From a virus: a stretch of 64,000 nt of DNA. Below, piece after piece: positions 1-64,000 of this stretch. Within the stretch, counting starts at the first letter, position 1. The number at the start of each line of letters is the position of its first letter. The position numbers were made by a program, and so were the translations under genes. Under the pieces are notes generated by a model, which saw nothing but the letters and a program-made list of their open reading frames with translations, ran no database searches and had not been told where the DNA came from. Location: IMG/VR virus record IMGVR_UViG_3300032229_000533, positions 32,001 to 96,000 of that record; one strand, given 5' to 3'.

Positions 1-2
1 GC

Positions 3-806
3 TTTTGTTTCAGCCTTTTTAGCGCCACCCATTGATGTTGTAGATTCGGTATCGTTACCGTATACATAACCACCTTTATCACTATCCCATTTTGGAGTTT
101 CTCCACGAGCAATTGCTTCAAGATAGTCAACAGGTTTTTTAGAATATACGTCCAACCAAGTCAACTCGTCATTAATCCAAGAATCTCCTTGAACTTTTTC
201 TTCGTGTATTGGTGTTGGGTCGTCATACATAATTGTAGACACACTTGTGTATTCTTTACCTGCAGGTGTTTTAGATTTTGTTAATTCAATAATAAGGTCA
301 CGACCTTTCTCAGGGTCAGTGATATCACCTTTGTTTCTCCAAATTGGAATGATTTTATCCAAGATACCATCGTTCTTGTAATTGTGTTTAAATCTCCAAA
401 ATTTTGGACCGTCTTCTTCTCTGTCTCTGTCAATAACTTTAACGATATAGAATTTACGAGACTTGTATTGTTTCGCCAATTCTTTATCAGATTCTTTACC
501 TGTTGACATCAATTCTTCATAAACCTCATTTAAAGGAGAACGTTCGTTGTCATTCTTTCCTGGGTCATAGAATTTTTGCCATTGTCCACCTACTTGGATT
601 TCGTGATACCAAGCTTCTTTGAATGGTGAACTACCATCTTGTGTTGGGAGGATACGTACTCTACGTTGTCCCGATTTCTCTTTATCACTAAGGATTAAAG
701 CGAAATACTTTTTCATTCTCTCGTCTTGCGACATTTTACTTTGGGCCCCGCCCCCTTGTTGTGCTTTTTCGTACTGTGCCAATACGGCGTCTAATGAACT
801 CATCAT
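3..806 (-). CDS. T4 gp32-like single-stranded DNA-binding protein (3' end runs off the window; absent from the ORF track)
   Basis: Manual translation from ATG at 806: MMSSLDAVLAQYEKAQ...RVRILPTQDGSSPFKEAWYH...FYIVKVIDRDREEDGPKFWRF...ITDPEKGRDLIIE. This is the R-I-LP / N-V-V-I-D / D-P-x-x-G pattern of gp32-family SSBs. The frame is open to the window edge. Confidence 0.8.
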   Translation of the reverse strand, partial: MMSSLDAVLAQYEKAQQGGGAQSKMSQDERMKKYFALILSDKEKSGQRRVRILPTQDGSSPFKEAWYHEIQVGGQWQKFYDPGKNDNERSPLNEVYEELMSTGKESDKELAKQYKSRKFYIVKVIDRDREEDGPKFWRFKHNYKNDGILDKIIPIWRNKGDITDPEKGRDLIIELTKSKTPAGKEYTSVSTIMYDDPTPIHEEKVQGDSWINDELTWLDVYSKKPVDYLEAIARGETPKWDSDKGGYVYGNDTESTTSMGGAKKAETK

Positions 807-839
807 GTTTTCTAAATTTTAAATTGTTAAGTTGTTATG

Positions 840-871
840 CAAATATAGTCTAGTTTTCTGGTTTTGTCAAA
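840..871 (-). promoter_or_regulatory. Host-RNAP (early/middle) promoter for the SSB gene
   Basis: Minus strand reads TTTG-ACAAAACCAGAAAACTAGAC(20 nt)-TATATTTG, the Bacteroidota -33/-7 consensus. It also reads as TTGACA-N17-TATATT. Confidence 0.75.
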
Positions 872-872
872 T

Positions 873-898
873 AAAAAAGCCACCTTTTGGGTGGCTTT
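873..898 (-). terminator. Rho-independent terminator after the 919..1599 gene
   Basis: Minus strand AAAGCCACC-CAAAA-GGTGGCTTT followed by TTTAT. Confidence 0.8.
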
Positions 899-918
899 CA
901 TTAGTGTCTCAATTAGTA

Positions 919-1599
919 TTATTTATATTGAAATTCATCTTTGAACCCATTTCCTTGAAAGGAACTTTTGATGTCATTAACATTAATGTCTGTTACATCT
1001 TCAGGAGTTAAAACATAATCATTTTTTCCTGTTTTTTCCATTTCTTCTTGTTTGTCGTCAAAAAATTGTGAAAGTTTTTGGTTGAATGGGTATGAATCAT
1101 AACTTCTTAACTCTAATTTTTCTTGAGGTGTCTTTTCTCTGTATTTCTCAATTTTGTTTTCAAGAGCGTTAAGTTTATTCATAATTGCATCCATCTCACC
1201 TAATCTTGATTCCAATTTATTTAATTGACCAAATAAGTTTTCAAAATAATCGTCTTGTTTAGATTGAATGTCTTTTTGCGCGGTAACTAATTCTGTAATG
1301 TCTAATTCTTCTGAATCAGATGATTCGTCTTTCTTTTCATCAGATTTACCTTCGTCATCAATTTTTTCAACATCTGGGTCATTTTCAACGTCAATTGGTT
1401 CTGAACCAGTTGGTGCTGCTGGAGGTGGTGGAGGAGTTGCCCCTGCTTCTGCTGGAGGTGGTGGAGGAGTTGCTCCTTCTTCAGGCGCCAACGCTCCTAA
1501 ATCAGGTGGTAGTCCTGCCTCAGCATCTTGTTCCATAATATAGTTATTGATACTTCTGTATCTATTAATTTCACTTAATATTTTTTTATCTAAACCCAT
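919..1599 (-). CDS. Hypothetical late/virion protein, acidic, with Pro-rich repeat and coiled coil
   Basis: 226-aa ORF. N-terminal KILSEI...IMEQ leader, duplicated xxGATPPPPPA motif, heptad region LNKLESRLGEMDAIMNKLNALENKIEKY. Confidence 0.7.
   Translation of the reverse strand: MGLDKKILSEINRYRSINNYIMEQDAEAGLPPDLGALAPEEGATPPPPPAEAGATPPPPPAAPTGSEPIDVENDPDVEKIDDEGKSDEKKDESSDSEELDITELVTAQKDIQSKQDDYFENLFGQLNKLESRLGEMDAIMNKLNALENKIEKYREKTPQEKLELRSYDSYPFNQKLSQFFDDKQEEMEKTGKNDYVLTPEDVTDINVNDIKSSFQGNGFKDEFQYK
1416..1481. repeat. 33-nt tandem repeat x2 encoding xxGATPPPPPA
   Basis: ctgctggaggtggtggaggagttgcccctgctt followed by ctgctggaggtggtggaggagttgctccttctt. Confidence 0.85.
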
Positions 1600-1603
1600 A
1601 ATA

Positions 1604-1828
1604 TTATCCGTTTAATAATTGTTTTATACCGTTAGCAGTTTCAACTCTAACTTTTCTGTTGGCAGTTGTTTGGTGACCAGCTCTTTCAATAAGACCGTCT
1701 CTTTCTCTTACAGTATAACAATCTCCTGTATCTAAGTCACAAACTTGTTTAGTTCCGTCACCGTTATCTTCTTGGGAGAATCTTGTTGATTTACCAAGAT
1801 AATTGTCTAATGCTGATTTAATATCCAT
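1604..1828 (-). CDS. Hypothetical protein
   Basis: 74-aa ORF co-oriented and closely spaced with its neighbours, with TATTTAT just upstream. Confidence 0.65.
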   Translation of the reverse strand: MDIKSALDNYLGKSTRFSQEDNGDGTKQVCDLDTGDCYTVRERDGLIERAGHQTTANRKVRVETANGIKQLLNG

Positions 1829-1842
1829 AATAATGTTTCTAT

Positions 1843-1849
1843 ATAAATA
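1843..1849 (-). promoter_or_regulatory. Putative late promoter TATTTAT
   Basis: One of about 15 copies of the motif found immediately upstream of structural-gene starts. Confidence 0.55.
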
Positions 1850-1859
1850 TACGATTAGT

Positions 1860-4800
1860 TTATAAAGTGAATGGAGGTCCAGTTACTGTTTGTACTAATA
1901 CCTGACCACCAACAGGAGATTTAAATCCATAAGGACGGTATTTAACCACCAATCTAAATTCACCTTTACCTTTTATATTATAAACAAAAGTGTAATTAGT
2001 ACTTGCACCTCCTCTACCTTCAACTGCCGCTCTTTCACCTGTTGAATCTATGAAGTATCTATCGGCATAATCTTGGTCTTGAAAACCTGGCGCATTAAAT
2101 CTAAATGTTACGTACCCACTATTGTCAGGTTTTTGAATGTTAAAATATTCAAATCCATTTCCAGTTATGTTTGTATTTGTACCTTCAGATGTTATTGAAA
2201 GAGCAACCTCAGGGAATGTTGGTGTTGTTGAAGGTGTTGGTATAAAAGTGAAATTAAATGATTGTTGAACATTTTGTGGGTTCTTAGTTTTATCTGTTGG
2301 TACCGCAGTTAATTCAAATTTAATTTTAACAGTCTGACTAGAAGTAACAGGTGTTGTTTTAAATTCGTTAATTGGATTAGTAATTAACATACTTTGAACA
2401 TTATCGTATGTTATAGTAAACGTATTACTTGACACATAACTTGATGTCGTTGTTTCTATAGTTCTATTTAAAGTTTCTGTTTTAACATTATTAACCACGT
2501 TATTATCATAAACAGATATTATCATTTTAACATTTTGTTGTAATGTCCAAGTGTTAGTTGATGCCGCCTTAGGATTAACACCAACAGTTAAGGTTGATGT
2601 TGAACCGTTTGGATTGGATGTTGTATTTCCATCTAAAGTAACAGGACCTGTTTGTTGTGGTTGATTATTTGAATTACTTGGATTACTTGGTGTTGGGCTT
2701 ACTTGAGCGGGGTTATAAGTAAACCCACTTAAAGTTGTTCCATTACCGTAAGTTCCTCTAAGAACTATTGGGTTGGTTTGTGCAACAGTTGTATTACTAC
2801 GCGGAACAACAATTGCGATATTAAATGCACTATTAATAGTAATTCCTGTTGTTGTAGTTACATTATTTATTGTTACTCCCGTTACTTCGTCTAAGTTCTT
2901 ACCAACAATAGTTAAAATAGTACCACTCACACCCGTTAACGGTGAGAAAGATGTTATAGTTGGTGGAGGACATGGTGGTACAACAGTTGTAGTTGTATTT
3001 AAATTGTTTGGTAGTGGTGTTACTCCTGCATATGTATCGGCGATTTTTTTCTTTTGTAATTTTGTTTGATTTTTTAAGGTGGTTGTTGCCTCAACATTTA
3101 GTCCTGCCTCACCCGCAGATTTAAACGCTTGGTTAAACCTTGCTTCTAAAGTTTTAAATTCACTTATATGAGAATCAAAATATTCTTCTGTAACCCCAGC
3201 AACAGGCCAGTAACAAACATAATACTTAGTAATACCTAATCCTGTTGTTGCACCAAATACCCTACTCACATTTGCAGATAATTTAGATATCATAAAATCA
3301 AAGAATTTTCCAATAGTATCAAAATTTGCAACAGGTTGTGATGTGTCTTTACCTGTTAAATTTGGAATATTAACACAAGAGTATTTTTTAGGACTGAAGA
3401 ATCCACCACTCGCACCATAATCATTTGTCAAAGTAACATTGGCATAATTATTATTGAAATCATAAAATTTATTTTCATTAAATGTTTTAGCATAACATAT
3501 CATATAAATTAAAACTTGTAAGTCAGGGTTATTTGTTTTCTTTTCAAGTTCCCTAACAAACTCAACAGGTGTAAGACCATGTGTTGTCGCTGTTTGAACA
3601 TCACCCCAAGTACTATAAGCGGGTGCCAAATTACTGCTACAAGAATTTTGTGCCGCTGCGGTACTGTTACCTGTTTGACTTACATATTTAGCTTTATCAA
3701 TATTTGTGATTGCCTTACCTGAAACATCATCTTTTTTAGTTTTAATAATCGCTTCAATTTTACTTAATAAGTTTTGATTAATACTTTGTAAATAATTGTC
3801 TATTGACGGTAAATCGTATATACCTTGTCTTGTCCCTTTAAAAGTTGTTTGAAAACTTCCTTGTGTAATATTATGGTCTACTTCAGTTATAAAATACGGT
3901 CCATTAAACATTGGGACATGTCTAAGATTAAAATACATTGTTGGTTGCAATAAAGCATTACCTAAACAAACAACACTGCATTGATAGCTTCTTTGTTTGT
4001 ATAAATTATATAAACTAACGTTTTGTGTTGCAACATTTCTACCTGATGCTTGGTCAACCATGTTAAGTTGGGTTTGAACACTTTCAGAAGTTGCCCTTCC
4101 TCCATCCATTCCAACTTGCAACGAATAAAATATGTTTTGGTTTCTAATACCAACATCAACATTAAAACCAACACATTTATTTGAAACCGCATAATCTTTT
4201 TTACCTGCAGGGTCTTCAATTAGTGGGTTATCCGATGCTCTTCTTAATTCAAAAGCGTCGTCCCTAAATCTTGAATTTCCTTTTGGTAAGTCTAAGTGTG
4301 TTGATGGCTGACCTGCATAAAAACAAATCATTTTAGGTCCTGATTTTCTATAATCAACATCTAAAAATGTCCCCCACATGTTGTCAGCAAATTCTAATTT
4401 ACCTTCAGGTTGCGGTATCGTAGTACCATCCACATCTTGTATATTATAAAAATTAACATAAGCGGGTAACGGCATCACATTAAATTTATTTTTAATTAAT
4501 AAACCACTAATAAATGTGAATACACTCATTTCCATGTTAATAGAATTCTCACTGAGAATATTTTTTAAATCAAAAATGTCAATAATAATTGTATCACCAA
4601 TATTTCTTGAAGCCCTATCTAAAAACATAAAATCTTCAAATAAAGTTTTTGAAATATAATCTGACCCAGCAATCCACTTATCATTTAATCCTTTGAATAC
4701 TTCATAATTTTCAACCTTACTTTGTTGCCCGTCAATTGTACTTTTAATTACTCTTTCAGGTAATTGTTGTTGGTCGGGTAAATTATTTCTTACTTTTGTT

Positions 4801-7800
4801 AGAATTTGATTTAATATATTGTTTTGAAACTGAGAGGTTAATCCTAAATAAGTTTCAAGACTATTTTTAAAAACAGTTGGGCTTAAATTTGGATTAAACA
4901 ATTTTTGTGTGGCATACATTTTAATAATTGGTGCCAACAGTACTACATTATCAGAAGTAAATTCAATATTATTATCAATAAAAAAATCTGTAATATATGA
5001 ACCGTTATTATCATATATTAAATTTTCAATTGTTGAAAACCCGACTTCCGTTTCTAATGACAACCAAGCTTGTGGATATCTTGACTTAGACAATGCCAAA
5101 GTAATTGTATTAGTCCTTGACGGTAAACTATCTTTAATATATGGTGCAAAGTTAATTGGGTCTTGTATTGGATACTCTCCATTACCTTGAGTTAAATAAG
5201 ACGCCATAACCCTTCTATCATATTCTGCGGGATTACCGTATTTTAAAATCACATCATACTCTAAAAATGATTTTATAATGTTTGAAAATATTGTTAATTG
5301 TGATTCTCCAATAGTTTTAAAATATTCTCCAATTGTGACAGAGTCCCCTTTACCTTCAATTTCCATTAAATTTCTAAACAGGTATTGGAAATTTTTAAAT
5401 AATGCGTTTTGGTCAACAGGTGAAACACCGATAGGTACAAAAAGTTGTGGACCTAAATCAATATTGGCAACTGGTTTACAAAAATTTAAAAACTCTTGTT
5501 CAAATTTGTCTAAAATAGTTTTGTCAAAAACTGAAAATATTTCTTCAATTTTAGAATAATCCCCATCCATTAATAATTTAAATGGCGATTGTTGTTTTGT
5601 ACCAGTTTCTATTTTATTAACATAAGAATTTGGCTGCGGTTTTGATATTTCAGTATTTTTAAAATATCCATAATTTGGTGATGACCATAATAATCTAACA
5701 GACCCATTATATATTGACGGATTATCAATAAATGGACAAACAGGAATATTACCAACTAAACATTCATTTTTTACTTGATTTATCTGAGAACCAAAAGACG
5801 GTACTACATAATATTTTACCGCAGTTGTGTTGTTGTTTGGATTACATTCATTTGATAAATCTTCTACATTGTTAGGTAAAATAACAGACCATGTTTGAAT
5901 AGTTGAAAATACCGAACTTGAGGTTAACGGATACGTAATACTTTGAGCATTGATATTTGAATCTGTAAAATTATATACTTTAACTCCATTATCTATACTC
6001 GCCTGTATTTCTGTATCAGTGTAACCGCTGTATAAATCATATCCATTGTAAAAAACGTTAAAATCGTTAATTACTTTTGGGTAAAATCCTGTTTGAAGTT
6101 TAACAATATTACTTGCCGAGCTTTGTAATGTAATTTTATTAACACCATTAAATTTAAATGTATATGTTTTAGTATCTGAGCTGGTAATAGGGTCAAAATT
6201 TGTTTTATAGCTAAAATCTTTCCATGCAGAATCTAATATATCAAGATTACTATTAACGTAAGTTTTATATCTATACCACACAGAACCCATTTTTAATACC
6301 CAAGCATATGGCATTTTGTGAATTGCACCAAACTTCTTAAAACAAGACGCAATATAATCTAAGTCACTTGACGCACCATTTGTTTTGTATTTTTCTTTTA
6401 ATGATGCTAATGGTAAAGAATTAATAAATAGATACGCGGCTTGTGTGTATGGATACGGGTCTTTCCTTCTCCAATTGTTAACACCATTTTGAATTGCATT
6501 AACAAAATAAGGAGTGTTCAACATTGAAGTTGTTGTTTCAACCGATATGTTTTTACTTGGTGAAATATAATTAACATATCCTTCTGTAGGTATAAAATAC
6601 TTAGGGTCTTTTCTAATTAAATAAAACCCATCCAAACCAATTGAGGTTATTTGATTTACAGGATTAGAAACATTTAAATATGAAAAATTAGTAACGGGTC
6701 TATTTTTACTGTAATCATATACACTATTAAAATTTGAAATAACATCTCTATCTTCAAAAACAGTTAATACTCTATTTGTGTTATACACAGAATTTTTAGT
6801 ATTGTTAACACTATTCGCCATGTTTTTAGAAACCCATGTTGGGTCCGTGAATGGATAAGTGTCAATAATTAATGGGTCGTTAGTTACACTTTTGGTTAAC
6901 TGTAATAATCCATCTGAGTTTGTAGTTGTTTGAGGTTCTTTACCCAAATCAGTTAGACTTAAAATATTAAAAGAATTTTGAGTTAAATTTCTAATATATG
7001 GTGTAACAAAAAAATCTCTAAGGTAATCTTGATATGCTCTACCAGTACCTTGGTTTGATATGTTTGATAAAAAAGTTGGGTAGTTTTGTGCGGTAATATT
7101 ATAATTTTTAAGTTTTAACGTTAAAAATGGTGAACTTACCCCCAAACCTGTTACAATGTTATTTGTTTCGGCACTAACAATTAATTTTGTTAGTTGGTCT
7201 ATCTGATTGTTATTCGCTCTTATAAAACCAGAATAATTTGATGTTAAAAATTGTCTTTCCCATATTTCATAAAAGAACTTAATTTCTTCTTTATTTACAT
7301 AGGCAATACCTTCTGAAGGATATTCAATCGCATTTACATTAATAATGTTTGTAGTGTTTTGACTATCTATTGGAGGTTGAGTTATAGGTAGATTAAATTT
7401 TTGTGTTAACCCTTTCATGTATTCTTCAACAAATTCAACTTCAGGCCATTTGTCATAAAGATATCCTTTAGTTAAATTAACTACTGAAGGGTCGGCAATA
7501 TATTTTAATTGAAATCTACCTTTTTTATCTTCAGGTGTTTCAACAAAAAATTGAGGCCATGGGTATACTGGTATTTGTCCGTTAACTAACCCTTGGTTAT
7601 CACTTTGAGCCGCGTTAGTAATTTTAACATTACCTTCAGTATCTGTACCTTGGGCGGATGATGGGTTATCAAGTATTGCATTTTTTCTTACAGGGTCGTA
7701 TTTTACATTCCAAGCTTTAGTATGAACCTCATCAAGTAGACGAATGAATCCTTCTGCCGACGCCATAATTACCGCACAAATATTTCTAACCGTTGGCTTA

Positions 7801-9506
7801 AACCCAAGACCTGTAGACGAGTCTTCAATCTTTTTAGCCAAATCTGCGGTTATCGCCGTTTCATATTCAGATAACTTTTTATTGGCCTCGGTTTCCATCT
7901 TTGATATTAAATTTTGAAATTCATCAAATATAAACGCACCTGGTTTAACCAAATTCCCAAACAGATTTTCAAATGTAGTATTAGAAGTGTCCTTTTCTAA
8001 AGTTGGTTTAAAACTTTTTTCTAACAATAACAAAACAGCCTTAGTGTCTGCTGTTGTTGGTGATAAAATACCTGTTTGTGATGTTGTTGTTTTAACTATG
8101 TCTATTTCGGTTGGCGCAACTTGTTTAACCATAGTATTATATGTTATACTATTTTTAATTGGTGTTTTACTTAACGTACCTAAAGTTGGGTTAGGTCCCA
8201 AAACATTAGCATTAAAATCAACAGTATACGCACTTAATAAACTTTTAGCTTCTTCTTTTTTTGTGGGATTATCAATAAACTCTTGTTTGAAAATATAAAC
8301 TTCTTGATTAGTCCCTTTTAGTATTATTGGGTTTGGATTCATGTATGTATTAAACCAAGAATCTTTATTACCATAAATTTCATTATAATAATTTTTTAAA
8401 CCTTCTTTATAATTTCTAATGTTAGTTAATGGTTCAATAATAACTGGCGGGTATGCATTTTGGATTGTTTGTTCAAAGGTTTGTAATTGATTCATTAATT
8501 GAGCAACTGTCCATTCGGGAAAATCTGGACTAAGTAACCCTTTAGCCTTATACTCACTATAAACTTCAGTAATTTTTTGATAACCTTTTTCAGCAACTAA
8601 TTCACTTGTAAGATTATCTGTTGATATTGTAGATTGCCTTCCTGACGCTCGGTCAACCACACCTAATTGAGATTGAATGTTTGCGTTTCCCGCCCCTTCA
8701 GGAGATGTTGGTGATTTTGAAACACCAAAGGTTGTACTATACATATGTGGCGTAGCAAATAAACTACCCATTGAAATTTCATTTAAAATGTTGAATTTGT
8801 ATCCAACAAACTCTAACGTTATTTGGTAGTTTCCACTAAACGTGTTGAATCTAGCATTAAATGTTTTAAGATTTAATTGATATCTAATTGCTTGTCCGTA
8901 ATATCCTTTAAGAGTTAAATAAAAGGGGCAATAGGGTAAATTAAAAAATGCCGAATATGGTGAATTATTCCCTAATTGGAACAGCGCTCTTCCTTGAATA
9001 TCCTCCAATTCCATTGTTACTTGTGGTACAAAAGACGAATTAGTTTTAACTGAAATACTTGTAATACCTAATAACCCATTGTCTGTCGCAGTTTGGCCAG
9101 GATTGTTAACGGTCATTTTTGAATATGGTTTGGTACCATTTTTTGGGTCAATGATTTGTTCGGCCATTTGGTTTACACCTAAACCATTTCTTGAATTTTT
9201 ACCAGTTAATTCATCATAATAACCAGTAGTTAAATTAGTCCCCTCGGTAGGTCTTAAGAAGTTCATCTTAGCAACAGATAGAATTCTAATCCTATCTTCA
9301 GGACTACCTCCCACAGATAATTTTGTTCTTGGCACAACTTCAGCTTCAAGATTAGCATACATCACCAAATTTTCATGGTCAACCAATCTTTCACGAATAT
9401 TTCCAAATGCATCAATGGTTTTATTAGGGTCAACCACAATAATGTTATTGTAATCAAACTCTACTAAAATATTACCACTGTTATCTCCTTGTACGTTACC
9501 TGCCAT
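1860..9506 (-). CDS. Giant baseplate hub protein (gp27/VgrG-like halves, lysozyme-like segment, IPT/TIG domain)
   Basis: 2548 aa. N-terminal GITSISVKTNSSFVPQVTMELED and later CSVVCLGNALLQPTMYFNL...GPYFITEVDHNITQGSFQTTFKG resemble hub/late-control-D folds. PPTITSFSPLTGVSGTILTIVGKNL is an IPT/TIG motif. It lies next to other baseplate genes. Confidence 0.6.
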   Translation of the reverse strand: MAGNVQGDNSGNILVEFDYNNIIVVDPNKTIDAFGNIRERLVDHENLVMYANLEAEVVPRTKLSVGGSPEDRIRILSVAKMNFLRPTEGTNLTTGYYDELTGKNSRNGLGVNQMAEQIIDPKNGTKPYSKMTVNNPGQTATDNGLLGITSISVKTNSSFVPQVTMELEDIQGRALFQLGNNSPYSAFFNLPYCPFYLTLKGYYGQAIRYQLNLKTFNARFNTFSGNYQITLEFVGYKFNILNEISMGSLFATPHMYSTTFGVSKSPTSPEGAGNANIQSQLGVVDRASGRQSTISTDNLTSELVAEKGYQKITEVYSEYKAKGLLSPDFPEWTVAQLMNQLQTFEQTIQNAYPPVIIEPLTNIRNYKEGLKNYYNEIYGNKDSWFNTYMNPNPIILKGTNQEVYIFKQEFIDNPTKKEEAKSLLSAYTVDFNANVLGPNPTLGTLSKTPIKNSITYNTMVKQVAPTEIDIVKTTTSQTGILSPTTADTKAVLLLLEKSFKPTLEKDTSNTTFENLFGNLVKPGAFIFDEFQNLISKMETEANKKLSEYETAITADLAKKIEDSSTGLGFKPTVRNICAVIMASAEGFIRLLDEVHTKAWNVKYDPVRKNAILDNPSSAQGTDTEGNVKITNAAQSDNQGLVNGQIPVYPWPQFFVETPEDKKGRFQLKYIADPSVVNLTKGYLYDKWPEVEFVEEYMKGLTQKFNLPITQPPIDSQNTTNIINVNAIEYPSEGIAYVNKEEIKFFYEIWERQFLTSNYSGFIRANNNQIDQLTKLIVSAETNNIVTGLGVSSPFLTLKLKNYNITAQNYPTFLSNISNQGTGRAYQDYLRDFFVTPYIRNLTQNSFNILSLTDLGKEPQTTTNSDGLLQLTKSVTNDPLIIDTYPFTDPTWVSKNMANSVNNTKNSVYNTNRVLTVFEDRDVISNFNSVYDYSKNRPVTNFSYLNVSNPVNQITSIGLDGFYLIRKDPKYFIPTEGYVNYISPSKNISVETTTSMLNTPYFVNAIQNGVNNWRRKDPYPYTQAAYLFINSLPLASLKEKYKTNGASSDLDYIASCFKKFGAIHKMPYAWVLKMGSVWYRYKTYVNSNLDILDSAWKDFSYKTNFDPITSSDTKTYTFKFNGVNKITLQSSASNIVKLQTGFYPKVINDFNVFYNGYDLYSGYTDTEIQASIDNGVKVYNFTDSNINAQSITYPLTSSSVFSTIQTWSVILPNNVEDLSNECNPNNNTTAVKYYVVPSFGSQINQVKNECLVGNIPVCPFIDNPSIYNGSVRLLWSSPNYGYFKNTEISKPQPNSYVNKIETGTKQQSPFKLLMDGDYSKIEEIFSVFDKTILDKFEQEFLNFCKPVANIDLGPQLFVPIGVSPVDQNALFKNFQYLFRNLMEIEGKGDSVTIGEYFKTIGESQLTIFSNIIKSFLEYDVILKYGNPAEYDRRVMASYLTQGNGEYPIQDPINFAPYIKDSLPSRTNTITLALSKSRYPQAWLSLETEVGFSTIENLIYDNNGSYITDFFIDNNIEFTSDNVVLLAPIIKMYATQKLFNPNLSPTVFKNSLETYLGLTSQFQNNILNQILTKVRNNLPDQQQLPERVIKSTIDGQQSKVENYEVFKGLNDKWIAGSDYISKTLFEDFMFLDRASRNIGDTIIIDIFDLKNILSENSINMEMSVFTFISGLLIKNKFNVMPLPAYVNFYNIQDVDGTTIPQPEGKLEFADNMWGTFLDVDYRKSGPKMICFYAGQPSTHLDLPKGNSRFRDDAFELRRASDNPLIEDPAGKKDYAVSNKCVGFNVDVGIRNQNIFYSLQVGMDGGRATSESVQTQLNMVDQASGRNVATQNVSLYNLYKQRSYQCSVVCLGNALLQPTMYFNLRHVPMFNGPYFITEVDHNITQGSFQTTFKGTRQGIYDLPSIDNYLQSINQNLLSKIEAIIKTKKDDVSGKAITNIDKAKYVSQTGNSTAAAQNSCSSNLAPAYSTWGDVQTATTHGLTPVEFVRELEKKTNNPDLQVLIYMICYAKTFNENKFYDFNNNYANVTLTNDYGASGGFFSPKKYSCVNIPNLTGKDTSQPVANFDTIGKFFDFMISKLSANVSRVFGATTGLGITKYYVCYWPVAGVTEEYFDSHISEFKTLEARFNQAFKSAGEAGLNVEATTTLKNQTKLQKKKIADTYAGVTPLPNNLNTTTTVVPPCPPPTITSFSPLTGVSGTILTIVGKNLDEVTGVTINNVTTTTGITINSAFNIAIVVPRSNTTVAQTNPIVLRGTYGNGTTLSGFTYNPAQVSPTPSNPSNSNNQPQQTGPVTLDGNTTSNPNGSTSTLTVGVNPKAASTNTWTLQQNVKMIISVYDNNVVNNVKTETLNRTIETTTSSYVSSNTFTITYDNVQSMLITNPINEFKTTPVTSSQTVKIKFELTAVPTDKTKNPQNVQQSFNFTFIPTPSTTPTFPEVALSITSEGTNTNITGNGFEYFNIQKPDNSGYVTFRFNAPGFQDQDYADRYFIDSTGERAAVEGRGGASTNYTFVYNIKGKGEFRLVVKYRPYGFKSPVGGQVLVQTVTGPPFTL

Positions 9507-9819
9507 AATAATAGAAATAATTATCTAATGACGCTTTATAGTCTTGTAATGAAGGTAGTAGAGGATAAGGAATAATCAATACCGCACCATCATATATATA
9601 ATTTTCCAACCCACCAAACTCAGGATTTGCCTGTAAAATTAACCACCCAAAATACGGAGAGTTATAAAATTCTTGGGAAACAATGTCTAACCTACTTCTA
9701 CCAACTTTATATATGTAAGTCTTATCTGTTGTCTTTTGTGGTATGTTAACAAAAGGGACAACGGTTTGTTCTCCATTAATTAAAAATTCATTATATCTGT
9801 TCGAATATTGATACGCCAT
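9496..9819 (-). CDS. Baseplate wedge LysM-like protein (gp53/gpX-like)
   Basis: 107 aa with RLDIVSQEFYNSPYFGWLILQANP...GAVLIIP, the LysM-like tail-X pattern, located between baseplate genes. Confidence 0.75.
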   Translation of the reverse strand: MAYQYSNRYNEFLINGEQTVVPFVNIPQKTTDKTYIYKVGRSRLDIVSQEFYNSPYFGWLILQANPEFGGLENYIYDGAVLIIPYPLLPSLQDYKASLDNYFYYYGR

Positions 9820-12800
9820 TAGTTAAGTTTCGCTTTAGATATAAATACGTTTGCAGGATTTTCATCATTCCACGTTTTATTATTTGTGTTTTGGTTTTCA
9901 ATCCAACCTAAACCTTTTATTAATTTTTGTTGAGCATCCGTGTTTGCGTCAACAGTAGTATAAGTAAACGTTCTTTTCTTTTTAAGATTAAATGGAGTAT
10001 ATTTTAGGAAGTCTTTTAATCTATCCTTTTCCATAGAATCAATAAACGCTTTAGTAATATCATTTTCCTCAACAAATACAGGTTTAGCTGTCTTATCCCA
10101 ATAAGCATCAAAAGCGGTACTGATATCACCTGAACTTTTACTTGTTAATGCAGTATTATTAAGTATATTACCAATTAATGCATTTTTAAATGTTTCATAT
10201 TTTTTACTATCGGTAACATCATTAGAAACAATCATATAAACTCTTCTAAAAATATAACCATTAGTATTACTATCAAATAATGAATTAGTACTAAATGGTG
10301 TGAAAACTTGTTCTGTCGGAAACTTGTAATTTGGTGGGAAAACTAAAGTACCTTTATAAGATTTACTGTTGTATGTAAAAGTATTTGAACTCCATATAAT
10401 ATCGTTAAATTCAGTGATACCACTTTTTATTTTTTTAACATCATTAATAAGCTCAGTCATAGTATTTGTAACACCTTGTGAACTTGGGTCCACCTCTGTT
10501 GTCCCTGATATTATATATGAAATAACTTTTCCGTCTTTTATTTGATATCCATCGGTACCTGTATTTGAATATGCGGGCACATTATATGATATTGTATTTA
10601 CCCTTCCAATGTAACCTATATAACTTTGTTGAACTGATACCATGCTATTTGTTATGTTAGTAACAGCACTTTGGAATGAACTTCTTTTGTTTTTAACAAA
10701 ATTTGAATAATTTTCTTGTACTTGGTTAACAAGACGATTTGAAAAATTGTTAGATTTCTTAAGTTCACTAATAAATCCTTCGTCCCCATTCTTAATGTCT
10801 TTTTCTAACTTAGCAAAAATATCATCGGTTCTTTTTTCTAAATTGTAAGGTTTACCAAATAAAATTGTCTCACTGTCTTTAGTTAATGTAAATTTACCAT
10901 CTTGATAAGTTCTTTCCATCATCCATTGTTGACGAACAGCATTATTATATTGGTTTACAGTTTCCTTATTTTTATTAACAACATTAGTAAAATAGGTTTG
11001 AGTTTCTCCAACCACTTTATCCATAAACTCACTATAATTAATAGTCCCTGTTTGACCACTACTATTAACAACATTACTAGTTACTGTTCCAATTGGTTTG
11101 TCATTACTTTGACCGTTATTAGGAGCTGTCTGATTTATAGTTGGGGGAGCAACGTTCCTTGGAGCTAATTTTAAGAATTGAGCATCAATAACTTTATAAC
11201 TTAAATCGGTAGCATCGGCTCTGTCGTCATATATTTCAGTATTTGCGTAGTAATTGAATGTTAAAGCATTTTGTAATTTATCTACAGATTCTTTTAATCC
11301 GCTACCACCAACAAAATTAAACCCTAATGTAATATTTGCAATCATAGGTTGAACCCCGATACCCTCAGGATTTATATCTAAATTTTCATATTGAATAGAT
11401 AAATTATTCGGAATAATCTTTGTATTGTAAAAATCTCCAACTCTTAAAACTAACACAGGTGGAGCACCAAAAGATGTGTTTGTTGCATCGTTATATACGG
11501 GTGTTGGTGCACCGTCAATAGTTTTAATTGTTGGTATTGTATCGCCAGGTCTCATACACTGTTGTAAAAACGTTAGTCTTGAATTAAGACCTTCTGGTGT
11601 AATTGAGTGGAATGCTGGTTGAAAGAATTTTAATTTGTCTCTAAGGTTATCGTAAACCATAGGGGTTTCCTCTTTAATTGTTTCAAAATAATCACACTCT
11701 GACAATAAAGAACGTAAAATTCTTTTACTTATATTATCTCTATCAACTATTTTTTGTTCAATTACAGGCACTGTTTCTGTTTTTGTAACAACATTTCCTG
11801 TTATAACAGTAGTATCTTTTGGTGTTGCTACTGCTTTAGGTGCCTTTAATGTTGATTGGATATTAGAAATATATGCCCTTCTACACGCCATTGCGTTTGT
11901 TGTGTAGATTTCTTTATTTAACGCTTGACTGTTACCATCGTTATCTCCACAAGAAACACTACTCCCTGGTACAAAAGTTTTAGTTTTTTCGTCAAATTTC
12001 ATTACTTGAGCATTCTCACCACGGCCTTCACCAATTTTAACAATTAAATTTGTTCCAACATATGGTTTCATTCTAGTATCACCTGTAATGAATATTGCCG
12101 CGGAATTAATTCTTTTGGCCGATAAAATATTATTGTAAGCTTGTTTAGCTGCGGGTGAAGTACTACTATCAATTGTAATTGTTACCGTACCTTCTATATT
12201 ACCTTCAGCGTTTTTACTATTTATAAATTCTTTTTCTAACGCAGTAATTAAAGTATCAAGTTTTTGTTTATTAGATATAACAACACTATCAAAAAACGAA
12301 CTTGTTTGACCTGAAGTTGTTGGAGATAATTTTTGATAATTTTCTTTTTTTGAGATATAAGTATCATACAACGGAGTAAACGGTTGGTTAAACTCTAACG
12401 GTCTATCGTTATCAAAATAAAATCCAACATTTTCAAATGTCTTAAGTGTTGATTCAGGTGCTCCACCAGTTCCCGTATCACTAGATAGGTCAGGAGTTGT
12501 TTGGATTGTACTAATTGTATACTCTAATTGTTCTTTAGTTAATTCTTTTGATGAAATCGCCTGTTGTATTTCAAATAAATCATTAGGGGATATTTTATAA
12601 TATTTTTTTGCAAGTTCATATAAATCATACTTTCTACATCCCGCAAAAAATGATTCCAAAATACTATCAACTCTAACTTTATTTGTTTCATTTGCCAACA
12701 CTTTATTAACAATAACATTTAAAACAGACGGATGGTCAACAACTATTTTCCAAGTTAAACTACCACCTCTATTGGTATTTTTATAAGTGTATATTGGTTC

Positions 12801-14843
12801 TGGTCTACCTATAAATTCATTAGCATTCCAATTGGCTGTAACGGTTTCACTAAAAGTTAAACCATAAGGCGGGAACCACATAACCCTACCTCCGTTTGGT
12901 CCTCGTTCACAAACAGGTAAATCCGCAACGGCAAATCCTGGTGTGTTTGAAGTCGCCCACGCTAAATTTTCAAGTGAGAACATATATTTTTTAGCATATG
13001 CATTATTATAAGTTCCAATTAAATTGGTTGAGTCCTGTCCACCCTCTTGTTTGTTTGGTGCGATGTTAAGATTATATGTCTTGTCTAATACTGAATACGA
13101 AAATCTTCTACCTTCGGTTACAATACCATCAGTTTTTTGAAGGTCATTATATTGAAGATATGGTATATCTTTAGCAAATACTCTACAATACTCGGTTCCA
13201 ACTTCTTGTCCAATTGAACCAGTATATCTAATAACCCTTGAACCTTTAGTTAATTCTTTATAACCATCATGAAACACTTTACTAACTTGGTCAATCGCAT
13301 TACCAACGTGTTGTAATCTTTTACCCCCTTGTGGTTGACTATCAATAATTCTTTGAGTGTCATCAAGGATTGAACCTTGTTTAAATTTTCTTTCGGTTGA
13401 CTCGGTTGAATTGTATGATGAAGGTTTAAAGTCTTCGTCTTGGTTTAATATAACCCCACCAACACCTACTTTTTTACCCGCATTTCCTTTGTATTTTGGA
13501 GACACCCAAGTGAATCCACCTTCAACACCACCACCATTACTATATGTTGGACCATTAGCACCTAATCGAACATCCTTACTTGGACCTTCATATAATTGAG
13601 CCAATTCTTGTGGACCAAAAACAGGTGATTGCTGTTCATTACCAAAAGCATCTACGGGTAACGCTCTACTTGGTGAGAATACTCTTGATGGGTCTGATGT
13701 TGTTGAACCAATATAAAAGTTAGCGTTGTTTGTTTCGGTACCTACAATAGCCCCGCCCAATCTGTCAAGTAATGTTCTGTCGTAATTTGGTTTGTACCTA
13801 TTGTAGTTAATGTTTTTCCACAATATAGATTTTTGACCCGCACCTGTATTATTATAGAATATTTGTGAGCCAGTCTTACCAGCCCCTAATAAATTACTAA
13901 CAAAGTTACCTACGGCAGCAAGTGGATTCCCCAACAAAGCCTGTCCGATTGTTGTTGGCTGACCTGGATTAATATTTGGGTCAAAGTATGAGCCAGGTAT
14001 TAATGAAAACGGTAAAAGACTACCACCTAATCTAAGCCCAAAATCCGCAGCCGCACTTATAGGGTTAGCAGGGACTGTAATCTGATAATTAGGTTCAATT
14101 AACGGAACTCTACCTGTTAAAATATTAACAAGATTGGTACTACTATTAACATTTAAAAAGTTAGCACGACCAACCGTTTCTCTAATAATCGCTCTACCAA
14201 TTCTTTCTTCAAATTCTCTTTTAAGTGTTTTTGCACCTAAACGAGCAATAAATGAATCTTGACTTAATAGTCCATTACTACCTGTTGGGTCAGGGCTTAA
14301 TAAAATTGATAGTGGACGATATGAAGAAGGATTAAAAGTTGTTGGATACGGTTGATTATTATATAACTGTCTTACACCACCAGGAAGTGTGCTTGATATT
14401 GTGTCTGGCGTTGTAATATAAACACCAGCATCATATTGTTCTAAACCTCCATTACCAAACGCATTAACGGCCAAATACGGTACAGTAATACCGTTAAAAC
14501 CTGTTTGTGCCGCAATCTTAGCTTGGTCAATAATATGAGCGTCTTGTTGACCAGGACCATATTCACCTTTATTTGATACAGTATTTAAGTTTCCACTGAT
14601 ATCAGGTACTAGTTTGTAACCTCCGTCATTACCCCACTTATTAAGTGGATATTGTTTATCCGCAAAAAAAGTTGTATCAATAAGACCGTCAGGACTATCA
14701 ATTACAGATAAGTCTGATTGAATTATTTCGTAAGTTGTTGGGGGCGTAACTTTAGTAGGGGACTTAGCATAAGGTACTAAATTCCTTGTTATAAGTTTTT
14801 TTCTAAACCCTTCTGTGCTTATATAATCTAATGGACTACCCAT
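9819..14843 (-). CDS. Large baseplate/tube-initiator protein with an inserted OmpA-like domain
   Basis: 1674 aa. Tube-initiator-like segments FPPYGLTFSETVTANW...GRPEPIYTY and PPVLVLRVGDFY...MIANITLGF flank an OmpA_C-like segment FYFDND...YNNILSAKRINS...RRAYI. Confidence 0.6.
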   Translation of the reverse strand: MGSPLDYISTEGFRKKLITRNLVPYAKSPTKVTPPTTYEIIQSDLSVIDSPDGLIDTTFFADKQYPLNKWGNDGGYKLVPDISGNLNTVSNKGEYGPGQQDAHIIDQAKIAAQTGFNGITVPYLAVNAFGNGGLEQYDAGVYITTPDTISSTLPGGVRQLYNNQPYPTTFNPSSYRPLSILLSPDPTGSNGLLSQDSFIARLGAKTLKREFEERIGRAIIRETVGRANFLNVNSSTNLVNILTGRVPLIEPNYQITVPANPISAAADFGLRLGGSLLPFSLIPGSYFDPNINPGQPTTIGQALLGNPLAAVGNFVSNLLGAGKTGSQIFYNNTGAGQKSILWKNINYNRYKPNYDRTLLDRLGGAIVGTETNNANFYIGSTTSDPSRVFSPSRALPVDAFGNEQQSPVFGPQELAQLYEGPSKDVRLGANGPTYSNGGGVEGGFTWVSPKYKGNAGKKVGVGGVILNQDEDFKPSSYNSTESTERKFKQGSILDDTQRIIDSQPQGGKRLQHVGNAIDQVSKVFHDGYKELTKGSRVIRYTGSIGQEVGTEYCRVFAKDIPYLQYNDLQKTDGIVTEGRRFSYSVLDKTYNLNIAPNKQEGGQDSTNLIGTYNNAYAKKYMFSLENLAWATSNTPGFAVADLPVCERGPNGGRVMWFPPYGLTFSETVTANWNANEFIGRPEPIYTYKNTNRGGSLTWKIVVDHPSVLNVIVNKVLANETNKVRVDSILESFFAGCRKYDLYELAKKYYKISPNDLFEIQQAISSKELTKEQLEYTISTIQTTPDLSSDTGTGGAPESTLKTFENVGFYFDNDRPLEFNQPFTPLYDTYISKKENYQKLSPTTSGQTSSFFDSVVISNKQKLDTLITALEKEFINSKNAEGNIEGTVTITIDSSTSPAAKQAYNNILSAKRINSAAIFITGDTRMKPYVGTNLIVKIGEGRGENAQVMKFDEKTKTFVPGSSVSCGDNDGNSQALNKEIYTTNAMACRRAYISNIQSTLKAPKAVATPKDTTVITGNVVTKTETVPVIEQKIVDRDNISKRILRSLLSECDYFETIKEETPMVYDNLRDKLKFFQPAFHSITPEGLNSRLTFLQQCMRPGDTIPTIKTIDGAPTPVYNDATNTSFGAPPVLVLRVGDFYNTKIIPNNLSIQYENLDINPEGIGVQPMIANITLGFNFVGGSGLKESVDKLQNALTFNYYANTEIYDDRADATDLSYKVIDAQFLKLAPRNVAPPTINQTAPNNGQSNDKPIGTVTSNVVNSSGQTGTINYSEFMDKVVGETQTYFTNVVNKNKETVNQYNNAVRQQWMMERTYQDGKFTLTKDSETILFGKPYNLEKRTDDIFAKLEKDIKNGDEGFISELKKSNNFSNRLVNQVQENYSNFVKNKRSSFQSAVTNITNSMVSVQQSYIGYIGRVNTISYNVPAYSNTGTDGYQIKDGKVISYIISGTTEVDPSSQGVTNTMTELINDVKKIKSGITEFNDIIWSSNTFTYNSKSYKGTLVFPPNYKFPTEQVFTPFSTNSLFDSNTNGYIFRRVYMIVSNDVTDSKKYETFKNALIGNILNNTALTSKSSGDISTAFDAYWDKTAKPVFVEENDITKAFIDSMEKDRLKDFLKYTPFNLKKKRTFTYTTVDANTDAQQKLIKGLGWIENQNTNNKTWNDENPANVFISKAKLN

Positions 14844-14891
14844 TTATACTTTTATTAATAAATAGGTTGATGGTGTTTTTTTGTTAGACAT

Positions 14892-16730
14892 TTATCTTCT
14901 TTCTAACTCTTTTGCTTTTTGATTATAGTATTCGTAAATTTTTCTTTTGAATTCATCTGATTCAAAAAATGTTTTAAATTGTTGTTCACTTACACCCGCA
15001 GGTGCGTCAACTTTAATTGTAATAGTACCACCAAAATCGACTTGCGAATTAACATTAGTTGTTTTAGTTTTTGTTTCTTTTGGTGTTGGAGTACTACCTC
15101 TACCAAAAACAGAACTTCTAGACAACGGTTCTGATTTTTGAGTACCTGAAATTGCAGATGTTTTACTTGTGGTTTCTGGAGTTCTTCCAACACCTGTTAA
15201 TATTTCTGATGTGTATTTTTTAAATTCTTTTTCAATTGCACTACTACCAGTAATTTTTTTATTACTTTCTTCTAAAATATCTTTTAAAGCCTCCATACCT
15301 TTTTCTCCATACGAATTTGCTTTACTTTTAATCTCGTCTTGAATTTTTTCTATTTTAGTTGCAAAGTCCGCGCTACTAATCTTACCAGTGTCTTTTTGAG
15401 TAAAAAGTTCCGCCATTTTACCCACAGCACTGTTAACACTTTTTGTTATTTCAGCACTTTCAGGTACGTTTTTATCAACAGCACCAGTAACCGCTCTGGT
15501 TATTCTATCAGCACCTAATATGTTACCTCTAACTACCGTAGAACCAGCAATACCAAAAGCCCCCTTAGCAAGATTAGAATCAAGAGATGCTTGTATATTT
15601 TTCAAAACATCTAATTGACTTATTTGTATTTCTTCTAAAGTTTTTGGGGCTTCTTCTTGTTGTTTCCTTAATTTTTCCATCTCTTCTTGGGTAATATCAC
15701 CTAATCTTTTTTGTTCAACATTACCTTTATCATCTTTAATTTGTACGACATACTCACCATCTTTCATTGTTGCCATATTAGCCAAAAACTGCTTATCTTC
15801 TTCGTTTTTAAAATTTAAAGATGGGCTAATAGCTGAGAGTCTTTTATCTAAATCGGCGGCCGCTAATGCGGTTTTTGCAAGGTCTTTTGAACTAATACCT
15901 GTCACTTGTTGCATTTCTTTTAACATTAAGATACCTTGTGGGTTTATCTTAAATGATTTTGTTTTTTCGTCAAATTCAGTATATTGTTTAGTTGCCTTTA
16001 TTATACTATCTTGTAAAGCACCTGGGTCATTAATTGAATCGTTCATTAACGCAAATGGGTCAACCAAGTTACCAATATTAACACCTAATCTTTGAAAACC
16101 CGCTGCCGCCTCAATAGCCTTTTCGGGACTCATTACATCATCCGCAAATCTGGCTGTATTTTGCATGTCAAACCTCAACATAGATGCTTGAGCAGCCATT
16201 TTGGTTAATCCAACTACCCCCTCACTGAAGTTGAATCTATTCATCAACTCCATGTTATCCGCAACATCTTTTACAACTGTTTTTGCATTAAGACCGACAC
16301 TTTGAACATATTCTATTGAATTTTCTAAATTTGGTCCAATTTGAGAAGTTTCATATCCAACGCTAGCAAACGCCTCAACTAAACTGCTCGCCTCCTTTCC
16401 AAGAATGGTTGACGCAGCATATAACTTACTAACTTGTTCTTCTGTTGCAATAACATTTCTTCTAGACCCCTCGGCAATTCCAATCATTGTTCGACTAACA
16501 TCAGAAATGTCACCACCTAAACGAATTACACCAGCAGCGGCTCTTGAAACCGCGTCATTCATTTCATCTAGTCTAGTTCTACCTTGTAGGAAAGCATTGT
16601 TTAACTTGTCCGCTTCATCGTACATGTTACCAATTGCATCTAATATTTGTTCAATAGGTGCTCCTAACTTTTCAAAACTTTTTTGAAGGTCTTCAATTTT
16701 TCCTTTATCGTCTGGATTATTACTCGCCAT
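14892..16730 (-). CDS. Tape measure protein
   Basis: 612 aa, helical and rich in Ala/Gln/Lys. It lies downstream of tube and chaperone and upstream of baseplate genes, and its size is similar to T4 gp29. Confidence 0.65.
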   Translation of the reverse strand: MASNNPDDKGKIEDLQKSFEKLGAPIEQILDAIGNMYDEADKLNNAFLQGRTRLDEMNDAVSRAAAGVIRLGGDISDVSRTMIGIAEGSRRNVIATEEQVSKLYAASTILGKEASSLVEAFASVGYETSQIGPNLENSIEYVQSVGLNAKTVVKDVADNMELMNRFNFSEGVVGLTKMAAQASMLRFDMQNTARFADDVMSPEKAIEAAAGFQRLGVNIGNLVDPFALMNDSINDPGALQDSIIKATKQYTEFDEKTKSFKINPQGILMLKEMQQVTGISSKDLAKTALAAADLDKRLSAISPSLNFKNEEDKQFLANMATMKDGEYVVQIKDDKGNVEQKRLGDITQEEMEKLRKQQEEAPKTLEEIQISQLDVLKNIQASLDSNLAKGAFGIAGSTVVRGNILGADRITRAVTGAVDKNVPESAEITKSVNSAVGKMAELFTQKDTGKISSADFATKIEKIQDEIKSKANSYGEKGMEALKDILEESNKKITGSSAIEKEFKKYTSEILTGVGRTPETTSKTSAISGTQKSEPLSRSSVFGRGSTPTPKETKTKTTNVNSQVDFGGTITIKVDAPAGVSEQQFKTFFESDEFKRKIYEYYNQKAKELERR

Positions 16731-16759
16731 AATTTACAATTAGTTTTATATATAAATAG

Positions 16760-16786
16760 AAGAAGGACTAAAATTTAGTCCTTCTT
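16760..16786 (-). terminator. Hairpin/terminator between chaperone extension and tape measure
   Basis: Perfect inverted repeat AAGAAGGACTA-n5-TAGTCCTTCTT. On the minus strand it is followed by CTATTTAT, the late motif at 16752..16758. Confidence 0.65.
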
Positions 16787-16930
16787 ATTTTCCTCAATCC
16801 ATTTATCCAACAAATATTTTCTAACAAATATTGGCATTTGAATAAAATCTTGATATGTTATTTTCATTAAATTGTTCAGATAATAAAATTCATCTATCTG
16901 ACTTTTTCTATAATCAGAAGAAAGGGCGAA
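16775..16930 (-). CDS. Unannotated +1-frame extension of the tail chaperone (gp51-like / gpT-like), 51 aa
   Basis: FALSSDYRKSQIDEFYYLNNLMKITYQDFIQMPIFVRKYLLDKWIEENKKD*. It overlaps the upstream stop and begins at a TTTTTTC run. The M-P-x-x-x-R-x-Y/F motif is typical of chaperone C-terminal extensions. Confidence 0.7.
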   Translation of the reverse strand, partial: FALSSDYRKSQIDEFYYLNNLMKITYQDFIQMPIFVRKYLLDKWIEENKKD

Positions 16931-17657
16931 AAAATTCGACCCCAAACCCAACATTCACTGTTAGCTTTTCTCCTGACGGGGCCATAATTGTTTTAGTCAT
17001 ATCCAATCTTGGTTCATTTTCATTCATGAAACTTCTAATAAATTTTGAATCCGCGATTGGCATTGATTCAACAAATTTTGCAATAACCGCTTTATCGGTT
17101 GAACCGTCAACCTCAATAATTTCTTTTTGCATTCTCCAAGTAATTTTTGGAACAACTCTTCCTTGGGGGTATGTATCAGCCATTTTACTAATCTCCAAAA
17201 TTTCACCATAAGTTAATGGTTTAAGTTTGATTGTTGATTGTGTCTTTGGTAAATTAATAATAAAACTTCCATCTTCATTTGGTTGTTGACCATTAATAAT
17301 TGATAATTGGTCTAACATAACATTTGTTTGGAACTGTTTTTTAGTTCCAGGGTCAGTAAGGTTTAACGTCATTTCAGGTCCAAATCCTGTGTTTCTTAAG
17401 AAAATTAAGATAGCTTCAACATCTCCTTCAATAAGGTCTTCAACCCTCATATCTGGTTCATATATTTTTGCTCTTAACAAATTAAGTGTTAAATCACTTC
17501 CACCTGCCATTATAATATTTTCATCCGCGGCAGTTAAATAACCAACCTTAATTGATTTTTTTCTGTTTTTGTAAAAAATACCTTGGGATGGTAATGGTAC
17601 CACATCGTGTGGTAATGTAAAATTTTGTTGACCGTAGTCGATTGTTTGATTGTCCAT
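16914..17657 (-). CDS. Tail assembly chaperone / baseplate hub assembly protein (T4 gp26-like)
   Basis: 247 aa with VVPLPSQGIFY, VGYLTAADENII, DLIEGDVEAILIFLRNTGFG and a C-terminal FFRPFF. It lies between tube and tape measure. Confidence 0.75.
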   Translation of the reverse strand: MDNQTIDYGQQNFTLPHDVVPLPSQGIFYKNRKKSIKVGYLTAADENIIMAGGSDLTLNLLRAKIYEPDMRVEDLIEGDVEAILIFLRNTGFGPEMTLNLTDPGTKKQFQTNVMLDQLSIINGQQPNEDGSFIINLPKTQSTIKLKPLTYGEILEISKMADTYPQGRVVPKITWRMQKEIIEVDGSTDKAVIAKFVESMPIADSKFIRSFMNENEPRLDMTKTIMAPSGEKLTVNVGFGVEFFRPFF

Positions 17658-17659
17658 AT

Positions 17660-17697
17660 AAAAAAATTAACCGTAAAGTTTATTGCTCTACGGTTAA
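17660..17697 (-). terminator. Rho-independent terminator after the tail tube gene
   Basis: Minus strand TTAACCGTAGAG-CAATAAA-CTTTACGGTTAA (12-bp stem, one G-U) followed by TTTTTTT. Confidence 0.8.
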
Positions 17698-17729
17698 ATA
17701 TAATTAGATTTAAAAATTCGTAAATAGTA

Positions 17730-18218
17730 TTAGTAAACTAACACACATCTGTCCATTCTTAATGTTGCAGATATTGTTGCTAGTCCATCAGTATTGTAAG
17801 CCAATGAATCAAAGTTAACGTCTGTTAAGAATGTTCCATAAAGAATCCATTTCTCAACAACAACTCCTGTTGGGTCCAACATTTCAAGGTCAATGTCTTT
17901 TTTGTAACCCGCAGCATAACCCATACGACCTGTCACTGATTCAGCGTGTAAACGAACCCACTCCATAAGAGCCTGAGCCGCTGAAGGTCCAATAGGGTCA
18001 CGGAATTTAACTGGAATTGTTTGCCAGTTGAATCTACCTGCAACATATGTTGAGGTGTTTAAGAATGGTATTTCCGTTGCAGCAATTGTGATGTGTGGTC
18101 TAGCCGTTGACTCAACAAACCATTCGTTTATACCCAAACTTGATGGAAACCTTAGGATAAAACGATTTTGACGTTTAGGTTCGTAAGGTATCGGCATTTT
18201 CATTAATAAATCAGCCAT
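17730..18218 (-). CDS. gp19: Tail tube protein (T4 gp19-like)
   Basis: 162 aa with YEPKRQNRFILRF, YVAGRFNWQTIPVKFRDPI, YKKDIDLEMLDPTGVVVEKWILYGTF and ATLRMD. Confidence 0.9.
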   Translation of the reverse strand: MADLLMKMPIPYEPKRQNRFILRFPSSLGINEWFVESTARPHITIAATEIPFLNTSTYVAGRFNWQTIPVKFRDPIGPSAAQALMEWVRLHAESVTGRMGYAAGYKKDIDLEMLDPTGVVVEKWILYGTFLTDVNFDSLAYNTDGLATISATLRMDRCVLVY

Positions 18219-18317
18219 GTTATTTTAATTTTTTTTAGTTTCTTTTTTGTTTATAACTATAAATATAGTCTTGTTAAAAAATTTTTCTCTTTACTTTTAA
18301 TTTGGTGAGATTATTCT

Positions 18318-19145
18318 TTATTTATATTCCTTTTTAATGCCTCCAGCAGTAGAATAAGTCTTAACTATATTATCTGGTTTATCTTTAAAATGTTTACTCA
18401 TTACTTCTACATTTCTTATATCATCGTCTGAAAATCCTATACTAGGTTCCATTGGTATAAAGTTATTAGATATATCGTTTTTGATATATGCCTTTTTATT
18501 AAGTATACCTGCCATTCCTTTTATATAAGAAACAAAATCTTCCATTGCTCTAACTTTTAGTTCTTCAGGGTTGGCAGCACTTCCTTCACCAAAAGTAACT
18601 GGATGATATTTGTTAAGTTCTAAATATGATTTAATTAAATCGTCATCACTCATGTCTTCCTCGTCTACAAACGTCCTGTATTTTTTAAGGTTCTTAACTA
18701 GTTGGTCTTTATCTATACCATTATACCCACTAACAATATAATTGTAAACCGCTTGTTTTAATGTATTAGGGTTGTGACCTCTTGCAGTAATGATTGAAAA
18801 AATTGAACCGTTGTTAATAGCTTCTCTAAAATCTCCAAATGCAGGACCTTCTTTAGCCCTCATTGCATCAATTAAAAAATCTTTATCTCCTGCGGTTTTA
18901 AAGTTTCTAAAAGGTTCTTCCGCAAAACCAACAATGGTTTCACCTTTATATTGAAAAGGTTTTTTACCCAAATCATGTCTGTGTTCAGCAAAGTCATCAG
19001 TACTCATACCAATTTCTTCACCATCTTCACTCTTTACCATAATTTTTGTTGGCATATGAACAATATTGTCATCCCAATCAAAAGCATAGTATTTCATGTC
19101 TGGAGTTCCCTCTCCTTTAAATCCTTCTTTAAGTTGTCTTTTCAT
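18318..19145 (-). CDS. HAD-superfamily phosphatase-like protein
   Basis: 275 aa with motif I AFDWDDNI, motif II IITARGH and motif IV IGFSDDD. Confidence 0.65.
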   Translation of the reverse strand: MKRQLKEGFKGEGTPDMKYYAFDWDDNIVHMPTKIMVKSEDGEEIGMSTDDFAEHRHDLGKKPFQYKGETIVGFAEEPFRNFKTAGDKDFLIDAMRAKEGPAFGDFREAINNGSIFSIITARGHNPNTLKQAVYNYIVSGYNGIDKDQLVKNLKKYRTFVDEEDMSDDDLIKSYLELNKYHPVTFGEGSAANPEELKVRAMEDFVSYIKGMAGILNKKAYIKNDISNNFIPMEPSIGFSDDDIRNVEVMSKHFKDKPDNIVKTYSTAGGIKKEYK

Positions 19146-19160
19146 ACTTTGGCAATTAAA

Positions 19161-19180
19161 GGGGATACCGAAGTACCCCC
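19161..19180 (-). terminator. Terminator with cUUCGg tetraloop after the sheath gene
   Basis: Minus strand GGGGGTAC-TTCG-GTATCCCC followed by TTTAATT. Confidence 0.8.
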
Positions 19181-19190
19181 GTTAAATTTA

Positions 19191-22100
19191 TTAGATATTT
19201 TCAAACGAAGCTCCTGTTGGAGTGATGAAGAACTCAATGTCAATGAATTCTAATGCTTTCGTTGGTTTTAAGTAGATTTTACCTACAAGTCTGTTAGCAT
19301 CTAAATCTTCAGGTGTTGAAGATACAGTTACACGGAAATCGTATAAACCTCTATCTCTTCTGATTGAATCTAAGATAGGATTAACACTATCCAAGAACTG
19401 TTGTCTAACAACTTGGTCGTTTTGTTCAAACAATAATCTAACCGCTACCGCTGAAATTAATTTACGAGCTTGAAGTAATAATCTTCTTACATTTAATCTG
19501 TTAAGTGCTGTGTCAGCAACCTGTAGAGTTTTGTTACCCCAAATTACAGTTCCAACATCAGAGAAAGTTGCGATAGGGTTGATTCTACCTTGATACAATG
19601 TATCTCTGTCAGTTTGTGTAAGTTTTTGTCTAGCTTTGATTGAGTTTACAAGACCTCTTGTGTAACCCGCTGATGCGAACCAAGGGAATGAAATGTTATC
19701 AGTTAATGCTAAGTTTCTACAAACCTCACCTGTTGGTGGTAAGTAAATTTGAGTATTATTTACTGTATCTCTTGTTAAAATCCAAGGGTAATAAGTTGCG
19801 GTATAGTTAGAATCAATTCCTGTGTTATCCAAGTTATCAACCGCTTCTTGTGAGTAAATGATATCTTGTGGGTTAGTTGAGTCTGGTGTATACATTTGAT
19901 AGTCAGGAGTTGTACAGATATAAACTGAGTCAGCTCTTGAGAATTGTACCATGTCAATTGCTTCTTCTACTAAGTTTGAGTTATTAACATAATCAATCGC
20001 AGTTGTTGCAAAAACGTTAATGTTTGTAGATTCGGGGTTAGCAAAGGTCAAGATACCAAGTAAGTACGCGTAGTAGTCAGTATTTGCAAAGTCTTGTGTG
20101 TTATTTTGAATTACAATTCTTTTAAACAAACCGTCACCTGTTGCGGTTGGGTATCTTGAAGATGCTGAAGCACCTGCCAAATAACCCGAAGCACCTAATT
20201 GGAATCTATCTTGGTTAGTTCTCCACTCTCTATAAATGTCCCATCCGTCAAATCCACCTGCAAAACATACTGTATATTTTCTTGAGTAGATAAAGTAGTA
20301 TGGGTTATCTTGAGTTCCAGGGTCTTCTCTGAATTCAGCAACACCACATTCAAATGCGGTTTGACCACTGTCAACCGAAAGATTACCAATTGTAACAACA
20401 GTTGCTCCTGAGTCCATGTGGAACCCTTTACTTAATACATTCCAAGGTTGAGCAACCGCTAAAGGATTTGAAATCCAATTTGATGGAGTTTTTTTACCTT
20501 TATATGTTAAGAAAGATTCGTCAATACCAAATTCACTTGAAAACCCTAAATAACTTCTTCTAACAATATCTCCCGCAGACTCAATAGAATTTGAACCTCC
20601 TGTTGGTGTACCAAATGGTGGGTTAGCAATAACTTCACCAGGAAAATAATATTTTGTTTTAAATTTAGGATATGGTGATGGGTAAAGAGTGTAATCATCA
20701 TATTCTCTTTGAGTATAACCATAAAAACCACAAGGTAATGCATCTATTGGTGCCTCGTCAGCCATTTCAACCATAATATATTTTGAAATTAATGCAAACT
20801 CACCGTTAGATGAACCTATTTTTTTAGCCACAAAATTATTTGTTGCTGGGTCCATATTACAATTTGTGAATTTTTCAATTACAACAGGGTTTGCGTCAGT
20901 ATCAAAGAAATTTCTAACTAATACATCAAATGACATATTATTATAGGATAAGTTAGCAATAGACACTTTAATTTCAGTATTCGCCGAATCACCATCAGAT
21001 ATTGAAATAAATTTGAATAATTTGTAAACTTTATTACCTCTTAATTCTGAAACTAAATAAGGTGTTTCTGGTGATTGATATTGTTCTAAGTTATAAGCGA
21101 TTGATGAGCTACTTTCACTTCTAGCGTCAGGTAACGCAATTAAATCACATGATAATCCACGAATATAACCTTGATTGTAAGCATAATTTAAAGATGCTTG
21201 ATACGATTCTTCAACATAAATCGGAACCTCAAATCTTGATTTACCAAAATTATCAACACCAAATACTTTAGTAATATATTTTGCCGATGATGCTAATAAT
21301 GAAGTTTCAAATGAGAATGTATTTGATTCTCTTGTCACTCCTGATAATAAGAAAGTTGCGTAAGGTGATTTTGTAATACCCGAATATTGACCAGTGCATA
21401 CTAATTGTAAATCTGTAAGACCACTTACTTGATAAACAGGACCGTGGTTTTCACTAGCACTACTATTATCAAAAAGAGAAATTCCTCTAGAACGAATAGT
21501 TCCGACAACCATGTTGTTAAATTCTGAAAACGCAGTACCAGTAAAGGTATATGAATTACCAACAACAGTTCCTGTAAATGCACCAGATGCACCTGAAACT
21601 AAATTAGAAACAGTATAATAGAATGAATAACCTGTATAATTACCCGTTAATGAGTTATTGTTTTCAAATTCAAAGTTAGCATAATACCAAGAATCGTTAG
21701 CACCTTCAGTTAATTCGTTTTGTGTAAAATTATTTTCACACCCATATGGACTATAATCTGTAGTGTATGTCCCAACTAAAATTTGGTAATCAGTTTCGGG
21801 TATTGCACCATAAATAACCGCAGTTGTTGCTGATGTTGATGGGATATCAATAATATTACCTAAGTAAGTATTAAAATCATCTTGTAATGTTGATGTTGTA
21901 CCGTCTTGTAATCTATATTGTACATTTAAATTCGTTTGAACCTCAACAGGAAGTTGAGAAAGGTTTGTAAATGTAACAGTATTACCTGTTGAAGTACCTG
22001 TAAATGTTGCAGTAAATGATACACCAACAGATGGATTACCAATAGTTGTTGGGTCTACGTTGGCAGTAACATTAAGAGACCATGATGGACCCGCGTCATA

Positions 22101-22412
22101 ACCTGATAAACCTAAAACTCTGGTAACAAACAATTGGTTAGATTGTTGTAAATATGATTTAGCGATATAAGCAGCTTCATACTTTGGTATTTGAGTGTTG
22201 TAAAACTTAACGGGTTCTGTTCCCCCGAAATAAGCTTGGAACTCATCATAATTGGTTATGAATACTGGTTCGAATGCTGGACCTTTTATAGTTTCTCCAA
22301 CAAGACCTAAAGTCGTTACACCCACACTTTGGGCTACGAAAGATAAGTCGGTTTCAGATGTGTATACGCCTGGTGATACGAATACTTTTTGATTTGCTTG
22401 TGCTGTTGCCAT
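19191..22412 (-). CDS. gp18: Tail sheath protein (T4 gp18-like), enlarged
   Basis: 1073 aa with VSPGVYTSETDLS, TLGLVGETIKGPAFEP, PWFASAGYTRG, LYQGRINPI, WGNKTLQ, LNRLNVRRLL and KPTKALEFIDIEF. Confidence 0.95.
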   Translation of the reverse strand: MATAQANQKVFVSPGVYTSETDLSFVAQSVGVTTLGLVGETIKGPAFEPVFITNYDEFQAYFGGTEPVKFYNTQIPKYEAAYIAKSYLQQSNQLFVTRVLGLSGYDAGPSWSLNVTANVDPTTIGNPSVGVSFTATFTGTSTGNTVTFTNLSQLPVEVQTNLNVQYRLQDGTTSTLQDDFNTYLGNIIDIPSTSATTAVIYGAIPETDYQILVGTYTTDYSPYGCENNFTQNELTEGANDSWYYANFEFENNNSLTGNYTGYSFYYTVSNLVSGASGAFTGTVVGNSYTFTGTAFSEFNNMVVGTIRSRGISLFDNSSASENHGPVYQVSGLTDLQLVCTGQYSGITKSPYATFLLSGVTRESNTFSFETSLLASSAKYITKVFGVDNFGKSRFEVPIYVEESYQASLNYAYNQGYIRGLSCDLIALPDARSESSSSIAYNLEQYQSPETPYLVSELRGNKVYKLFKFISISDGDSANTEIKVSIANLSYNNMSFDVLVRNFFDTDANPVVIEKFTNCNMDPATNNFVAKKIGSSNGEFALISKYIMVEMADEAPIDALPCGFYGYTQREYDDYTLYPSPYPKFKTKYYFPGEVIANPPFGTPTGGSNSIESAGDIVRRSYLGFSSEFGIDESFLTYKGKKTPSNWISNPLAVAQPWNVLSKGFHMDSGATVVTIGNLSVDSGQTAFECGVAEFREDPGTQDNPYYFIYSRKYTVCFAGGFDGWDIYREWRTNQDRFQLGASGYLAGASASSRYPTATGDGLFKRIVIQNNTQDFANTDYYAYLLGILTFANPESTNINVFATTAIDYVNNSNLVEEAIDMVQFSRADSVYICTTPDYQMYTPDSTNPQDIIYSQEAVDNLDNTGIDSNYTATYYPWILTRDTVNNTQIYLPPTGEVCRNLALTDNISFPWFASAGYTRGLVNSIKARQKLTQTDRDTLYQGRINPIATFSDVGTVIWGNKTLQVADTALNRLNVRRLLLQARKLISAVAVRLLFEQNDQVVRQQFLDSVNPILDSIRRDRGLYDFRVTVSSTPEDLDANRLVGKIYLKPTKALEFIDIEFFITPTGASFENI

Positions 22413-22446
22413 TATTAAATTATTCTGTTACAGATTTATTTTATAG

Positions 22447-22497
22447 ATAAATATTCATTATTATATGAAAAAACTTTACTTTTAGGTAAGTATTTAT
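22447..22497. promoter_or_regulatory. Divergent pair of late promoters (TATTTAT on each strand)
   Basis: ataaata at 22447..22453 serves the sheath gene on the minus strand, and tatttat at 22491..22497 serves the small RHH gene on the plus strand. Confidence 0.55.
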
Positions 22498-22532
22498 AAA
22501 CGGTAGGAATTAATTCTACCTTTTTTCTCACC

Positions 22533-22694
22533 ATGAAAACAAAGAAAGAAATCAAGAATATAAAAATATCCCCTGAATCACATGATATACTGAAAAAGTA
22601 CTGTGATAAGAGGGGAATTAAGATTTATAAATTTTTAGAAAATTTAATTATTGAAAAGTGTAAAGAAAAAAAAGATATTTACGGGGAAGATTAA
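22533..22694 (+). CDS. Small ribbon-helix-helix (CopG/Arc-like) DNA-binding protein, not in the ORF track
   Basis: Manual translation MKTKKEIKNIKISPESHDILKKYCDKRGIKIYKFLENLIIEKCKEKKDIYGED* (53 aa) shows an alternating beta strand, a helix, a Gly turn and a second helix. Confidence 0.65.
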   Translation: MKTKKEIKNIKISPESHDILKKYCDKRGIKIYKFLENLIIEKCKEKKDIYGED

Positions 22695-23734
22695 ACTAAC
22701 TTATTATCAAAAGTTATTTTAGATTCTTTTGTGATATCAAGTTTTGTTACCTCAATTCTTAAAATGTCATTAGTTGTAATTTGAATAACTGAAACATCAC
22801 TACCATAATAGTCGTCATTAATGTAGACATCATATGTGTCAATATTATCTGTTCCCACAAGAGACATATTTGCTGTAAAGTCAATCATATCAATTAGTGT
22901 TGTATTACCTGAAACAAAAAGAAATTCAGTTGGAAACTCATCAGGGTTTTTTGGAAACTTATTAATTTTTTGTCTTCTTGTTGTAGTGTCTATTTCAAAT
23001 AATTGAGTAATTCTTTGAATTGCAGGTTTAACCTCAAACTCATCTTCATCAATTAGATAACCCAACATTGTAAAATCATAATTCTGAACATAGTACTTTC
23101 TTGCATCCATGGTCATTTGAGATTCGTCTGAAACGTTGTCTAAAATAATTGGAACGTACTGTCCTTTAATAAAGGTATATGCTTGTCTTGATGAGAATGT
23201 TTGCATAACAATTTTATTAAGTTGATTGAGTTCTCTCATTCTATTACAAATGATTTTAACACCATATTTAATATCAACAGGAACAGGTTGAGGTATTGTA
23301 TAAATGTCCATACCTTGTTCATTTCCATTCCAAGTCGGAACGGATGCATAATAAAACTGTTTTCTATTTGGAATTGTATATTGAAGTGATGGGTTTGTAC
23401 CATACTTAACTTCAGGTTGTCTAACTACCGTTATAAATGGTGGAGAAGGATTATAATCCAAATCAACAAATTTCCACGTCTCTAAATATTGTGACCAATT
23501 TTGTGTTGTAATAATAACATCCAACATAGGGACAATTTTACCCGCAGTAACAACTTCAAGTTCTGTTTTAACAAAATCCAACATACCCCTATCCAAATCG
23601 GCATGTAATACTGACTTAGGTAAATAAGTTCCGTCTTCTTTAATATATTCTAAAAGTTGTTCTCTTCTTTCAGATAAAACTTTTTTTGGTACTAAAGGTA
23701 AGGTTGGCTTAACTATGGTTTTAGGTAATGGCAT
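22691..23734 (-). CDS. Tail terminator/completion protein (T4 gp15-like) with C-terminal extension
   Basis: 347 aa with PQPVPVDIKYGVKI, ELNQLNKIVMQTF, PIILDNVSDES and YDFTMLGYL, in the neck-sheath neighbourhood. Confidence 0.65.
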   Translation of the reverse strand: MPLPKTIVKPTLPLVPKKVLSERREQLLEYIKEDGTYLPKSVLHADLDRGMLDFVKTELEVVTAGKIVPMLDVIITTQNWSQYLETWKFVDLDYNPSPPFITVVRQPEVKYGTNPSLQYTIPNRKQFYYASVPTWNGNEQGMDIYTIPQPVPVDIKYGVKIICNRMRELNQLNKIVMQTFSSRQAYTFIKGQYVPIILDNVSDESQMTMDARKYYVQNYDFTMLGYLIDEDEFEVKPAIQRITQLFEIDTTTRRQKINKFPKNPDEFPTEFLFVSGNTTLIDMIDFTANMSLVGTDNIDTYDVYINDDYYGSDVSVIQITTNDILRIEVTKLDITKESKITFDNKLV

Positions 23735-23738
23735 TATT

Positions 23739-24149
23739 TTATTTTACAACAAATAGTTTATTTTTTGCATTTATCATATCAACTTCTTGTGCACGATAAA
23801 CAGGTTCTTCTGTATCCTTAAATACAAATGTATCGTGTTTATATGGATTATATGTTACAACTTTATCTGATGATGGTGATGGCATTTCATCACAAGGATA
23901 TTCACAATAGTCTAATAATTTTCCAATTACAAATGCGTGAACATTTTTTGATTTTTCAGAACGAACCCTCTCTTTACCACCTTTCCTAACTCTAAATTCA
24001 ACATCACCCAATTTAACATAGTCTGCATGCATAATAACTTTATTATCGTAGGTAACAGAAAAAGTATGTTTGTGTAAATTATAATACACCATAACTTTTT
24101 TACCGATAAATAAAGAATCAAATTGTGATTCGGTGATTACAACTTTCAT
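23739..24149 (-). CDS. Conserved phage hypothetical protein
   Basis: 136 aa with VYYNLHKHTFSV...GKERVRSEKSKNVHAFVIG...VTYNPYK and an N-terminal MKVVITESQ leader. Confidence 0.7.
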   Translation of the reverse strand: MKVVITESQFDSLFIGKKVMVYYNLHKHTFSVTYDNKVIMHADYVKLGDVEFRVRKGGKERVRSEKSKNVHAFVIGKLLDYCEYPCDEMPSPSSDKVVTYNPYKHDTFVFKDTEEPVYRAQEVDMINAKNKLFVVK

Positions 24150-24661
24150 TAAATTCCTCTAAATTCGTTTTCACTAACATATGTTGCAACAACCGTTCTA
24201 TAGAATGGTTTGTATCCCGCATATGTATGTTTATTGTCAGACCTTACGTATCCATCATCACTAACAGTATAATATCTAACTCGGTCTTCCGTTTCATAGT
24301 AACCAAGATAATCCCCCATGAATATTTCAACACCCAAGTCATCAAGCTGTTTTTGATAAAGTGAAAATTTCATATTACCTGGCTCTTGTTGTTCAACTTT
24401 AGAATTACCCAATAATTTATTGGTTGGTGCCATAACTTGGACAAGACCTTTTAATTCAACAGGTGCCAAGAATTGTACTCCATCTTCTAAAACTTCACCA
24501 TATACACTATCGGTCTTCGTCTTATATCGGTCAATACGGTATAGAACTACGGTAAAATTCATATCACCTTCTAACCACTCTTGACCCATACTAGTGTCCA
24601 AGGCGTAATCCTCTCCGCCAAAGAACTTACCTAATCTTGTAATTGGAACTAATTTCTGCAT
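24149..24661 (-). CDS. Neck / head-closure protein (T4 gp14-like); start revised to ATG at 24661
   Basis: VVLYRIDRYKTKTDSVYGE...PVELKGLV...GNMKFSLYQKQL...GDYLGY. The TTG start at 24679 overlaps the late motif (24668..24674), so ATG 24661 is preferred. Confidence 0.7.
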   Translation of the reverse strand: MQKLVPITRLGKFFGGEDYALDTSMGQEWLEGDMNFTVVLYRIDRYKTKTDSVYGEVLEDGVQFLAPVELKGLVQVMAPTNKLLGNSKVEQQEPGNMKFSLYQKQLDDLGVEIFMGDYLGYYETEDRVRYYTVSDDGYVRSDNKHTYAGYKPFYRTVVATYVSENEFRGI

Positions 24662-24664
24662 ATA

Positions 24665-24695
24665 TTGATAAATACTCAAACTTCAACTATATTTA
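24665..24695 (+). promoter_or_regulatory. Putative host-RNAP promoter for the helicase gene
   Basis: TTGATA-N17-TATATTTA, the same architecture as the SSB and polymerase promoters. Confidence 0.5.
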
Positions 24696-24718
24696 ATACA
24701 AACTTTTATTAAAAAAGA

Positions 24719-26470
24719 ATGGAAATAAGTTTGGAGTCAAAAGCGATGGCGATTCTTGAGACATATGATGGTGGTAATAACTATCTTTTAGAATTAAAAC
24801 GTAAATCACAGATTAACAAAAAATTCTATCCTACAAGAAGCCAATCGGAATATATTATATCATTCCACGACAAGCAACCAAAGGTTGCCAAGAAGTGGGT
24901 GATTCTTGATGCCTATTTTGCTCAGAAATTGGCTGACGATAAACTATACACAGAAATTCCACAAAAAGTTTGGGTTGAAAAGTTATTGGCGGATAAAGAA
25001 AAGGCGTATCACATTTGGGGTAAAGTTTTTGATGGTGAAGAGTTTCATGATTTTTGGTTACCAAAAGCTGCAATTATAAAAGACAACTCTGTTAAAGATG
25101 TTGTAATTGATTATTCAAAATACTCTCATCGTCCACCACTTGAACATCAAAAAGAAGCAATACAAAAATTAGTTGAAAATAAAAAGTTTATCTTGGCGGA
25201 TGATATGGGTCTTGGTAAAACAACTTCAACAATTATTGCGGCATTAGAAGCAGGTTCTAAAAAGACTTTAATTATTTGTCCAGCAACTTTAAAAATTAAC
25301 TGGAAACGTGAAATTGAAAACTATTCAGATAAAACCGTATTCATTGCCGAAAGTAAAAATTTTAGTACCGAAGCAGATTTTGTTATCATAAACTACGATA
25401 TTATTAAAAACTTCCATGACACTAAAAAGAAAGATGAGTCGCAAATTCTTGCTTCCAATTTTGATTTGGTCATTGTTGATGAGGCACACTATATTAAGAA
25501 TGCTACAGCACAAAGAACAAAATTAATTAACGACATTGTTAAAAAAACCGATAGATTGTGGTTGTTAACGGGAACACCAATGACATCACGACCAATTGAT
25601 TATTTCAATCTATTAAGTTTAATTGATTCACCTGTTGCAAAGAATTGGATGGCATATGCAATTAGATATTGTCAGGGTTATCAATTTAATGTTGGTGGGA
25701 GAAAGGTTTGGAACGTAACTGGTGCTTCAAACTTAGAGGAATTAAGAGACCGAACATTAGGGTTAACTTTAAGAAGATTAAAAGAAAATGTTCTTGACCT
25801 ACCAGACAAGATTATTACACCAGTCTACCTTAGACTAAAATCAAAACAATATGAAGAGGTAATGGGTGAATACTACGATTGGTACGACAAAAACCCTGAA
25901 GAGTCAAAATCACTTACAGTTCAATTCTCAAAACTAACAAAAGTTAGACAAATTATTGCAGACGAAAAAATTGCTCAAACAATTGAACTTGCTGAAAATA
26001 TTTTAGAACAAGATAAAAAAGTCATTATATTCTGTAACTTTACCGATTCATTAAATAAAATTACCGAACATTTTGGAAAGGCTGCGGTTAAACTTGACGG
26101 CTCAATGTCTAAACCTGAACGTCAACATTCAGTTGACCAATTTCAAGACAACCCAAAAGTTAAAGTTTTTGTTGGTAATATTAAAGCCGCAGGAGTCGGG
26201 ATTACATTAACCTCTGCGGAAGCGGTTATCATGAATGACCTGTCATTTTTACCATCAGACCACGCACAAGCAGAAGACCGAGCATATCGTTACGGTCAAA
26301 AAAATAATGTGTTAGTCTATTATCCAATCTTTGAAAATACAATAGAAGGAATTATATACGATATCCTAAACAGTAAAAAACAAGTGATTGCCACGGTGAT
26401 GGGTGATAATCATCATCCAGCCGACGCAGCAGAAGAAATTCTACAAAGAATTAATAATCTGCGAAATTAG
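24719..26470 (+). CDS. SNF2-family (SMARCAL1/HARP-like) helicase/translocase
   Basis: LADDMGLGKT (Walker A), IVDEAHYIKN, LLTGTP, KVIIFC, AAGVGITLT and QAEDRAYRYGQ. Confidence 0.92.
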   Translation: MEISLESKAMAILETYDGGNNYLLELKRKSQINKKFYPTRSQSEYIISFHDKQPKVAKKWVILDAYFAQKLADDKLYTEIPQKVWVEKLLADKEKAYHIWGKVFDGEEFHDFWLPKAAIIKDNSVKDVVIDYSKYSHRPPLEHQKEAIQKLVENKKFILADDMGLGKTTSTIIAALEAGSKKTLIICPATLKINWKREIENYSDKTVFIAESKNFSTEADFVIINYDIIKNFHDTKKKDESQILASNFDLVIVDEAHYIKNATAQRTKLINDIVKKTDRLWLLTGTPMTSRPIDYFNLLSLIDSPVAKNWMAYAIRYCQGYQFNVGGRKVWNVTGASNLEELRDRTLGLTLRRLKENVLDLPDKIITPVYLRLKSKQYEEVMGEYYDWYDKNPEESKSLTVQFSKLTKVRQIIADEKIAQTIELAENILEQDKKVIIFCNFTDSLNKITEHFGKAAVKLDGSMSKPERQHSVDQFQDNPKVKVFVGNIKAAGVGITLTSAEAVIMNDLSFLPSDHAQAEDRAYRYGQKNNVLVYYPIFENTIEGIIYDILNSKKQVIATVMGDNHHPADAAEEILQRINNLRN

Positions 26471-26511
26471 GCAACTACGGATTATTTATATATAACGGAT
26501 AATCCAAAATT

Positions 26512-28044
26512 ATGAAAAAAACACAAGAGAAAATCCAACAACTAGAAACACAAATACTTGAAAACCACGTTAACCAAGAAAAAGAGTTGTTGATTACCGA
26601 AATGAAAAAAATAGGAATAGAAAAATTACCTTACTCCTATACAGCCCTCAAACAGTTTATTGACCCAGAGACGATGAACTTTCATTATAATAAACATTAT
26701 AAAGGGTACGTGGATAAACTAAACGACGCATTGTCTAAAAAGAAATACGGAGATTTAGATTTAGAAAAAATTATTAAGACCATAAGTCGTTTTGATAAGA
26801 CAATAAGAAACAACGCAGGTGGGGCATTTAACCACGCATTGTTTTGGAACATGTTAACCCCCGACCCAAAAAAATTAGATGGTGAACTTTATAAAAAGAT
26901 AACCAAACAGTGGGGGACTTTCACAAACTTTAAAAAAGAATTTGAAAAACAAGCCAAAGACCGTTTTGGTTCAGGTTGGGTGTGGTTAGTATTAACATCA
27001 AGAAACACATTAAAAATTATGTCAACTCCGAACCAAGACAATCCATTAATGAATGTGATTGAAAATGGTGGGTTTCCTTTACTTGGATTAGATTTGTGGG
27101 AACACGCTTATTATCTAAAGTATAGAAACAAAAGAGACGAATATATCACAAACTTTTGGAAAGTTGTTAATTGGGATTTTGTAACCAAGATGTATGAAAT
27201 GAGAGTTGAGACAAAACTTACCGAATCAACAAAGATGAAACAAATCTTAAGTGAAGGTAAATCTGAAATGTGTTCTCAATCTGAAAATGAATTCTACAGA
27301 ATGTTGTTTAACGTAAATTCAGATGTTAAATGGACTTACATGAATGGTATCAACAAAATCATGAAAGATGTATTTCCTGAAAATTATATCACAAACCCTG
27401 AAAACGACCAATTACCTGGTGTTTACAATCTTGAGGGTCCTGGTAGGTCAGTTATTAATAAGTTAAACACAAACTATACTTCTTTTTGTATCTTATTAAA
27501 AGATTTGAATCAGGTTATTACAAAAATTCCTGGCAAAGAACCAATTAAGTTTTTAGGAAAAACACCCGCTGAACAGAAAAAAGAAGTTGTAAGATTTGTT
27601 AAAGCAATTGACCACTTTAAGTATAGAATCTTTGATAAAGATAGTTCAACTCTTCACAACTTATTAAGAACTTTAACTGAAAAAGATAAGGCAGGTTCTA
27701 AAAGAGAAGAAATAACCGCATCAATTCTTAAACGACATTTTGGTAAAGATGTTAAAATTGAGGTTATTGGTGAGCTAGGTAATAAAAAAGATGCAATTCA
27801 AGGGGTCGATTTGGAAATAACAAAAGATGACCAAGTTTTAACTGGTCAAATTAAACCATTTAGAACCATGATGATTGGTGAAGATGGTATTACTTTAGAA
27901 GGAACCGCAAGTGTTAAAATTTATAACACAGATTTAATGATTTTCCAAAAAGGTAAGAATGTTTTAATTTTTAATAAAAAACCAAAAATTGTTAGAGGTA
28001 ATTTTGTGTTCCCATTAGATTCACTAATGTATAATATACAATAA
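26512..28044 (+). CDS. sodA: Mn/Fe superoxide dismutase fused to a C-terminal PD-(D/E)XK-like domain
   Basis: LPYSYTALK, FHYNKHYKGYV, NAGGAFNHALFW, FGSGWVWL, NQDNP and LDLWEHAYYLKY, with all four metal ligands present. About 270 further residues include REE...GVDLEI...GQIKP. Confidence 0.85.
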   Translation: MKKTQEKIQQLETQILENHVNQEKELLITEMKKIGIEKLPYSYTALKQFIDPETMNFHYNKHYKGYVDKLNDALSKKKYGDLDLEKIIKTISRFDKTIRNNAGGAFNHALFWNMLTPDPKKLDGELYKKITKQWGTFTNFKKEFEKQAKDRFGSGWVWLVLTSRNTLKIMSTPNQDNPLMNVIENGGFPLLGLDLWEHAYYLKYRNKRDEYITNFWKVVNWDFVTKMYEMRVETKLTESTKMKQILSEGKSEMCSQSENEFYRMLFNVNSDVKWTYMNGINKIMKDVFPENYITNPENDQLPGVYNLEGPGRSVINKLNTNYTSFCILLKDLNQVITKIPGKEPIKFLGKTPAEQKKEVVRFVKAIDHFKYRIFDKDSSTLHNLLRTLTEKDKAGSKREEITASILKRHFGKDVKIEVIGELGNKKDAIQGVDLEITKDDQVLTGQIKPFRTMMIGEDGITLEGTASVKIYNTDLMIFQKGKNVLIFNKKPKIVRGNFVFPLDSLMYNIQ

Positions 28045-28068
28045 TAAACTAATTGATATTTATTAGAT

Positions 28069-29190
28069 ATGGCAGTTATTCCAGAACCAGAAAGGTCAAA
28101 AATTTATACAAGAGTTAAGCACTTATTGGGGGCACCAATTAGAAGTGTTGAAATTGAAGATGAAATGATGGATTCTTTAATGGAACTTTCAATTCAAGAC
28201 TATGAACAATACATTTTAAATTGGTTGATTGATAGTCAATGGGTTAACTTAGTTAACTTGAATATGACAGAAAAGTCTGTATCAAGAGCATTGATTACAA
28301 GAACGATGGATTTTGAACAACAATTTTCATATTCATATTCAAAAATTGTAGGACTTCAAGCCGAAGGTCCTTGGGTATTAAAGAAAGATTATATCATTCT
28401 TGAAGAAAACAAACAAAACTACGAGATACCAGCTGGTCGTGAAATTAATGAAGTATTATGGTTTAGCAATCAACCTATTACCGCATTTGGTATGGGTGGT
28501 ATTGGTGGATTTGGTGGTGTAGGTCTTGGTGCCAACGAAGCGGGTTTTGCTCAAATGGGATACCAAGGTTCTTATTTTATGATGTCAGGTTTTGACTATC
28601 TAATAAGAATGCAAGAAGCGAATATCTTAAACAGAATCCTTGGTGGTTCTTTAACTTATAGAATTACCGCATTACCTGACGGTAAAAAAGATTTACAATT
28701 ATACAATGCGCCTGGTAATAGTTTTAACTGGGGAAATTATAGTCAATATGTTGGTAAGGCTGTTTGGTATTGGTATTACGATGTAACACCTGATAGTAGA
28801 GCTGACTGTTTAAAAAATAATCCTGATGTAATTAAATCACCAAATGATGTTCCATTAGAAGAACTTACTTGGTCTGACTTAAACGTACCTGCACAACAAT
28901 GGGTTAGAAGATGGTTTACCGCTTATGTTAAAGAAACATTAGGTAGAGTTAGAGGAAAATATAGTGGAAACTTAAAAGTTCCCGATTCAGAATTAACCAT
29001 GGACTACACAAGTTTGTTGACCGAAGGTAAGGATGAAAAAACAAAATTAATAGAAGAACTTACAGGTGCTGAAGGTTGGTTAACAAGATTAAGACCTGAG
29101 AAAGTTATGGAACGAGAAGCCTTAATTGCCGAGAACTTAAATAAACAAATGAAGTTCCGAGCAATGCCTCGTCAAATATATGTAATTTAA
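28069..29190 (+). CDS. Neck protein / head-tail adaptor (T4 gp13-like)
   Basis: 373 aa with LLGAPIRSVEI, WVRRWFTAYVKETLGRVRGKY and LLTEGKDEKTKLIEEL. Confidence 0.8.
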   Translation: MAVIPEPERSKIYTRVKHLLGAPIRSVEIEDEMMDSLMELSIQDYEQYILNWLIDSQWVNLVNLNMTEKSVSRALITRTMDFEQQFSYSYSKIVGLQAEGPWVLKKDYIILEENKQNYEIPAGREINEVLWFSNQPITAFGMGGIGGFGGVGLGANEAGFAQMGYQGSYFMMSGFDYLIRMQEANILNRILGGSLTYRITALPDGKKDLQLYNAPGNSFNWGNYSQYVGKAVWYWYYDVTPDSRADCLKNNPDVIKSPNDVPLEELTWSDLNVPAQQWVRRWFTAYVKETLGRVRGKYSGNLKVPDSELTMDYTSLLTEGKDEKTKLIEELTGAEGWLTRLRPEKVMEREALIAENLNKQMKFRAMPRQIYVI

Positions 29191-29194
29191 TATT

Positions 29195-29530
29195 ATGGCA
29201 ATTATAAAAACAATCCCATCTACAAGATTAATTAACGGGGAAATATTAGAAACATCAGAGATTTCAATTGTATCTGAAAGAGAATACAGAACTAATGGTG
29301 AAGAATGTATTATCATTAGAAATGTTGCAGAATCTACAGTTATTTTAGATTCTAAAACAACCGACCACGTTGTGGTAAAATCAATGACAAGACTAACAAT
29401 TAAACCAGATATTGGTAAAATTGATGAGGACTATGATGAACTTGTAGCCGACAAATACTCTTGTATTGAATTTAGATTCTGCAGTGGTAATTGGTATATT
29501 TTATCTTCAGACGGCCTCAAGAATTCCTAA
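29195..29530 (+). CDS. Hypothetical protein (beta-rich, possibly structural)
   Basis: 111-aa ORF 4 nt after the neck gene, ending in CIEFRFCSGNWYILSSDG. Confidence 0.6.
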   Translation: MAIIKTIPSTRLINGEILETSEISIVSEREYRTNGEECIIIRNVAESTVILDSKTTDHVVVKSMTRLTIKPDIGKIDEDYDELVADKYSCIEFRFCSGNWYILSSDGLKNS

Positions 29531-32236
29531 TTTTTCTTGCCAACCTTCTTCTGCTAAGTCATACATATAATCAGGTTTCAAACCTCGTTTTTCCCAATAT
29601 GACATTTCAGCGTCAGTAATTGTTAATACATCTTCCAATTTATCTTGGTCTCCATCTTCAAATGGTTGACCATTAATTAGTTCGCACTGTGCGGTTGTAA
29701 AGATACCTCTTTGTTCAGGGTCATTAACAATCAAACCATTTCTAACCTCATCTTTAAAACAAACCAATAACGGCTCAATTCTTTTATTGAATGTAGTAAT
29801 CGCTCTTGGTACATTATAGTCGCCAGTTAGGTTAGGGTCATTGTCCAAAATATCTTTATCCAACATATAACAGTTGATTTGAACTCCATCACCTTTCTTT
29901 TGAACGTCACCATGAGATGCTTTAATACCATTGTTAACATACATAATTACATCACCCAAACTTACATTCAGATTTGCAGCTAACGCAAGTTCCATATGGG
30001 CCATACGACTCATACTATTACCCGCTTTGGTTTTTTCGGTTAGACGTTTTTTATAATCATCCATGGTTAACTTAACCTTAGCTCTTTGAGCAATTTTACT
30101 TAATGGAACACGTTTGTCAAAAATCTTTTGTAAGTATTCGTAGTAGTATTCCACAAATGCTTTACCGTCACCCTGAAGCAACATCTTAACTCCCTTGTCC
30201 AAAAACTCCTCAATATAAAGTGGAAGTTTCTTTGATTTGATACTATTACCTGTCAATTTGATTTTACCTTTCGCATCCATAACCGCATAGTTCTTACGAG
30301 CTAAGTTAATACACGAAGGCCAAACCCCATCCGTATCAAGAGCCATTTCACCTCTCATGAAGATATCGTTATACTCTGCAACATCTGCTTCAGGGCCATA
30401 ATATTCTTTACCCAATTTAACTTTCCAATTCAAACCACGACCAACATAAACTCTGTCTTTTGCATCAGACGGAGTTGAAAAGTTCACACCGTCCGTGTCC
30501 ATTACCAAAGGAACATAACCTTTAGTCATGAAGAATTTAATCATTTGACGAAGGTATTGCCTACCTGTACAAGTAATTTGTTCTCCCATGTACATATCAC
30601 CCCAAGCATAAACCTGTGGGGCTGACAACGCACCGAACATGGAGTTAATAAAGATTTTAATAGGTAATTGTTTGTTACCATATGATTCAGATTTCTTACG
30701 GTCTGTTTCATAGTATTGTTCCGCAAGTTGTTTGTATTTGATACGAGTATCACGGAAATACTTTAACATTCCTTTCATCGCACCTGTAACATCACAATCA
30801 GGAAATACATCGTGTACCAACTGAATAGAGGGGTATAGAGACGAGAAGTCGAGCTTAAGTACATCTTTAGAGTAACCAACCTTAAGTAGTCTTGAAAGAC
30901 CTCCTACGAAGTCTGTCTTACCTTGTTTCGCGGGAATGGCAAGTCCATGTTTGTATGACCAAGCCAACATTAACATTTTCCATAATGTTGCGGTACCCAT
31001 GGTTGAAACCCTTTCATATGTTGTTGGAATCATCGCCGCCAACAAGAATGAACCTTGGTTGAACTCTTGGTCAACCTTCAGGGTTTCATCCAAGTCATCG
31101 TCAAGATACATCTCAACCAACTTGTCACCCGTAATCTTGTTATAAACATCAGAACGCTTTGAACACGCTTCGTCAATCTTAGAATCGGCACCAACTTTTT
31201 TATACTTTCCATTTTGAGTGTTTAACCAAAACTCTTCCTTCTTTGCATAGAATGGTCCGATATCCAAGTGGTCAATATATACACGGTCAGGTGCTTCAGC
31301 ATTAATGTATTGGGTAATGTATTTCAAACCCGCAGCCTTAATACTTGAGTTGATTGCCTGAGCTCTACGAACAGCGTGGATAATATCAATTACATTGTAA
31401 CCCCAAATAGAAGTTTGAGTAAATGTCTCAACCTCATTTGCGAGTTTCAACATACTATCTTTTCTTGTAAATGAATGGTCGGGGTGTAATGACCTACATA
31501 TTTTTTTTGGGTCAATTCCCAATATGTTACATCTCTCAAAAATCCAATGCCAGTCAAAGTTTGCTGAGTTATAACCACCAATAATACTTGGTTTTAATTC
31601 GTTAATAACTTTAAAGAATTCAATGATGGCATTTTTTTCTTCTGCTTCATCCATACACTCAATAACTCGGTGATATCCTTTATTTGTTTTAATTCCAATC
31701 ATGAAGATACGACCGTCCTTTGGTTCAAGAGCGGTCGTCTCCAAGTCATATACAAGTCTGGTTACCTCGTCATAGTTTTCAAATCCTTTAAATAAACGTT
31801 TTTCTTTTGAAATAAGATATTGTTCTACAGGAGGTAGAATCATTATTTTGTCTTTGGTCTTTTCACCCCATGGGTCACAACCACCCTCTCTAAAGAACTG
31901 AATAAGTTCTCTATATCCTTTGAGTGATTTAACCATGAAAGTCATACCATTCTGTAATCTTTCATTACCATGGGTTTCCAACTTGTCAATCATAATACCA
32001 TGTTTGGTCATGGCTTCTTTCTGAGCGGCTTTTGAGTTACCGTAAAAGTTAATACCACGTAGGTCACCTACCCAAGCAAATGGTGTAAATGTGTCCTTAC
32101 GGATTTCTTTTCCTTTACCAGGAATCTCTTTAATTTTGTAAATGCAGTTTTCGCGATAATCGTATTCGATTGCGACTATAAATTCTTCAGGGTCATTCCC
32201 GTGCAAGAACGATTCAATTTCTTCGTTTGATATCAT
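29507..32236 (-). CDS. Family B DNA polymerase
   Basis: Exo I YDLETT, Exo II GYNSANFDW, Exo III YLDDD, motif A LDFSSLYPSI, motif B KIFINSMFG and motif C MDTDG. No intein seen. Confidence 0.95.
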   Translation of the reverse strand: MISNEEIESFLHGNDPEEFIVAIEYDYRENCIYKIKEIPGKGKEIRKDTFTPFAWVGDLRGINFYGNSKAAQKEAMTKHGIMIDKLETHGNERLQNGMTFMVKSLKGYRELIQFFREGGCDPWGEKTKDKIMILPPVEQYLISKEKRLFKGFENYDEVTRLVYDLETTALEPKDGRIFMIGIKTNKGYHRVIECMDEAEEKNAIIEFFKVINELKPSIIGGYNSANFDWHWIFERCNILGIDPKKICRSLHPDHSFTRKDSMLKLANEVETFTQTSIWGYNVIDIIHAVRRAQAINSSIKAAGLKYITQYINAEAPDRVYIDHLDIGPFYAKKEEFWLNTQNGKYKKVGADSKIDEACSKRSDVYNKITGDKLVEMYLDDDLDETLKVDQEFNQGSFLLAAMIPTTYERVSTMGTATLWKMLMLAWSYKHGLAIPAKQGKTDFVGGLSRLLKVGYSKDVLKLDFSSLYPSIQLVHDVFPDCDVTGAMKGMLKYFRDTRIKYKQLAEQYYETDRKKSESYGNKQLPIKIFINSMFGALSAPQVYAWGDMYMGEQITCTGRQYLRQMIKFFMTKGYVPLVMDTDGVNFSTPSDAKDRVYVGRGLNWKVKLGKEYYGPEADVAEYNDIFMRGEMALDTDGVWPSCINLARKNYAVMDAKGKIKLTGNSIKSKKLPLYIEEFLDKGVKMLLQGDGKAFVEYYYEYLQKIFDKRVPLSKIAQRAKVKLTMDDYKKRLTEKTKAGNSMSRMAHMELALAANLNVSLGDVIMYVNNGIKASHGDVQKKGDGVQINCYMLDKDILDNDPNLTGDYNVPRAITTFNKRIEPLLVCFKDEVRNGLIVNDPEQRGIFTTAQCELINGQPFEDGDQDKLEDVLTITDAEMSYWEKRGLKPDYMYDLAEEGWQEKLGILEAV

Positions 32237-32292
32237 ATTTTAAACAGTTGGTTCATTAGCTTTCACACCATCGTGAAATTTACCTTCTAATG

Positions 32293-32323
32293 CAAATATA
32301 AAATAAAAAACTTAGTAATCAAA
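32293..32323 (-). promoter_or_regulatory. Bacteroidota-type promoter for the DNA polymerase gene
   Basis: Minus strand TTTG-ATTACTAAGTTTTTTTATT(19 nt)-TATATTTG. Confidence 0.7.
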
Positions 32324-32701
32324 TTAACAACACGCGGTTTCTGAAATAAAACTTTCTTGGATATTAATATATAGTTCTTCTCTAATTGGAAGAATTAAAT
32401 TACCTTCGTCATTCCTAATTAAGAATTGACCTTGATATCTACCTGGTGTATTTGTATCCCTTGCGGTGAATTGAAAATATACGTAATATTCGGGAGCGGC
32501 ACCAATAGGTAATATTAAAGGTACGATACCGCATGGTGCGGAAACTATTTTAGGAATTCCTGTCTCCACATCTATCATTGTGAAATAGATTGTAGAAACC
32601 GCTAAATCTTCCATTAGTTGTAGAAATCCCGCTCTACCATCTTTAACAACCTGCATTTTTAATACAGGAAGAGTTGCGTTTTGTTTTATGTAAAATTCCA
32701 T
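32324..32701 (-). CDS. BppU-N-like baseplate/fibre attachment protein
   Basis: 125 aa with FYIKQNATLPVLKMQV...YFQFTARDTNTPGRYQGQFLI...LPIREELYINI. The late motif is 4 nt upstream. Confidence 0.6.
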   Translation of the reverse strand: MEFYIKQNATLPVLKMQVVKDGRAGFLQLMEDLAVSTIYFTMIDVETGIPKIVSAPCGIVPLILPIGAAPEYYVYFQFTARDTNTPGRYQGQFLIRNDEGNLILPIREELYINIQESFISETACC

Positions 32702-32717
32702 AACAATAAATATATTG

Positions 32718-34388
32718 TTATGACTCTTTTCTTAAACTTCTTTCATAATGGTCAAACCTATCATGTTCAGTTGGGGTCATAAGTAATAACCCAGGATGTA
32801 ATTCACCTTTTTTAACTAACTGATACATGTGACTCATCCATGTTTGTTCAAACGGGTGAGCCCAAGTTGTATCTAAAAACATTTTTTGATTACCTGTTCT
32901 GCTTACAATCTGAGGCCAATTACAATAATAAACTTCACCTGTCACATATGGTACCCCTTGATATGTGTTAACAGAATCATAAACAGCTCTTGGAGCATTT
33001 GGGTCTAACCCTTGTTCAGGTAATCTATTTTTACCTGGCCAATATTTTTGTCTAACATTTTGTGGAACGTTGTACCAAGACCATTGGGTACCGTTATCAC
33101 CAAAGAATTCACTATAGTTAAGTTTTAAAAAATCAAAGTTTTCTTTTTTAACAATCTGTAGTGTTTTTGAATATAAGTTTGGAACATATCTATTAAACCC
33201 ATTACGACACACCTTACATTCATGTGGATAAAAGAACATGTCATCTTCAAAAAATAAGTAAAAATCTAAATCAGTTTCATTTTGAAAATGTTCGGCAATC
33301 CATTGACGACCACCACAAATACCTAAATTATCTTTTTTAATATGTTCAAAACCATACTCTTCACATAATTTCAAATATTCCTCAGTGGTTGACAAATCAC
33401 TTGAATTATCTAATAAGAATTTTTTTGTTTTAGAAATATAATCCTTATCGTATGCATTCATAGAATCAATTAAAGTTCTGAATTGATTAGGACTATTAAA
33501 TGTTATAACGTATAAACCAACTTTGTTCGTATCTAAAGTATTTTCTACTTTGATAGTACTTTCAGATTTAGGTTTTAATTCATTATTCTTTAAGTCTTCA
33601 AAAAATTTACCAAATAACCCATTAGATTCAATTTCAAAATAATTAATTAAATCCGAATGAGTGTAACACATTATACTAAAAATTGATTCTTCAGTTCCCA
33701 TATAATTTTCATCTAATGTAGTTTTTAGAAAATTATAATAGATACCATTAATATCGCTAATACTATGTTTTGGACCACCAAAAAATCCACCTCTGGCAAC
33801 TTTATTAACTTTTGCTCCTGCAATTGAATTCAACTTATTAAATTCAAATCCATGTATTTCGTTTTCTGCTTCATATGGAAAACAAACAAAAGAAAATTTT
33901 GAAATATATTTAGATAAGTTATTTAAAACTTTATCATGTGTAAAATATCCAGGATGAACCGTATTAGTTAGACCTGCGTCTATCCAAAACATCATTTCAG
34001 AATCAAATGGGTCCATGATTCTTGCATCGTTTAATAGAAACATTTTAGACATTACTAAAGGGTTATACATCTCTAATTTTGCCTGTGTTGATTCTGATAA
34101 CCACCCCGCCAAATTATACCAATCAGGGTTGGTTCTTATTTCTTGAATTTTATTGTAAAATTCATTTTTAAACCATTCTTGACTTCTATTAACAAATAAA
34201 GTATTTTCACGACTTCTTCTTTCAAAAACAAATGATTCTAATTCAGAATCACCAAAAATAATCATTGGATTATCAACTTTTAAAAGTTCTTCAAATTTAT
34301 TTAAATAGTGTTGAAATGAACGAGACCACCCTTGAGTAAGTCCGTCTCTTTTAATATTCCAAAGTCCTGTTACTAATGTTATTCCCAT
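32718..34388 (-). CDS. Two-domain glycosyltransferase: HtrL/YibB-like N-domain plus GT-A domain
   Basis: N-half TLVTGLWNIKR...KMFLLNDARIMDPFDSEMMFWIDAG. C-half LYVITFNS...DNS...NLGICGGRQ...FFEDD. Confidence 0.65.
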   Translation of the reverse strand: MGITLVTGLWNIKRDGLTQGWSRSFQHYLNKFEELLKVDNPMIIFGDSELESFVFERRSRENTLFVNRSQEWFKNEFYNKIQEIRTNPDWYNLAGWLSESTQAKLEMYNPLVMSKMFLLNDARIMDPFDSEMMFWIDAGLTNTVHPGYFTHDKVLNNLSKYISKFSFVCFPYEAENEIHGFEFNKLNSIAGAKVNKVARGGFFGGPKHSISDINGIYYNFLKTTLDENYMGTEESIFSIMCYTHSDLINYFEIESNGLFGKFFEDLKNNELKPKSESTIKVENTLDTNKVGLYVITFNSPNQFRTLIDSMNAYDKDYISKTKKFLLDNSSDLSTTEEYLKLCEEYGFEHIKKDNLGICGGRQWIAEHFQNETDLDFYLFFEDDMFFYPHECKVCRNGFNRYVPNLYSKTLQIVKKENFDFLKLNYSEFFGDNGTQWSWYNVPQNVRQKYWPGKNRLPEQGLDPNAPRAVYDSVNTYQGVPYVTGEVYYCNWPQIVSRTGNQKMFLDTTWAHPFEQTWMSHMYQLVKKGELHPGLLLMTPTEHDRFDHYERSLRKES

Positions 34389-34407
34389 AAATTATTGTAT
34401 ATATGTT

Positions 34408-35355
34408 TTATAAAAAAATATTAAAATCGTCAAGAAAAGAAACGATTGTTTTAAATTGATTCTCAGGTAGACAATTATTAATAAACCATCTTTTTGATTC
34501 CTGAATCATATCATTATATTGGTTAGTCATACTAAACTCTAAAATCTCATTAACTTTTTCATCAATTATTGAATCAACGTTTTCTTTAGATAAAATTTTT
34601 TGTACCAAATCATCATTTATAAATTCAACATAATGAACATCCTTTATAATTGGTTCATAGGTTTTAGAATTAAGAGGTTGTCTCAAGTTTAAAACCCCGA
34701 GGCCAAATAATTCCAAGTCTCTATAACAAATGTTTGCAGCGCCATTTAAACTTAGCCCAAATCTGTGTTTAGAAACTTCATCATAATAGTCTTTCTTTTG
34801 TCTAAAATGTTCAGGGTTACCTTTTGTTCTAATATTAAAAAACGAATTATTTGATAATGAATTTAAAACATTTTCCCTAATACCGTGATTCAACCCGTTA
34901 AAATATGCTTTGTTGTCTTTAATTGATTGAGATTCAGTTGAAATTATGTATTCAATGTCTTTCCAATTTTCAACGTAATATACTGAAGGTTGTACAATAA
35001 TTTTATCTTTATACTCATCAATGATTGAATCGGTTAAATTAGAAACGCAAGAAAATTTAACAACATTAAAATTATTAGTTACAGAATATTTTAATATTTC
35101 AGGTGCATAGTCATACCAACTATGTACAAAAAATTTATCAGTAGTTTGATTGTAAATTACAAGGTTATACCAATTAAAAATATTACCTGTTTGATTGTTT
35201 AATGTTTTACCAAATCTGTGAGATAAATCACGTAAAGAAACATACTCAAATTGGATATTTGTTATTTCAGATAATTGTTTATGAAAATATTTGTAAAATT
35301 CACTAACATACCAATTATTATATCCTTGTTCGTACGATATGATTAATTTGTCCAT
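34408..35355 (-). CDS. Putative GT-B glycosyltransferase
   Basis: YYDEVSKHRFGLSLNGAANICYRDLELFGLGVLNL resembles the GT-B C-terminal motif of CgeB/GT47-like proteins. It lies inside the glycan cluster. Confidence 0.55.
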   Translation of the reverse strand: MDKLIISYEQGYNNWYVSEFYKYFHKQLSEITNIQFEYVSLRDLSHRFGKTLNNQTGNIFNWYNLVIYNQTTDKFFVHSWYDYAPEILKYSVTNNFNVVKFSCVSNLTDSIIDEYKDKIIVQPSVYYVENWKDIEYIISTESQSIKDNKAYFNGLNHGIRENVLNSLSNNSFFNIRTKGNPEHFRQKKDYYDEVSKHRFGLSLNGAANICYRDLELFGLGVLNLRQPLNSKTYEPIIKDVHYVEFINDDLVQKILSKENVDSIIDEKVNEILEFSMTNQYNDMIQESKRWFINNCLPENQFKTIVSFLDDFNIFL

Positions 35356-36215
35356 TATTTTTCAGTTGCGTGTACCGTACCTGCTCTAGGTCCTGTTTTA
35401 TATCCATTAGGTGTAAAAACTTTACTCCATATAGGATGAGAATACGAAATATCTAAATCTTTAAATCCTGCGGTTAATGCTGATACTCCAATTTCAAAAC
35501 CTTCTGCCCAAGTACCAAAAGTATAATCTTTGTTATTTAAATAATCATAAAACCATTTCCATTGTTCTACCATTTTATTTAATTTACCGTTATTGTTATA
35601 AAAGATTATAAGATATTCTGAAGGAAATGATGCTTCACCCCACTTGTGGTTCTCACCTTCAACAACTTGATTGATATTTGTATCCACCAAATCATAGTTA
35701 AATAATTTATGCCATGCAAGTGTACACAAATCATAATCTAATGAGTCGGTGTGTGGATTTTTCTTACAAAATGTGTTGTATTTTGATATCAAATTTTTAA
35801 ACTTGAGTCCTGTTCTTGGTGCAAAATAATCATAACCATTTTCAAAATTTGTTTTAACAAAGTTTAAAACTTGTTCTTTATCCCACCAGTCAAAAGAATT
35901 ATCACAATCCGTAAAAATAATGATTGCGTCATCAATATTTTTTACATGGTCTAAACACAAATATCTCATGTTAAAATTAAAATCACGAGCACCTTTATTT
36001 GGTCCAATAGGTAACGAAACTTTTAAATCTTCACGTTTAATTTCGTTATATTTGATTCTATCTGAATTACCATATTTTTCTTCAATTAAATGTCTACAAT
36101 CAGTAGTTATGTACATTTCAATATCAGTTAAAGATAAAACATCTTCAATCATTCGTAGTGTGTAATCTTTAGTGTAATTTTCACCAAAGCTTAAAGTTGT
36201 TATTATTATTTTCAT
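35355..36215 (-). CDS. Putative GT-A glycosyltransferase
   Basis: Rossmann-like N-terminus MKIIITTLSFGENY, FNFNMRY and a DxD motif FTDCD. Confidence 0.55.
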   Translation of the reverse strand: MKIIITTLSFGENYTKDYTLRMIEDVLSLTDIEMYITTDCRHLIEEKYGNSDRIKYNEIKREDLKVSLPIGPNKGARDFNFNMRYLCLDHVKNIDDAIIIFTDCDNSFDWWDKEQVLNFVKTNFENGYDYFAPRTGLKFKNLISKYNTFCKKNPHTDSLDYDLCTLAWHKLFNYDLVDTNINQVVEGENHKWGEASFPSEYLIIFYNNNGKLNKMVEQWKWFYDYLNNKDYTFGTWAEGFEIGVSALTAGFKDLDISYSHPIWSKVFTPNGYKTGPRAGTVHATEK

Positions 36216-37099
36216 ATTACAATATTTGTTAGTTTAACTTTTTTTATGTTTATAGGATACCAATTAAATAAACTTGTATAACTCATATCTCCACAATAGT
36301 ATATGTTTTTACATTTACTTAATATTATTAATTCCCCAACAACATACAATGCTTCATCAATAGTTTGTCCAAACCTAACAAATCCAGTTGATATATAATT
36401 TGGGCTATGATTTTCTAAATCACGATACATTTTAATATCTAAATTAGTTTCTGAAAATACTTTTTTCACAAAACTAGAATTTGAACATATAAAATATTTT
36501 TTGTTTGGGTTTAAAGTTTCAACTAAACGGTTTTTAAAATTCAAAATTCGTTCAGAGTTGAGGGGAGGTAACGAGCGATAATATATAGATTCAAAATCTT
36601 CTTCAAAATTATCGGAAATAAATTTATTTACATTATTTACAATATCTTTATTAAAGACATCAAAATCTTTTGCTCTGTCGTCATTATCGTTAAATGTAAA
36701 ATCAATAAATGGTATGTTTAAATTTTTAACCTCATCATAGTTACTTGTTGGCACATACACATCAAAAATTCCGTTAGTGTCATTGAATACGTCATTATTC
36801 CTACCTGAATACAATCTCTTATATTCAATATCACCGTATGTTGAAAACCCATTTACGGATACAAATAAATTATCTTTATTTAAAATTTTAAATTCATCAA
36901 AAAACTCATTGAAAAAATCAATATTTAATACTTCCTCTAAAGTTTTAACATTGTACTTATCATTTATAAGTAAAATGAATTGAAAATTTGTGTATTGATT
37001 TTTTAAAAAATCAACACAATTAACAATATCAAACACACTTAAAAATGTGTCTCCCCATCCATTTTCAAAACTGAATTTAAATAAGATTTTATTATTCAT
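36212..37099 (-). CDS. NodZ/O-fucosyltransferase-like glycosyltransferase
   Basis: N-terminal NGWGDTF, SIYYRS and ELIILSKCKNIY...SLF, a GT-B fucosyltransferase-type layout. Confidence 0.55.
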   Translation of the reverse strand: MNNKILFKFSFENGWGDTFLSVFDIVNCVDFLKNQYTNFQFILLINDKYNVKTLEEVLNIDFFNEFFDEFKILNKDNLFVSVNGFSTYGDIEYKRLYSGRNNDVFNDTNGIFDVYVPTSNYDEVKNLNIPFIDFTFNDNDDRAKDFDVFNKDIVNNVNKFISDNFEEDFESIYYRSLPPLNSERILNFKNRLVETLNPNKKYFICSNSSFVKKVFSETNLDIKMYRDLENHSPNYISTGFVRFGQTIDEALYVVGELIILSKCKNIYYCGDMSYTSLFNWYPINIKKVKLTNIVI

Positions 37100-37650
37100 T
37101 AATTATTTTTTTTCTTGAATGCACAGTAGTAATAATAGTGAGTACCCATATCAATTGGGATTTTTAATTCTTTACCGTTAAGATTAATCATTTCTAACAT
37201 TGGATAATGTTCTGCCATAATGGCGTCATCCAAGTCTGGTTGTAAGTGAATTTCATATTTATTACCAAAAACTTCATCTTGAGGCAAATAATATGGAACA
37301 ACAACGATTAGTTCTCTACATTTGTCTTTTAACTTATTTAAAAGGTTCTTAGCATCTTCTCTTGATAAGTGTTCAAGAATATCACCCATAATAATAATGT
37401 CATAATATTCAAACTCAAAATCTAATATGTTAACGTTGAATACGTTATCGTACATTTCGGTTAATTTATATTCCTCAATATAAGGTTCCCAAACTTCAAC
37501 CGCATCAAATTTTTTGAAGTAATCACCTAATAGTTTAATGTAGAATCCGTGACCACAACCAATGTCTAATATTGAACATGTTGGTTCAAAGTTTTCGGTT
37601 AAGTATTGTTTGACATCTGGGCCTAAATAACCCCAATTTCCTGGCATCAT
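37099..37650 (-). CDS. Class I SAM-dependent methyltransferase
   Basis: ILDIGCGHG, DAVEVWEPY and YDIIIMGDILEH. Confidence 0.85.
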   Translation of the reverse strand: MMPGNWGYLGPDVKQYLTENFEPTCSILDIGCGHGFYIKLLGDYFKKFDAVEVWEPYIEEYKLTEMYDNVFNVNILDFEFEYYDIIIMGDILEHLSREDAKNLLNKLKDKCRELIVVVPYYLPQDEVFGNKYEIHLQPDLDDAIMAEHYPMLEMINLNGKELKIPIDMGTHYYYYCAFKKKNN

Positions 37651-37654
37651 AGTT

Positions 37655-38524
37655 TTAATTTATAAATTTTTTTAGTTTATGTTTTATATTTTCATCTGAA
37701 TTTAAAATGTTATTAAGTATATCTTTAGAATTAACATTAGCTTCTAAAAATTTACCATGTCTAACAATCTCAATATAATCAATTAATAGAAAATCTGTAG
37801 ATAATGGTTTTTCATCTACATGATATGTGATTGGCGGATAGTGGTAACAGAAATTATTGAACCCATAATCAAAAAAGTTTTCTTTGTTTTCGTAAAAAGA
37901 AAAATTAAAAAACTCACTTAATTGTCTATTTTCACCTTTCTTGTTTAAGATATTGGTATTATCTAGTTGATGTAAAGTAAGTGATGGGTTGTGGGTTAAT
38001 AATTCTATTAGAGAAGATTTTTTCCAAACACATGGTTGTACTGAATACATATGTCGTGCAGTCACATCAAATTTATAAAAACATCCATCAGGAAACCCAT
38101 ATTCCGATAATGTTATATTTGGTTTTTCCCAATTAACCACAAAATTTTCAATGTGTTTTTGTGTACCCAAGGCTAAATAATCACCATTAATTTTATCTAA
38201 AATATTAATAATGTTATCAAATCTATTTTTATTTATTGGTGATTTAATTAGATAATCATCACACAAGAATAATATATAATCTTCAGGTATCTGATTTAAT
38301 GCGAATAATAAACTATCTCTAAAATGTGAACCATCACCTGAAAAATTAACATTTGAATCAATATAATTTACCCCATCAAATTTTTCATGTTGAGGTATTT
38401 TATTTGAAACAACATTAATTGTCTTGTTTAAATCTTTTGTGTTTTCTATTGTATAAGGCAGTGTTAGATACAATAAGTCAAAATAGTTTTCATTGGTAAA
38501 AACTACAAATGATATGTCTTTCAT
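37655..38524 (-). CDS. Putative GT-A glycosyltransferase
   Basis: SFVVFTNENY, YILFLCDDY (DxD-like) and YSVQPCVWKKSSL. Confidence 0.6.
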   Translation of the reverse strand: MKDISFVVFTNENYFDLLYLTLPYTIENTKDLNKTINVVSNKIPQHEKFDGVNYIDSNVNFSGDGSHFRDSLLFALNQIPEDYILFLCDDYLIKSPINKNRFDNIINILDKINGDYLALGTQKHIENFVVNWEKPNITLSEYGFPDGCFYKFDVTARHMYSVQPCVWKKSSLIELLTHNPSLTLHQLDNTNILNKKGENRQLSEFFNFSFYENKENFFDYGFNNFCYHYPPITYHVDEKPLSTDFLLIDYIEIVRHGKFLEANVNSKDILNNILNSDENIKHKLKKFIN

Positions 38525-38526
38525 AT

Positions 38527-39885
38527 TTATTTTTTATTTTCTAAATAAAAGTTTAAGTCTTCTGGAGTACCTAAACCCCACATATTATTAACTTCGTAAA
38601 CTCTTATTTTTTTATTGTCTTCTACCGCTTGATTGAAAACAGGACATACATAAAATTCATTATTGACTCTAATATTTTTTTGAATCATTTGTTCGGCGTA
38701 TTTTACAAAATCTGAACCATGTTTCCAATAATAAAAACCAACCGTTGCGTTATCTGAAATTGGATTTTTTTCTGCAACTTCACTAACGTATCCATTGTCA
38801 TCTACTTTTGCAAAAGACCATTTAGGGTGAGTCGCTTTAAAAGTTACGATACCACCATCCGCGTCAGTCTCATTCATTTTATACATGAATTCATTTGAAT
38901 CCCATTCAACAAACTGGTCTGAGTTTGCAAAAAACAAAGGCGAGTTATTGTTAATATATTCTTTAGCTAATAATGCAGTACAAGCTGCTCCTTCTGTAAT
39001 ACCATCAACCTCAACAATTTTACAATTTGGGGTTATTAAATTTAAGAGTGTATCTAAATTATATTTTTCACGATGTGATTTTTGGACCACATAAATGTAA
39101 TTTGCGTTTATGTTTAGATTGTCAACCACAACTTGAATCATTGGTTTATTATGAACATCAATAAGAGGTTTTGGAAATGTGTAACCTGCTTGTTGAAATC
39201 TTGAACCCGCACCCGCCATTGGGATTAGTACATTTAAATTATTATCTTCCCATTTTGGTGTCATAATATTGTGTCCTGATTTTATTTCTAATATTTTTTT
39301 TGTTATGTTAATGTAGGTAACCTCAATCGGAGATTTTACTCTAAATACATGTGACTTACTTCTTGACGCAGCTAATAAACCGTAAGGAGAATCCTCAACA
39401 ATTAATGTTTCTTCAGGTAAACACCCTACCATAGATATTGCCTTCCAATAAATTTCAGGATGTGGTTTTGAATTTTTTACATCTTCGTTTGAAAGTATTA
39501 AATCAAAAAACTCAATAATACCCAACTTACTCAAAACAGTTAAAACAGTTTTTCTAATACTATTAGAACATACCGCTAATTTATAACCTTCATTAACCAA
39601 CATAGTCATTGTTGTTACCAAATCAGGGTTATATTTTAAAGTTCTTAACGATTGTAATGTATAGGTTTGTTTATTGTCCCAAATCTCTTTAAATTTTTCT
39701 TTAGGTAAACCTTTTCGTTCATGTAACATATCTAATTTTTGATTGGTTTTTAAACCATCATAAATTGATAAATGTTCATCCCAAGTGATAGAATAATCAC
39801 CTAACGCTTTATTTAAAGATTCATAATGAATTTCTTTAGCGTCAACCAATACACCATCTAAATCAAATATTATTGTTTTAATCAT
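38527..39885 (-). CDS. Bifunctional HAD phosphatase + sugar/alcohol-phosphate nucleotidyltransferase
   Basis: N-domain IIFDLDGVLVD...CSN...KPHP...VEDS. C-domain LIPMAGAGSRF...PKPLI...GAACT...NSDQ...GLGTPEDL. Confidence 0.85.
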   Translation of the reverse strand: MIKTIIFDLDGVLVDAKEIHYESLNKALGDYSITWDEHLSIYDGLKTNQKLDMLHERKGLPKEKFKEIWDNKQTYTLQSLRTLKYNPDLVTTMTMLVNEGYKLAVCSNSIRKTVLTVLSKLGIIEFFDLILSNEDVKNSKPHPEIYWKAISMVGCLPEETLIVEDSPYGLLAASRSKSHVFRVKSPIEVTYINITKKILEIKSGHNIMTPKWEDNNLNVLIPMAGAGSRFQQAGYTFPKPLIDVHNKPMIQVVVDNLNINANYIYVVQKSHREKYNLDTLLNLITPNCKIVEVDGITEGAACTALLAKEYINNNSPLFFANSDQFVEWDSNEFMYKMNETDADGGIVTFKATHPKWSFAKVDDNGYVSEVAEKNPISDNATVGFYYWKHGSDFVKYAEQMIQKNIRVNNEFYVCPVFNQAVEDNKKIRVYEVNNMWGLGTPEDLNFYLENKK

Positions 39886-40312
39886 TATATCTTTTTATAA
39901 AGTCTGAGCATACACCCAAACATTTTGAAATGTCGTCATTATGTATTTCAGGCATAACCGCAATACTTCCAGTTATAGGTTGTTTACCAGGATATACCCA
40001 CATATAATTTTTAGATGTTAATGTTAGTGTATCTTGTTCATGCCAAAAATAATGTAATGAGGTACTTCTAATCCAATTTAAAGATTCAACATTCTTACAA
40101 TGAATCCATAATTTATCAACTCTTTCACCTAACCACTCATCACTAACTTCATATTGTGGTTCATCGTGTCCTAAATAAACTTTACCATCAACCCACCATA
40201 AGTCAACTTCAACATCGTATCCTTCAGCAATAGCTTCCATAATATAATATGGTGAGTTTTCTCTAACCTCATTAGGACCGTTTAAATTTCCTCTATGTGA
40301 AATTAATATCAT
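39878..40312 (-). CDS. GDPD/PI-PLC-like phosphodiesterase
   Basis: ISHRGN...ENS...GYDVEVDLW...LGHD...WIHCKN...GVCSD. Confidence 0.75.
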   Translation of the reverse strand: MILISHRGNLNGPNEVRENSPYYIMEAIAEGYDVEVDLWWVDGKVYLGHDEPQYEVSDEWLGERVDKLWIHCKNVESLNWIRSTSLHYFWHEQDTLTLTSKNYMWVYPGKQPITGSIAVMPEIHNDDISKCLGVCSDFIKRYND

Positions 40313-41577
40313 TAACTCACGGTATTATGTGTTAATTGACCTGTAATTCTATCACACCATCCTTTTGATTCTGAGTGAGGCCAAACCACCCAATGTGAAG
40401 GTAACTCATCAGTTTGAAATTCTCTCCATACCTTACAATATTTGTCAGGGTCTCTCATGAAACCTGCAATTTCATTTTTGTCTGCGTCTTTACGGAACAA
40501 TGTTTTATCGTCTTTACCATGGAATGCAACAACCCAAAAATCATAATCAGTTTCAGGAACTTGAGAATATCCGATATCAATACAATGTTTGAACATCATA
40601 CAAAAACTATCTCTCCATTCTTGTTCTGTTTCAAAATTATATGGGTTAGGAGGATAATTTTTATCTAAAGTATATTTGTCAATTGCTCTTTTTGAAAAGA
40701 GAATACCAGCATATTTTTCATAATCTGTTAAACTTCTAACAGGACCAAAACCATAAGGACCATCATGACCTTCTTGAGTTTCACCATCCATACCAAATAA
40801 TTTTCTATTTGTTAAGTGCGAATGACTATTTTTTTGTCCCCAAGTTTTATCATCATCCCATTGTTTTGTTCTACCTTTACGAGTGTACTCATGATAAACA
40901 ACAGGAATATGTGGATGGAATAAATCATAACCCCAAGTGTAAGCTCTTGCAGCGATTGAAATCTCTTCACCGTGGAAATAATATTCAGGATTGTGTTGAA
41001 CTTCGGTTGAGAATTGACCTAATGTGAAACAGAAGTGAGCAGAATAGAATCTTGCAGTTACAGGTTTTGTCATCTCTTTCCAACCTGGAATTGTTTCAGG
41101 TAAGAAGAACACAGCTCCTTCAGGAATGAATCGGTCAAACACCATTCTCCAAGCATCGGTTGCTCTTCCTGCTGGGTCGTTCTCGGGGTCAAAAGAAGGA
41201 ACGTAGCCCGTAAGTAGAGGCTTTTTATAACCGTCCTTCTGTAACCCCTTTATCATCTTGATAAGGATGTCATCCCAATCCTTAACAAATCTCATGTGAG
41301 AATCAATTTGTAATGTGTACGTTTCACCTTTATAAAGTTGTTGAACTTGGTGTCTTGCCCAACATACACCTTTGGCATCTTGATATGGAATATCTAAGAT
41401 TCTAAATCTTTTGTCATTTTTATATTCATCTAAGTTATCAAATCCGTCTTCAGGACTATATTGTCTAGCAATACCGATAACAAGGTTATTTGGTTTTTTG
41501 GCATTTGCCAACATGTCTTTAATAGTAGGAACCAACTGAGGGTCTCTGTAAGATGCTATTTGAACGAATATTTTCAT
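40312..41577 (-). CDS. GT60-family UDP-GlcNAc:polypeptide alpha-GlcNAc transferase (Gnt1/OGNT-like)
   Basis: IFVQIASYRDP, KGVCWARH, YTLQIDSHMRFVKDWD (DxH), KPLLTGY, FHGEEISIAARAYTWGYDLFHP and HEY, plus a C-terminal domain of about 90 aa. Confidence 0.8.
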   Translation of the reverse strand: MKIFVQIASYRDPQLVPTIKDMLANAKKPNNLVIGIARQYSPEDGFDNLDEYKNDKRFRILDIPYQDAKGVCWARHQVQQLYKGETYTLQIDSHMRFVKDWDDILIKMIKGLQKDGYKKPLLTGYVPSFDPENDPAGRATDAWRMVFDRFIPEGAVFFLPETIPGWKEMTKPVTARFYSAHFCFTLGQFSTEVQHNPEYYFHGEEISIAARAYTWGYDLFHPHIPVVYHEYTRKGRTKQWDDDKTWGQKNSHSHLTNRKLFGMDGETQEGHDGPYGFGPVRSLTDYEKYAGILFSKRAIDKYTLDKNYPPNPYNFETEQEWRDSFCMMFKHCIDIGYSQVPETDYDFWVVAFHGKDDKTLFRKDADKNEIAGFMRDPDKYCKVWREFQTDELPSHWVVWPHSESKGWCDRITGQLTHNTVS

Positions 41578-41605
41578 GTATAATATAATTTATACATAAA
41601 AATAA

Positions 41606-41634
41606 AAAACCCTCCACAAAGGTGAAGGGTTTTC
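41606..41634 (-). terminator. Rho-independent terminator after the LRR stalk gene
   Basis: Minus strand AAAACCCTTCAC-CTTT-GTGGAGGGTTTT followed by TTATTTT. Confidence 0.8.
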
Positions 41635-41654
41635 TAAAATATATTGTTTTGATT

Positions 41655-43130
41655 TTAGAACGCCGCATTTAAAACATTTGCACTGTTTGATAATAATGAT
41701 TGGTTACCTGAGCTTGGTTGGTCACCTGTTGTTTGATTCGAACTATCCCAAGAACTTTTAGGTAAACTTCCTAATAAGAAATCTGTAACAGCATTGTTTA
41801 ATGATGCTTGGGTAAACGCACAATCACTAATATCAATTAGTGTTAATGTTTGTGGTAATGTTGGTAATGAAGACAATACCGTACAACCTCCAGCAGATAA
41901 CAATGTAAGTGTATTTGGTAAGTTTGGTATTGAAGTTATTTGTGTATTTAGATTCATCAATAAATTTTGTAATGATGTTCCTGATAGTTGAGGTAAACTT
42001 GTTAAACTTGTTGTACCATATATTTCTAACGTAACTAAAGTTGAAGGTAATGATGGTAATGACGTTATTGAGGTGTTATAGTTCAACTTCAATGTTGTTA
42101 ACGATGTTGCCGATAATGTCGGTAACGATGGTAAGTTAACAAAACCTGCGTTTAAAGACACCAACGAATCAGGTAATTGACTTATACTTGTAAAATTAGT
42201 TTGTTGTAAAATATTAATATTAGTTACATTAAAAACGCTTGCTGTAATGTCTCCTGAAGTGTTATTAAACGCAGTAACAACCGCATTAGGGTTGTTATTA
42301 ACATTAGGTGAAGTACCACCACTAATTAACCAATTTTGGAAATCTTGTTGTGTAAATCCTGTCCATGTGCTATTTTCTAATTGAATGTATTCAATTGTTG
42401 GTGTAGTACTTGGTGTTGGTGTGTTAGTTGGAGTTATTGATGGTGTGACCGTGTTTGTCGGTGTATTTGTTGGAGTTTGTGTTAAAGTTGGTGTTTGAGT
42501 AGGTGTTGGAGTAGGACAGGTACCATATACTGAAATAGTTGAGCCAGTAATACAACCTATACCACAACTTCCATTTACCAAATAAATTATTCCATTTTCC
42601 ACATAGTATCCCTCTGGATTACCAGTATTTACCCCAAATTGGTCAGACCAAGCTAATGTAGAATTGGACAGGTTTGTTCCATTAACAAATAAAGTCGCTG
42701 TTTGTAAACAAGCGCAGGCCCCATTTGGGTCACCTTCGTCATGGCAAATTCCCGCGAGAACAGTTCTAACAATATTGGTAGGTGTTAGTGTAATTGTTGG
42801 AGTTGTAGTAACAGTTGGTGTAACCGTATTTGTTGGAGTTGTAGTAACAGTTGGTGTTACTGTATTAGTAGGTGTTATACTTGGTGTTGGGGTTGGGGCT
42901 TGAGTTCTTGTTGGAGTTGGAGTTAATGGGTATACTCCGTCATTAACTAATACGATACTTGACTCAAAAATTTGAGCAACGTCATAAGTTCCGTCAATTA
43001 ACCAAATATTTTTAGTTTGATTTGGTAATAGATTTACTTGATATTCCCACATGGAATCGTCACATCTTCTGTAATTGAAGTTAATCGCTGTTGTACCAGT
43101 ATTTGTCAAAGTATATTTACTACACGCCAT
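41655..43130 (-). CDS. Mucin-like Thr-Pro stalk protein with Cys-bracketed domain and C-terminal bacterial-type LRRs
   Basis: A 76-aa N-domain, a TP stalk, a GICHD...ACAC...GTC domain, a second TP stalk, then LxxLPxLPxxLxxL repeats. Confidence 0.8.
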   Translation of the reverse strand: MACSKYTLTNTGTTAINFNYRRCDDSMWEYQVNLLPNQTKNIWLIDGTYDVAQIFESSIVLVNDGVYPLTPTPTRTQAPTPTPSITPTNTVTPTVTTTPTNTVTPTVTTTPTITLTPTNIVRTVLAGICHDEGDPNGACACLQTATLFVNGTNLSNSTLAWSDQFGVNTGNPEGYYVENGIIYLVNGSCGIGCITGSTISVYGTCPTPTPTQTPTLTQTPTNTPTNTVTPSITPTNTPTPSTTPTIEYIQLENSTWTGFTQQDFQNWLISGGTSPNVNNNPNAVVTAFNNTSGDITASVFNVTNINILQQTNFTSISQLPDSLVSLNAGFVNLPSLPTLSATSLTTLKLNYNTSITSLPSLPSTLVTLEIYGTTSLTSLPQLSGTSLQNLLMNLNTQITSIPNLPNTLTLLSAGGCTVLSSLPTLPQTLTLIDISDCAFTQASLNNAVTDFLLGSLPKSSWDSSNQTTGDQPSSGNQSLLSNSANVLNAAF

Positions 43131-43161
43131 AATTTTATTTTATATATAAATATAAAGAAAT

Positions 43162-43193
43162 AAAAAAACCCTCCACGAATGTGAAAGGGTTTC
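43162..43193 (-). terminator. Rho-independent terminator, paralogous to 41606..41634
   Basis: Minus strand AAACCCTTTCAC-ATTC-GTGGAGGGTTT followed by TTTTATTT. Confidence 0.75.
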
Positions 43194-43229
43194 TAAAATA
43201 TATTGGTATTGTTTTTTTTTTATTAAAAA

Positions 43230-43871
43230 TTATAGTGTTGGGGTTGGTGTTGGAGTTGGAGTGCCACTTGGTGTTTGAGTTTGAGTATTAGTTGGTGTTT
43301 GAGTATTAGTTGGTGTTATACTTGGTGTTGGAGTTGAAGTTGCACTTGAGGTTGGTGTTTGAGTATTAGTTGGTGTTTGAGTATTAGTTGGTGTTTGAGT
43401 TTGAGTATTAGTTGGTGTTTGAGTTGGAGTCTCACTTGGTGTTTGAGTTTGAGTATTAGTTGGTGTTTGAGTTTGAGTATTAGTCGGTGTTTGAGTCGGT
43501 GTTTGAGTTGCCGTAACACTTGGTGTTGGAGTATTAGTTGGTGTTTGAGTTTGAGTCTGAGTTGGTGTTTGAGTTTGAGTCTGAGTTGGTGTTTGAGTTG
43601 CCGTAACACTTGGTGTTGGAGTCTGAGTTGGGGTCTGAGTTGGAGTTCTTGTCGGAGTTGGAGTTAATGGGTATACTCCACTATCAAATAATACAATACT
43701 TGACTCAAAAATTTGAGCTGTATCATAAGTTCCGTCAATTAACCAAATATTTTTAGTTTGATTTGGGTCAAGGTTTACTTGATATTCCCACATAGAGTCA
43801 TCGCATCTTCTATAGTTGAAGTTAATCGCGGTTGTACCCGTATTTGTTAAAGTATATTTACTACAAGCCAT
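43230..43871 (-). CDS. Mucin-like Thr-Pro-Gln stalk protein with no C-terminal domain
   Basis: 213 aa. The first 76 aa are 71/76 identical to 41655..43130, and the rest is ([10 protein letters not shown])n up to the stop. Confidence 0.8.
43233..43660. repeat. Low-complexity coding repeats (TPTNTQTQ / TPTQTQTQ units)
   Basis: Repeated gttggtgtttgagtttgagtatta and gttggtgtttgagtatta units with no unique spacers. Confidence 0.85.
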
Positions 43872-43950
43872 CTTAAATTCTGTTTAAATATAAATACTAC
43901 ATTATTGTTTATTATTTTGAAATTTATTTAAATTTTATAATTTGTGTATA

Positions 43951-46050
43951 TTACACAACAATAATTGGTTCTGCAACAATTGTTCCTCCACTTAAGAATG
44001 TTAACTTTTGACTACTATCCGCAGCATCTAATACAACATTCACAGGTATATTTGTGTAAAGTATTGGATTACCACCAGTTCCACCTGAAAGAGTATAATT
44101 TCCTGTTAAACCAGTAAATGTGAAATTATTGTTTTCACAATTACCTGAATAATCATAATCTCTGAACATTACGCCCTGCACTCCATAAGAAGTTCTATTA
44201 TTAACAAAATAATCAGCAATATCGTTATTAGCAAATTGGTCACCAATTGTATTATCATAGAAATATTCTCCGATAACATTACCTTGGAAACCATTTCCAA
44301 TTACATTACCTCTATAGTTTCCTCCTCCGAATCCAAAATCATTTGCAATTGTATTATTAATAAAGATATTACCAATTTGGTTGTATGAAAAATTGGTTGC
44401 TATTGTATTACTACCAAAGTCATATCCGACTTTATTATATTGGGATGCTCCTGTGATAACATTGTCACTAACATTCCCTTGGAATGAATTATACTGAAAG
44501 TAATAACCTTCAATGTTGTTCACATCACCTATAGTATTCCTATAGAAATTAGAACCTAAACTATTTTCTGTAACAATGTTGTAAAAATTATTTTCGTAAA
44601 AGAGTGGTCCGCCAGTATTTTTTTCAAAGTTACCGTAGAAATTATTGGTATATACATCAGTTCCAAGTACATTATCTCTAAATGTTTGTGTGATGTTGTT
44701 AGTGTTAAATCCGTTACCAATTTGATTGTCATCAAAAGCGCCTGTTATGGTATTATACGCAAAGTTATTACCAATTACGTTTCTTGCAAAACTAAGATGA
44801 ATTACATTTTCAACAAAATTATTACCAATTATATTGTTGATACAATCGCTATCACTGAAAGTAAAAAAGTTGTTTCGGAATCCCCAACCTACTTGATTAA
44901 AATCAAAATCTTGCCCGTCATTGTCTCCTAACATATTATATTGAAAATTACCAACAACAGTATTCCCTTGAAAATCACATTCTATAAAGTTGAATTTGAA
45001 ATCAGGACCAATAGTACTTCTATCAAAATTATTGGTTATAATATTATATTGGAAAAATGGTGCACAGGTGGTGCTGGTCATAAAATTGTCAAACGTGTTA
45101 CCAACAACATTACCTTCAAATGTCATATCTTCATAATTACCACCCTGAAACACGTTGTTAGACAAAATAAAGTCACTATAATTTTGATTGTCACCTAAAT
45201 ATGTGTTGAAGTTTTGATTTGCGTTGAATGTGTAATATTCGGTAAATCCTGTGTAGGATTCTGATTGTACGTTACATTTAAATGGGGACCTTATACCTCC
45301 CATAAGACCTCGTGAATAAAATCTATTACTTGTGGGATAGAAGGTTGTACCTGTTACTGTCATACCCGATACACTTGGAACAGTTAAAATTTCATAATAC
45401 GCAAAACCACCAATAAGGTTAGTGTTTGTTGTTGATATACCTAAAATTTGACCAACACTAAAATCGTTGATAAAATCAGTACCGACTCCGACAACATTAC
45501 CTGAACCATCTATTGACACGGTACCTCCATAATAAGCTTCAGAAAAAAATGCTTGATATCTAATAAACTGAACCGCTCTGAAGTCGTAATCTGCTCGGTT
45601 ATTTTTTTCATCAATTCTTTCGGTAATTCTACCTTTTGCAGGTGAACCTGTTACTTCAGTGGTACTCCAAGTAAAATCATATGATATTTTATCTTTAGGA
45701 TAAAGTGTGGAATATACAGTTGGTGAGAATTCATTTGCTGATATTGCCAACAATAAAATTGGTTCTGTAGTTCCTGTTTTATAATTTCCTGTTGTTATTG
45801 CAACACCCTGATTATCATAATTTGGTTGGTCATAACAAGTTTGGAAATCTGTCATTAAATAATATTGACCAACAATTAAACTACTAGTACTAGACCCTAT
45901 AGTTAATCCTGAATACGTAGATTGAGTATAGTTAATACCTGAAAAGGGGATATGATAAGTCGTACCCGCCTCTTCAACTGGAATTAAAAGGTTATTTGTT
46001 GTATAATCTAATGCGGTTAATTCGCCGATTGTTTTTCCTGTAAGTGCCAT
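43951..46050 (-). CDS. Tail fibre/spike-like protein with Asn-rich beta-solenoid
   Basis: 699 aa. MALTGKTIGELTAL anchor, YYLMTDFQT...KGRITERID...YDFR domain, then many ~11-residue NxIGxxFxxN repeats. Confidence 0.6.
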   Translation of the reverse strand: MALTGKTIGELTALDYTTNNLLIPVEEAGTTYHIPFSGINYTQSTYSGLTIGSSTSSLIVGQYYLMTDFQTCYDQPNYDNQGVAITTGNYKTGTTEPILLLAISANEFSPTVYSTLYPKDKISYDFTWSTTEVTGSPAKGRITERIDEKNNRADYDFRAVQFIRYQAFFSEAYYGGTVSIDGSGNVVGVGTDFINDFSVGQILGISTTNTNLIGGFAYYEILTVPSVSGMTVTGTTFYPTSNRFYSRGLMGGIRSPFKCNVQSESYTGFTEYYTFNANQNFNTYLGDNQNYSDFILSNNVFQGGNYEDMTFEGNVVGNTFDNFMTSTTCAPFFQYNIITNNFDRSTIGPDFKFNFIECDFQGNTVVGNFQYNMLGDNDGQDFDFNQVGWGFRNNFFTFSDSDCINNIIGNNFVENVIHLSFARNVIGNNFAYNTITGAFDDNQIGNGFNTNNITQTFRDNVLGTDVYTNNFYGNFEKNTGGPLFYENNFYNIVTENSLGSNFYRNTIGDVNNIEGYYFQYNSFQGNVSDNVITGASQYNKVGYDFGSNTIATNFSYNQIGNIFINNTIANDFGFGGGNYRGNVIGNGFQGNVIGEYFYDNTIGDQFANNDIADYFVNNRTSYGVQGVMFRDYDYSGNCENNNFTFTGLTGNYTLSGGTGGNPILYTNIPVNVVLDAADSSQKLTFLSGGTIVAEPIIVV

Positions 46051-46075
46051 AGTTTTTTATAATATAAATATGTTT

Positions 46076-49000
46076 TTATAATCCGTATTTTGATTTATTG
46101 GCATTGAAGTTTTGTAATACTTGAGAACCTGTCAGTGCTGAGTTATACATTCTAACAACACCCATTCTACCATTCAACCATTGAGAGAATTGTCCACCAT
46201 TAAATGAACCCAAATATAAAGGTGACGATGTGTTTTTAATACTTGTAACCGAATGAGAAATGCTTCCAATTAAACTACCATTTATGTAAAGGGCTAATGA
46301 ATTACTTGCAACGTTAGTCCATACACCAACAACTTGATACCAAGTGTTAATACTTAAAGTAGATGATGGAGTTGTAGTTGATGTCGAGCCATTACCTATT
46401 TCCATAAATGTACCACCATTTGCTATAGTCCTTAAACCATAACCCCAATCCGCAGAGTTACCACCATCAGTTTTTGCAATTAAAATTCTACTCGCCCCTG
46501 TAATTACAGAATGATTAACCCAAAACTCAATAGTCCAATCCCCAGTTCCTGGTTCTAACAAAATATTGTCGGCAACACTGACTTGAGAAGATGTACCATT
46601 AAATGAGAAATATGGTGATGTAAATGTGATGTTGGACATTGTTCCATTCAAACCATTACCCGATAAATCATTTATTGTGGTACCACTACCTGAATAACTT
46701 GATGAATTACTTGGGTCATAATATAATACAAGATTACTTGATACAGGGGCATTAGGTGTTGAAGTCGGTGTCGGAGTAGTGGTTGTTGTTGGTGTATTAG
46801 TTGGAGTTACTGTGGGGGTAGATGTTGGTGTTGTTGTTGGAGTTGGTGTTACTAATGAGTTTTCAATTGTCATTACAATTGAACTTGAATTTGCCCCTGA
46901 ACCCCATGCCCATGTGTATGTTCCAGGTGTTAGTCCCATACTTGTAATTGTTGCTCCCGTATAAGTTGCAGTTCCACTAATAACTGTATTTGATGTATAT
47001 CCTGAAGGTACTATTATTACACGTCCACTTACACCACCAGAAACAACACCAAATGTTGAACCTGAAGATATTGGGGTTGGAACAACAAGGTTGTTTCCAA
47101 AAGTGGTTGAGTAACCAGTCAACGACGCACCTCCATATCGTTGAACTGACGAGGATGGGCCGATTGCCCAAATACCAGCAAGCGCCTGAAATGCCGACCC
47201 ATTAGTTCCACTACTAGCTAAAGATAATGCGCTTAAATTAAAACTACCTGAACCACTCCATACAACATTAGGTCCTACTTCGGAAACTCTTACTGTAAAG
47301 ATATTAGTTGCCGCTGATGTGGGTGTTGGAGTTGATGTAGTTGTGGTGGTAGGTGTAACCGTTGTAGTGTTGGTTGGCGTTTGTGTTACTGTATTAGTTG
47401 GTGTTTGTGTAACCGTTGGTGTTGGGGTTACCTCAATAAAATTTGGGGATAAGAAATTATACATTTGGTTTATCTCAGAAAAACTTAATTTTCTATCGTA
47501 GAAATATAGATTTGCCAAATACCCAAATGATTGTCCTGCAAGAAGGTTATTACCCCACATTACGTGAATATCTCCACCCGCACCATAAGCAACCGTTCCA
47601 ACCTGCGTTCCGTTAATATAGAAAATACTTGATGTACTATCACCAACAACCGCATATTGAGTCCACACATCTTCAATCGGTGTAACATCGTACCCTGAAT
47701 CTCTAAACACACTATCATAGAACCCTAAATTATCGGTATTTACTTGAACTAAAATTGGTAACTCATTATTTGTTCTTAATAAGGACCTCCAACCTGAAGA
47801 GCTTGGTATAATTCTTGACCAAGTAACATATGTATAACCTGATGTTGGTAATGATGGTCCAGTACCATTAACCTGAACTGACTCAGTACCTGTACTACAA
47901 TCAAAACATTTTACACCATTTAGAGTTGTGAATGTTGCTCCACCCGATAAAGTGTTATCGTATGAACCTGTTAAATCAAAAACTGTTGTACCCGTACCAG
48001 GATAACTATCAGTTTTATTAGCATCTAACTGCATAATAAGACCTGATAATACAATATTAGGTGTTGGTGTTACTGTTGGAGTATTAGTCGGAGTTTCAGT
48101 ATTAGTAGGTGTTACAGTATTAGTTGGCGTCTCTGTATTAGTCGGTGTTGGTGTTACTGTATTAGTTGGCGTCTCTGTATTAGTCGGTGTTGGTGTTACT
48201 GTTGGAGTATTAGTCGGCGTCTCTGTGTTTGTAGGCGTAGGTGTGTTAGTCGGCGTCTCTGTGTTTGTAGGTGTTGGAGTATTAGTTGGGGTTTCGGTTA
48301 CTGTTGGAGTTGGTGTTTCAGTATTAGTTGGCGTCTGAGTTGGTGTTTCTGTGTTGGTTGGTGTTGGCGATGGCATTGGGTCAACAAACATTAAGTACTC
48401 ATCGGTACCAACACTCAAATATTCGTTAATACCAACCAATATTGGGTTTATTAATTGTGTCTCAAATGTTGGTGTCGGTGTTGGCGTTTGGGTTGGGGTT
48501 TCTGTATTAGTTGGGGTAGGAGTTGGTGTTGCATTATAAGTGTACCCTGTTACAAATGCATATGTGTAAGTGGTTCCTGTTTGAGTTACGGTAATTCCAC
48601 TGAAATTAGAAATTTGAGTTGCGTCTAAATAAGCGTCAAATAGTACCGTTTGAGTAAACCCTGTCAATTCTCCAAATGGGATTGTTACTGATACAGGATT
48701 GAGTATTTCGTAAGGTGGTGTTGAAGTTTCTATTTGGTCAACAAATGATACTGTAATTGTCTCATTGAGTACCGTACTGGCAGTTACTCCGTATCCCGCA
48801 TAAATTGAACCAGGAGAGTAATACGATTCAATAGTTAGTATAACAGATGCTGGCGTTTGAGTAGGGGTTTGAGTATTTGTTGGTGTTAATGTTTGCGTTG
48901 GTGTATTAGTTGGAGTTTCAGTTGGAGTTGGTGTATTAGTTGGAGTTTCACTTGGCGTTAATCCAATAGTAACTGAAGGTGTTGGTGTGTTAGTTGGAGT

Positions 49001-49321
49001 TTCGGTGTTAGTTGGGGTTGGAGTATTGGTATTAGTTGTGGTTGGAGTATTTGTATTAGTTGGTGTAATAGTTGGTGTTGGAGTAATAGTTGGCGTTAAA
49101 CTACTTGTCGGAGTTGGAGTTGGTTCAGGAATGGTAAGTGTGTATGTATAATCATAAGTTGGAACGTAACAATCGTAAGTACCGTAATAATAACTTGATA
49201 GATATGGAAATGGAAAAACTTTAGTACCCAAATCAATGGTACCTCCACTTTGCGGATAATATGTTACATAGGTGGTTTGACCACTTAAATTATCACTTAA
49301 AATTCTTACTCCTAATGCCAT
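46076..49321 (-). CDS. Mucin-like multi-stalk protein with two LamG/ConA-like lectin domains; start revised to 49321
   Basis: Four TP-rich tracts (TPTNTETPT units) and two domains starting LIMQLDA / LVLYYDP...SYxGxGT...DLxG with W...V.V and IYxNG motifs. TATTTAT lies 4 nt before ATG 49321. Confidence 0.8.
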   Translation of the reverse strand: MALGVRILSDNLSGQTTYVTYYPQSGGTIDLGTKVFPFPYLSSYYYGTYDCYVPTYDYTYTLTIPEPTPTPTSSLTPTITPTPTITPTNTNTPTTTNTNTPTPTNTETPTNTPTPSVTIGLTPSETPTNTPTPTETPTNTPTQTLTPTNTQTPTQTPASVILTIESYYSPGSIYAGYGVTASTVLNETITVSFVDQIETSTPPYEILNPVSVTIPFGELTGFTQTVLFDAYLDATQISNFSGITVTQTGTTYTYAFVTGYTYNATPTPTPTNTETPTQTPTPTPTFETQLINPILVGINEYLSVGTDEYLMFVDPMPSPTPTNTETPTQTPTNTETPTPTVTETPTNTPTPTNTETPTNTPTPTNTETPTNTPTVTPTPTNTETPTNTVTPTPTNTETPTNTVTPTNTETPTNTPTVTPTPNIVLSGLIMQLDANKTDSYPGTGTTVFDLTGSYDNTLSGGATFTTLNGVKCFDCSTGTESVQVNGTGPSLPTSGYTYVTWSRIIPSSSGWRSLLRTNNELPILVQVNTDNLGFYDSVFRDSGYDVTPIEDVWTQYAVVGDSTSSIFYINGTQVGTVAYGAGGDIHVMWGNNLLAGQSFGYLANLYFYDRKLSFSEINQMYNFLSPNFIEVTPTPTVTQTPTNTVTQTPTNTTTVTPTTTTTSTPTPTSAATNIFTVRVSEVGPNVVWSGSGSFNLSALSLASSGTNGSAFQALAGIWAIGPSSSVQRYGGASLTGYSTTFGNNLVVPTPISSGSTFGVVSGGVSGRVIIVPSGYTSNTVISGTATYTGATITSMGLTPGTYTWAWGSGANSSSIVMTIENSLVTPTPTTTPTSTPTVTPTNTPTTTTTPTPTSTPNAPVSSNLVLYYDPSNSSSYSGSGTTINDLSGNGLNGTMSNITFTSPYFSFNGTSSQVSVADNILLEPGTGDWTIEFWVNHSVITGASRILIAKTDGGNSADWGYGLRTIANGGTFMEIGNGSTSTTTPSSTLSINTWYQVVGVWTNVASNSLALYINGSLIGSISHSVTSIKNTSSPLYLGSFNGGQFSQWLNGRMGVVRMYNSALTGSQVLQNFNANKSKYGL

Positions 49322-49346
49322 CTTTATAAATATTGAATCGTTATTT

Positions 49347-49916
49347 TTAACATAGACCCACATTTAACACCAAAGTACCACTAATCTGTATAAATCTAGA
49401 ACCATTTGATATTGTGAAGTTTGAGTTTATTGGTGGAATTGTTAACGATGAATTACCAAACACGTTATCACCAGGAACTAAAAGTCCAAATGGTTTTGTT
49501 GTGTATATCGTTACATTTGCTGGATTCGCAAACATATTTGCCGCCTCACAAGCGTTTTGATAATAACCACCGCTCCATAAGTTATAATTAAAAATAACGT
49601 TTGGTGTTGTGCTAGGTGTTGGGGTAGGTGTAGGTGTTACAGGTGTTGGGGTAGGTGTAGGTGTTACAGGTGTTGGGGTAGGTGTAGGTGTTATGGTTGG
49701 TGTAGGAGTGTTTGAAGGGCATAATCCAATGAAAACAACATTAAGTGGTGCCCCATATTCTTCAACCAATATGTCTTTGGCACAAAAATAACTTGTTTGC
49801 AAGGGTTCAACAGGGGTTACACCAATAATATCAGTACATCCCGTCCATCTATAATACCCTTCTTGGACATTATTATAATTTGTTATTCTAAAATAATTAC
49901 AATCTGTTGTATACAT
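49347..49916 (-). CDS. Short Thr-Pro stalk protein with Cys-containing N- and C-domains
   Basis: 189 aa. N-domain DCNYFRITNY...YRWTGCTD resembles the [10 protein letters not shown]...YRRCDD domain, followed by TPTPTPV repeats and a C-domain NACEA...GLC. Confidence 0.75.
   Translation of the reverse strand: MYTTDCNYFRITNYNNVQEGYYRWTGCTDIIGVTPVEPLQTSYFCAKDILVEEYGAPLNVVFIGLCPSNTPTPTITPTPTPTPVTPTPTPTPVTPTPTPTPSTTPNVIFNYNLWSGGYYQNACEAANMFANPANVTIYTTKPFGLLVPGDNVFGNSSLTIPPINSNFTISNGSRFIQISGTLVLNVGLC
49614..49693. repeat. Perfect 27-nt tandem repeat x3
   Basis: aggtgttggggtaggtgtaggtgttac occurs twice, followed by a third copy identical over 26 nt. Confidence 0.9.
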
Positions 49917-49921
49917 TTTTA

Positions 49922-51820
49922 TTACTCAATTAATAGATAATACAAATCATTCGCAGGTATTGTTATTCTACAATTAGGACAATCTGGATTTAATAAATTG
50001 TATTTATTTTTTAATATTTTAAAATTGTGTTTTATTTGTGCTGGATTTAATGGTTCAGTATACATTCTAAATGCACTGATATCTCCAATCATACTACCAC
50101 CAAACAATTCTTCTAATCTAATTTGAGTGGTTAATCCTGAATAAATTGTATTGTCTAAATCATGAGTTGTTAAACACTCTGGGTCTTGTTGATATTGAAG
50201 TCCGCTTAAATCAACTGGACATCCACCTGAAAAAGTTAAGTTGTCGTGAAGACCTTGGGTACCACCACCAATTGAAATGTTATATCCAACACCAATTTGT
50301 TTTTCTTTTTCAACATTTAGTAATCTTGGAATAATTTCTTCAAAGTTTTCCGCAACCATGAATAACTTACCATTAACATAGAACTTAAGAGTACCTAATC
50401 TATACTTTTGTTCTTCAGTCCACATGTCATTAAATGTAACAACTTCAGTCGACGCTGGGTCATAAGGTTGTTCGTGTGTAATTGGTGGCTCAATTAATGA
50501 AACACTCCTACCTTCAATTGTTGCAAAATACACATCTTTAACTAACAACCCTAATCCACCCTTATCATAAAGGTCACAAGTGTCTAACCACTCATATCTT
50601 TGGAATACCGCATCAATTTGAGCCCAATGTTCAACATTTTGATATGTCGTACCAGAACAATCATCAAATATTCCTCTTGTTGAACACCATTCGGTTACCG
50701 ATGTTCCTGTAACATAAGTTATTCCTGTCAAACAAGTTCCAGTACTTTCACACCCTCCTGTTATTCTGTATGTTTTAACACACAATCTTGGGCTACCAGT
50801 ATCCCCACTTAATCTTAATGACAACGCGTTTGAAACCTCATCATACAATGGGTCTTTTTCTGGATATTGGGCTTTGGTTGTACAATCACACGCGCATCCA
50901 CAATTACATGTTGTTATTGTTCCTCCTGATGGTTGATAAACTTGAAGGCATTGTGATGATGTATTTGCACTACTTGCACATCCACAAGTGTGCATACAAG
51001 TTAAACCTGAAGTAACTCTTGTATATCCTGTGTCTTGTTTTGGGCTACCATCGGCATAGTGATAAAATTTATTTTCGGCTCTTGCCCCCATGTAAAAGAA
51101 TGTCCCTTTATTTTCAGGGTATCTAACATTTAAACCAACTGAAGTATTACCAGTCCATCTATATTTTAACATGAACTCTGCAGTCCAACCTAAACTAACT
51201 CTTTCAGGAAAAACTTGATAATCATATCCAGCAAGTTTGTAGAATCCTTGATAGAATCCACCATTTAAAGTTGCAACATATCCAATATCTCCACCAGCGT
51301 TTGTATACGATAAATTATAATCGTATGAACCATCATTCCACAATCTATTTTGTGTTGTTGTAAAACCAGTGATAGGATGAAGTTTCATTCTCCTATCATA
51401 CTTATATCTGCTAAATTTATCAGAAATATTTGTGTATAACCCTGTTGTTACTTGAATAGTCTCTCCTGACATGTTCTGTACCAACCCGTTATCAATACCT
51501 GTCAGTCCAACATCACATAAGTTAGTAACTATGGGACAAAAATTTGGGTCAGTATCAGTTGGGTTCCAATAATTTTCAGAAACAATGGTATCACTACTAA
51601 AAACACAAGGTGAAACCTGACATAATGTGGTACCACTACTATTAAAATCAAATCTGAATGGCATTCTATTACCATCATCCTCACCAATCAATAACGGTGA
51701 AAAGATAACTTCTTGGTCATAATCTTTTTCGTCAGAAGCAAGACATAAGTCGGTCACTTCATTAACAGGTTTTAGACCAAATCTTCTAAAATTATATTGA
51801 TTAATATTTTGATATGCCAT
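49922..51820 (-). CDS. Cys-rich LamG-like structural protein
   Basis: 632 aa with GWTAEF, GTFFYMGARAENKF, GTLKFYVNGKL and IGDISAFRMYTEPLNPAQIKHNF (LamG end motif). It also has a CMHTCGC...CNCGCACDC cluster and an upstream late motif. Confidence 0.6.
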   Translation of the reverse strand: MAYQNINQYNFRRFGLKPVNEVTDLCLASDEKDYDQEVIFSPLLIGEDDGNRMPFRFDFNSSGTTLCQVSPCVFSSDTIVSENYWNPTDTDPNFCPIVTNLCDVGLTGIDNGLVQNMSGETIQVTTGLYTNISDKFSRYKYDRRMKLHPITGFTTTQNRLWNDGSYDYNLSYTNAGGDIGYVATLNGGFYQGFYKLAGYDYQVFPERVSLGWTAEFMLKYRWTGNTSVGLNVRYPENKGTFFYMGARAENKFYHYADGSPKQDTGYTRVTSGLTCMHTCGCASSANTSSQCLQVYQPSGGTITTCNCGCACDCTTKAQYPEKDPLYDEVSNALSLRLSGDTGSPRLCVKTYRITGGCESTGTCLTGITYVTGTSVTEWCSTRGIFDDCSGTTYQNVEHWAQIDAVFQRYEWLDTCDLYDKGGLGLLVKDVYFATIEGRSVSLIEPPITHEQPYDPASTEVVTFNDMWTEEQKYRLGTLKFYVNGKLFMVAENFEEIIPRLLNVEKEKQIGVGYNISIGGGTQGLHDNLTFSGGCPVDLSGLQYQQDPECLTTHDLDNTIYSGLTTQIRLEELFGGSMIGDISAFRMYTEPLNPAQIKHNFKILKNKYNLLNPDCPNCRITIPANDLYYLLIE

Positions 51821-51829
51821 ATTACAATG

Positions 51830-51856
51830 ATAAATACCTTGTGAGCTAGTATTTAT
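51830..51856. promoter_or_regulatory. Divergent late promoters (TATTTAT on both strands)
   Basis: ataaata at 51830..51836 and tatttat at 51850..51856. Confidence 0.55.
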
Positions 51857-51873
51857 AAGATAAAAAAGAAGAG

Positions 51874-52704
51874 ATGATTACAACAGATACAGAATTTTAT
51901 TCATCACCATACTACTTTCTACTAAGAGATAAAGGTAATAAATACTCTTTATACTACTCTGTGGAGGAAAATTTAACAGAAGCTCGTAAAAAAGACGAGG
52001 TAATTCATTTTGAAAAAAGTAAAGGTGATAAGGTTAAAAACCATCTTAAGAAAGTTGCCAAAGAGAAAAAAATTAAAACAACTAAAGGTCTTAAGAAAGA
52101 TTTAGAAGAATTAGTAAATTTAGACGGGGCGTTATCCAACTCTAAAGTTCCAATTCTTGACCCAAGACTTCACCCAATGAAAACAATGGACCAAACCGTT
52201 GCCGCGGCAAGAATAACAAATGACCCTATTTCTCGTGGTTATAGAACATATTACGGTGAATCGGTTGAAGAAGTTAGTGAAATTGATATGTCGGGAGCTT
52301 TTGGTTATGAAGAGACAGAAGATATGGACGGAGCAGAAACTTACAAATATTTAGTTAAAAAGATGGGTATGAACCCTGACGAAGCAAAAGAAAGAACAAA
52401 ACAAAAAGGTCAAGACCCAACAGGTAATAAAGATAAAAAATCAAAATATTATAAAGACAAAAATTTTGTAACAAGAGCAACCTTATCGGAAATTCAAAAA
52501 CAAAAGATGATTAAAGTTGTAGAGGATATATTGATGAATAAAAAAAATTCAGATAATTCTGAAGTTGGTAAAAAAGAAATGGGTAAAAGCATTGATGAAT
52601 TACCATTATTAATTAGAAAGAATTTAAAATCTCTTTTAAATCATGTTGAAAAAAACGGTTATTCAAAAGAAGATTTAATTAAATTAATAAAAAAAGGTGA
52701 ATAA
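51874..52704 (+). CDS. Hypothetical late protein (Lys/Glu-rich, several L/V-x-E motifs)
   Basis: 276-aa ORF after a late motif, containing NLTEARKK, VSEIDM and TLSEIQKQKMIKVVEDIL. Confidence 0.7.
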   Translation: MITTDTEFYSSPYYFLLRDKGNKYSLYYSVEENLTEARKKDEVIHFEKSKGDKVKNHLKKVAKEKKIKTTKGLKKDLEELVNLDGALSNSKVPILDPRLHPMKTMDQTVAAARITNDPISRGYRTYYGESVEEVSEIDMSGAFGYEETEDMDGAETYKYLVKKMGMNPDEAKERTKQKGQDPTGNKDKKSKYYKDKNFVTRATLSEIQKQKMIKVVEDILMNKKNSDNSEVGKKEMGKSIDELPLLIRKNLKSLLNHVEKNGYSKEDLIKLIKKGE

Positions 52705-53164
52705 AAGTTTATACGATAACGAAATAGAATTCCCGTCCGACAAAAGGGAACATATGAAAAAATGTTTTCATATGGTAAAGAATGCGGATGAAAATACTGA
52801 AGGTTATAATAGAAACAAAGAACTTCAATCTCAAAAATTCATTACTTATAAACAATTAAAAAGAATTAAAAACTTTTTTGATACGTTTAAAGGTAACCAC
52901 AAAGAACCTTCATTTATTTTAAATGGTGGTGTTGAAATCAAAAATTGGGTTAATGATGAATTAAGAAAAATGAGAGAGTATGTGAAAAACACCAAAACAA
53001 ATAAAATGAATGCGGGTATGATGAACCAATTTATTGACCCTCACGAAAAAAAAGATTTTACAAATGTAAGACCATCTCAAGAACATTCAAAAACGGTGGA
53101 CAAATATAATCCATCGGTTAATGAAAGTATTAAGAGAATAAATGAACTAATAACAAAAATATAA
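52697..53164 (+). CDS. Hypothetical protein
   Basis: 155-aa ORF overlapping the previous stop, ending SVNESIKRINELITKI. Confidence 0.7.
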   Translation: MNKSLYDNEIEFPSDKREHMKKCFHMVKNADENTEGYNRNKELQSQKFITYKQLKRIKNFFDTFKGNHKEPSFILNGGVEIKNWVNDELRKMREYVKNTKTNKMNAGMMNQFIDPHEKKDFTNVRPSQEHSKTVDKYNPSVNESIKRINELITKI

Positions 53165-53168
53165 AACT

Positions 53169-53462
53169 ATGCCTAGTCAAATTAACGTAGATTTATCTCA
53201 AAACGTACCAAACGCACTTACTGCAGTCGCAGACCAAGAAAGAACTAAATTAATCCCAAAGAATGATTATAATAAAGTCGGCAACGAATATTCTGTAGTT
53301 AATAAAGATGCAGTTGCTGATGGAGACTCTTTAGGTAGAGGAACTGGTTCATTCTTAGATGTGTATAACACGACCGCAGGAACAATTGAAGACGTTGTTG
53401 AAAGAAAAAACGAAATAAAAATTAATAAATTTAACTCGTCAAAAGTATACCCTAATTTCTAA
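53169..53462 (+). CDS. Hypothetical protein
   Basis: 97-aa ORF in a tightly packed operon. Confidence 0.65.
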   Translation: MPSQINVDLSQNVPNALTAVADQERTKLIPKNDYNKVGNEYSVVNKDAVADGDSLGRGTGSFLDVYNTTAGTIEDVVERKNEIKINKFNSSKVYPNF

Positions 53463-53902
53463 TGAAACTTCAAGGAGCATTAAAAGGTCTAATTTGTGAA
53501 ATCGCTTCTTTAGATAGTATTATTGATGCTATTAAAGGTAGAAAGATTGTCGTTATCTATTACGATGGTGATGAACCAGGTGGTAGAGGTTTAAGACAAA
53601 TTGAACCTGTGTGCCTAGGAGTTAGTAAAGCGGGTAATAAAGTTTTAAGAGCGTGGGACAGTGAAGGAGCGTCACATACAGGATATAAAGGAGAACAACC
53701 ATTACCTGGATGGAGACTTTTTAGATTAGATAAAATACTATCAAACAAACCTACAGGTGAGGTTTACAATGAACCTAAACCAGGTTATAATTTTAACGGT
53801 GATAAAAGTATGGTCAGCGTTATAATAAATGCTAAATTTGATAATAATCCTCAAACACCACCAACTCAAACACCACCAACTCAACCTCAAACACCTGAAT
53901 AA
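53462..53902 (+). CDS. Stand-alone WYL-domain protein
   Basis: KIVVIYYDG...RQIEPVCLG...VLRAWD...GWRLFRLDKI. No HTH is present, and there is a C-terminal QTPPT repeat. Confidence 0.75.
   Translation: MKLQGALKGLICEIASLDSIIDAIKGRKIVVIYYDGDEPGGRGLRQIEPVCLGVSKAGNKVLRAWDSEGASHTGYKGEQPLPGWRLFRLDKILSNKPTGEVYNEPKPGYNFNGDKSMVSVIINAKFDNNPQTPPTQTPPTQPQTPE
53851..53884. repeat. 15-nt tandem repeat x2 encoding QTPPT
   Basis: tcaaacaccaccaac tcaaacaccaccaac tcaa. Confidence 0.8.
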
Positions 53903-53918
53903 GAAAATATAACATAAT

Positions 53919-54545
53919 ATGGATAGATTAATGGAAAAATTAGCTTTGTCTAAAGCAATTATGGATAAGGCGGATGGAATTAAAAGTTCAAATTCTATGA
54001 ACGGAGGATTACCACCCACATCATTACAACAATTAAATTCACCTGAAACATTTGATATACCAAATGTAAAATATAATATTCCTGCAGAATTTTTACAGGA
54101 ATCAGAACAAACGCAACAACCTTACCTTTCAAATGTACCAAGAGAAAATACCAAGCCAGTTGGGGTTCCAACAGTAGACGCAATTAAAAATTCTAAATTA
54201 CCTGATGAAATTAAAAGGTTAATGATGGAACACCCTATTGGACAACCTCAACAACAAAGTACTACAATATCTAATGATGTGATTGAAAGAGCATCAAGAT
54301 TAATGAACGCAAACAAAGAAGGATATATCCCTGAATCGGCAAAACCAAAACAACAACCACAATCCTCTGTGTCAGGAATTGACTATAAATTAATTAAAAA
54401 AATGATTAATGAGGCGGTTAATGATGCATTACATGAAAATGGTTTAATAACCGAAAGTTCCGAAAAATCAAACGAAGTTTTTAGTTTTAAAGTTGGTAAA
54501 CATATCTTTGAGGGTAAAGTTACCAAAATTAAAAAATTGTCCTAA
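53919..54545 (+). CDS. Hypothetical protein (Q/P-rich, L/I-x-E motifs)
   Basis: 208 aa with LIKKMINEAVNDALHENGLITES and a C-terminal FSFKVGKHIFEGKV. Confidence 0.7.
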   Translation: MDRLMEKLALSKAIMDKADGIKSSNSMNGGLPPTSLQQLNSPETFDIPNVKYNIPAEFLQESEQTQQPYLSNVPRENTKPVGVPTVDAIKNSKLPDEIKRLMMEHPIGQPQQQSTTISNDVIERASRLMNANKEGYIPESAKPKQQPQSSVSGIDYKLIKKMINEAVNDALHENGLITESSEKSNEVFSFKVGKHIFEGKVTKIKKLS

Positions 54546-54601
54546 CCGCTTTATTTATCACTTATAAATTACTATATTTTTAAAAAATATATTAATTTAT
54601 T

Positions 54602-55810
54602 ATGTCTAAAATCAAAGTATTAGTAGTCCCATCTGATAGAACTGGTGTGGGTAAATTTAGGTCTGTTGACCCTCACGTCTTTTTACAAAATCTTTACGGT
54701 GACGATTTCCACGTAGATATCGTATATGAACCATCATATGATGATATGAATTTTTGGAAAGAATATCAAATAGTTGCATTCCATAGAAGTATTGGTTCTG
54801 ATTTTGATAGAGCCAACAGATTAATTCAAATGTTAAACTCATTAGGGATTATAACTGTTTGCGATATTGATGATTATTGGATGCCAGGCAAAGAACATCC
54901 AATTCATGATATTATTAGAGTTAATAAGATTAACGAAAAAATCATGGCAAACCTTAAGGTTTCAAAATATGTTACAACAACCACAACAATTTTTGCAGAT
55001 GAAATTAAAAAATTAAACAAAAATGTTGTTGTATTCCCTAACGCTATCAATCCTAATGAACCACAATTTAAAGAACCTACACTTGAATCAAACCGATTAA
55101 GGGTTGGTTGGTTAGGTGGTTCTTCTCACTTACATGACCTACAACTATTAGATTTTGGTAGATTAGGTCAATATAACGACAAATTACAATTTGTTTTATG
55201 TGGATTTGATACAAGAGGTACGGTTACTGAAATAAATCAACAAACAGGTGAACAAAAGAAAAGAAACATTTTACCCCATGAAACTGTTTGGGCTCAATAT
55301 GAAAAAATATTCACAAAAAACTTAACAACGGTTTCCGAAGATTATAAAAAATTCTTATTAAATTACACTCAAGAGTCATATCCAAATGAAATGAATGAAC
55401 CTTATTTAAGAGTGTGGACAAAACCTGTTACATCTTATGCTAAGAATTATTCAAAATTTGATGTATCTTTGGCTCCAATTAAAAACCATCTGTTTAATAG
55501 AGTTAAATCACAATTAAAAGTTATTGAGGCTGGTTTCTATAAAAAAGCTGTTATTGCGTCTAACGTTGGACCATACACTATTGATTTAAAACATTGTTTA
55601 AATCATGGTGAATTTGTTGATGGAAATGCAATGTTGGTTGAAGAAAAAAGAAACCATTCTGATTGGTCTAAGTACATTGAAAAATTAATTAAAAACCCAA
55701 ATATGGCAAAAGATATGGGGGAAAGACTATATGAAACAGTTAAAGACAAATATGATTTAAATAACGTAACAAAAGACAGAGCAGAATTTTATAAATCAAT
55801 AATCAAATGA
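54602..55810 (+). CDS. GT-B (GT4-like) glycosyltransferase
   Basis: CDIDDYW, VFPNAI, RVGWLGGSSHLHDL, FDVSLAPI...NRVKSQLKVIEAG...IASNVGPY. Confidence 0.85.
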   Translation: MSKIKVLVVPSDRTGVGKFRSVDPHVFLQNLYGDDFHVDIVYEPSYDDMNFWKEYQIVAFHRSIGSDFDRANRLIQMLNSLGIITVCDIDDYWMPGKEHPIHDIIRVNKINEKIMANLKVSKYVTTTTTIFADEIKKLNKNVVVFPNAINPNEPQFKEPTLESNRLRVGWLGGSSHLHDLQLLDFGRLGQYNDKLQFVLCGFDTRGTVTEINQQTGEQKKRNILPHETVWAQYEKIFTKNLTTVSEDYKKFLLNYTQESYPNEMNEPYLRVWTKPVTSYAKNYSKFDVSLAPIKNHLFNRVKSQLKVIEAGFYKKAVIASNVGPYTIDLKHCLNHGEFVDGNAMLVEEKRNHSDWSKYIEKLIKNPNMAKDMGERLYETVKDKYDLNNVTKDRAEFYKSIIK

Positions 55811-56508
55811 TAAACATACCAATTACCAAATTATTATTTTTAGACATTGAAACCGTAGGTATTCAACCTGATTGGAAATCTCTTGAAGAAAACCGACCTG
55901 AGTTGGCATTCCAATTTCAAAACTATCACGATTGGTTCCAAAAAAGATTCCCTGAAGACGCGGACAAACCTGTTGGTGATATGTTTGTTAATAGAGCAGC
56001 GTTAGTTCCTGAATTTGCAAGAATTGCATGTGTTAGTGTTGCGTTTGTAACCGATAAAGGTGATGTTAAAATGCAATCATTTAGTGACCCTGATGAAAAG
56101 AAACTATTACAGGATGTTCAAAAACTTTTATATAGAGTTGGTGAACTTGGGTTCCATTTATGTGGTCACAATGTGAAAGGATTTGATATTCCAATGATGG
56201 CTAAAAGAATGATTATGAATGGTATTATGCCACCTAAGATTTTACCAGGTCACGACACAAAACCATGGGAAATTAAAGCTTTAGATACTAAAGAGGTATG
56301 GCAATATGGTGGATATGGTTCAATTGCGTCATTAGAACTTATGTGTGTTTGCTTAGGTGTTGAGTCATCTAAAACAATGGAAGTCACAGGTAATAAAGTT
56401 CATGAAGCATTTTGGGATAAAAAAGATATTGAAGGTATTGTAAAATATTGTGAAAAAGATGTGTCAGTATTAATTGATGTAATAAAAAAATTAAACGAAT
56501 TAAAATAA
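55807..56508 (+). CDS. Stand-alone PolB-type 3'-5' exonuclease (DEDDy)
   Basis: FLDIET, GHNVKGFDIP and YCEKDV. Confidence 0.85.
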   Translation: MINIPITKLLFLDIETVGIQPDWKSLEENRPELAFQFQNYHDWFQKRFPEDADKPVGDMFVNRAALVPEFARIACVSVAFVTDKGDVKMQSFSDPDEKKLLQDVQKLLYRVGELGFHLCGHNVKGFDIPMMAKRMIMNGIMPPKILPGHDTKPWEIKALDTKEVWQYGGYGSIASLELMCVCLGVESSKTMEVTGNKVHEAFWDKKDIEGIVKYCEKDVSVLIDVIKKLNELK

Positions 56509-57131
56509 TGATAGACTTAGGAAATCTTGGTCATTTTGACCCAAAAGTTAGAGAAGAGATTGAGAAACAATTTAAAAAAATTCAATCTGAAATGGGTATT
56601 GAGCCCGATGATGAATATCAAAAAGAATTAGAAGACATGTTAGGTATTTCATTTGAAGAAATGGAAGCCGAAATTAACAATGTTGCCAAATTAAGAACAC
56701 TTAAAGTTGAGTTAACTCATGAAAACGCGGTTCTTCCAAAATACGCATACCCTTCTGATTCAGGATTTGATTTACACGCAACTGAAGAAGTTATTATTGG
56801 TCCATTTGGTAGAGCGTTAGTCCCAACAGGATTAAAGGTTTCTTTTGAAGAAGGATATGAAATACAAGTTAGACCTAAAAGTGGGTTGGCTATTAAACAA
56901 GGACTAACTGTTCTTAACACACCAGGAACTGTAGACCAAGGATATACAGGTGAAATACAAGTAATTGTTTTTAACACTAATAACACGACCGTAACTATTC
57001 CAAAAGGAATGAAAGTTGGTCAGGCAGTTTTATGCCCCGTAGTACAAGGTAAATTTGTTATGATTGAAACCGTTAAAAAGGTTGAAGATAAAGATAGAGG
57101 AAATAATGGTTTTGGAAGTACAGGAATATAA
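56508..57131 (+). CDS. dut: Trimeric dUTPase with acidic N-terminal extension
   Basis: SGFDL, RPKSGLA, NTPGTVDQGYTGEI, GQAV and RGNNGFGSTG. Confidence 0.92.
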   Translation: MIDLGNLGHFDPKVREEIEKQFKKIQSEMGIEPDDEYQKELEDMLGISFEEMEAEINNVAKLRTLKVELTHENAVLPKYAYPSDSGFDLHATEEVIIGPFGRALVPTGLKVSFEEGYEIQVRPKSGLAIKQGLTVLNTPGTVDQGYTGEIQVIVFNTNNTTVTIPKGMKVGQAVLCPVVQGKFVMIETVKKVEDKDRGNNGFGSTGI

Positions 57132-57517
57132 TGGAAAATAGTATTAGTCCCTCATTACCTGATGGTGTCAAAAATTATTTAATTGACATTGACGGAACAA
57201 TTACTGATGACATTCCAAATGAAGAGCCATGGAGAATGGAAACATCATTACCATATGATGGTTCTGTTGAAATGATTAACTCTTGGTTTGATGATGGTCA
57301 TATCATTACTTTCTTTACATCAAGAACATATGAACACGAAATAGTTACTAAACAATGGTTAGATAAACATGGTTTTAAATACCATAACATCTTATTTAAC
57401 AAACCTCGTGGTGGTAATTACCATTGGATTGATAATCACATTGTAAGAGCAACACGTTACGATGGAAGATGGAGTGAATTAATTAAAAAAGAACATAAAA
57501 TAGAAGTTTTTAAATGA
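57131..57517 (+). CDS. Small HAD-IIIC phosphatase
   Basis: YLIDIDGTITDD, FFTSR, KPRGG and WIDN. Confidence 0.75.
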   Translation: MENSISPSLPDGVKNYLIDIDGTITDDIPNEEPWRMETSLPYDGSVEMINSWFDDGHIITFFTSRTYEHEIVTKQWLDKHGFKYHNILFNKPRGGNYHWIDNHIVRATRYDGRWSELIKKEHKIEVFK

Positions 57518-59139
57518 TAACAATAGGATACTCTACAAGAGAACATAACCCAAAATTTATTGAATACTTGAAAAAAAGTTCAGGGAACAAAAAAATTGAG
57601 GTGATTGAAAAAATTAATAATGGGGATAAATCCCTTTCTCAAGTTTATAACGAGATACTTGACGAAGCAAAAACTGACATAGTTGTATTGTGTCATGACG
57701 ACATTTACTTTGACACTAATAGTTGGTACTACAAATTGAAGACTCACTTTGAAAGTAGTGAGTATGGTATTTTAGGTGTTGCAGGAACAACTGAAATGCC
57801 CGCTTCAGGTCAATGGTGGGAAACACGAAGAAAAATGATTGGTATTGTAAACCATGAAAGTGGTGGAAAAAAATGGACTTCAAAGTACTCTGAAGATTTG
57901 GGTAAATCAATCAGAGAAACAGTAATTGTTGACGGTCTTTTCATTGCATTAAGTAAATCAAGAATTAAACATAATTTTGATGAAGAGTTTAAAGGGTTCC
58001 ATTTCTATGACATTGGGTTTTGTTTTAAAAATCAAATAGAAGGTGTTAAGGTTGGAGTGATTTCAAACATTAGAATTACACATAAATCTATCGGACAAAC
58101 TAATCAACAATGGGAGGAAAATAAAAATTTATTTGCTCAAAAATATAGTGACATTTTACCCGTTAAAATTCCATTTGACCCAAATAAAAAACTAAAAGTT
58201 TTATTGTCTTGTATTTCATTTAGAAACTTTACGGGTTCAGAATTGTATGTTTTTGAATTAGCAAAAAGTTTAATCAAATTAAACTGTAGTGTTACCGTAT
58301 TATCACAAATTGGTGGTCCAGTAACCGATATGGCAAAGAAACTTGGTATTAAATGTGTTTCATTTGAAAATGCACCAGGATTTAAACTTGGGGATGGTCA
58401 GTGGGGTATTAACACACCTGAAGGATTTAAACCATCAACCCCAAATGCATTATATAGGGTTTCAGATGTAGATTATGACATCATTCATTTCCAACACAAA
58501 CCTGTTGCCGAAAGAATACTTAATATGTATCCTGAATTACCTAAGATAAGTGCGATTCACTCAGAAGTCATTTCACTAGAAGACCCTGTTGTTGACCCAA
58601 CAATTAAAAAGTACATTGCAATTCGTCCTGAAATTAAGGAACATATGGTTAACAATTTTGACATACCTGAAGAAATGATTGAGGTTATTTACAATCCTGT
58701 TGATAATGAAAAGTTCCAATCTAAAAAAGTATCTGAAGAAAATTATGTTTTGTTTGTTGGTACCATAGATTATTTAAGAAAAGAGACAATCTTAGATTTA
58801 ATTGAATATACAAGAGAACTTGGAAAAGAACTTTGGTTAGTTGGTGAAAACAATGGAAATTATTTAGAAAATGTTCTGTTAGAAGACCACGTTAAACATT
58901 TCCCTTCGACTTGGAAAATTGAAGACTTCATTTTAAAGTCGTACGAAACTGCAGGAATCCAATTAGGTAGAACAACCATTGAAAGTTGGATGTGTGGAAA
59001 ATCAAGTTGGATTTATAAAGTGGATAAGGGCGGATTTATTTTATCAAAAGAAAAATTTGACCCACCATCAGATATTGAAAAATATCACACTTTAAAAGTC
59101 GCCCAACAAATAAAAGATGAATACTTAAAACTATTATAA
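57514..59139 (+). CDS. Two-domain glycosyltransferase (GT2-like + GT-B)
   Basis: N-half YNEIL...VVLCHDDI...VDGLFIA...FHFYDI. C-half FTGSELYVFELAKSL...VIYNPVD...GRTTIESWMCGK. Confidence 0.8.
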   Translation: MITIGYSTREHNPKFIEYLKKSSGNKKIEVIEKINNGDKSLSQVYNEILDEAKTDIVVLCHDDIYFDTNSWYYKLKTHFESSEYGILGVAGTTEMPASGQWWETRRKMIGIVNHESGGKKWTSKYSEDLGKSIRETVIVDGLFIALSKSRIKHNFDEEFKGFHFYDIGFCFKNQIEGVKVGVISNIRITHKSIGQTNQQWEENKNLFAQKYSDILPVKIPFDPNKKLKVLLSCISFRNFTGSELYVFELAKSLIKLNCSVTVLSQIGGPVTDMAKKLGIKCVSFENAPGFKLGDGQWGINTPEGFKPSTPNALYRVSDVDYDIIHFQHKPVAERILNMYPELPKISAIHSEVISLEDPVVDPTIKKYIAIRPEIKEHMVNNFDIPEEMIEVIYNPVDNEKFQSKKVSEENYVLFVGTIDYLRKETILDLIEYTRELGKELWLVGENNGNYLENVLLEDHVKHFPSTWKIEDFILKSYETAGIQLGRTTIESWMCGKSSWIYKVDKGGFILSKEKFDPPSDIEKYHTLKVAQQIKDEYLKLL

Positions 59140-59918
59140 TGAATAGAATAATTGACTATAAAAATTTATCCGAAGAAATACAAAATTGGATAATAAATTA
59201 TGTTAATGAATATAATATTAAAACGTTAGTCATTGGCGTTTCAGGCGGCATTGACTCTGCGGTTGTATCTACACTATGTGCTAAAACAGGTATACCGACA
59301 ATTGCGGTTGGGATGCCGTTAAATTCAAAACCTGAAAATACAAGGTTATCAAACTTACAATTAGATTTTTTATCTAAGTTAAATGTAAAAACTTTTGAGT
59401 ATGATTTAACTAAAACTTTTAATTCGTTTGAGACTTTAATGTCGGAATTTTTTAACTCTGATTTATCAAGCGCTAATAGTAAATCAAGAATGAGGATGAT
59501 GACTTTGTATCACATTGCAACAACGGTAAAAGGTATTGTTGTTGGTACAGGAAATAAAGTTGAAGACTTTGGCGTTGGGTTTTATACAAAATATGGTGAT
59601 GGAGGTGTTGATATATCTCCAATTGCCGACCTATATAAAACAGAAGTCAGAGAACTTGGTCGTTACTTAGGGGTACCACAAGAAATTATTAATGCGACCC
59701 CAACCGATGGTTTATGGGATGATGACAGAAACGATGAAGAACAAATCGGTGCGACATATGAAGAATTAGAATGGGTTATGGAATATGGAATTAATAAACA
59801 AGCGTACACAGAAAAAGAATTTAGAGTTTTAGAAATTTATCAAAACTTTAATGAAAAGAATAAACACAAGATGGTACCAATACCAATTTTTGATTTAAAA
59901 GAAAACGAAATTATATGA
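59139..59918 (+). CDS. nadE: NH3-dependent NAD+ synthetase
   Basis: GVSGGIDSA, NSKSRMRM, VVGTGNKVE, GFYTKYGDGG, PIADLYKTEV, PTDGLW and DEEQIGATYEELE. No glutaminase domain. Confidence 0.92.
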   Translation: MNRIIDYKNLSEEIQNWIINYVNEYNIKTLVIGVSGGIDSAVVSTLCAKTGIPTIAVGMPLNSKPENTRLSNLQLDFLSKLNVKTFEYDLTKTFNSFETLMSEFFNSDLSSANSKSRMRMMTLYHIATTVKGIVVGTGNKVEDFGVGFYTKYGDGGVDISPIADLYKTEVRELGRYLGVPQEIINATPTDGLWDDDRNDEEQIGATYEELEWVMEYGINKQAYTEKEFRVLEIYQNFNEKNKHKMVPIPIFDLKENEII

Positions 59919-61072
59919 AAATAGGAATTATCGGAGCAGGTAGATTAGGATTAACTTTTGCTCTATTATGTGAAAAAAATGGATACGATGTTATTGTATC
60001 GGATGTTAGAGAAGATTATGTCTTTAACCTAAACAAAAGAATTTGTAATACAAATGAACCATTAATTCAATCAATGTTATTGGATGCTAAAAATTTTAGT
60101 GCAACCACCAACAATATTGAAATTATTAAAAACTCTGATGTTATTTTTACATTTGTTGCAACACCATCAACATTGGATGGTAATTACGACACTGCAAGAG
60201 TATTTGAAGTTGTTGCTGATTTTTATAGTGCATCATCATTAAACATTCCATTGTATGATAAAAAATTCATTGTTGGTTGTACTACAAATCCTGGTGACGT
60301 AGAACAAGTTCAAACAAGATTAAACATGTTTAACATTCAAGTGGCGTATAACCCAGAATTTATTGCTCAAGGTGAAATTGTAAAAGGTCTTGAACAATCA
60401 GACATTGTTTTAATAGGTACTGAATATACTGAATTGGCAAATGATTTAATTGGAATTTACAATAAAATTCAGACTACTCCAGTGAATGCTTATGTTATGT
60501 CGCCAAAAGCTGCTGAGATAACTAAAATAGGTATCAATTGTTTCTTAACAACAAAAATTAGTTATGCAAACATGATGGGGGAAATAATGATTAAGGCTGG
60601 CATACAAGATGAAATTGATATGGTATTAGGAGCAATTGGGGGAGACTCAAGAGTTGGTAAAAAATATTTGAAATATGGTTTTGGTTTTGGAGGTCCTTGT
60701 CTACCAAGAGATAATAGAGCTTTAGGTCATTTTGCTAATAATCTTGGTATGGAATTAAACTTACCATTAACGGTAGATAACTTTAATAAAGAACACGCAA
60801 ACTTTGTTAAAAACTATTTTATGGAGAAAAACCCTGATAGGTCGGTTCCATTTGTTATGGAATATATCACATATAAAAAAGGTACTGATATATTGGAAGA
60901 ATCACAGCAATTCCAATTGTGTGTTGATTTATTAAATGAAGGTTATACTTTACATGTAATTGAAATTGATGCAATCACAAATAAATTACAACAAATGAGT
61001 GAATCATACAACAACAGATTAAAATTCTTTAGACCAGGAACTAAACCAGAAGGATATAAAATTACATTATAA
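59915..61072 (+). CDS. UDP-glucose/GDP-mannose-family nucleotide-sugar dehydrogenase
   Basis: IGIIGAGRLG, FVATP, YNPEFIAQG, AEITK...NCFLTTKISYAN and GFGGPCLPRD (catalytic Cys). Confidence 0.9.
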   Translation: MKIGIIGAGRLGLTFALLCEKNGYDVIVSDVREDYVFNLNKRICNTNEPLIQSMLLDAKNFSATTNNIEIIKNSDVIFTFVATPSTLDGNYDTARVFEVVADFYSASSLNIPLYDKKFIVGCTTNPGDVEQVQTRLNMFNIQVAYNPEFIAQGEIVKGLEQSDIVLIGTEYTELANDLIGIYNKIQTTPVNAYVMSPKAAEITKIGINCFLTTKISYANMMGEIMIKAGIQDEIDMVLGAIGGDSRVGKKYLKYGFGFGGPCLPRDNRALGHFANNLGMELNLPLTVDNFNKEHANFVKNYFMEKNPDRSVPFVMEYITYKKGTDILEESQQFQLCVDLLNEGYTLHVIEIDAITNKLQQMSESYNNRLKFFRPGTKPEGYKITL

Positions 61073-61798
61073 ATGATTAAAATAGTTAGTTGTTTTTGGA
61101 ACGCAGAGAAATATATTGAGAATTGTATTAGAACACTTAAAAATCAAAAAAGTATAGATTTTCAAGTGTATTTAATTGATGACATGTCAACAGATAATTC
61201 CGTAAGTGTTGTAAAAGAATTAATTGGTAATGATTCAAGATTTAAATTAATTGTTAACACAGAAAAAAAATTTAAATTAAAAAACTTAGATGACCTAATC
61301 AGTACATTTGATGATGAGGATATTGTGGTGGAATTAGATGGTGACGATTTTTTACTTGGTGATGATGTTATTACCGAAATAAAACAAATGTATAGTAATA
61401 AAAATGTTTGGTTAACAAACGGTTCTTTTATGTATACAAACGGTAATAACGGATTTTCATCAAAGGCTGACTGCAAAAACATAAGAACTTCAGTATTCAC
61501 ATTTTCGCATTTGAGAACGTGGAAATCTTTTCTATGGAAATCAATCCCAAAAGAATATTTTATGGATTTAAATGGTCAATATTTTAAATCCGCATCTGAC
61601 GTTGCGTATTCAATACCTCTTTTAGAATTGTCAGGTGAAGAACACTATAGATTTAATCCAAAAATATTATATGTTTATAATGGAGACTCACCATATAATG
61701 ACCATAAAGAAGGAAGCGCAACAGGTGGTTTATCCGAACAATCTAGAAGTGCTAACATTATACGAAACAAACCAAAATTAAATAAATTAATTAGATAA
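61073..61798 (+). CDS. GT2 glycosyltransferase
   Basis: WNAEKYIENCI...LIDDMSTD...VELDGDDFL...HLRT. Confidence 0.88.
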   Translation: MIKIVSCFWNAEKYIENCIRTLKNQKSIDFQVYLIDDMSTDNSVSVVKELIGNDSRFKLIVNTEKKFKLKNLDDLISTFDDEDIVVELDGDDFLLGDDVITEIKQMYSNKNVWLTNGSFMYTNGNNGFSSKADCKNIRTSVFTFSHLRTWKSFLWKSIPKEYFMDLNGQYFKSASDVAYSIPLLELSGEEHYRFNPKILYVYNGDSPYNDHKEGSATGGLSEQSRSANIIRNKPKLNKLIR

Positions 61799-61803
61799 AA
61801 AAT

Positions 61804-62646
61804 ATGAAAGGATTAACTAGTTTAGAAATTTTACATCATCATAATGGTAGGTTTGGAAACCAATTATTTAGAATTGGTACTATCATTGGTGAGTCATTAA
61901 AAAGAAATGTTGAGTATTACATACCGAGTGAATGGGAACACTCTAATAAATTCCCAAATTTAAAAAATGTTATTTCAGTTAATGAAATTAGACCAAAAAT
62001 AACATCTAACCACAGAGAATCAAAATTTGGATATCATAATATACCTGACACTCAAGGAATATTGGAAATTACGGGATATTTTCAATCTTGGAAATTTTTT
62101 GAAGAATTTGAAAATGAAGTTAGAAATTCTTTATCGTTTTCAGACGAGTTAATTGAAAAAGCGGCATCAAGAATGTCTAAAGACACTATTAAACTTTGTC
62201 TCCATGTTAGATGGGGGGACATTTATGATAGAAAAACAAATGGTGGACACAAAGGGGTTGAAAATTTTCATCCTGTAATGACCCTTCAATATTATGAAAA
62301 TGCCCTAAATCTTATATTAAGTGAAACTAAAATTGATGAGATTTTGGTTTTTACCGATAATGTAGACACAAAAGAATTTATTGAAGGCAAATTTGAAAAA
62401 TTTGGTGTTAAAGTTATTTATTTTGACTATAGTGACGATTTTATTAATGACTTTATTTGTCAAAGTCTTTGTGACCATTTTATAATTGCAAATAGTACTT
62501 TTTCATGGTGGGCATCATTTCTAAGTAAAAATGAAAACAAAATTGTTTGTTGTCCAAAAGAAGAAGATTGGTTTGGACCATCTTATCGTAATTTGGATAG
62601 AAGCACTCTATTGCCTTTAAATTGGAAAAGAATATCTCAAAATTAA
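61804..62646 (+). CDS. GT11 alpha-1,2-fucosyltransferase-like
   Basis: GRFGNQLF, GYFQSWKFF, CLHVRWGD, YYENAL, VFTDN and CDHFIIANSTFSWWASFL. Confidence 0.88.
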   Translation: MKGLTSLEILHHHNGRFGNQLFRIGTIIGESLKRNVEYYIPSEWEHSNKFPNLKNVISVNEIRPKITSNHRESKFGYHNIPDTQGILEITGYFQSWKFFEEFENEVRNSLSFSDELIEKAASRMSKDTIKLCLHVRWGDIYDRKTNGGHKGVENFHPVMTLQYYENALNLILSETKIDEILVFTDNVDTKEFIEGKFEKFGVKVIYFDYSDDFINDFICQSLCDHFIIANSTFSWWASFLSKNENKIVCCPKEEDWFGPSYRNLDRSTLLPLNWKRISQN

Positions 62647-62647
62647 T

Positions 62648-63379
62648 ATGAATAAAATTTTACTTGAAAACATTGATTTTAAATGTATCAGTTTACTTAA
62701 AAGAACTGATAGAAGAGAATGGGTTGATTCACATTTAAAAACATTTAACATCCCTTTTGAATATTTTGACGCACTGTCATCAAACGATAATCGTACCAAT
62801 ATTAAATTTTTACAAGGTATTAAATCAGGTAATATTGGTTGTACATTATCTCACTATAATTTAATTAAAAATTATGAAGGGGAAAAAATACTCGGTATTT
62901 TTGAAGATGATGTATTACTATGTGAAGATTTTAATGAAAGATTCTCATATATAGAAAATAATTTTAATCTTGATTGGGATATATTTTTCTTATCTTCTTT
63001 CTACCATTTAAATGACGATAAAAATAGATGGAACCAAACAGGTGATTTTGAGTTCACCGATATTAAATACATTCATAGAGTTTATGGGTCATTCTGTACT
63101 CATTCATATTTGGTAAATCCAAAGTCTAAAGATAAAATCATTAAATTAATGGAGGAAAATTTTAATAGGTCTTATGCAATAGACCATCTGTATATTTTAA
63201 TCCAACCTAAACTTAATTGCTTTTCATTTACACCAGGATTAGCAAATCAAATTGTTAGTAGCAGTGACATTGATGGTGTAGTTAAAAACCAAAATTCTTT
63301 TGAACAAACAGTTGGACCACATTATTTTGTAAATAACTTAAAAGATTTTGATTATGACAAATACTTTAAATTAAAATAA
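62648..63379 (+). CDS. GT25 glycosyltransferase
   Basis: CISLLKRTDRR, FDA, GNIGCTLSH, IFEDDV, CTHSYLV and AIDH. Confidence 0.85.
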   Translation: MNKILLENIDFKCISLLKRTDRREWVDSHLKTFNIPFEYFDALSSNDNRTNIKFLQGIKSGNIGCTLSHYNLIKNYEGEKILGIFEDDVLLCEDFNERFSYIENNFNLDWDIFFLSSFYHLNDDKNRWNQTGDFEFTDIKYIHRVYGSFCTHSYLVNPKSKDKIIKLMEENFNRSYAIDHLYILIQPKLNCFSFTPGLANQIVSSSDIDGVVKNQNSFEQTVGPHYFVNNLKDFDYDKYFKLK

Positions 63380-63380
63380 T

Positions 63381-63998
63381 ATGAATAATATTTCAAACCA
63401 AATAAAAAAATACATTTTAAAAGTAGAATCTGCAACCTACATAATTAACAATTATGATTATTTTACATCACAGTATAACCTACCTAGTGATAAAGAAATT
63501 AATCTTCCCGATGACTATAGAGTTTTATTAAATTTAACCAAAAAAGTATCTAAAGATAAGTCAATTATTGATATCGGAGGTAATTGCGGTTTATATTGTA
63601 TACCAGTTGCAAAAGAGGGGTACCAAGTTTTTACATTTGAACCAATTAACATGAATGTAGAGTTATTAAAATTAAATAAAGTTATAAATAATTGTGATAA
63701 TCTTACAATAATACAAAAGGCATTATCAAATAATAACAATAAAAAGAAAATTTTTATACCATATTGTTCTGATAACACATCATTTAATTTGTCTGTTGCA
63801 ATTAGTAATATGAAGATTAAAGATTATGTTGAAGAGGTTGTTAGTTGTCAAACATTTGATAGTTGGATTAATAAAAATAAAGATGTTAATGTTGGATTTA
63901 TAAAAATTGATGTTCAGGGATATGAAAAAGAAGTTTTAGAGGGGATGCAAAAATTTCTTAATAAATGTAATGATGTTTATATATTCATTGAATGGGAT
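63381..63998 (+). CDS. FkbM-family methyltransferase (runs off the window; absent from the ORF track)
   Basis: Manual translation from ATG 63381: MNNISNQ...IIDIGGNCGLY...VFTFEP...QKALS...FIKIDVQGYEKEVLEGM...IFIEWD. The frame is open to the window end. Confidence 0.85.
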   Translation, partial: MNNISNQIKKYILKVESATYIINNYDYFTSQYNLPSDKEINLPDDYRVLLNLTKKVSKDKSIIDIGGNCGLYCIPVAKEGYQVFTFEPINMNVELLKLNKVINNCDNLTIIQKALSNNNNKKKIFIPYCSDNTSFNLSVAISNMKIKDYVEEVVSCQTFDSWINKNKDVNVGFIKIDVQGYEKEVLEGMQKFLNKCNDVYIFIEWD

Positions 63999-64000
63999 GA

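Follow-up and report, generated by a model that had tools for sequence, protein, structure and literature searches.

A phage GT60 glycosyltransferase encoded beside Thr-Pro tract proteins: a candidate mucin-type O-glycosylation system

Introduction

In eukaryotes, the secretory pathway is known to attach mucin-type glycans to dedicated Thr-Pro tracts. Characterised enzymes of glycosyltransferase family GT60 transfer α-GlcNAc either onto Thr of a Pro/Thr-rich peptide (PMC3769586) or onto hydroxyproline, as does the cytoplasmic enzyme Gnt1 (PMC6939170). Virion glycosylation in tailed phages has been described for the mycobacteriophages Che8, Corndog and Myrna (Freeman 2023, as cited in PMC12363180 and PMC12619734). 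In addition, virions of the cultured Xanthomonas phage XacN1 contain at least two Schiff-positive glycoproteins, reported in the accessible text as bands without gene assignment, and its authors proposed that ORF334, a GT60 homologue, may make the virion glycoproteins, but named neither its family nor its substrates (PMC5852040). Tail fibres were not visible on XacN1 by electron microscopy. The possibility that an outer cage surrounds the capsid of XacN1 was dropped from consideration; one paper describes this capsid as consisting of the major protein only.

Here we analyse a window of 64,000 nucleotides (positions 32,001 to 96,000 of IMG/VR record IMGVR_UViG_3300032229_000533), for which a first-pass annotation had proposed that a GT60-like enzyme initiates O-glycosylation of neighbouring Thr-Pro stalk proteins, an interpretation that is partly supported by our results. 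The annotation had also held that no GT60-plus-mucin system was described in a tailed phage. No paper on a phage GT60 with Thr-Pro substrates was found in the literature searched, in which most subscription journals were missing; the proposal made for ORF334 reduces the novelty of the idea.

The source genome is that of a large freshwater myophage of the bS21 type, a placement made from gene layout: a bS21 (PF01165) match lies between the gp23 and terminase genes on the opposite strand, placing it on the reverse strand, surrounded by the terminase, portal-region and capsid genes. The probable host is a member of the Bacteroidota; a Bacteroidota-type promoter element is enriched in the phage genome, and the sequence is present in freshwater runs. 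This lake phage group is abundant: clustering of its proteins at 90% identity gives more than 7,000 clusters.

Results

The gene 40312-41577 encodes a true GT60 relative of the mucin-initiating enzymes, with PF11397 as its sole Pfam match (226 bits, cut-off 21, E 1e-66, by Pfam profile search). The IASYRDP, IDSH (DxH-type) and HGEE motifs on which the first-pass annotation had based its GT60-like assignment were located at residues 7-13, 91-94 and 202-205, respectively. The catalytic residues comprise the DxH metal motif at 92-94, the distal His229 and Glu204/205; D92, H94, H229 and E205 were invariant across 13 diverse homologues, and the DxH was kept in 119 of 123 homologues. The GT-A catalytic domain (residues ~1-300) is followed by a conserved all-beta C-terminal domain (~325-415), and neither a signal or membrane segment nor a ricin-type lectin domain was detected in the protein.

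Comparison of the predicted model (pLDDT 84) with known structures revealed polypeptide GalNAc-transferases as the top matches of the catalytic domain (Foldseek E 1e-9; Z 20.2 with rmsd 3.8 over 279 aligned residues, and Z 19.4), ahead of the next family at Z 16.2. A PDB sequence search gave no match for the protein at E 10, nor for its profile at E 1. Thus, of the two families against which a check had been suggested, GT60 was matched in sequence, whereas GT27 was matched in fold but not in sequence. Because the searched copy of the PDB contained no solved GT60 structure for comparison, the choice of donor draws on distant protist members of the family, by analogy with which the phage enzyme would use UDP-GlcNAc.

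Analysis of the neighbouring genes bore out the reported block of four Thr-Pro genes (ORFs 41655-43130, 43230-43871, 46076-49363 and 49347-49916), which lie upstream of, adjoin and are co-oriented with the GT60 gene (Table 1). Their tracts, of 107, 151, 347 and 50 residues, respectively, sum to 655 residues containing 282 Thr and only 2 Lys/Arg, with Thr exceeding Pro about two to one. For the third gene, the ATG near 49321 is the more probable start, not 49363. Contigs from two public runs span the junction between GT60 and the Thr-Pro block, and an assembly artefact as the source of the adjacency was therefore ruled out. Further tract genes are found elsewhere in the genome.

Table 1. Features of the GT60 locus (positions within the window)
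Feature	Position	Strand	Remarks
HtrL/YibB-like + GT2-like fusion, 556 aa	32718..34388	-	Constant phage partner of GT60; absent from the first-pass annotation
Variable tailoring cassette, seven genes	34408..40312	-	Contents vary between close relatives
SAM methyltransferase	37099-37650	-	In tailoring cassette
HAD + nucleotidyltransferase fusion	38527-39885	-	In tailoring cassette
GT60-family (PF11397) glycosyltransferase	40312..41577	-	421 aa; Pfam profile match
Intrinsic-terminator-like hairpin + T-run	41603..41636	-	Between Thr-Pro block and GT60; kept in most close relatives
Thr-Pro protein, 491 aa	41655..43130	-	Conserved 68-aa N-terminal module A, tracts 64-118 and 198-249, LRR-like tip
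Second, similar terminator hairpin	43169..43188	-	Between the two module-A genes
Thr-Pro protein, 213 aa	43230..43871	-	Module A, then 151-aa tract; without tip domain
699-aa protein	43951..46050	-	Asn/Gly-rich repeats, no Thr-Pro tract; variable block member
Thr-Pro protein, ~1081 aa	46076..49321	-	Module B, five tracts (347 aa), C-terminal Laminin_G_3 / ConA-like domain
Thr-Pro protein, 189 aa	49347..49916	-	Most conserved block member
632-aa protein	49922..51820	-	Conserved first gene of block; no tract here

The tract proteins are modular, built from an anchor, a tract and a tip, in support of this part of the first-pass interpretation. The LRR-like tip of the 41655 gene product matched LRR_4 below the family cut-off (E 9e-4), and the C-terminal domain of the 46076 gene product matched both Laminin_G_3 / ConA-like domains (E 7e-31) and a PHROG that carries the annotation virion structural protein. 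Homologues of the 49347 gene product are 183-190 aa long, with one tip family among 50, and many relatives of the 632-aa protein carry a long Thr-Pro extension of up to ~470 residues. Another tract protein of this phage, encoded where the baseplate block ends, matches Hoc-like decoration families. Most tips of the tract proteins had no structural-family match, the 699-aa protein had no family match, a PDB sequence search with module A returned nothing significant, and no signal peptide or membrane segment was found in the tract proteins.

The heptamer TATTTAT, reported before three of the four Thr-Pro genes, was confirmed 15, 18 and 4 nt upstream of the 41655, 43230 and 46076 genes, respectively, but it is not specific to them. 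It also occurs upstream of the 699-aa gene and of the tail tube and sheath genes, and precedes 50 of the 181 ORFs of the genome, compared to 8.4 when the upstream regions were shuffled; its use as a marker of the GT60/Thr-Pro system in particular was ruled out. The motif is absent before 49347-49916 and before the GT60 gene, where only 2 of 116 relatives have it. A sigma-70 promoter scan performed at chance level. The conserved terminator splits GT60 from the Thr-Pro block, indicating that enzyme and tract genes do not form one operon but are transcribed as separate units. The TATTTAT shared with tail tube and sheath genes, the Hoc-like match and the lack of signal peptides suggest a late or virion role for the tract proteins.

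Downstream of GT60, the HtrL/GT2-like fusion is a candidate extending enzyme, its GT2-like half being assigned from atlas neighbours and a DD motif only. The five cassette genes other than the methyltransferase and the HAD fusion had no family match. Among 50,697 phage records, GT60 and the full-length HtrL fusion were found in the same four, all from the XacN1 group.

Each of three tested GT60-positive cultured phages contained 19-29 matches to a (Thr-Pro)3 pattern, with at least 14 tract proteins in XacN1, as opposed to none in five related phages that lack GT60, among them RsoM2USA, the nearest relative by a tail-tube-type protein; this comparison covers one GT60-positive clade and only five negative genomes. 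Co-occurrence across related jumbo phages, proposed earlier as a check, was observed (3/3 versus 0/5), but not as adjacency, since at none of 17 loci in XacN1-like phages did the 3 kb upstream of the GT60 gene contain a Thr-Pro gene. The XacN1 tract genes are scattered, some beside baseplate and tail genes. The GT60 enzymes of the two phage groups fell in different parts of a FastTree tree, which we use descriptively, with no claim on the direction of transfer.

Adjacency, although present and real in the window, is weaker evidence than implied earlier, given the terminator between the units and the lack of nearby upstream Thr-Pro genes at XacN1-like loci. In close relatives the whole region is syntenic, DNA polymerase included; adjacency there is plain synteny and was rejected as independent evidence, so that coupling rests on more distant genomes. 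An alignment-based scan of viral sequences recovered close relatives only, and five of six near-complete viral genomes chosen for a (Thr-Pro)5 run lacked GT60. Whole-region synteny, the terminator and the Thr-Pro runs present in small GT60-free phages would all fit a different arrangement, in which GT60 and the cassette act on a different target (the capsid or tail tube, as in mycobacteriophages, a polysaccharide of the host surface, or a small molecule), with the tracts as unmodified linkers placed there by shared ancestry; phage glycosyltransferase clusters are also usually taken as host-surface modifiers (PMC7824862). We regard this arrangement as unlikely, since it leaves unexplained the presence/absence pattern in jumbo phages, the polypeptide-transferase fold and the distribution of tracts in bacteria.

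Scanning of bacterial GT60 loci revealed (Thr-Pro)4 in 14 of 50, compared to at most 1.2 expected, and 260 of the 409 genome-wide matches fell within 0.3% of the DNA. The enrichment exceeded tenfold and extended across several phyla, although part of the GTDB hits may be phage contigs assigned to the wrong bin; isolate genomes with the pairing included Jiulongibacter, Ralstonia, Paraherbaspirillum and Trinickia. The tract proteins at these loci include VgrG spikes of type VI secretion systems. No tract was found within 8 kb in 61 of 80 bacterial GT60 loci. In sum, the candidate initiating enzyme is coupled to tract proteins beyond shared ancestry, and the link reaches far past this clade, into distant phages and bacterial loci.

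Discussion

Because the pairing recurs in distant phages and bacteria, the phage probably sugar-coats its tract proteins, and we consider it rather likely that this takes the form of phage-encoded O-glycosylation of Thr in the Thr-Pro tracts. From the observed family, fold, motifs, gene layout and co-occurrence we infer an activity in which the soluble GT60 would take host UDP-HexNAc, most likely UDP-GlcNAc, with Mn2+ and add the first sugar to Thr (and some Ser) of tracts in late modular proteins, in which the tract follows a conserved N-terminal anchor and carries an exchangeable tip. The HtrL/GT2-like fusion would then add more sugars and the variable cassette would tailor the glycan, with the enzymes transcribed apart from their substrates and the whole pathway cytoplasmic. 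On the virion, their presumed location, the glycosylated tracts may act as extended, rod-like and protease-resistant linkers, holding lectin-like and other tips away from the particle. The first-pass annotation went further and envisaged bottle-brush stalks that might shield the virion.

The acceptor could instead be hydroxyproline, generated when a 2OG-Fe(II) oxygenase of phage or host hydroxylates tract Pro for GlcNAc addition by GT60, as by Gnt1 on Skp1, the cytoplasmic GT60 type being the one that needs hydroxyproline (PMC6939170). The suggested search for a prolyl 4-hydroxylase did identify a PF13640 oxygenase at genome position 161500-162093, with a DUF6445 protein beside it, and a complete relative has three; however, it is unlinked, ~88 kb away from GT60, and no PF13640 match was obtained in four complete XacN1-like genomes, all of which have GT60 and numerous tracts, a result that favours Thr over hydroxyproline. 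Together with the excess of Thr over Pro and the Thr/Ser-directed activity of the nearest solved folds, this makes the hydroxyproline route improbable. We give a similarly low probability to glycosylated tract proteins acting inside the infected cell or on its surface (superinfection exclusion or adhesion, for instance), a role that the lack of visible fibres on XacN1, the many unmatched tips and the absence, from the accessible sources, of virion proteomics linking any tract protein to the particle would allow, but that sits poorly with the missing signal peptides and membrane segments, the upstream motif common to structural genes, the Hoc-like and virion-protein PHROG matches and the XacN1 tract genes adjoining baseplate and tail genes.

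Returning to O-glycosylation of Thr, we tentatively extend it, with somewhat less than even confidence, to a mobile prokaryotic module of GT60 and HtrL/GT2-like enzymes that would make cytoplasmic mucin-type O-glycans on Thr-Pro tracts of extracellular machines, namely the appendages of large myophages from two or more distant groups and, in some type VI secretion systems, the VgrG spikes. Such a module would give phages a variable, self-made glycan coat and be a prokaryotic counterpart of eukaryotic mucin initiation. If true, a soluble phage and bacterial version would bring mucin-type glycosylation to the prokaryotic cytoplasm and to abundant lake phages. Under the GT60 reading, the unexplained XacN1 glycoproteins also acquire an identity that can be tested, and HtrL/YibB, an uncharacterised family, acquires a candidate role. 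A polypeptide HexNAc-transferase that is soluble and works in bacteria would be a useful glycoengineering reagent, and the phage GT60 an accessible structural model for its family.

Comparison with known systems shows both likenesses and differences. XacN1 ORF334 is 46% identical over its full length to the GT60 of the window, with an HtrL partner nearby, and XacN1 likewise has many Thr-Pro proteins and glycoproteins proposed by its authors to be phage-made; in contrast, its tract genes are not adjacent to GT60, which is followed by a carbamoyltransferase. The bS21-encoding freshwater Bacteroidetes myophages (PMC9723584) share the reverse-strand bS21 in the terminase-capsid region, but glycosylation is unmentioned in the main text describing them. 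In mycobacteriophages, as far as the citing papers relate, a tailed phage's own glycosyltransferases also act on its own particle, although there the glycans are on capsid and tail-tube subunits, whereas the phage studied here has long dedicated Thr-Pro tracts as candidate targets. The GT27 polypeptide GalNAc-transferases are the nearest folds of the catalytic domain, yet share only 12-17% identity with no sequence match, and the phage GT60 differs from them in having no membrane anchor. The protist GT60s share PF11397, the GT-A fold and the DxH, and the candidate acceptors are Thr/Pro-rich like the TcOGNT peptide, but the phage enzyme is soluble and has an extra C-terminal beta domain. Among those enzymes, Trypanosoma cruzi TcOGNT-2 and Dictyostelium Gnt2 are Golgi enzymes with Thr acceptors, and Gnt1 of Dictyostelium and Toxoplasma acts in the cytoplasm on Skp1 hydroxyproline; unlike any of them, the phage GT60 would unite a cytoplasmic location with mucin-type acceptors.

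GT60 enzyme and associated sugar genes

The 421-aa ORF carries the motifs quoted in the first-pass annotation and is a GT60 member (PF11397, E 1e-66 in a profile search). Its structure model is confident (pLDDT 84), and the best solved matches by two methods were polypeptide GalNAc-transferases (Z 20.2 and 19.4; next family 16.2). Residues D92, H94, E205, H229 and R233 are invariant across homologues down to 40% identity, the DxH motif is intact in 119 of 123 homologues, and a scan of the protein for signal or membrane segments found none. Some characterised GT60 enzymes use Mn2+ to attach alpha-GlcNAc to Thr in a peptide rich in Pro and Thr (PMC3769586), others attach it to the hydroxyproline in Skp1 (PMC6939170), and by analogy the window enzyme would be predicted to use the same donor sugar. 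Since UniProt already annotates GT60-like proteins in uncultured phages and giant viruses, a GT60 gene in a phage is not new in itself. The C-terminal beta domain is not covered by the Pfam model but is modelled well and retained in most homologues from phages and bacteria; it is possibly an acceptor- or sugar-binding module.

A 556-aa gene overlooked earlier fuses an HtrL/YibB-like domain (HtrL_YibB, E 4e-17) to a GT2-like half. This HtrL fusion accompanies GT60 (in loci with enough sequence) in 119 of 121 close loci and in 15 of 15 loci resembling that of the cultured Xanthomonas phage XacN1, and is present at 22 of 51 bacterial GT60 loci; the genes between the two vary from strain to strain. 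The arrangement suggests a constant core of two steps with variable tailoring around it; in the order we infer, GT60 would act first and the HtrL fusion second, and the variable genes would tailor the product. A carbamoyltransferase, unlinked to GT60 in the window phage, has a homologue directly 3' of GT60 in most XacN1-like phages and some Bacteroidota loci, and may carbamoylate the glycan.

Features of the window phage and of compared bacterial loci (window coordinates unless prefixed; G000:C1, whole viral record; L, loci or genomes)
Feature	Coordinates	Strand	Remarks
GT60	40312-41577	-	
GT60 C-terminal beta domain	40312-40650	-	~residues 325-415
Tract gene, module A	41655-43130	-	
Tract gene, module A	43230-43871	-	
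Tract gene, module B	46076-49363	-	probable start ~49321
Tract gene	49347-49916	-	
HtrL fusion	32718-34388	-	
510-aa gene	26512-28044		N-terminal half resembling Fe/Mn superoxide dismutase, as judged by eye, plus fused domain; TATTTAT upstream; among neck/head-completion genes
Second cluster of glycosyltransferases and sugar enzymes	54602-64000	+	GT4, GT2/GT4 fusion, others; extends past window
Two large tract genes	genome 4453-9482		end of baseplate block
Repeat protein, >=1473 aa	G000:C1:1-4419 (L246)		outside window; truncated by contig end; mostly Gly-Ser-Ser-Gly-Thr-Ser-type repeats
bS21	G000:C1:116855-117043	opposite to head genes	between capsid and terminase genes
Carbamoyltransferase	G000:C1:152308-153972 (L247)		
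DUF6445 protein, 2OG-Fe(II) oxygenase, GT17-like gene	G000:C1:160512-163165 (L245)		one small cluster
Short bacterial tract proteins	L129:7230-7955; L130:6941-7729; L113; L116; L147		230-380 aa; adjoin GT60 and HtrL fusion

Tract proteins and their expression

The four co-oriented Thr-Pro tract genes first described upstream of GT60 were confirmed (655 tract residues, 282 of them Thr, encoded by varied codons), and independent contigs span the junction with GT60. The proteins are modular. N-terminal module A, found in viruses only, was matched by 119 homologues across related loci; 106 of these carry a tract, the proteins range from 70 to 1557 aa, and their tips belong to no fewer than 12 unrelated families. 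Module B shows the same behaviour, and the 189-aa tract gene is fixed across related loci. Of the lectin or LRR tips originally proposed, the LRR match is weak, but a Laminin_G_3 domain is strong and matches a PHROG of virion structural proteins. One of the two further large tract genes has SprB repeats and Hoc-like matches. This architecture would fit the pattern of exchangeable appendages. The Gly-Ser-Ser-Gly-Thr-Ser-type repeat protein is possibly a second O-glycosylation target or a collagen-like fibre.

TATTTAT, noted upstream of three of the tract genes, is indeed there but not specific to them: it precedes 50 of 181 ORFs genome-wide (8.4 expected), tail genes included, and is therefore probably the mark of a late gene class and nothing more specific. 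Because GT60 lacks the motif (found before GT60 in 2 of 116 relatives) and, in most relatives, is separated from the tract block by a terminator hairpin, the enzyme and its candidate substrates are neighbours but separate units.

The 182-kb record (~61% complete), of which the window takes up bases 32001-96000, encodes a tail sheath, tail tube, baseplate wedges, gp23-type capsid, T4-type terminase and ribosomal protein S21 (bS21). A -7 promoter element of the Bacteroidota type is overrepresented in front of ORFs (19 observed, 6.2 in shuffles), and the window sequence is present in freshwater sequencing runs. Freshwater Bacteroidetes myophages share the placement of bS21 on the opposite strand among head genes (PMC9723584). 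Together these features suggest that the host is probably a member of the Bacteroidota.

Linkage of GT60 to Thr-Pro tracts

Among 50 bacterial genomes with GT60, (Thr-Pro)4 occurred in 14 loci, where no more than 1.2 were expected; the 0.3% of DNA surrounding GT60 contained 64% of all genome-wide matches. The tract proteins at these loci are type VI secretion VgrG spikes, small PqqD-domain proteins and lectin-like proteins. In Burkholderiales genomes L188, L166, L143 and L186, GT60 lies within type VI secretion clusters, adjoining VgrG spikes with long Thr-Pro tracts, which suggests glycosylated spike extensions; elsewhere, the PqqD/RRE domain of one short bacterial tract protein is a hint of a glycopeptide pathway resembling those of RiPPs.

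In close relatives of the window phage, 79 of 90 loci have a tract no more than 3 kb upstream of GT60, but this adjacency counts for little because the whole region is syntenic, DNA polymerase included. Among 50,697 phage records, GT60 occurred only in XacN1, Xoo-sp13, CM1 and RAS14, also the only four with a full-length HtrL fusion. The co-occurrence proposed for related large phages held, all three GT60-positive phages examined being tract-rich (XacN1 has at least 14 tract proteins) and five related GT60-negative phages, RsoM2USA included, having no (Thr-Pro)3 match; adjacency did not, the tracts being scattered over the genome and next to GT60 in 0 of 17 XacN1-like loci. In the reverse test, 10 of 36 viral contigs, mostly fragments, chosen solely by a (Thr-Pro)5 run carry GT60, and five of six near-complete, mostly small viral genomes with such a run lack it. 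A quick tree placed freshwater phage GT60s near Saprospiraceae sequences and XacN1-like ones near Burkholderiales sequences, suggesting that the two phage groups are at least partly independent. The GT60 is genuine, and its coupling to Thr-Pro tracts is real and cross-domain.

Acceptor and comparison with known systems

Sequence comparisons favour Thr over hydroxyproline as the acceptor. A host or divergent hydroxylase may make hydroxyproline, and the suggested search for a prolyl hydroxylase found a PF13640 oxygenase in the window genome, unlinked to GT60; however, PF13640 has no match in any of four complete genomes of XacN1-like phages that carry both GT60 and tracts. Phage-encoded O-glycosylation of Thr-Pro tracts, with Thr acceptors and a virion location, is the best explanation and a reasonably probable one.

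XacN1 ORF334, 46% identical to the window GT60, was reported as one of two glycosyltransferases of a phage whose virions contain at least two Schiff-positive proteins, suggested to be phage-made; that study leaves the bands unassigned to genes and ORF334 unassigned to a family (PMC5852040). The XacN1 study saw no tail fibres (PMC5852040), which leaves the rigid bottle-brush rods first envisaged without support; glycosylated linkers that are short or flexible would fit this observation. No description of the combination was found among accessible papers, and tract O-glycosylation by a phage would bring together GT60 initiation and phage virion glycosylation, each of which is already known.
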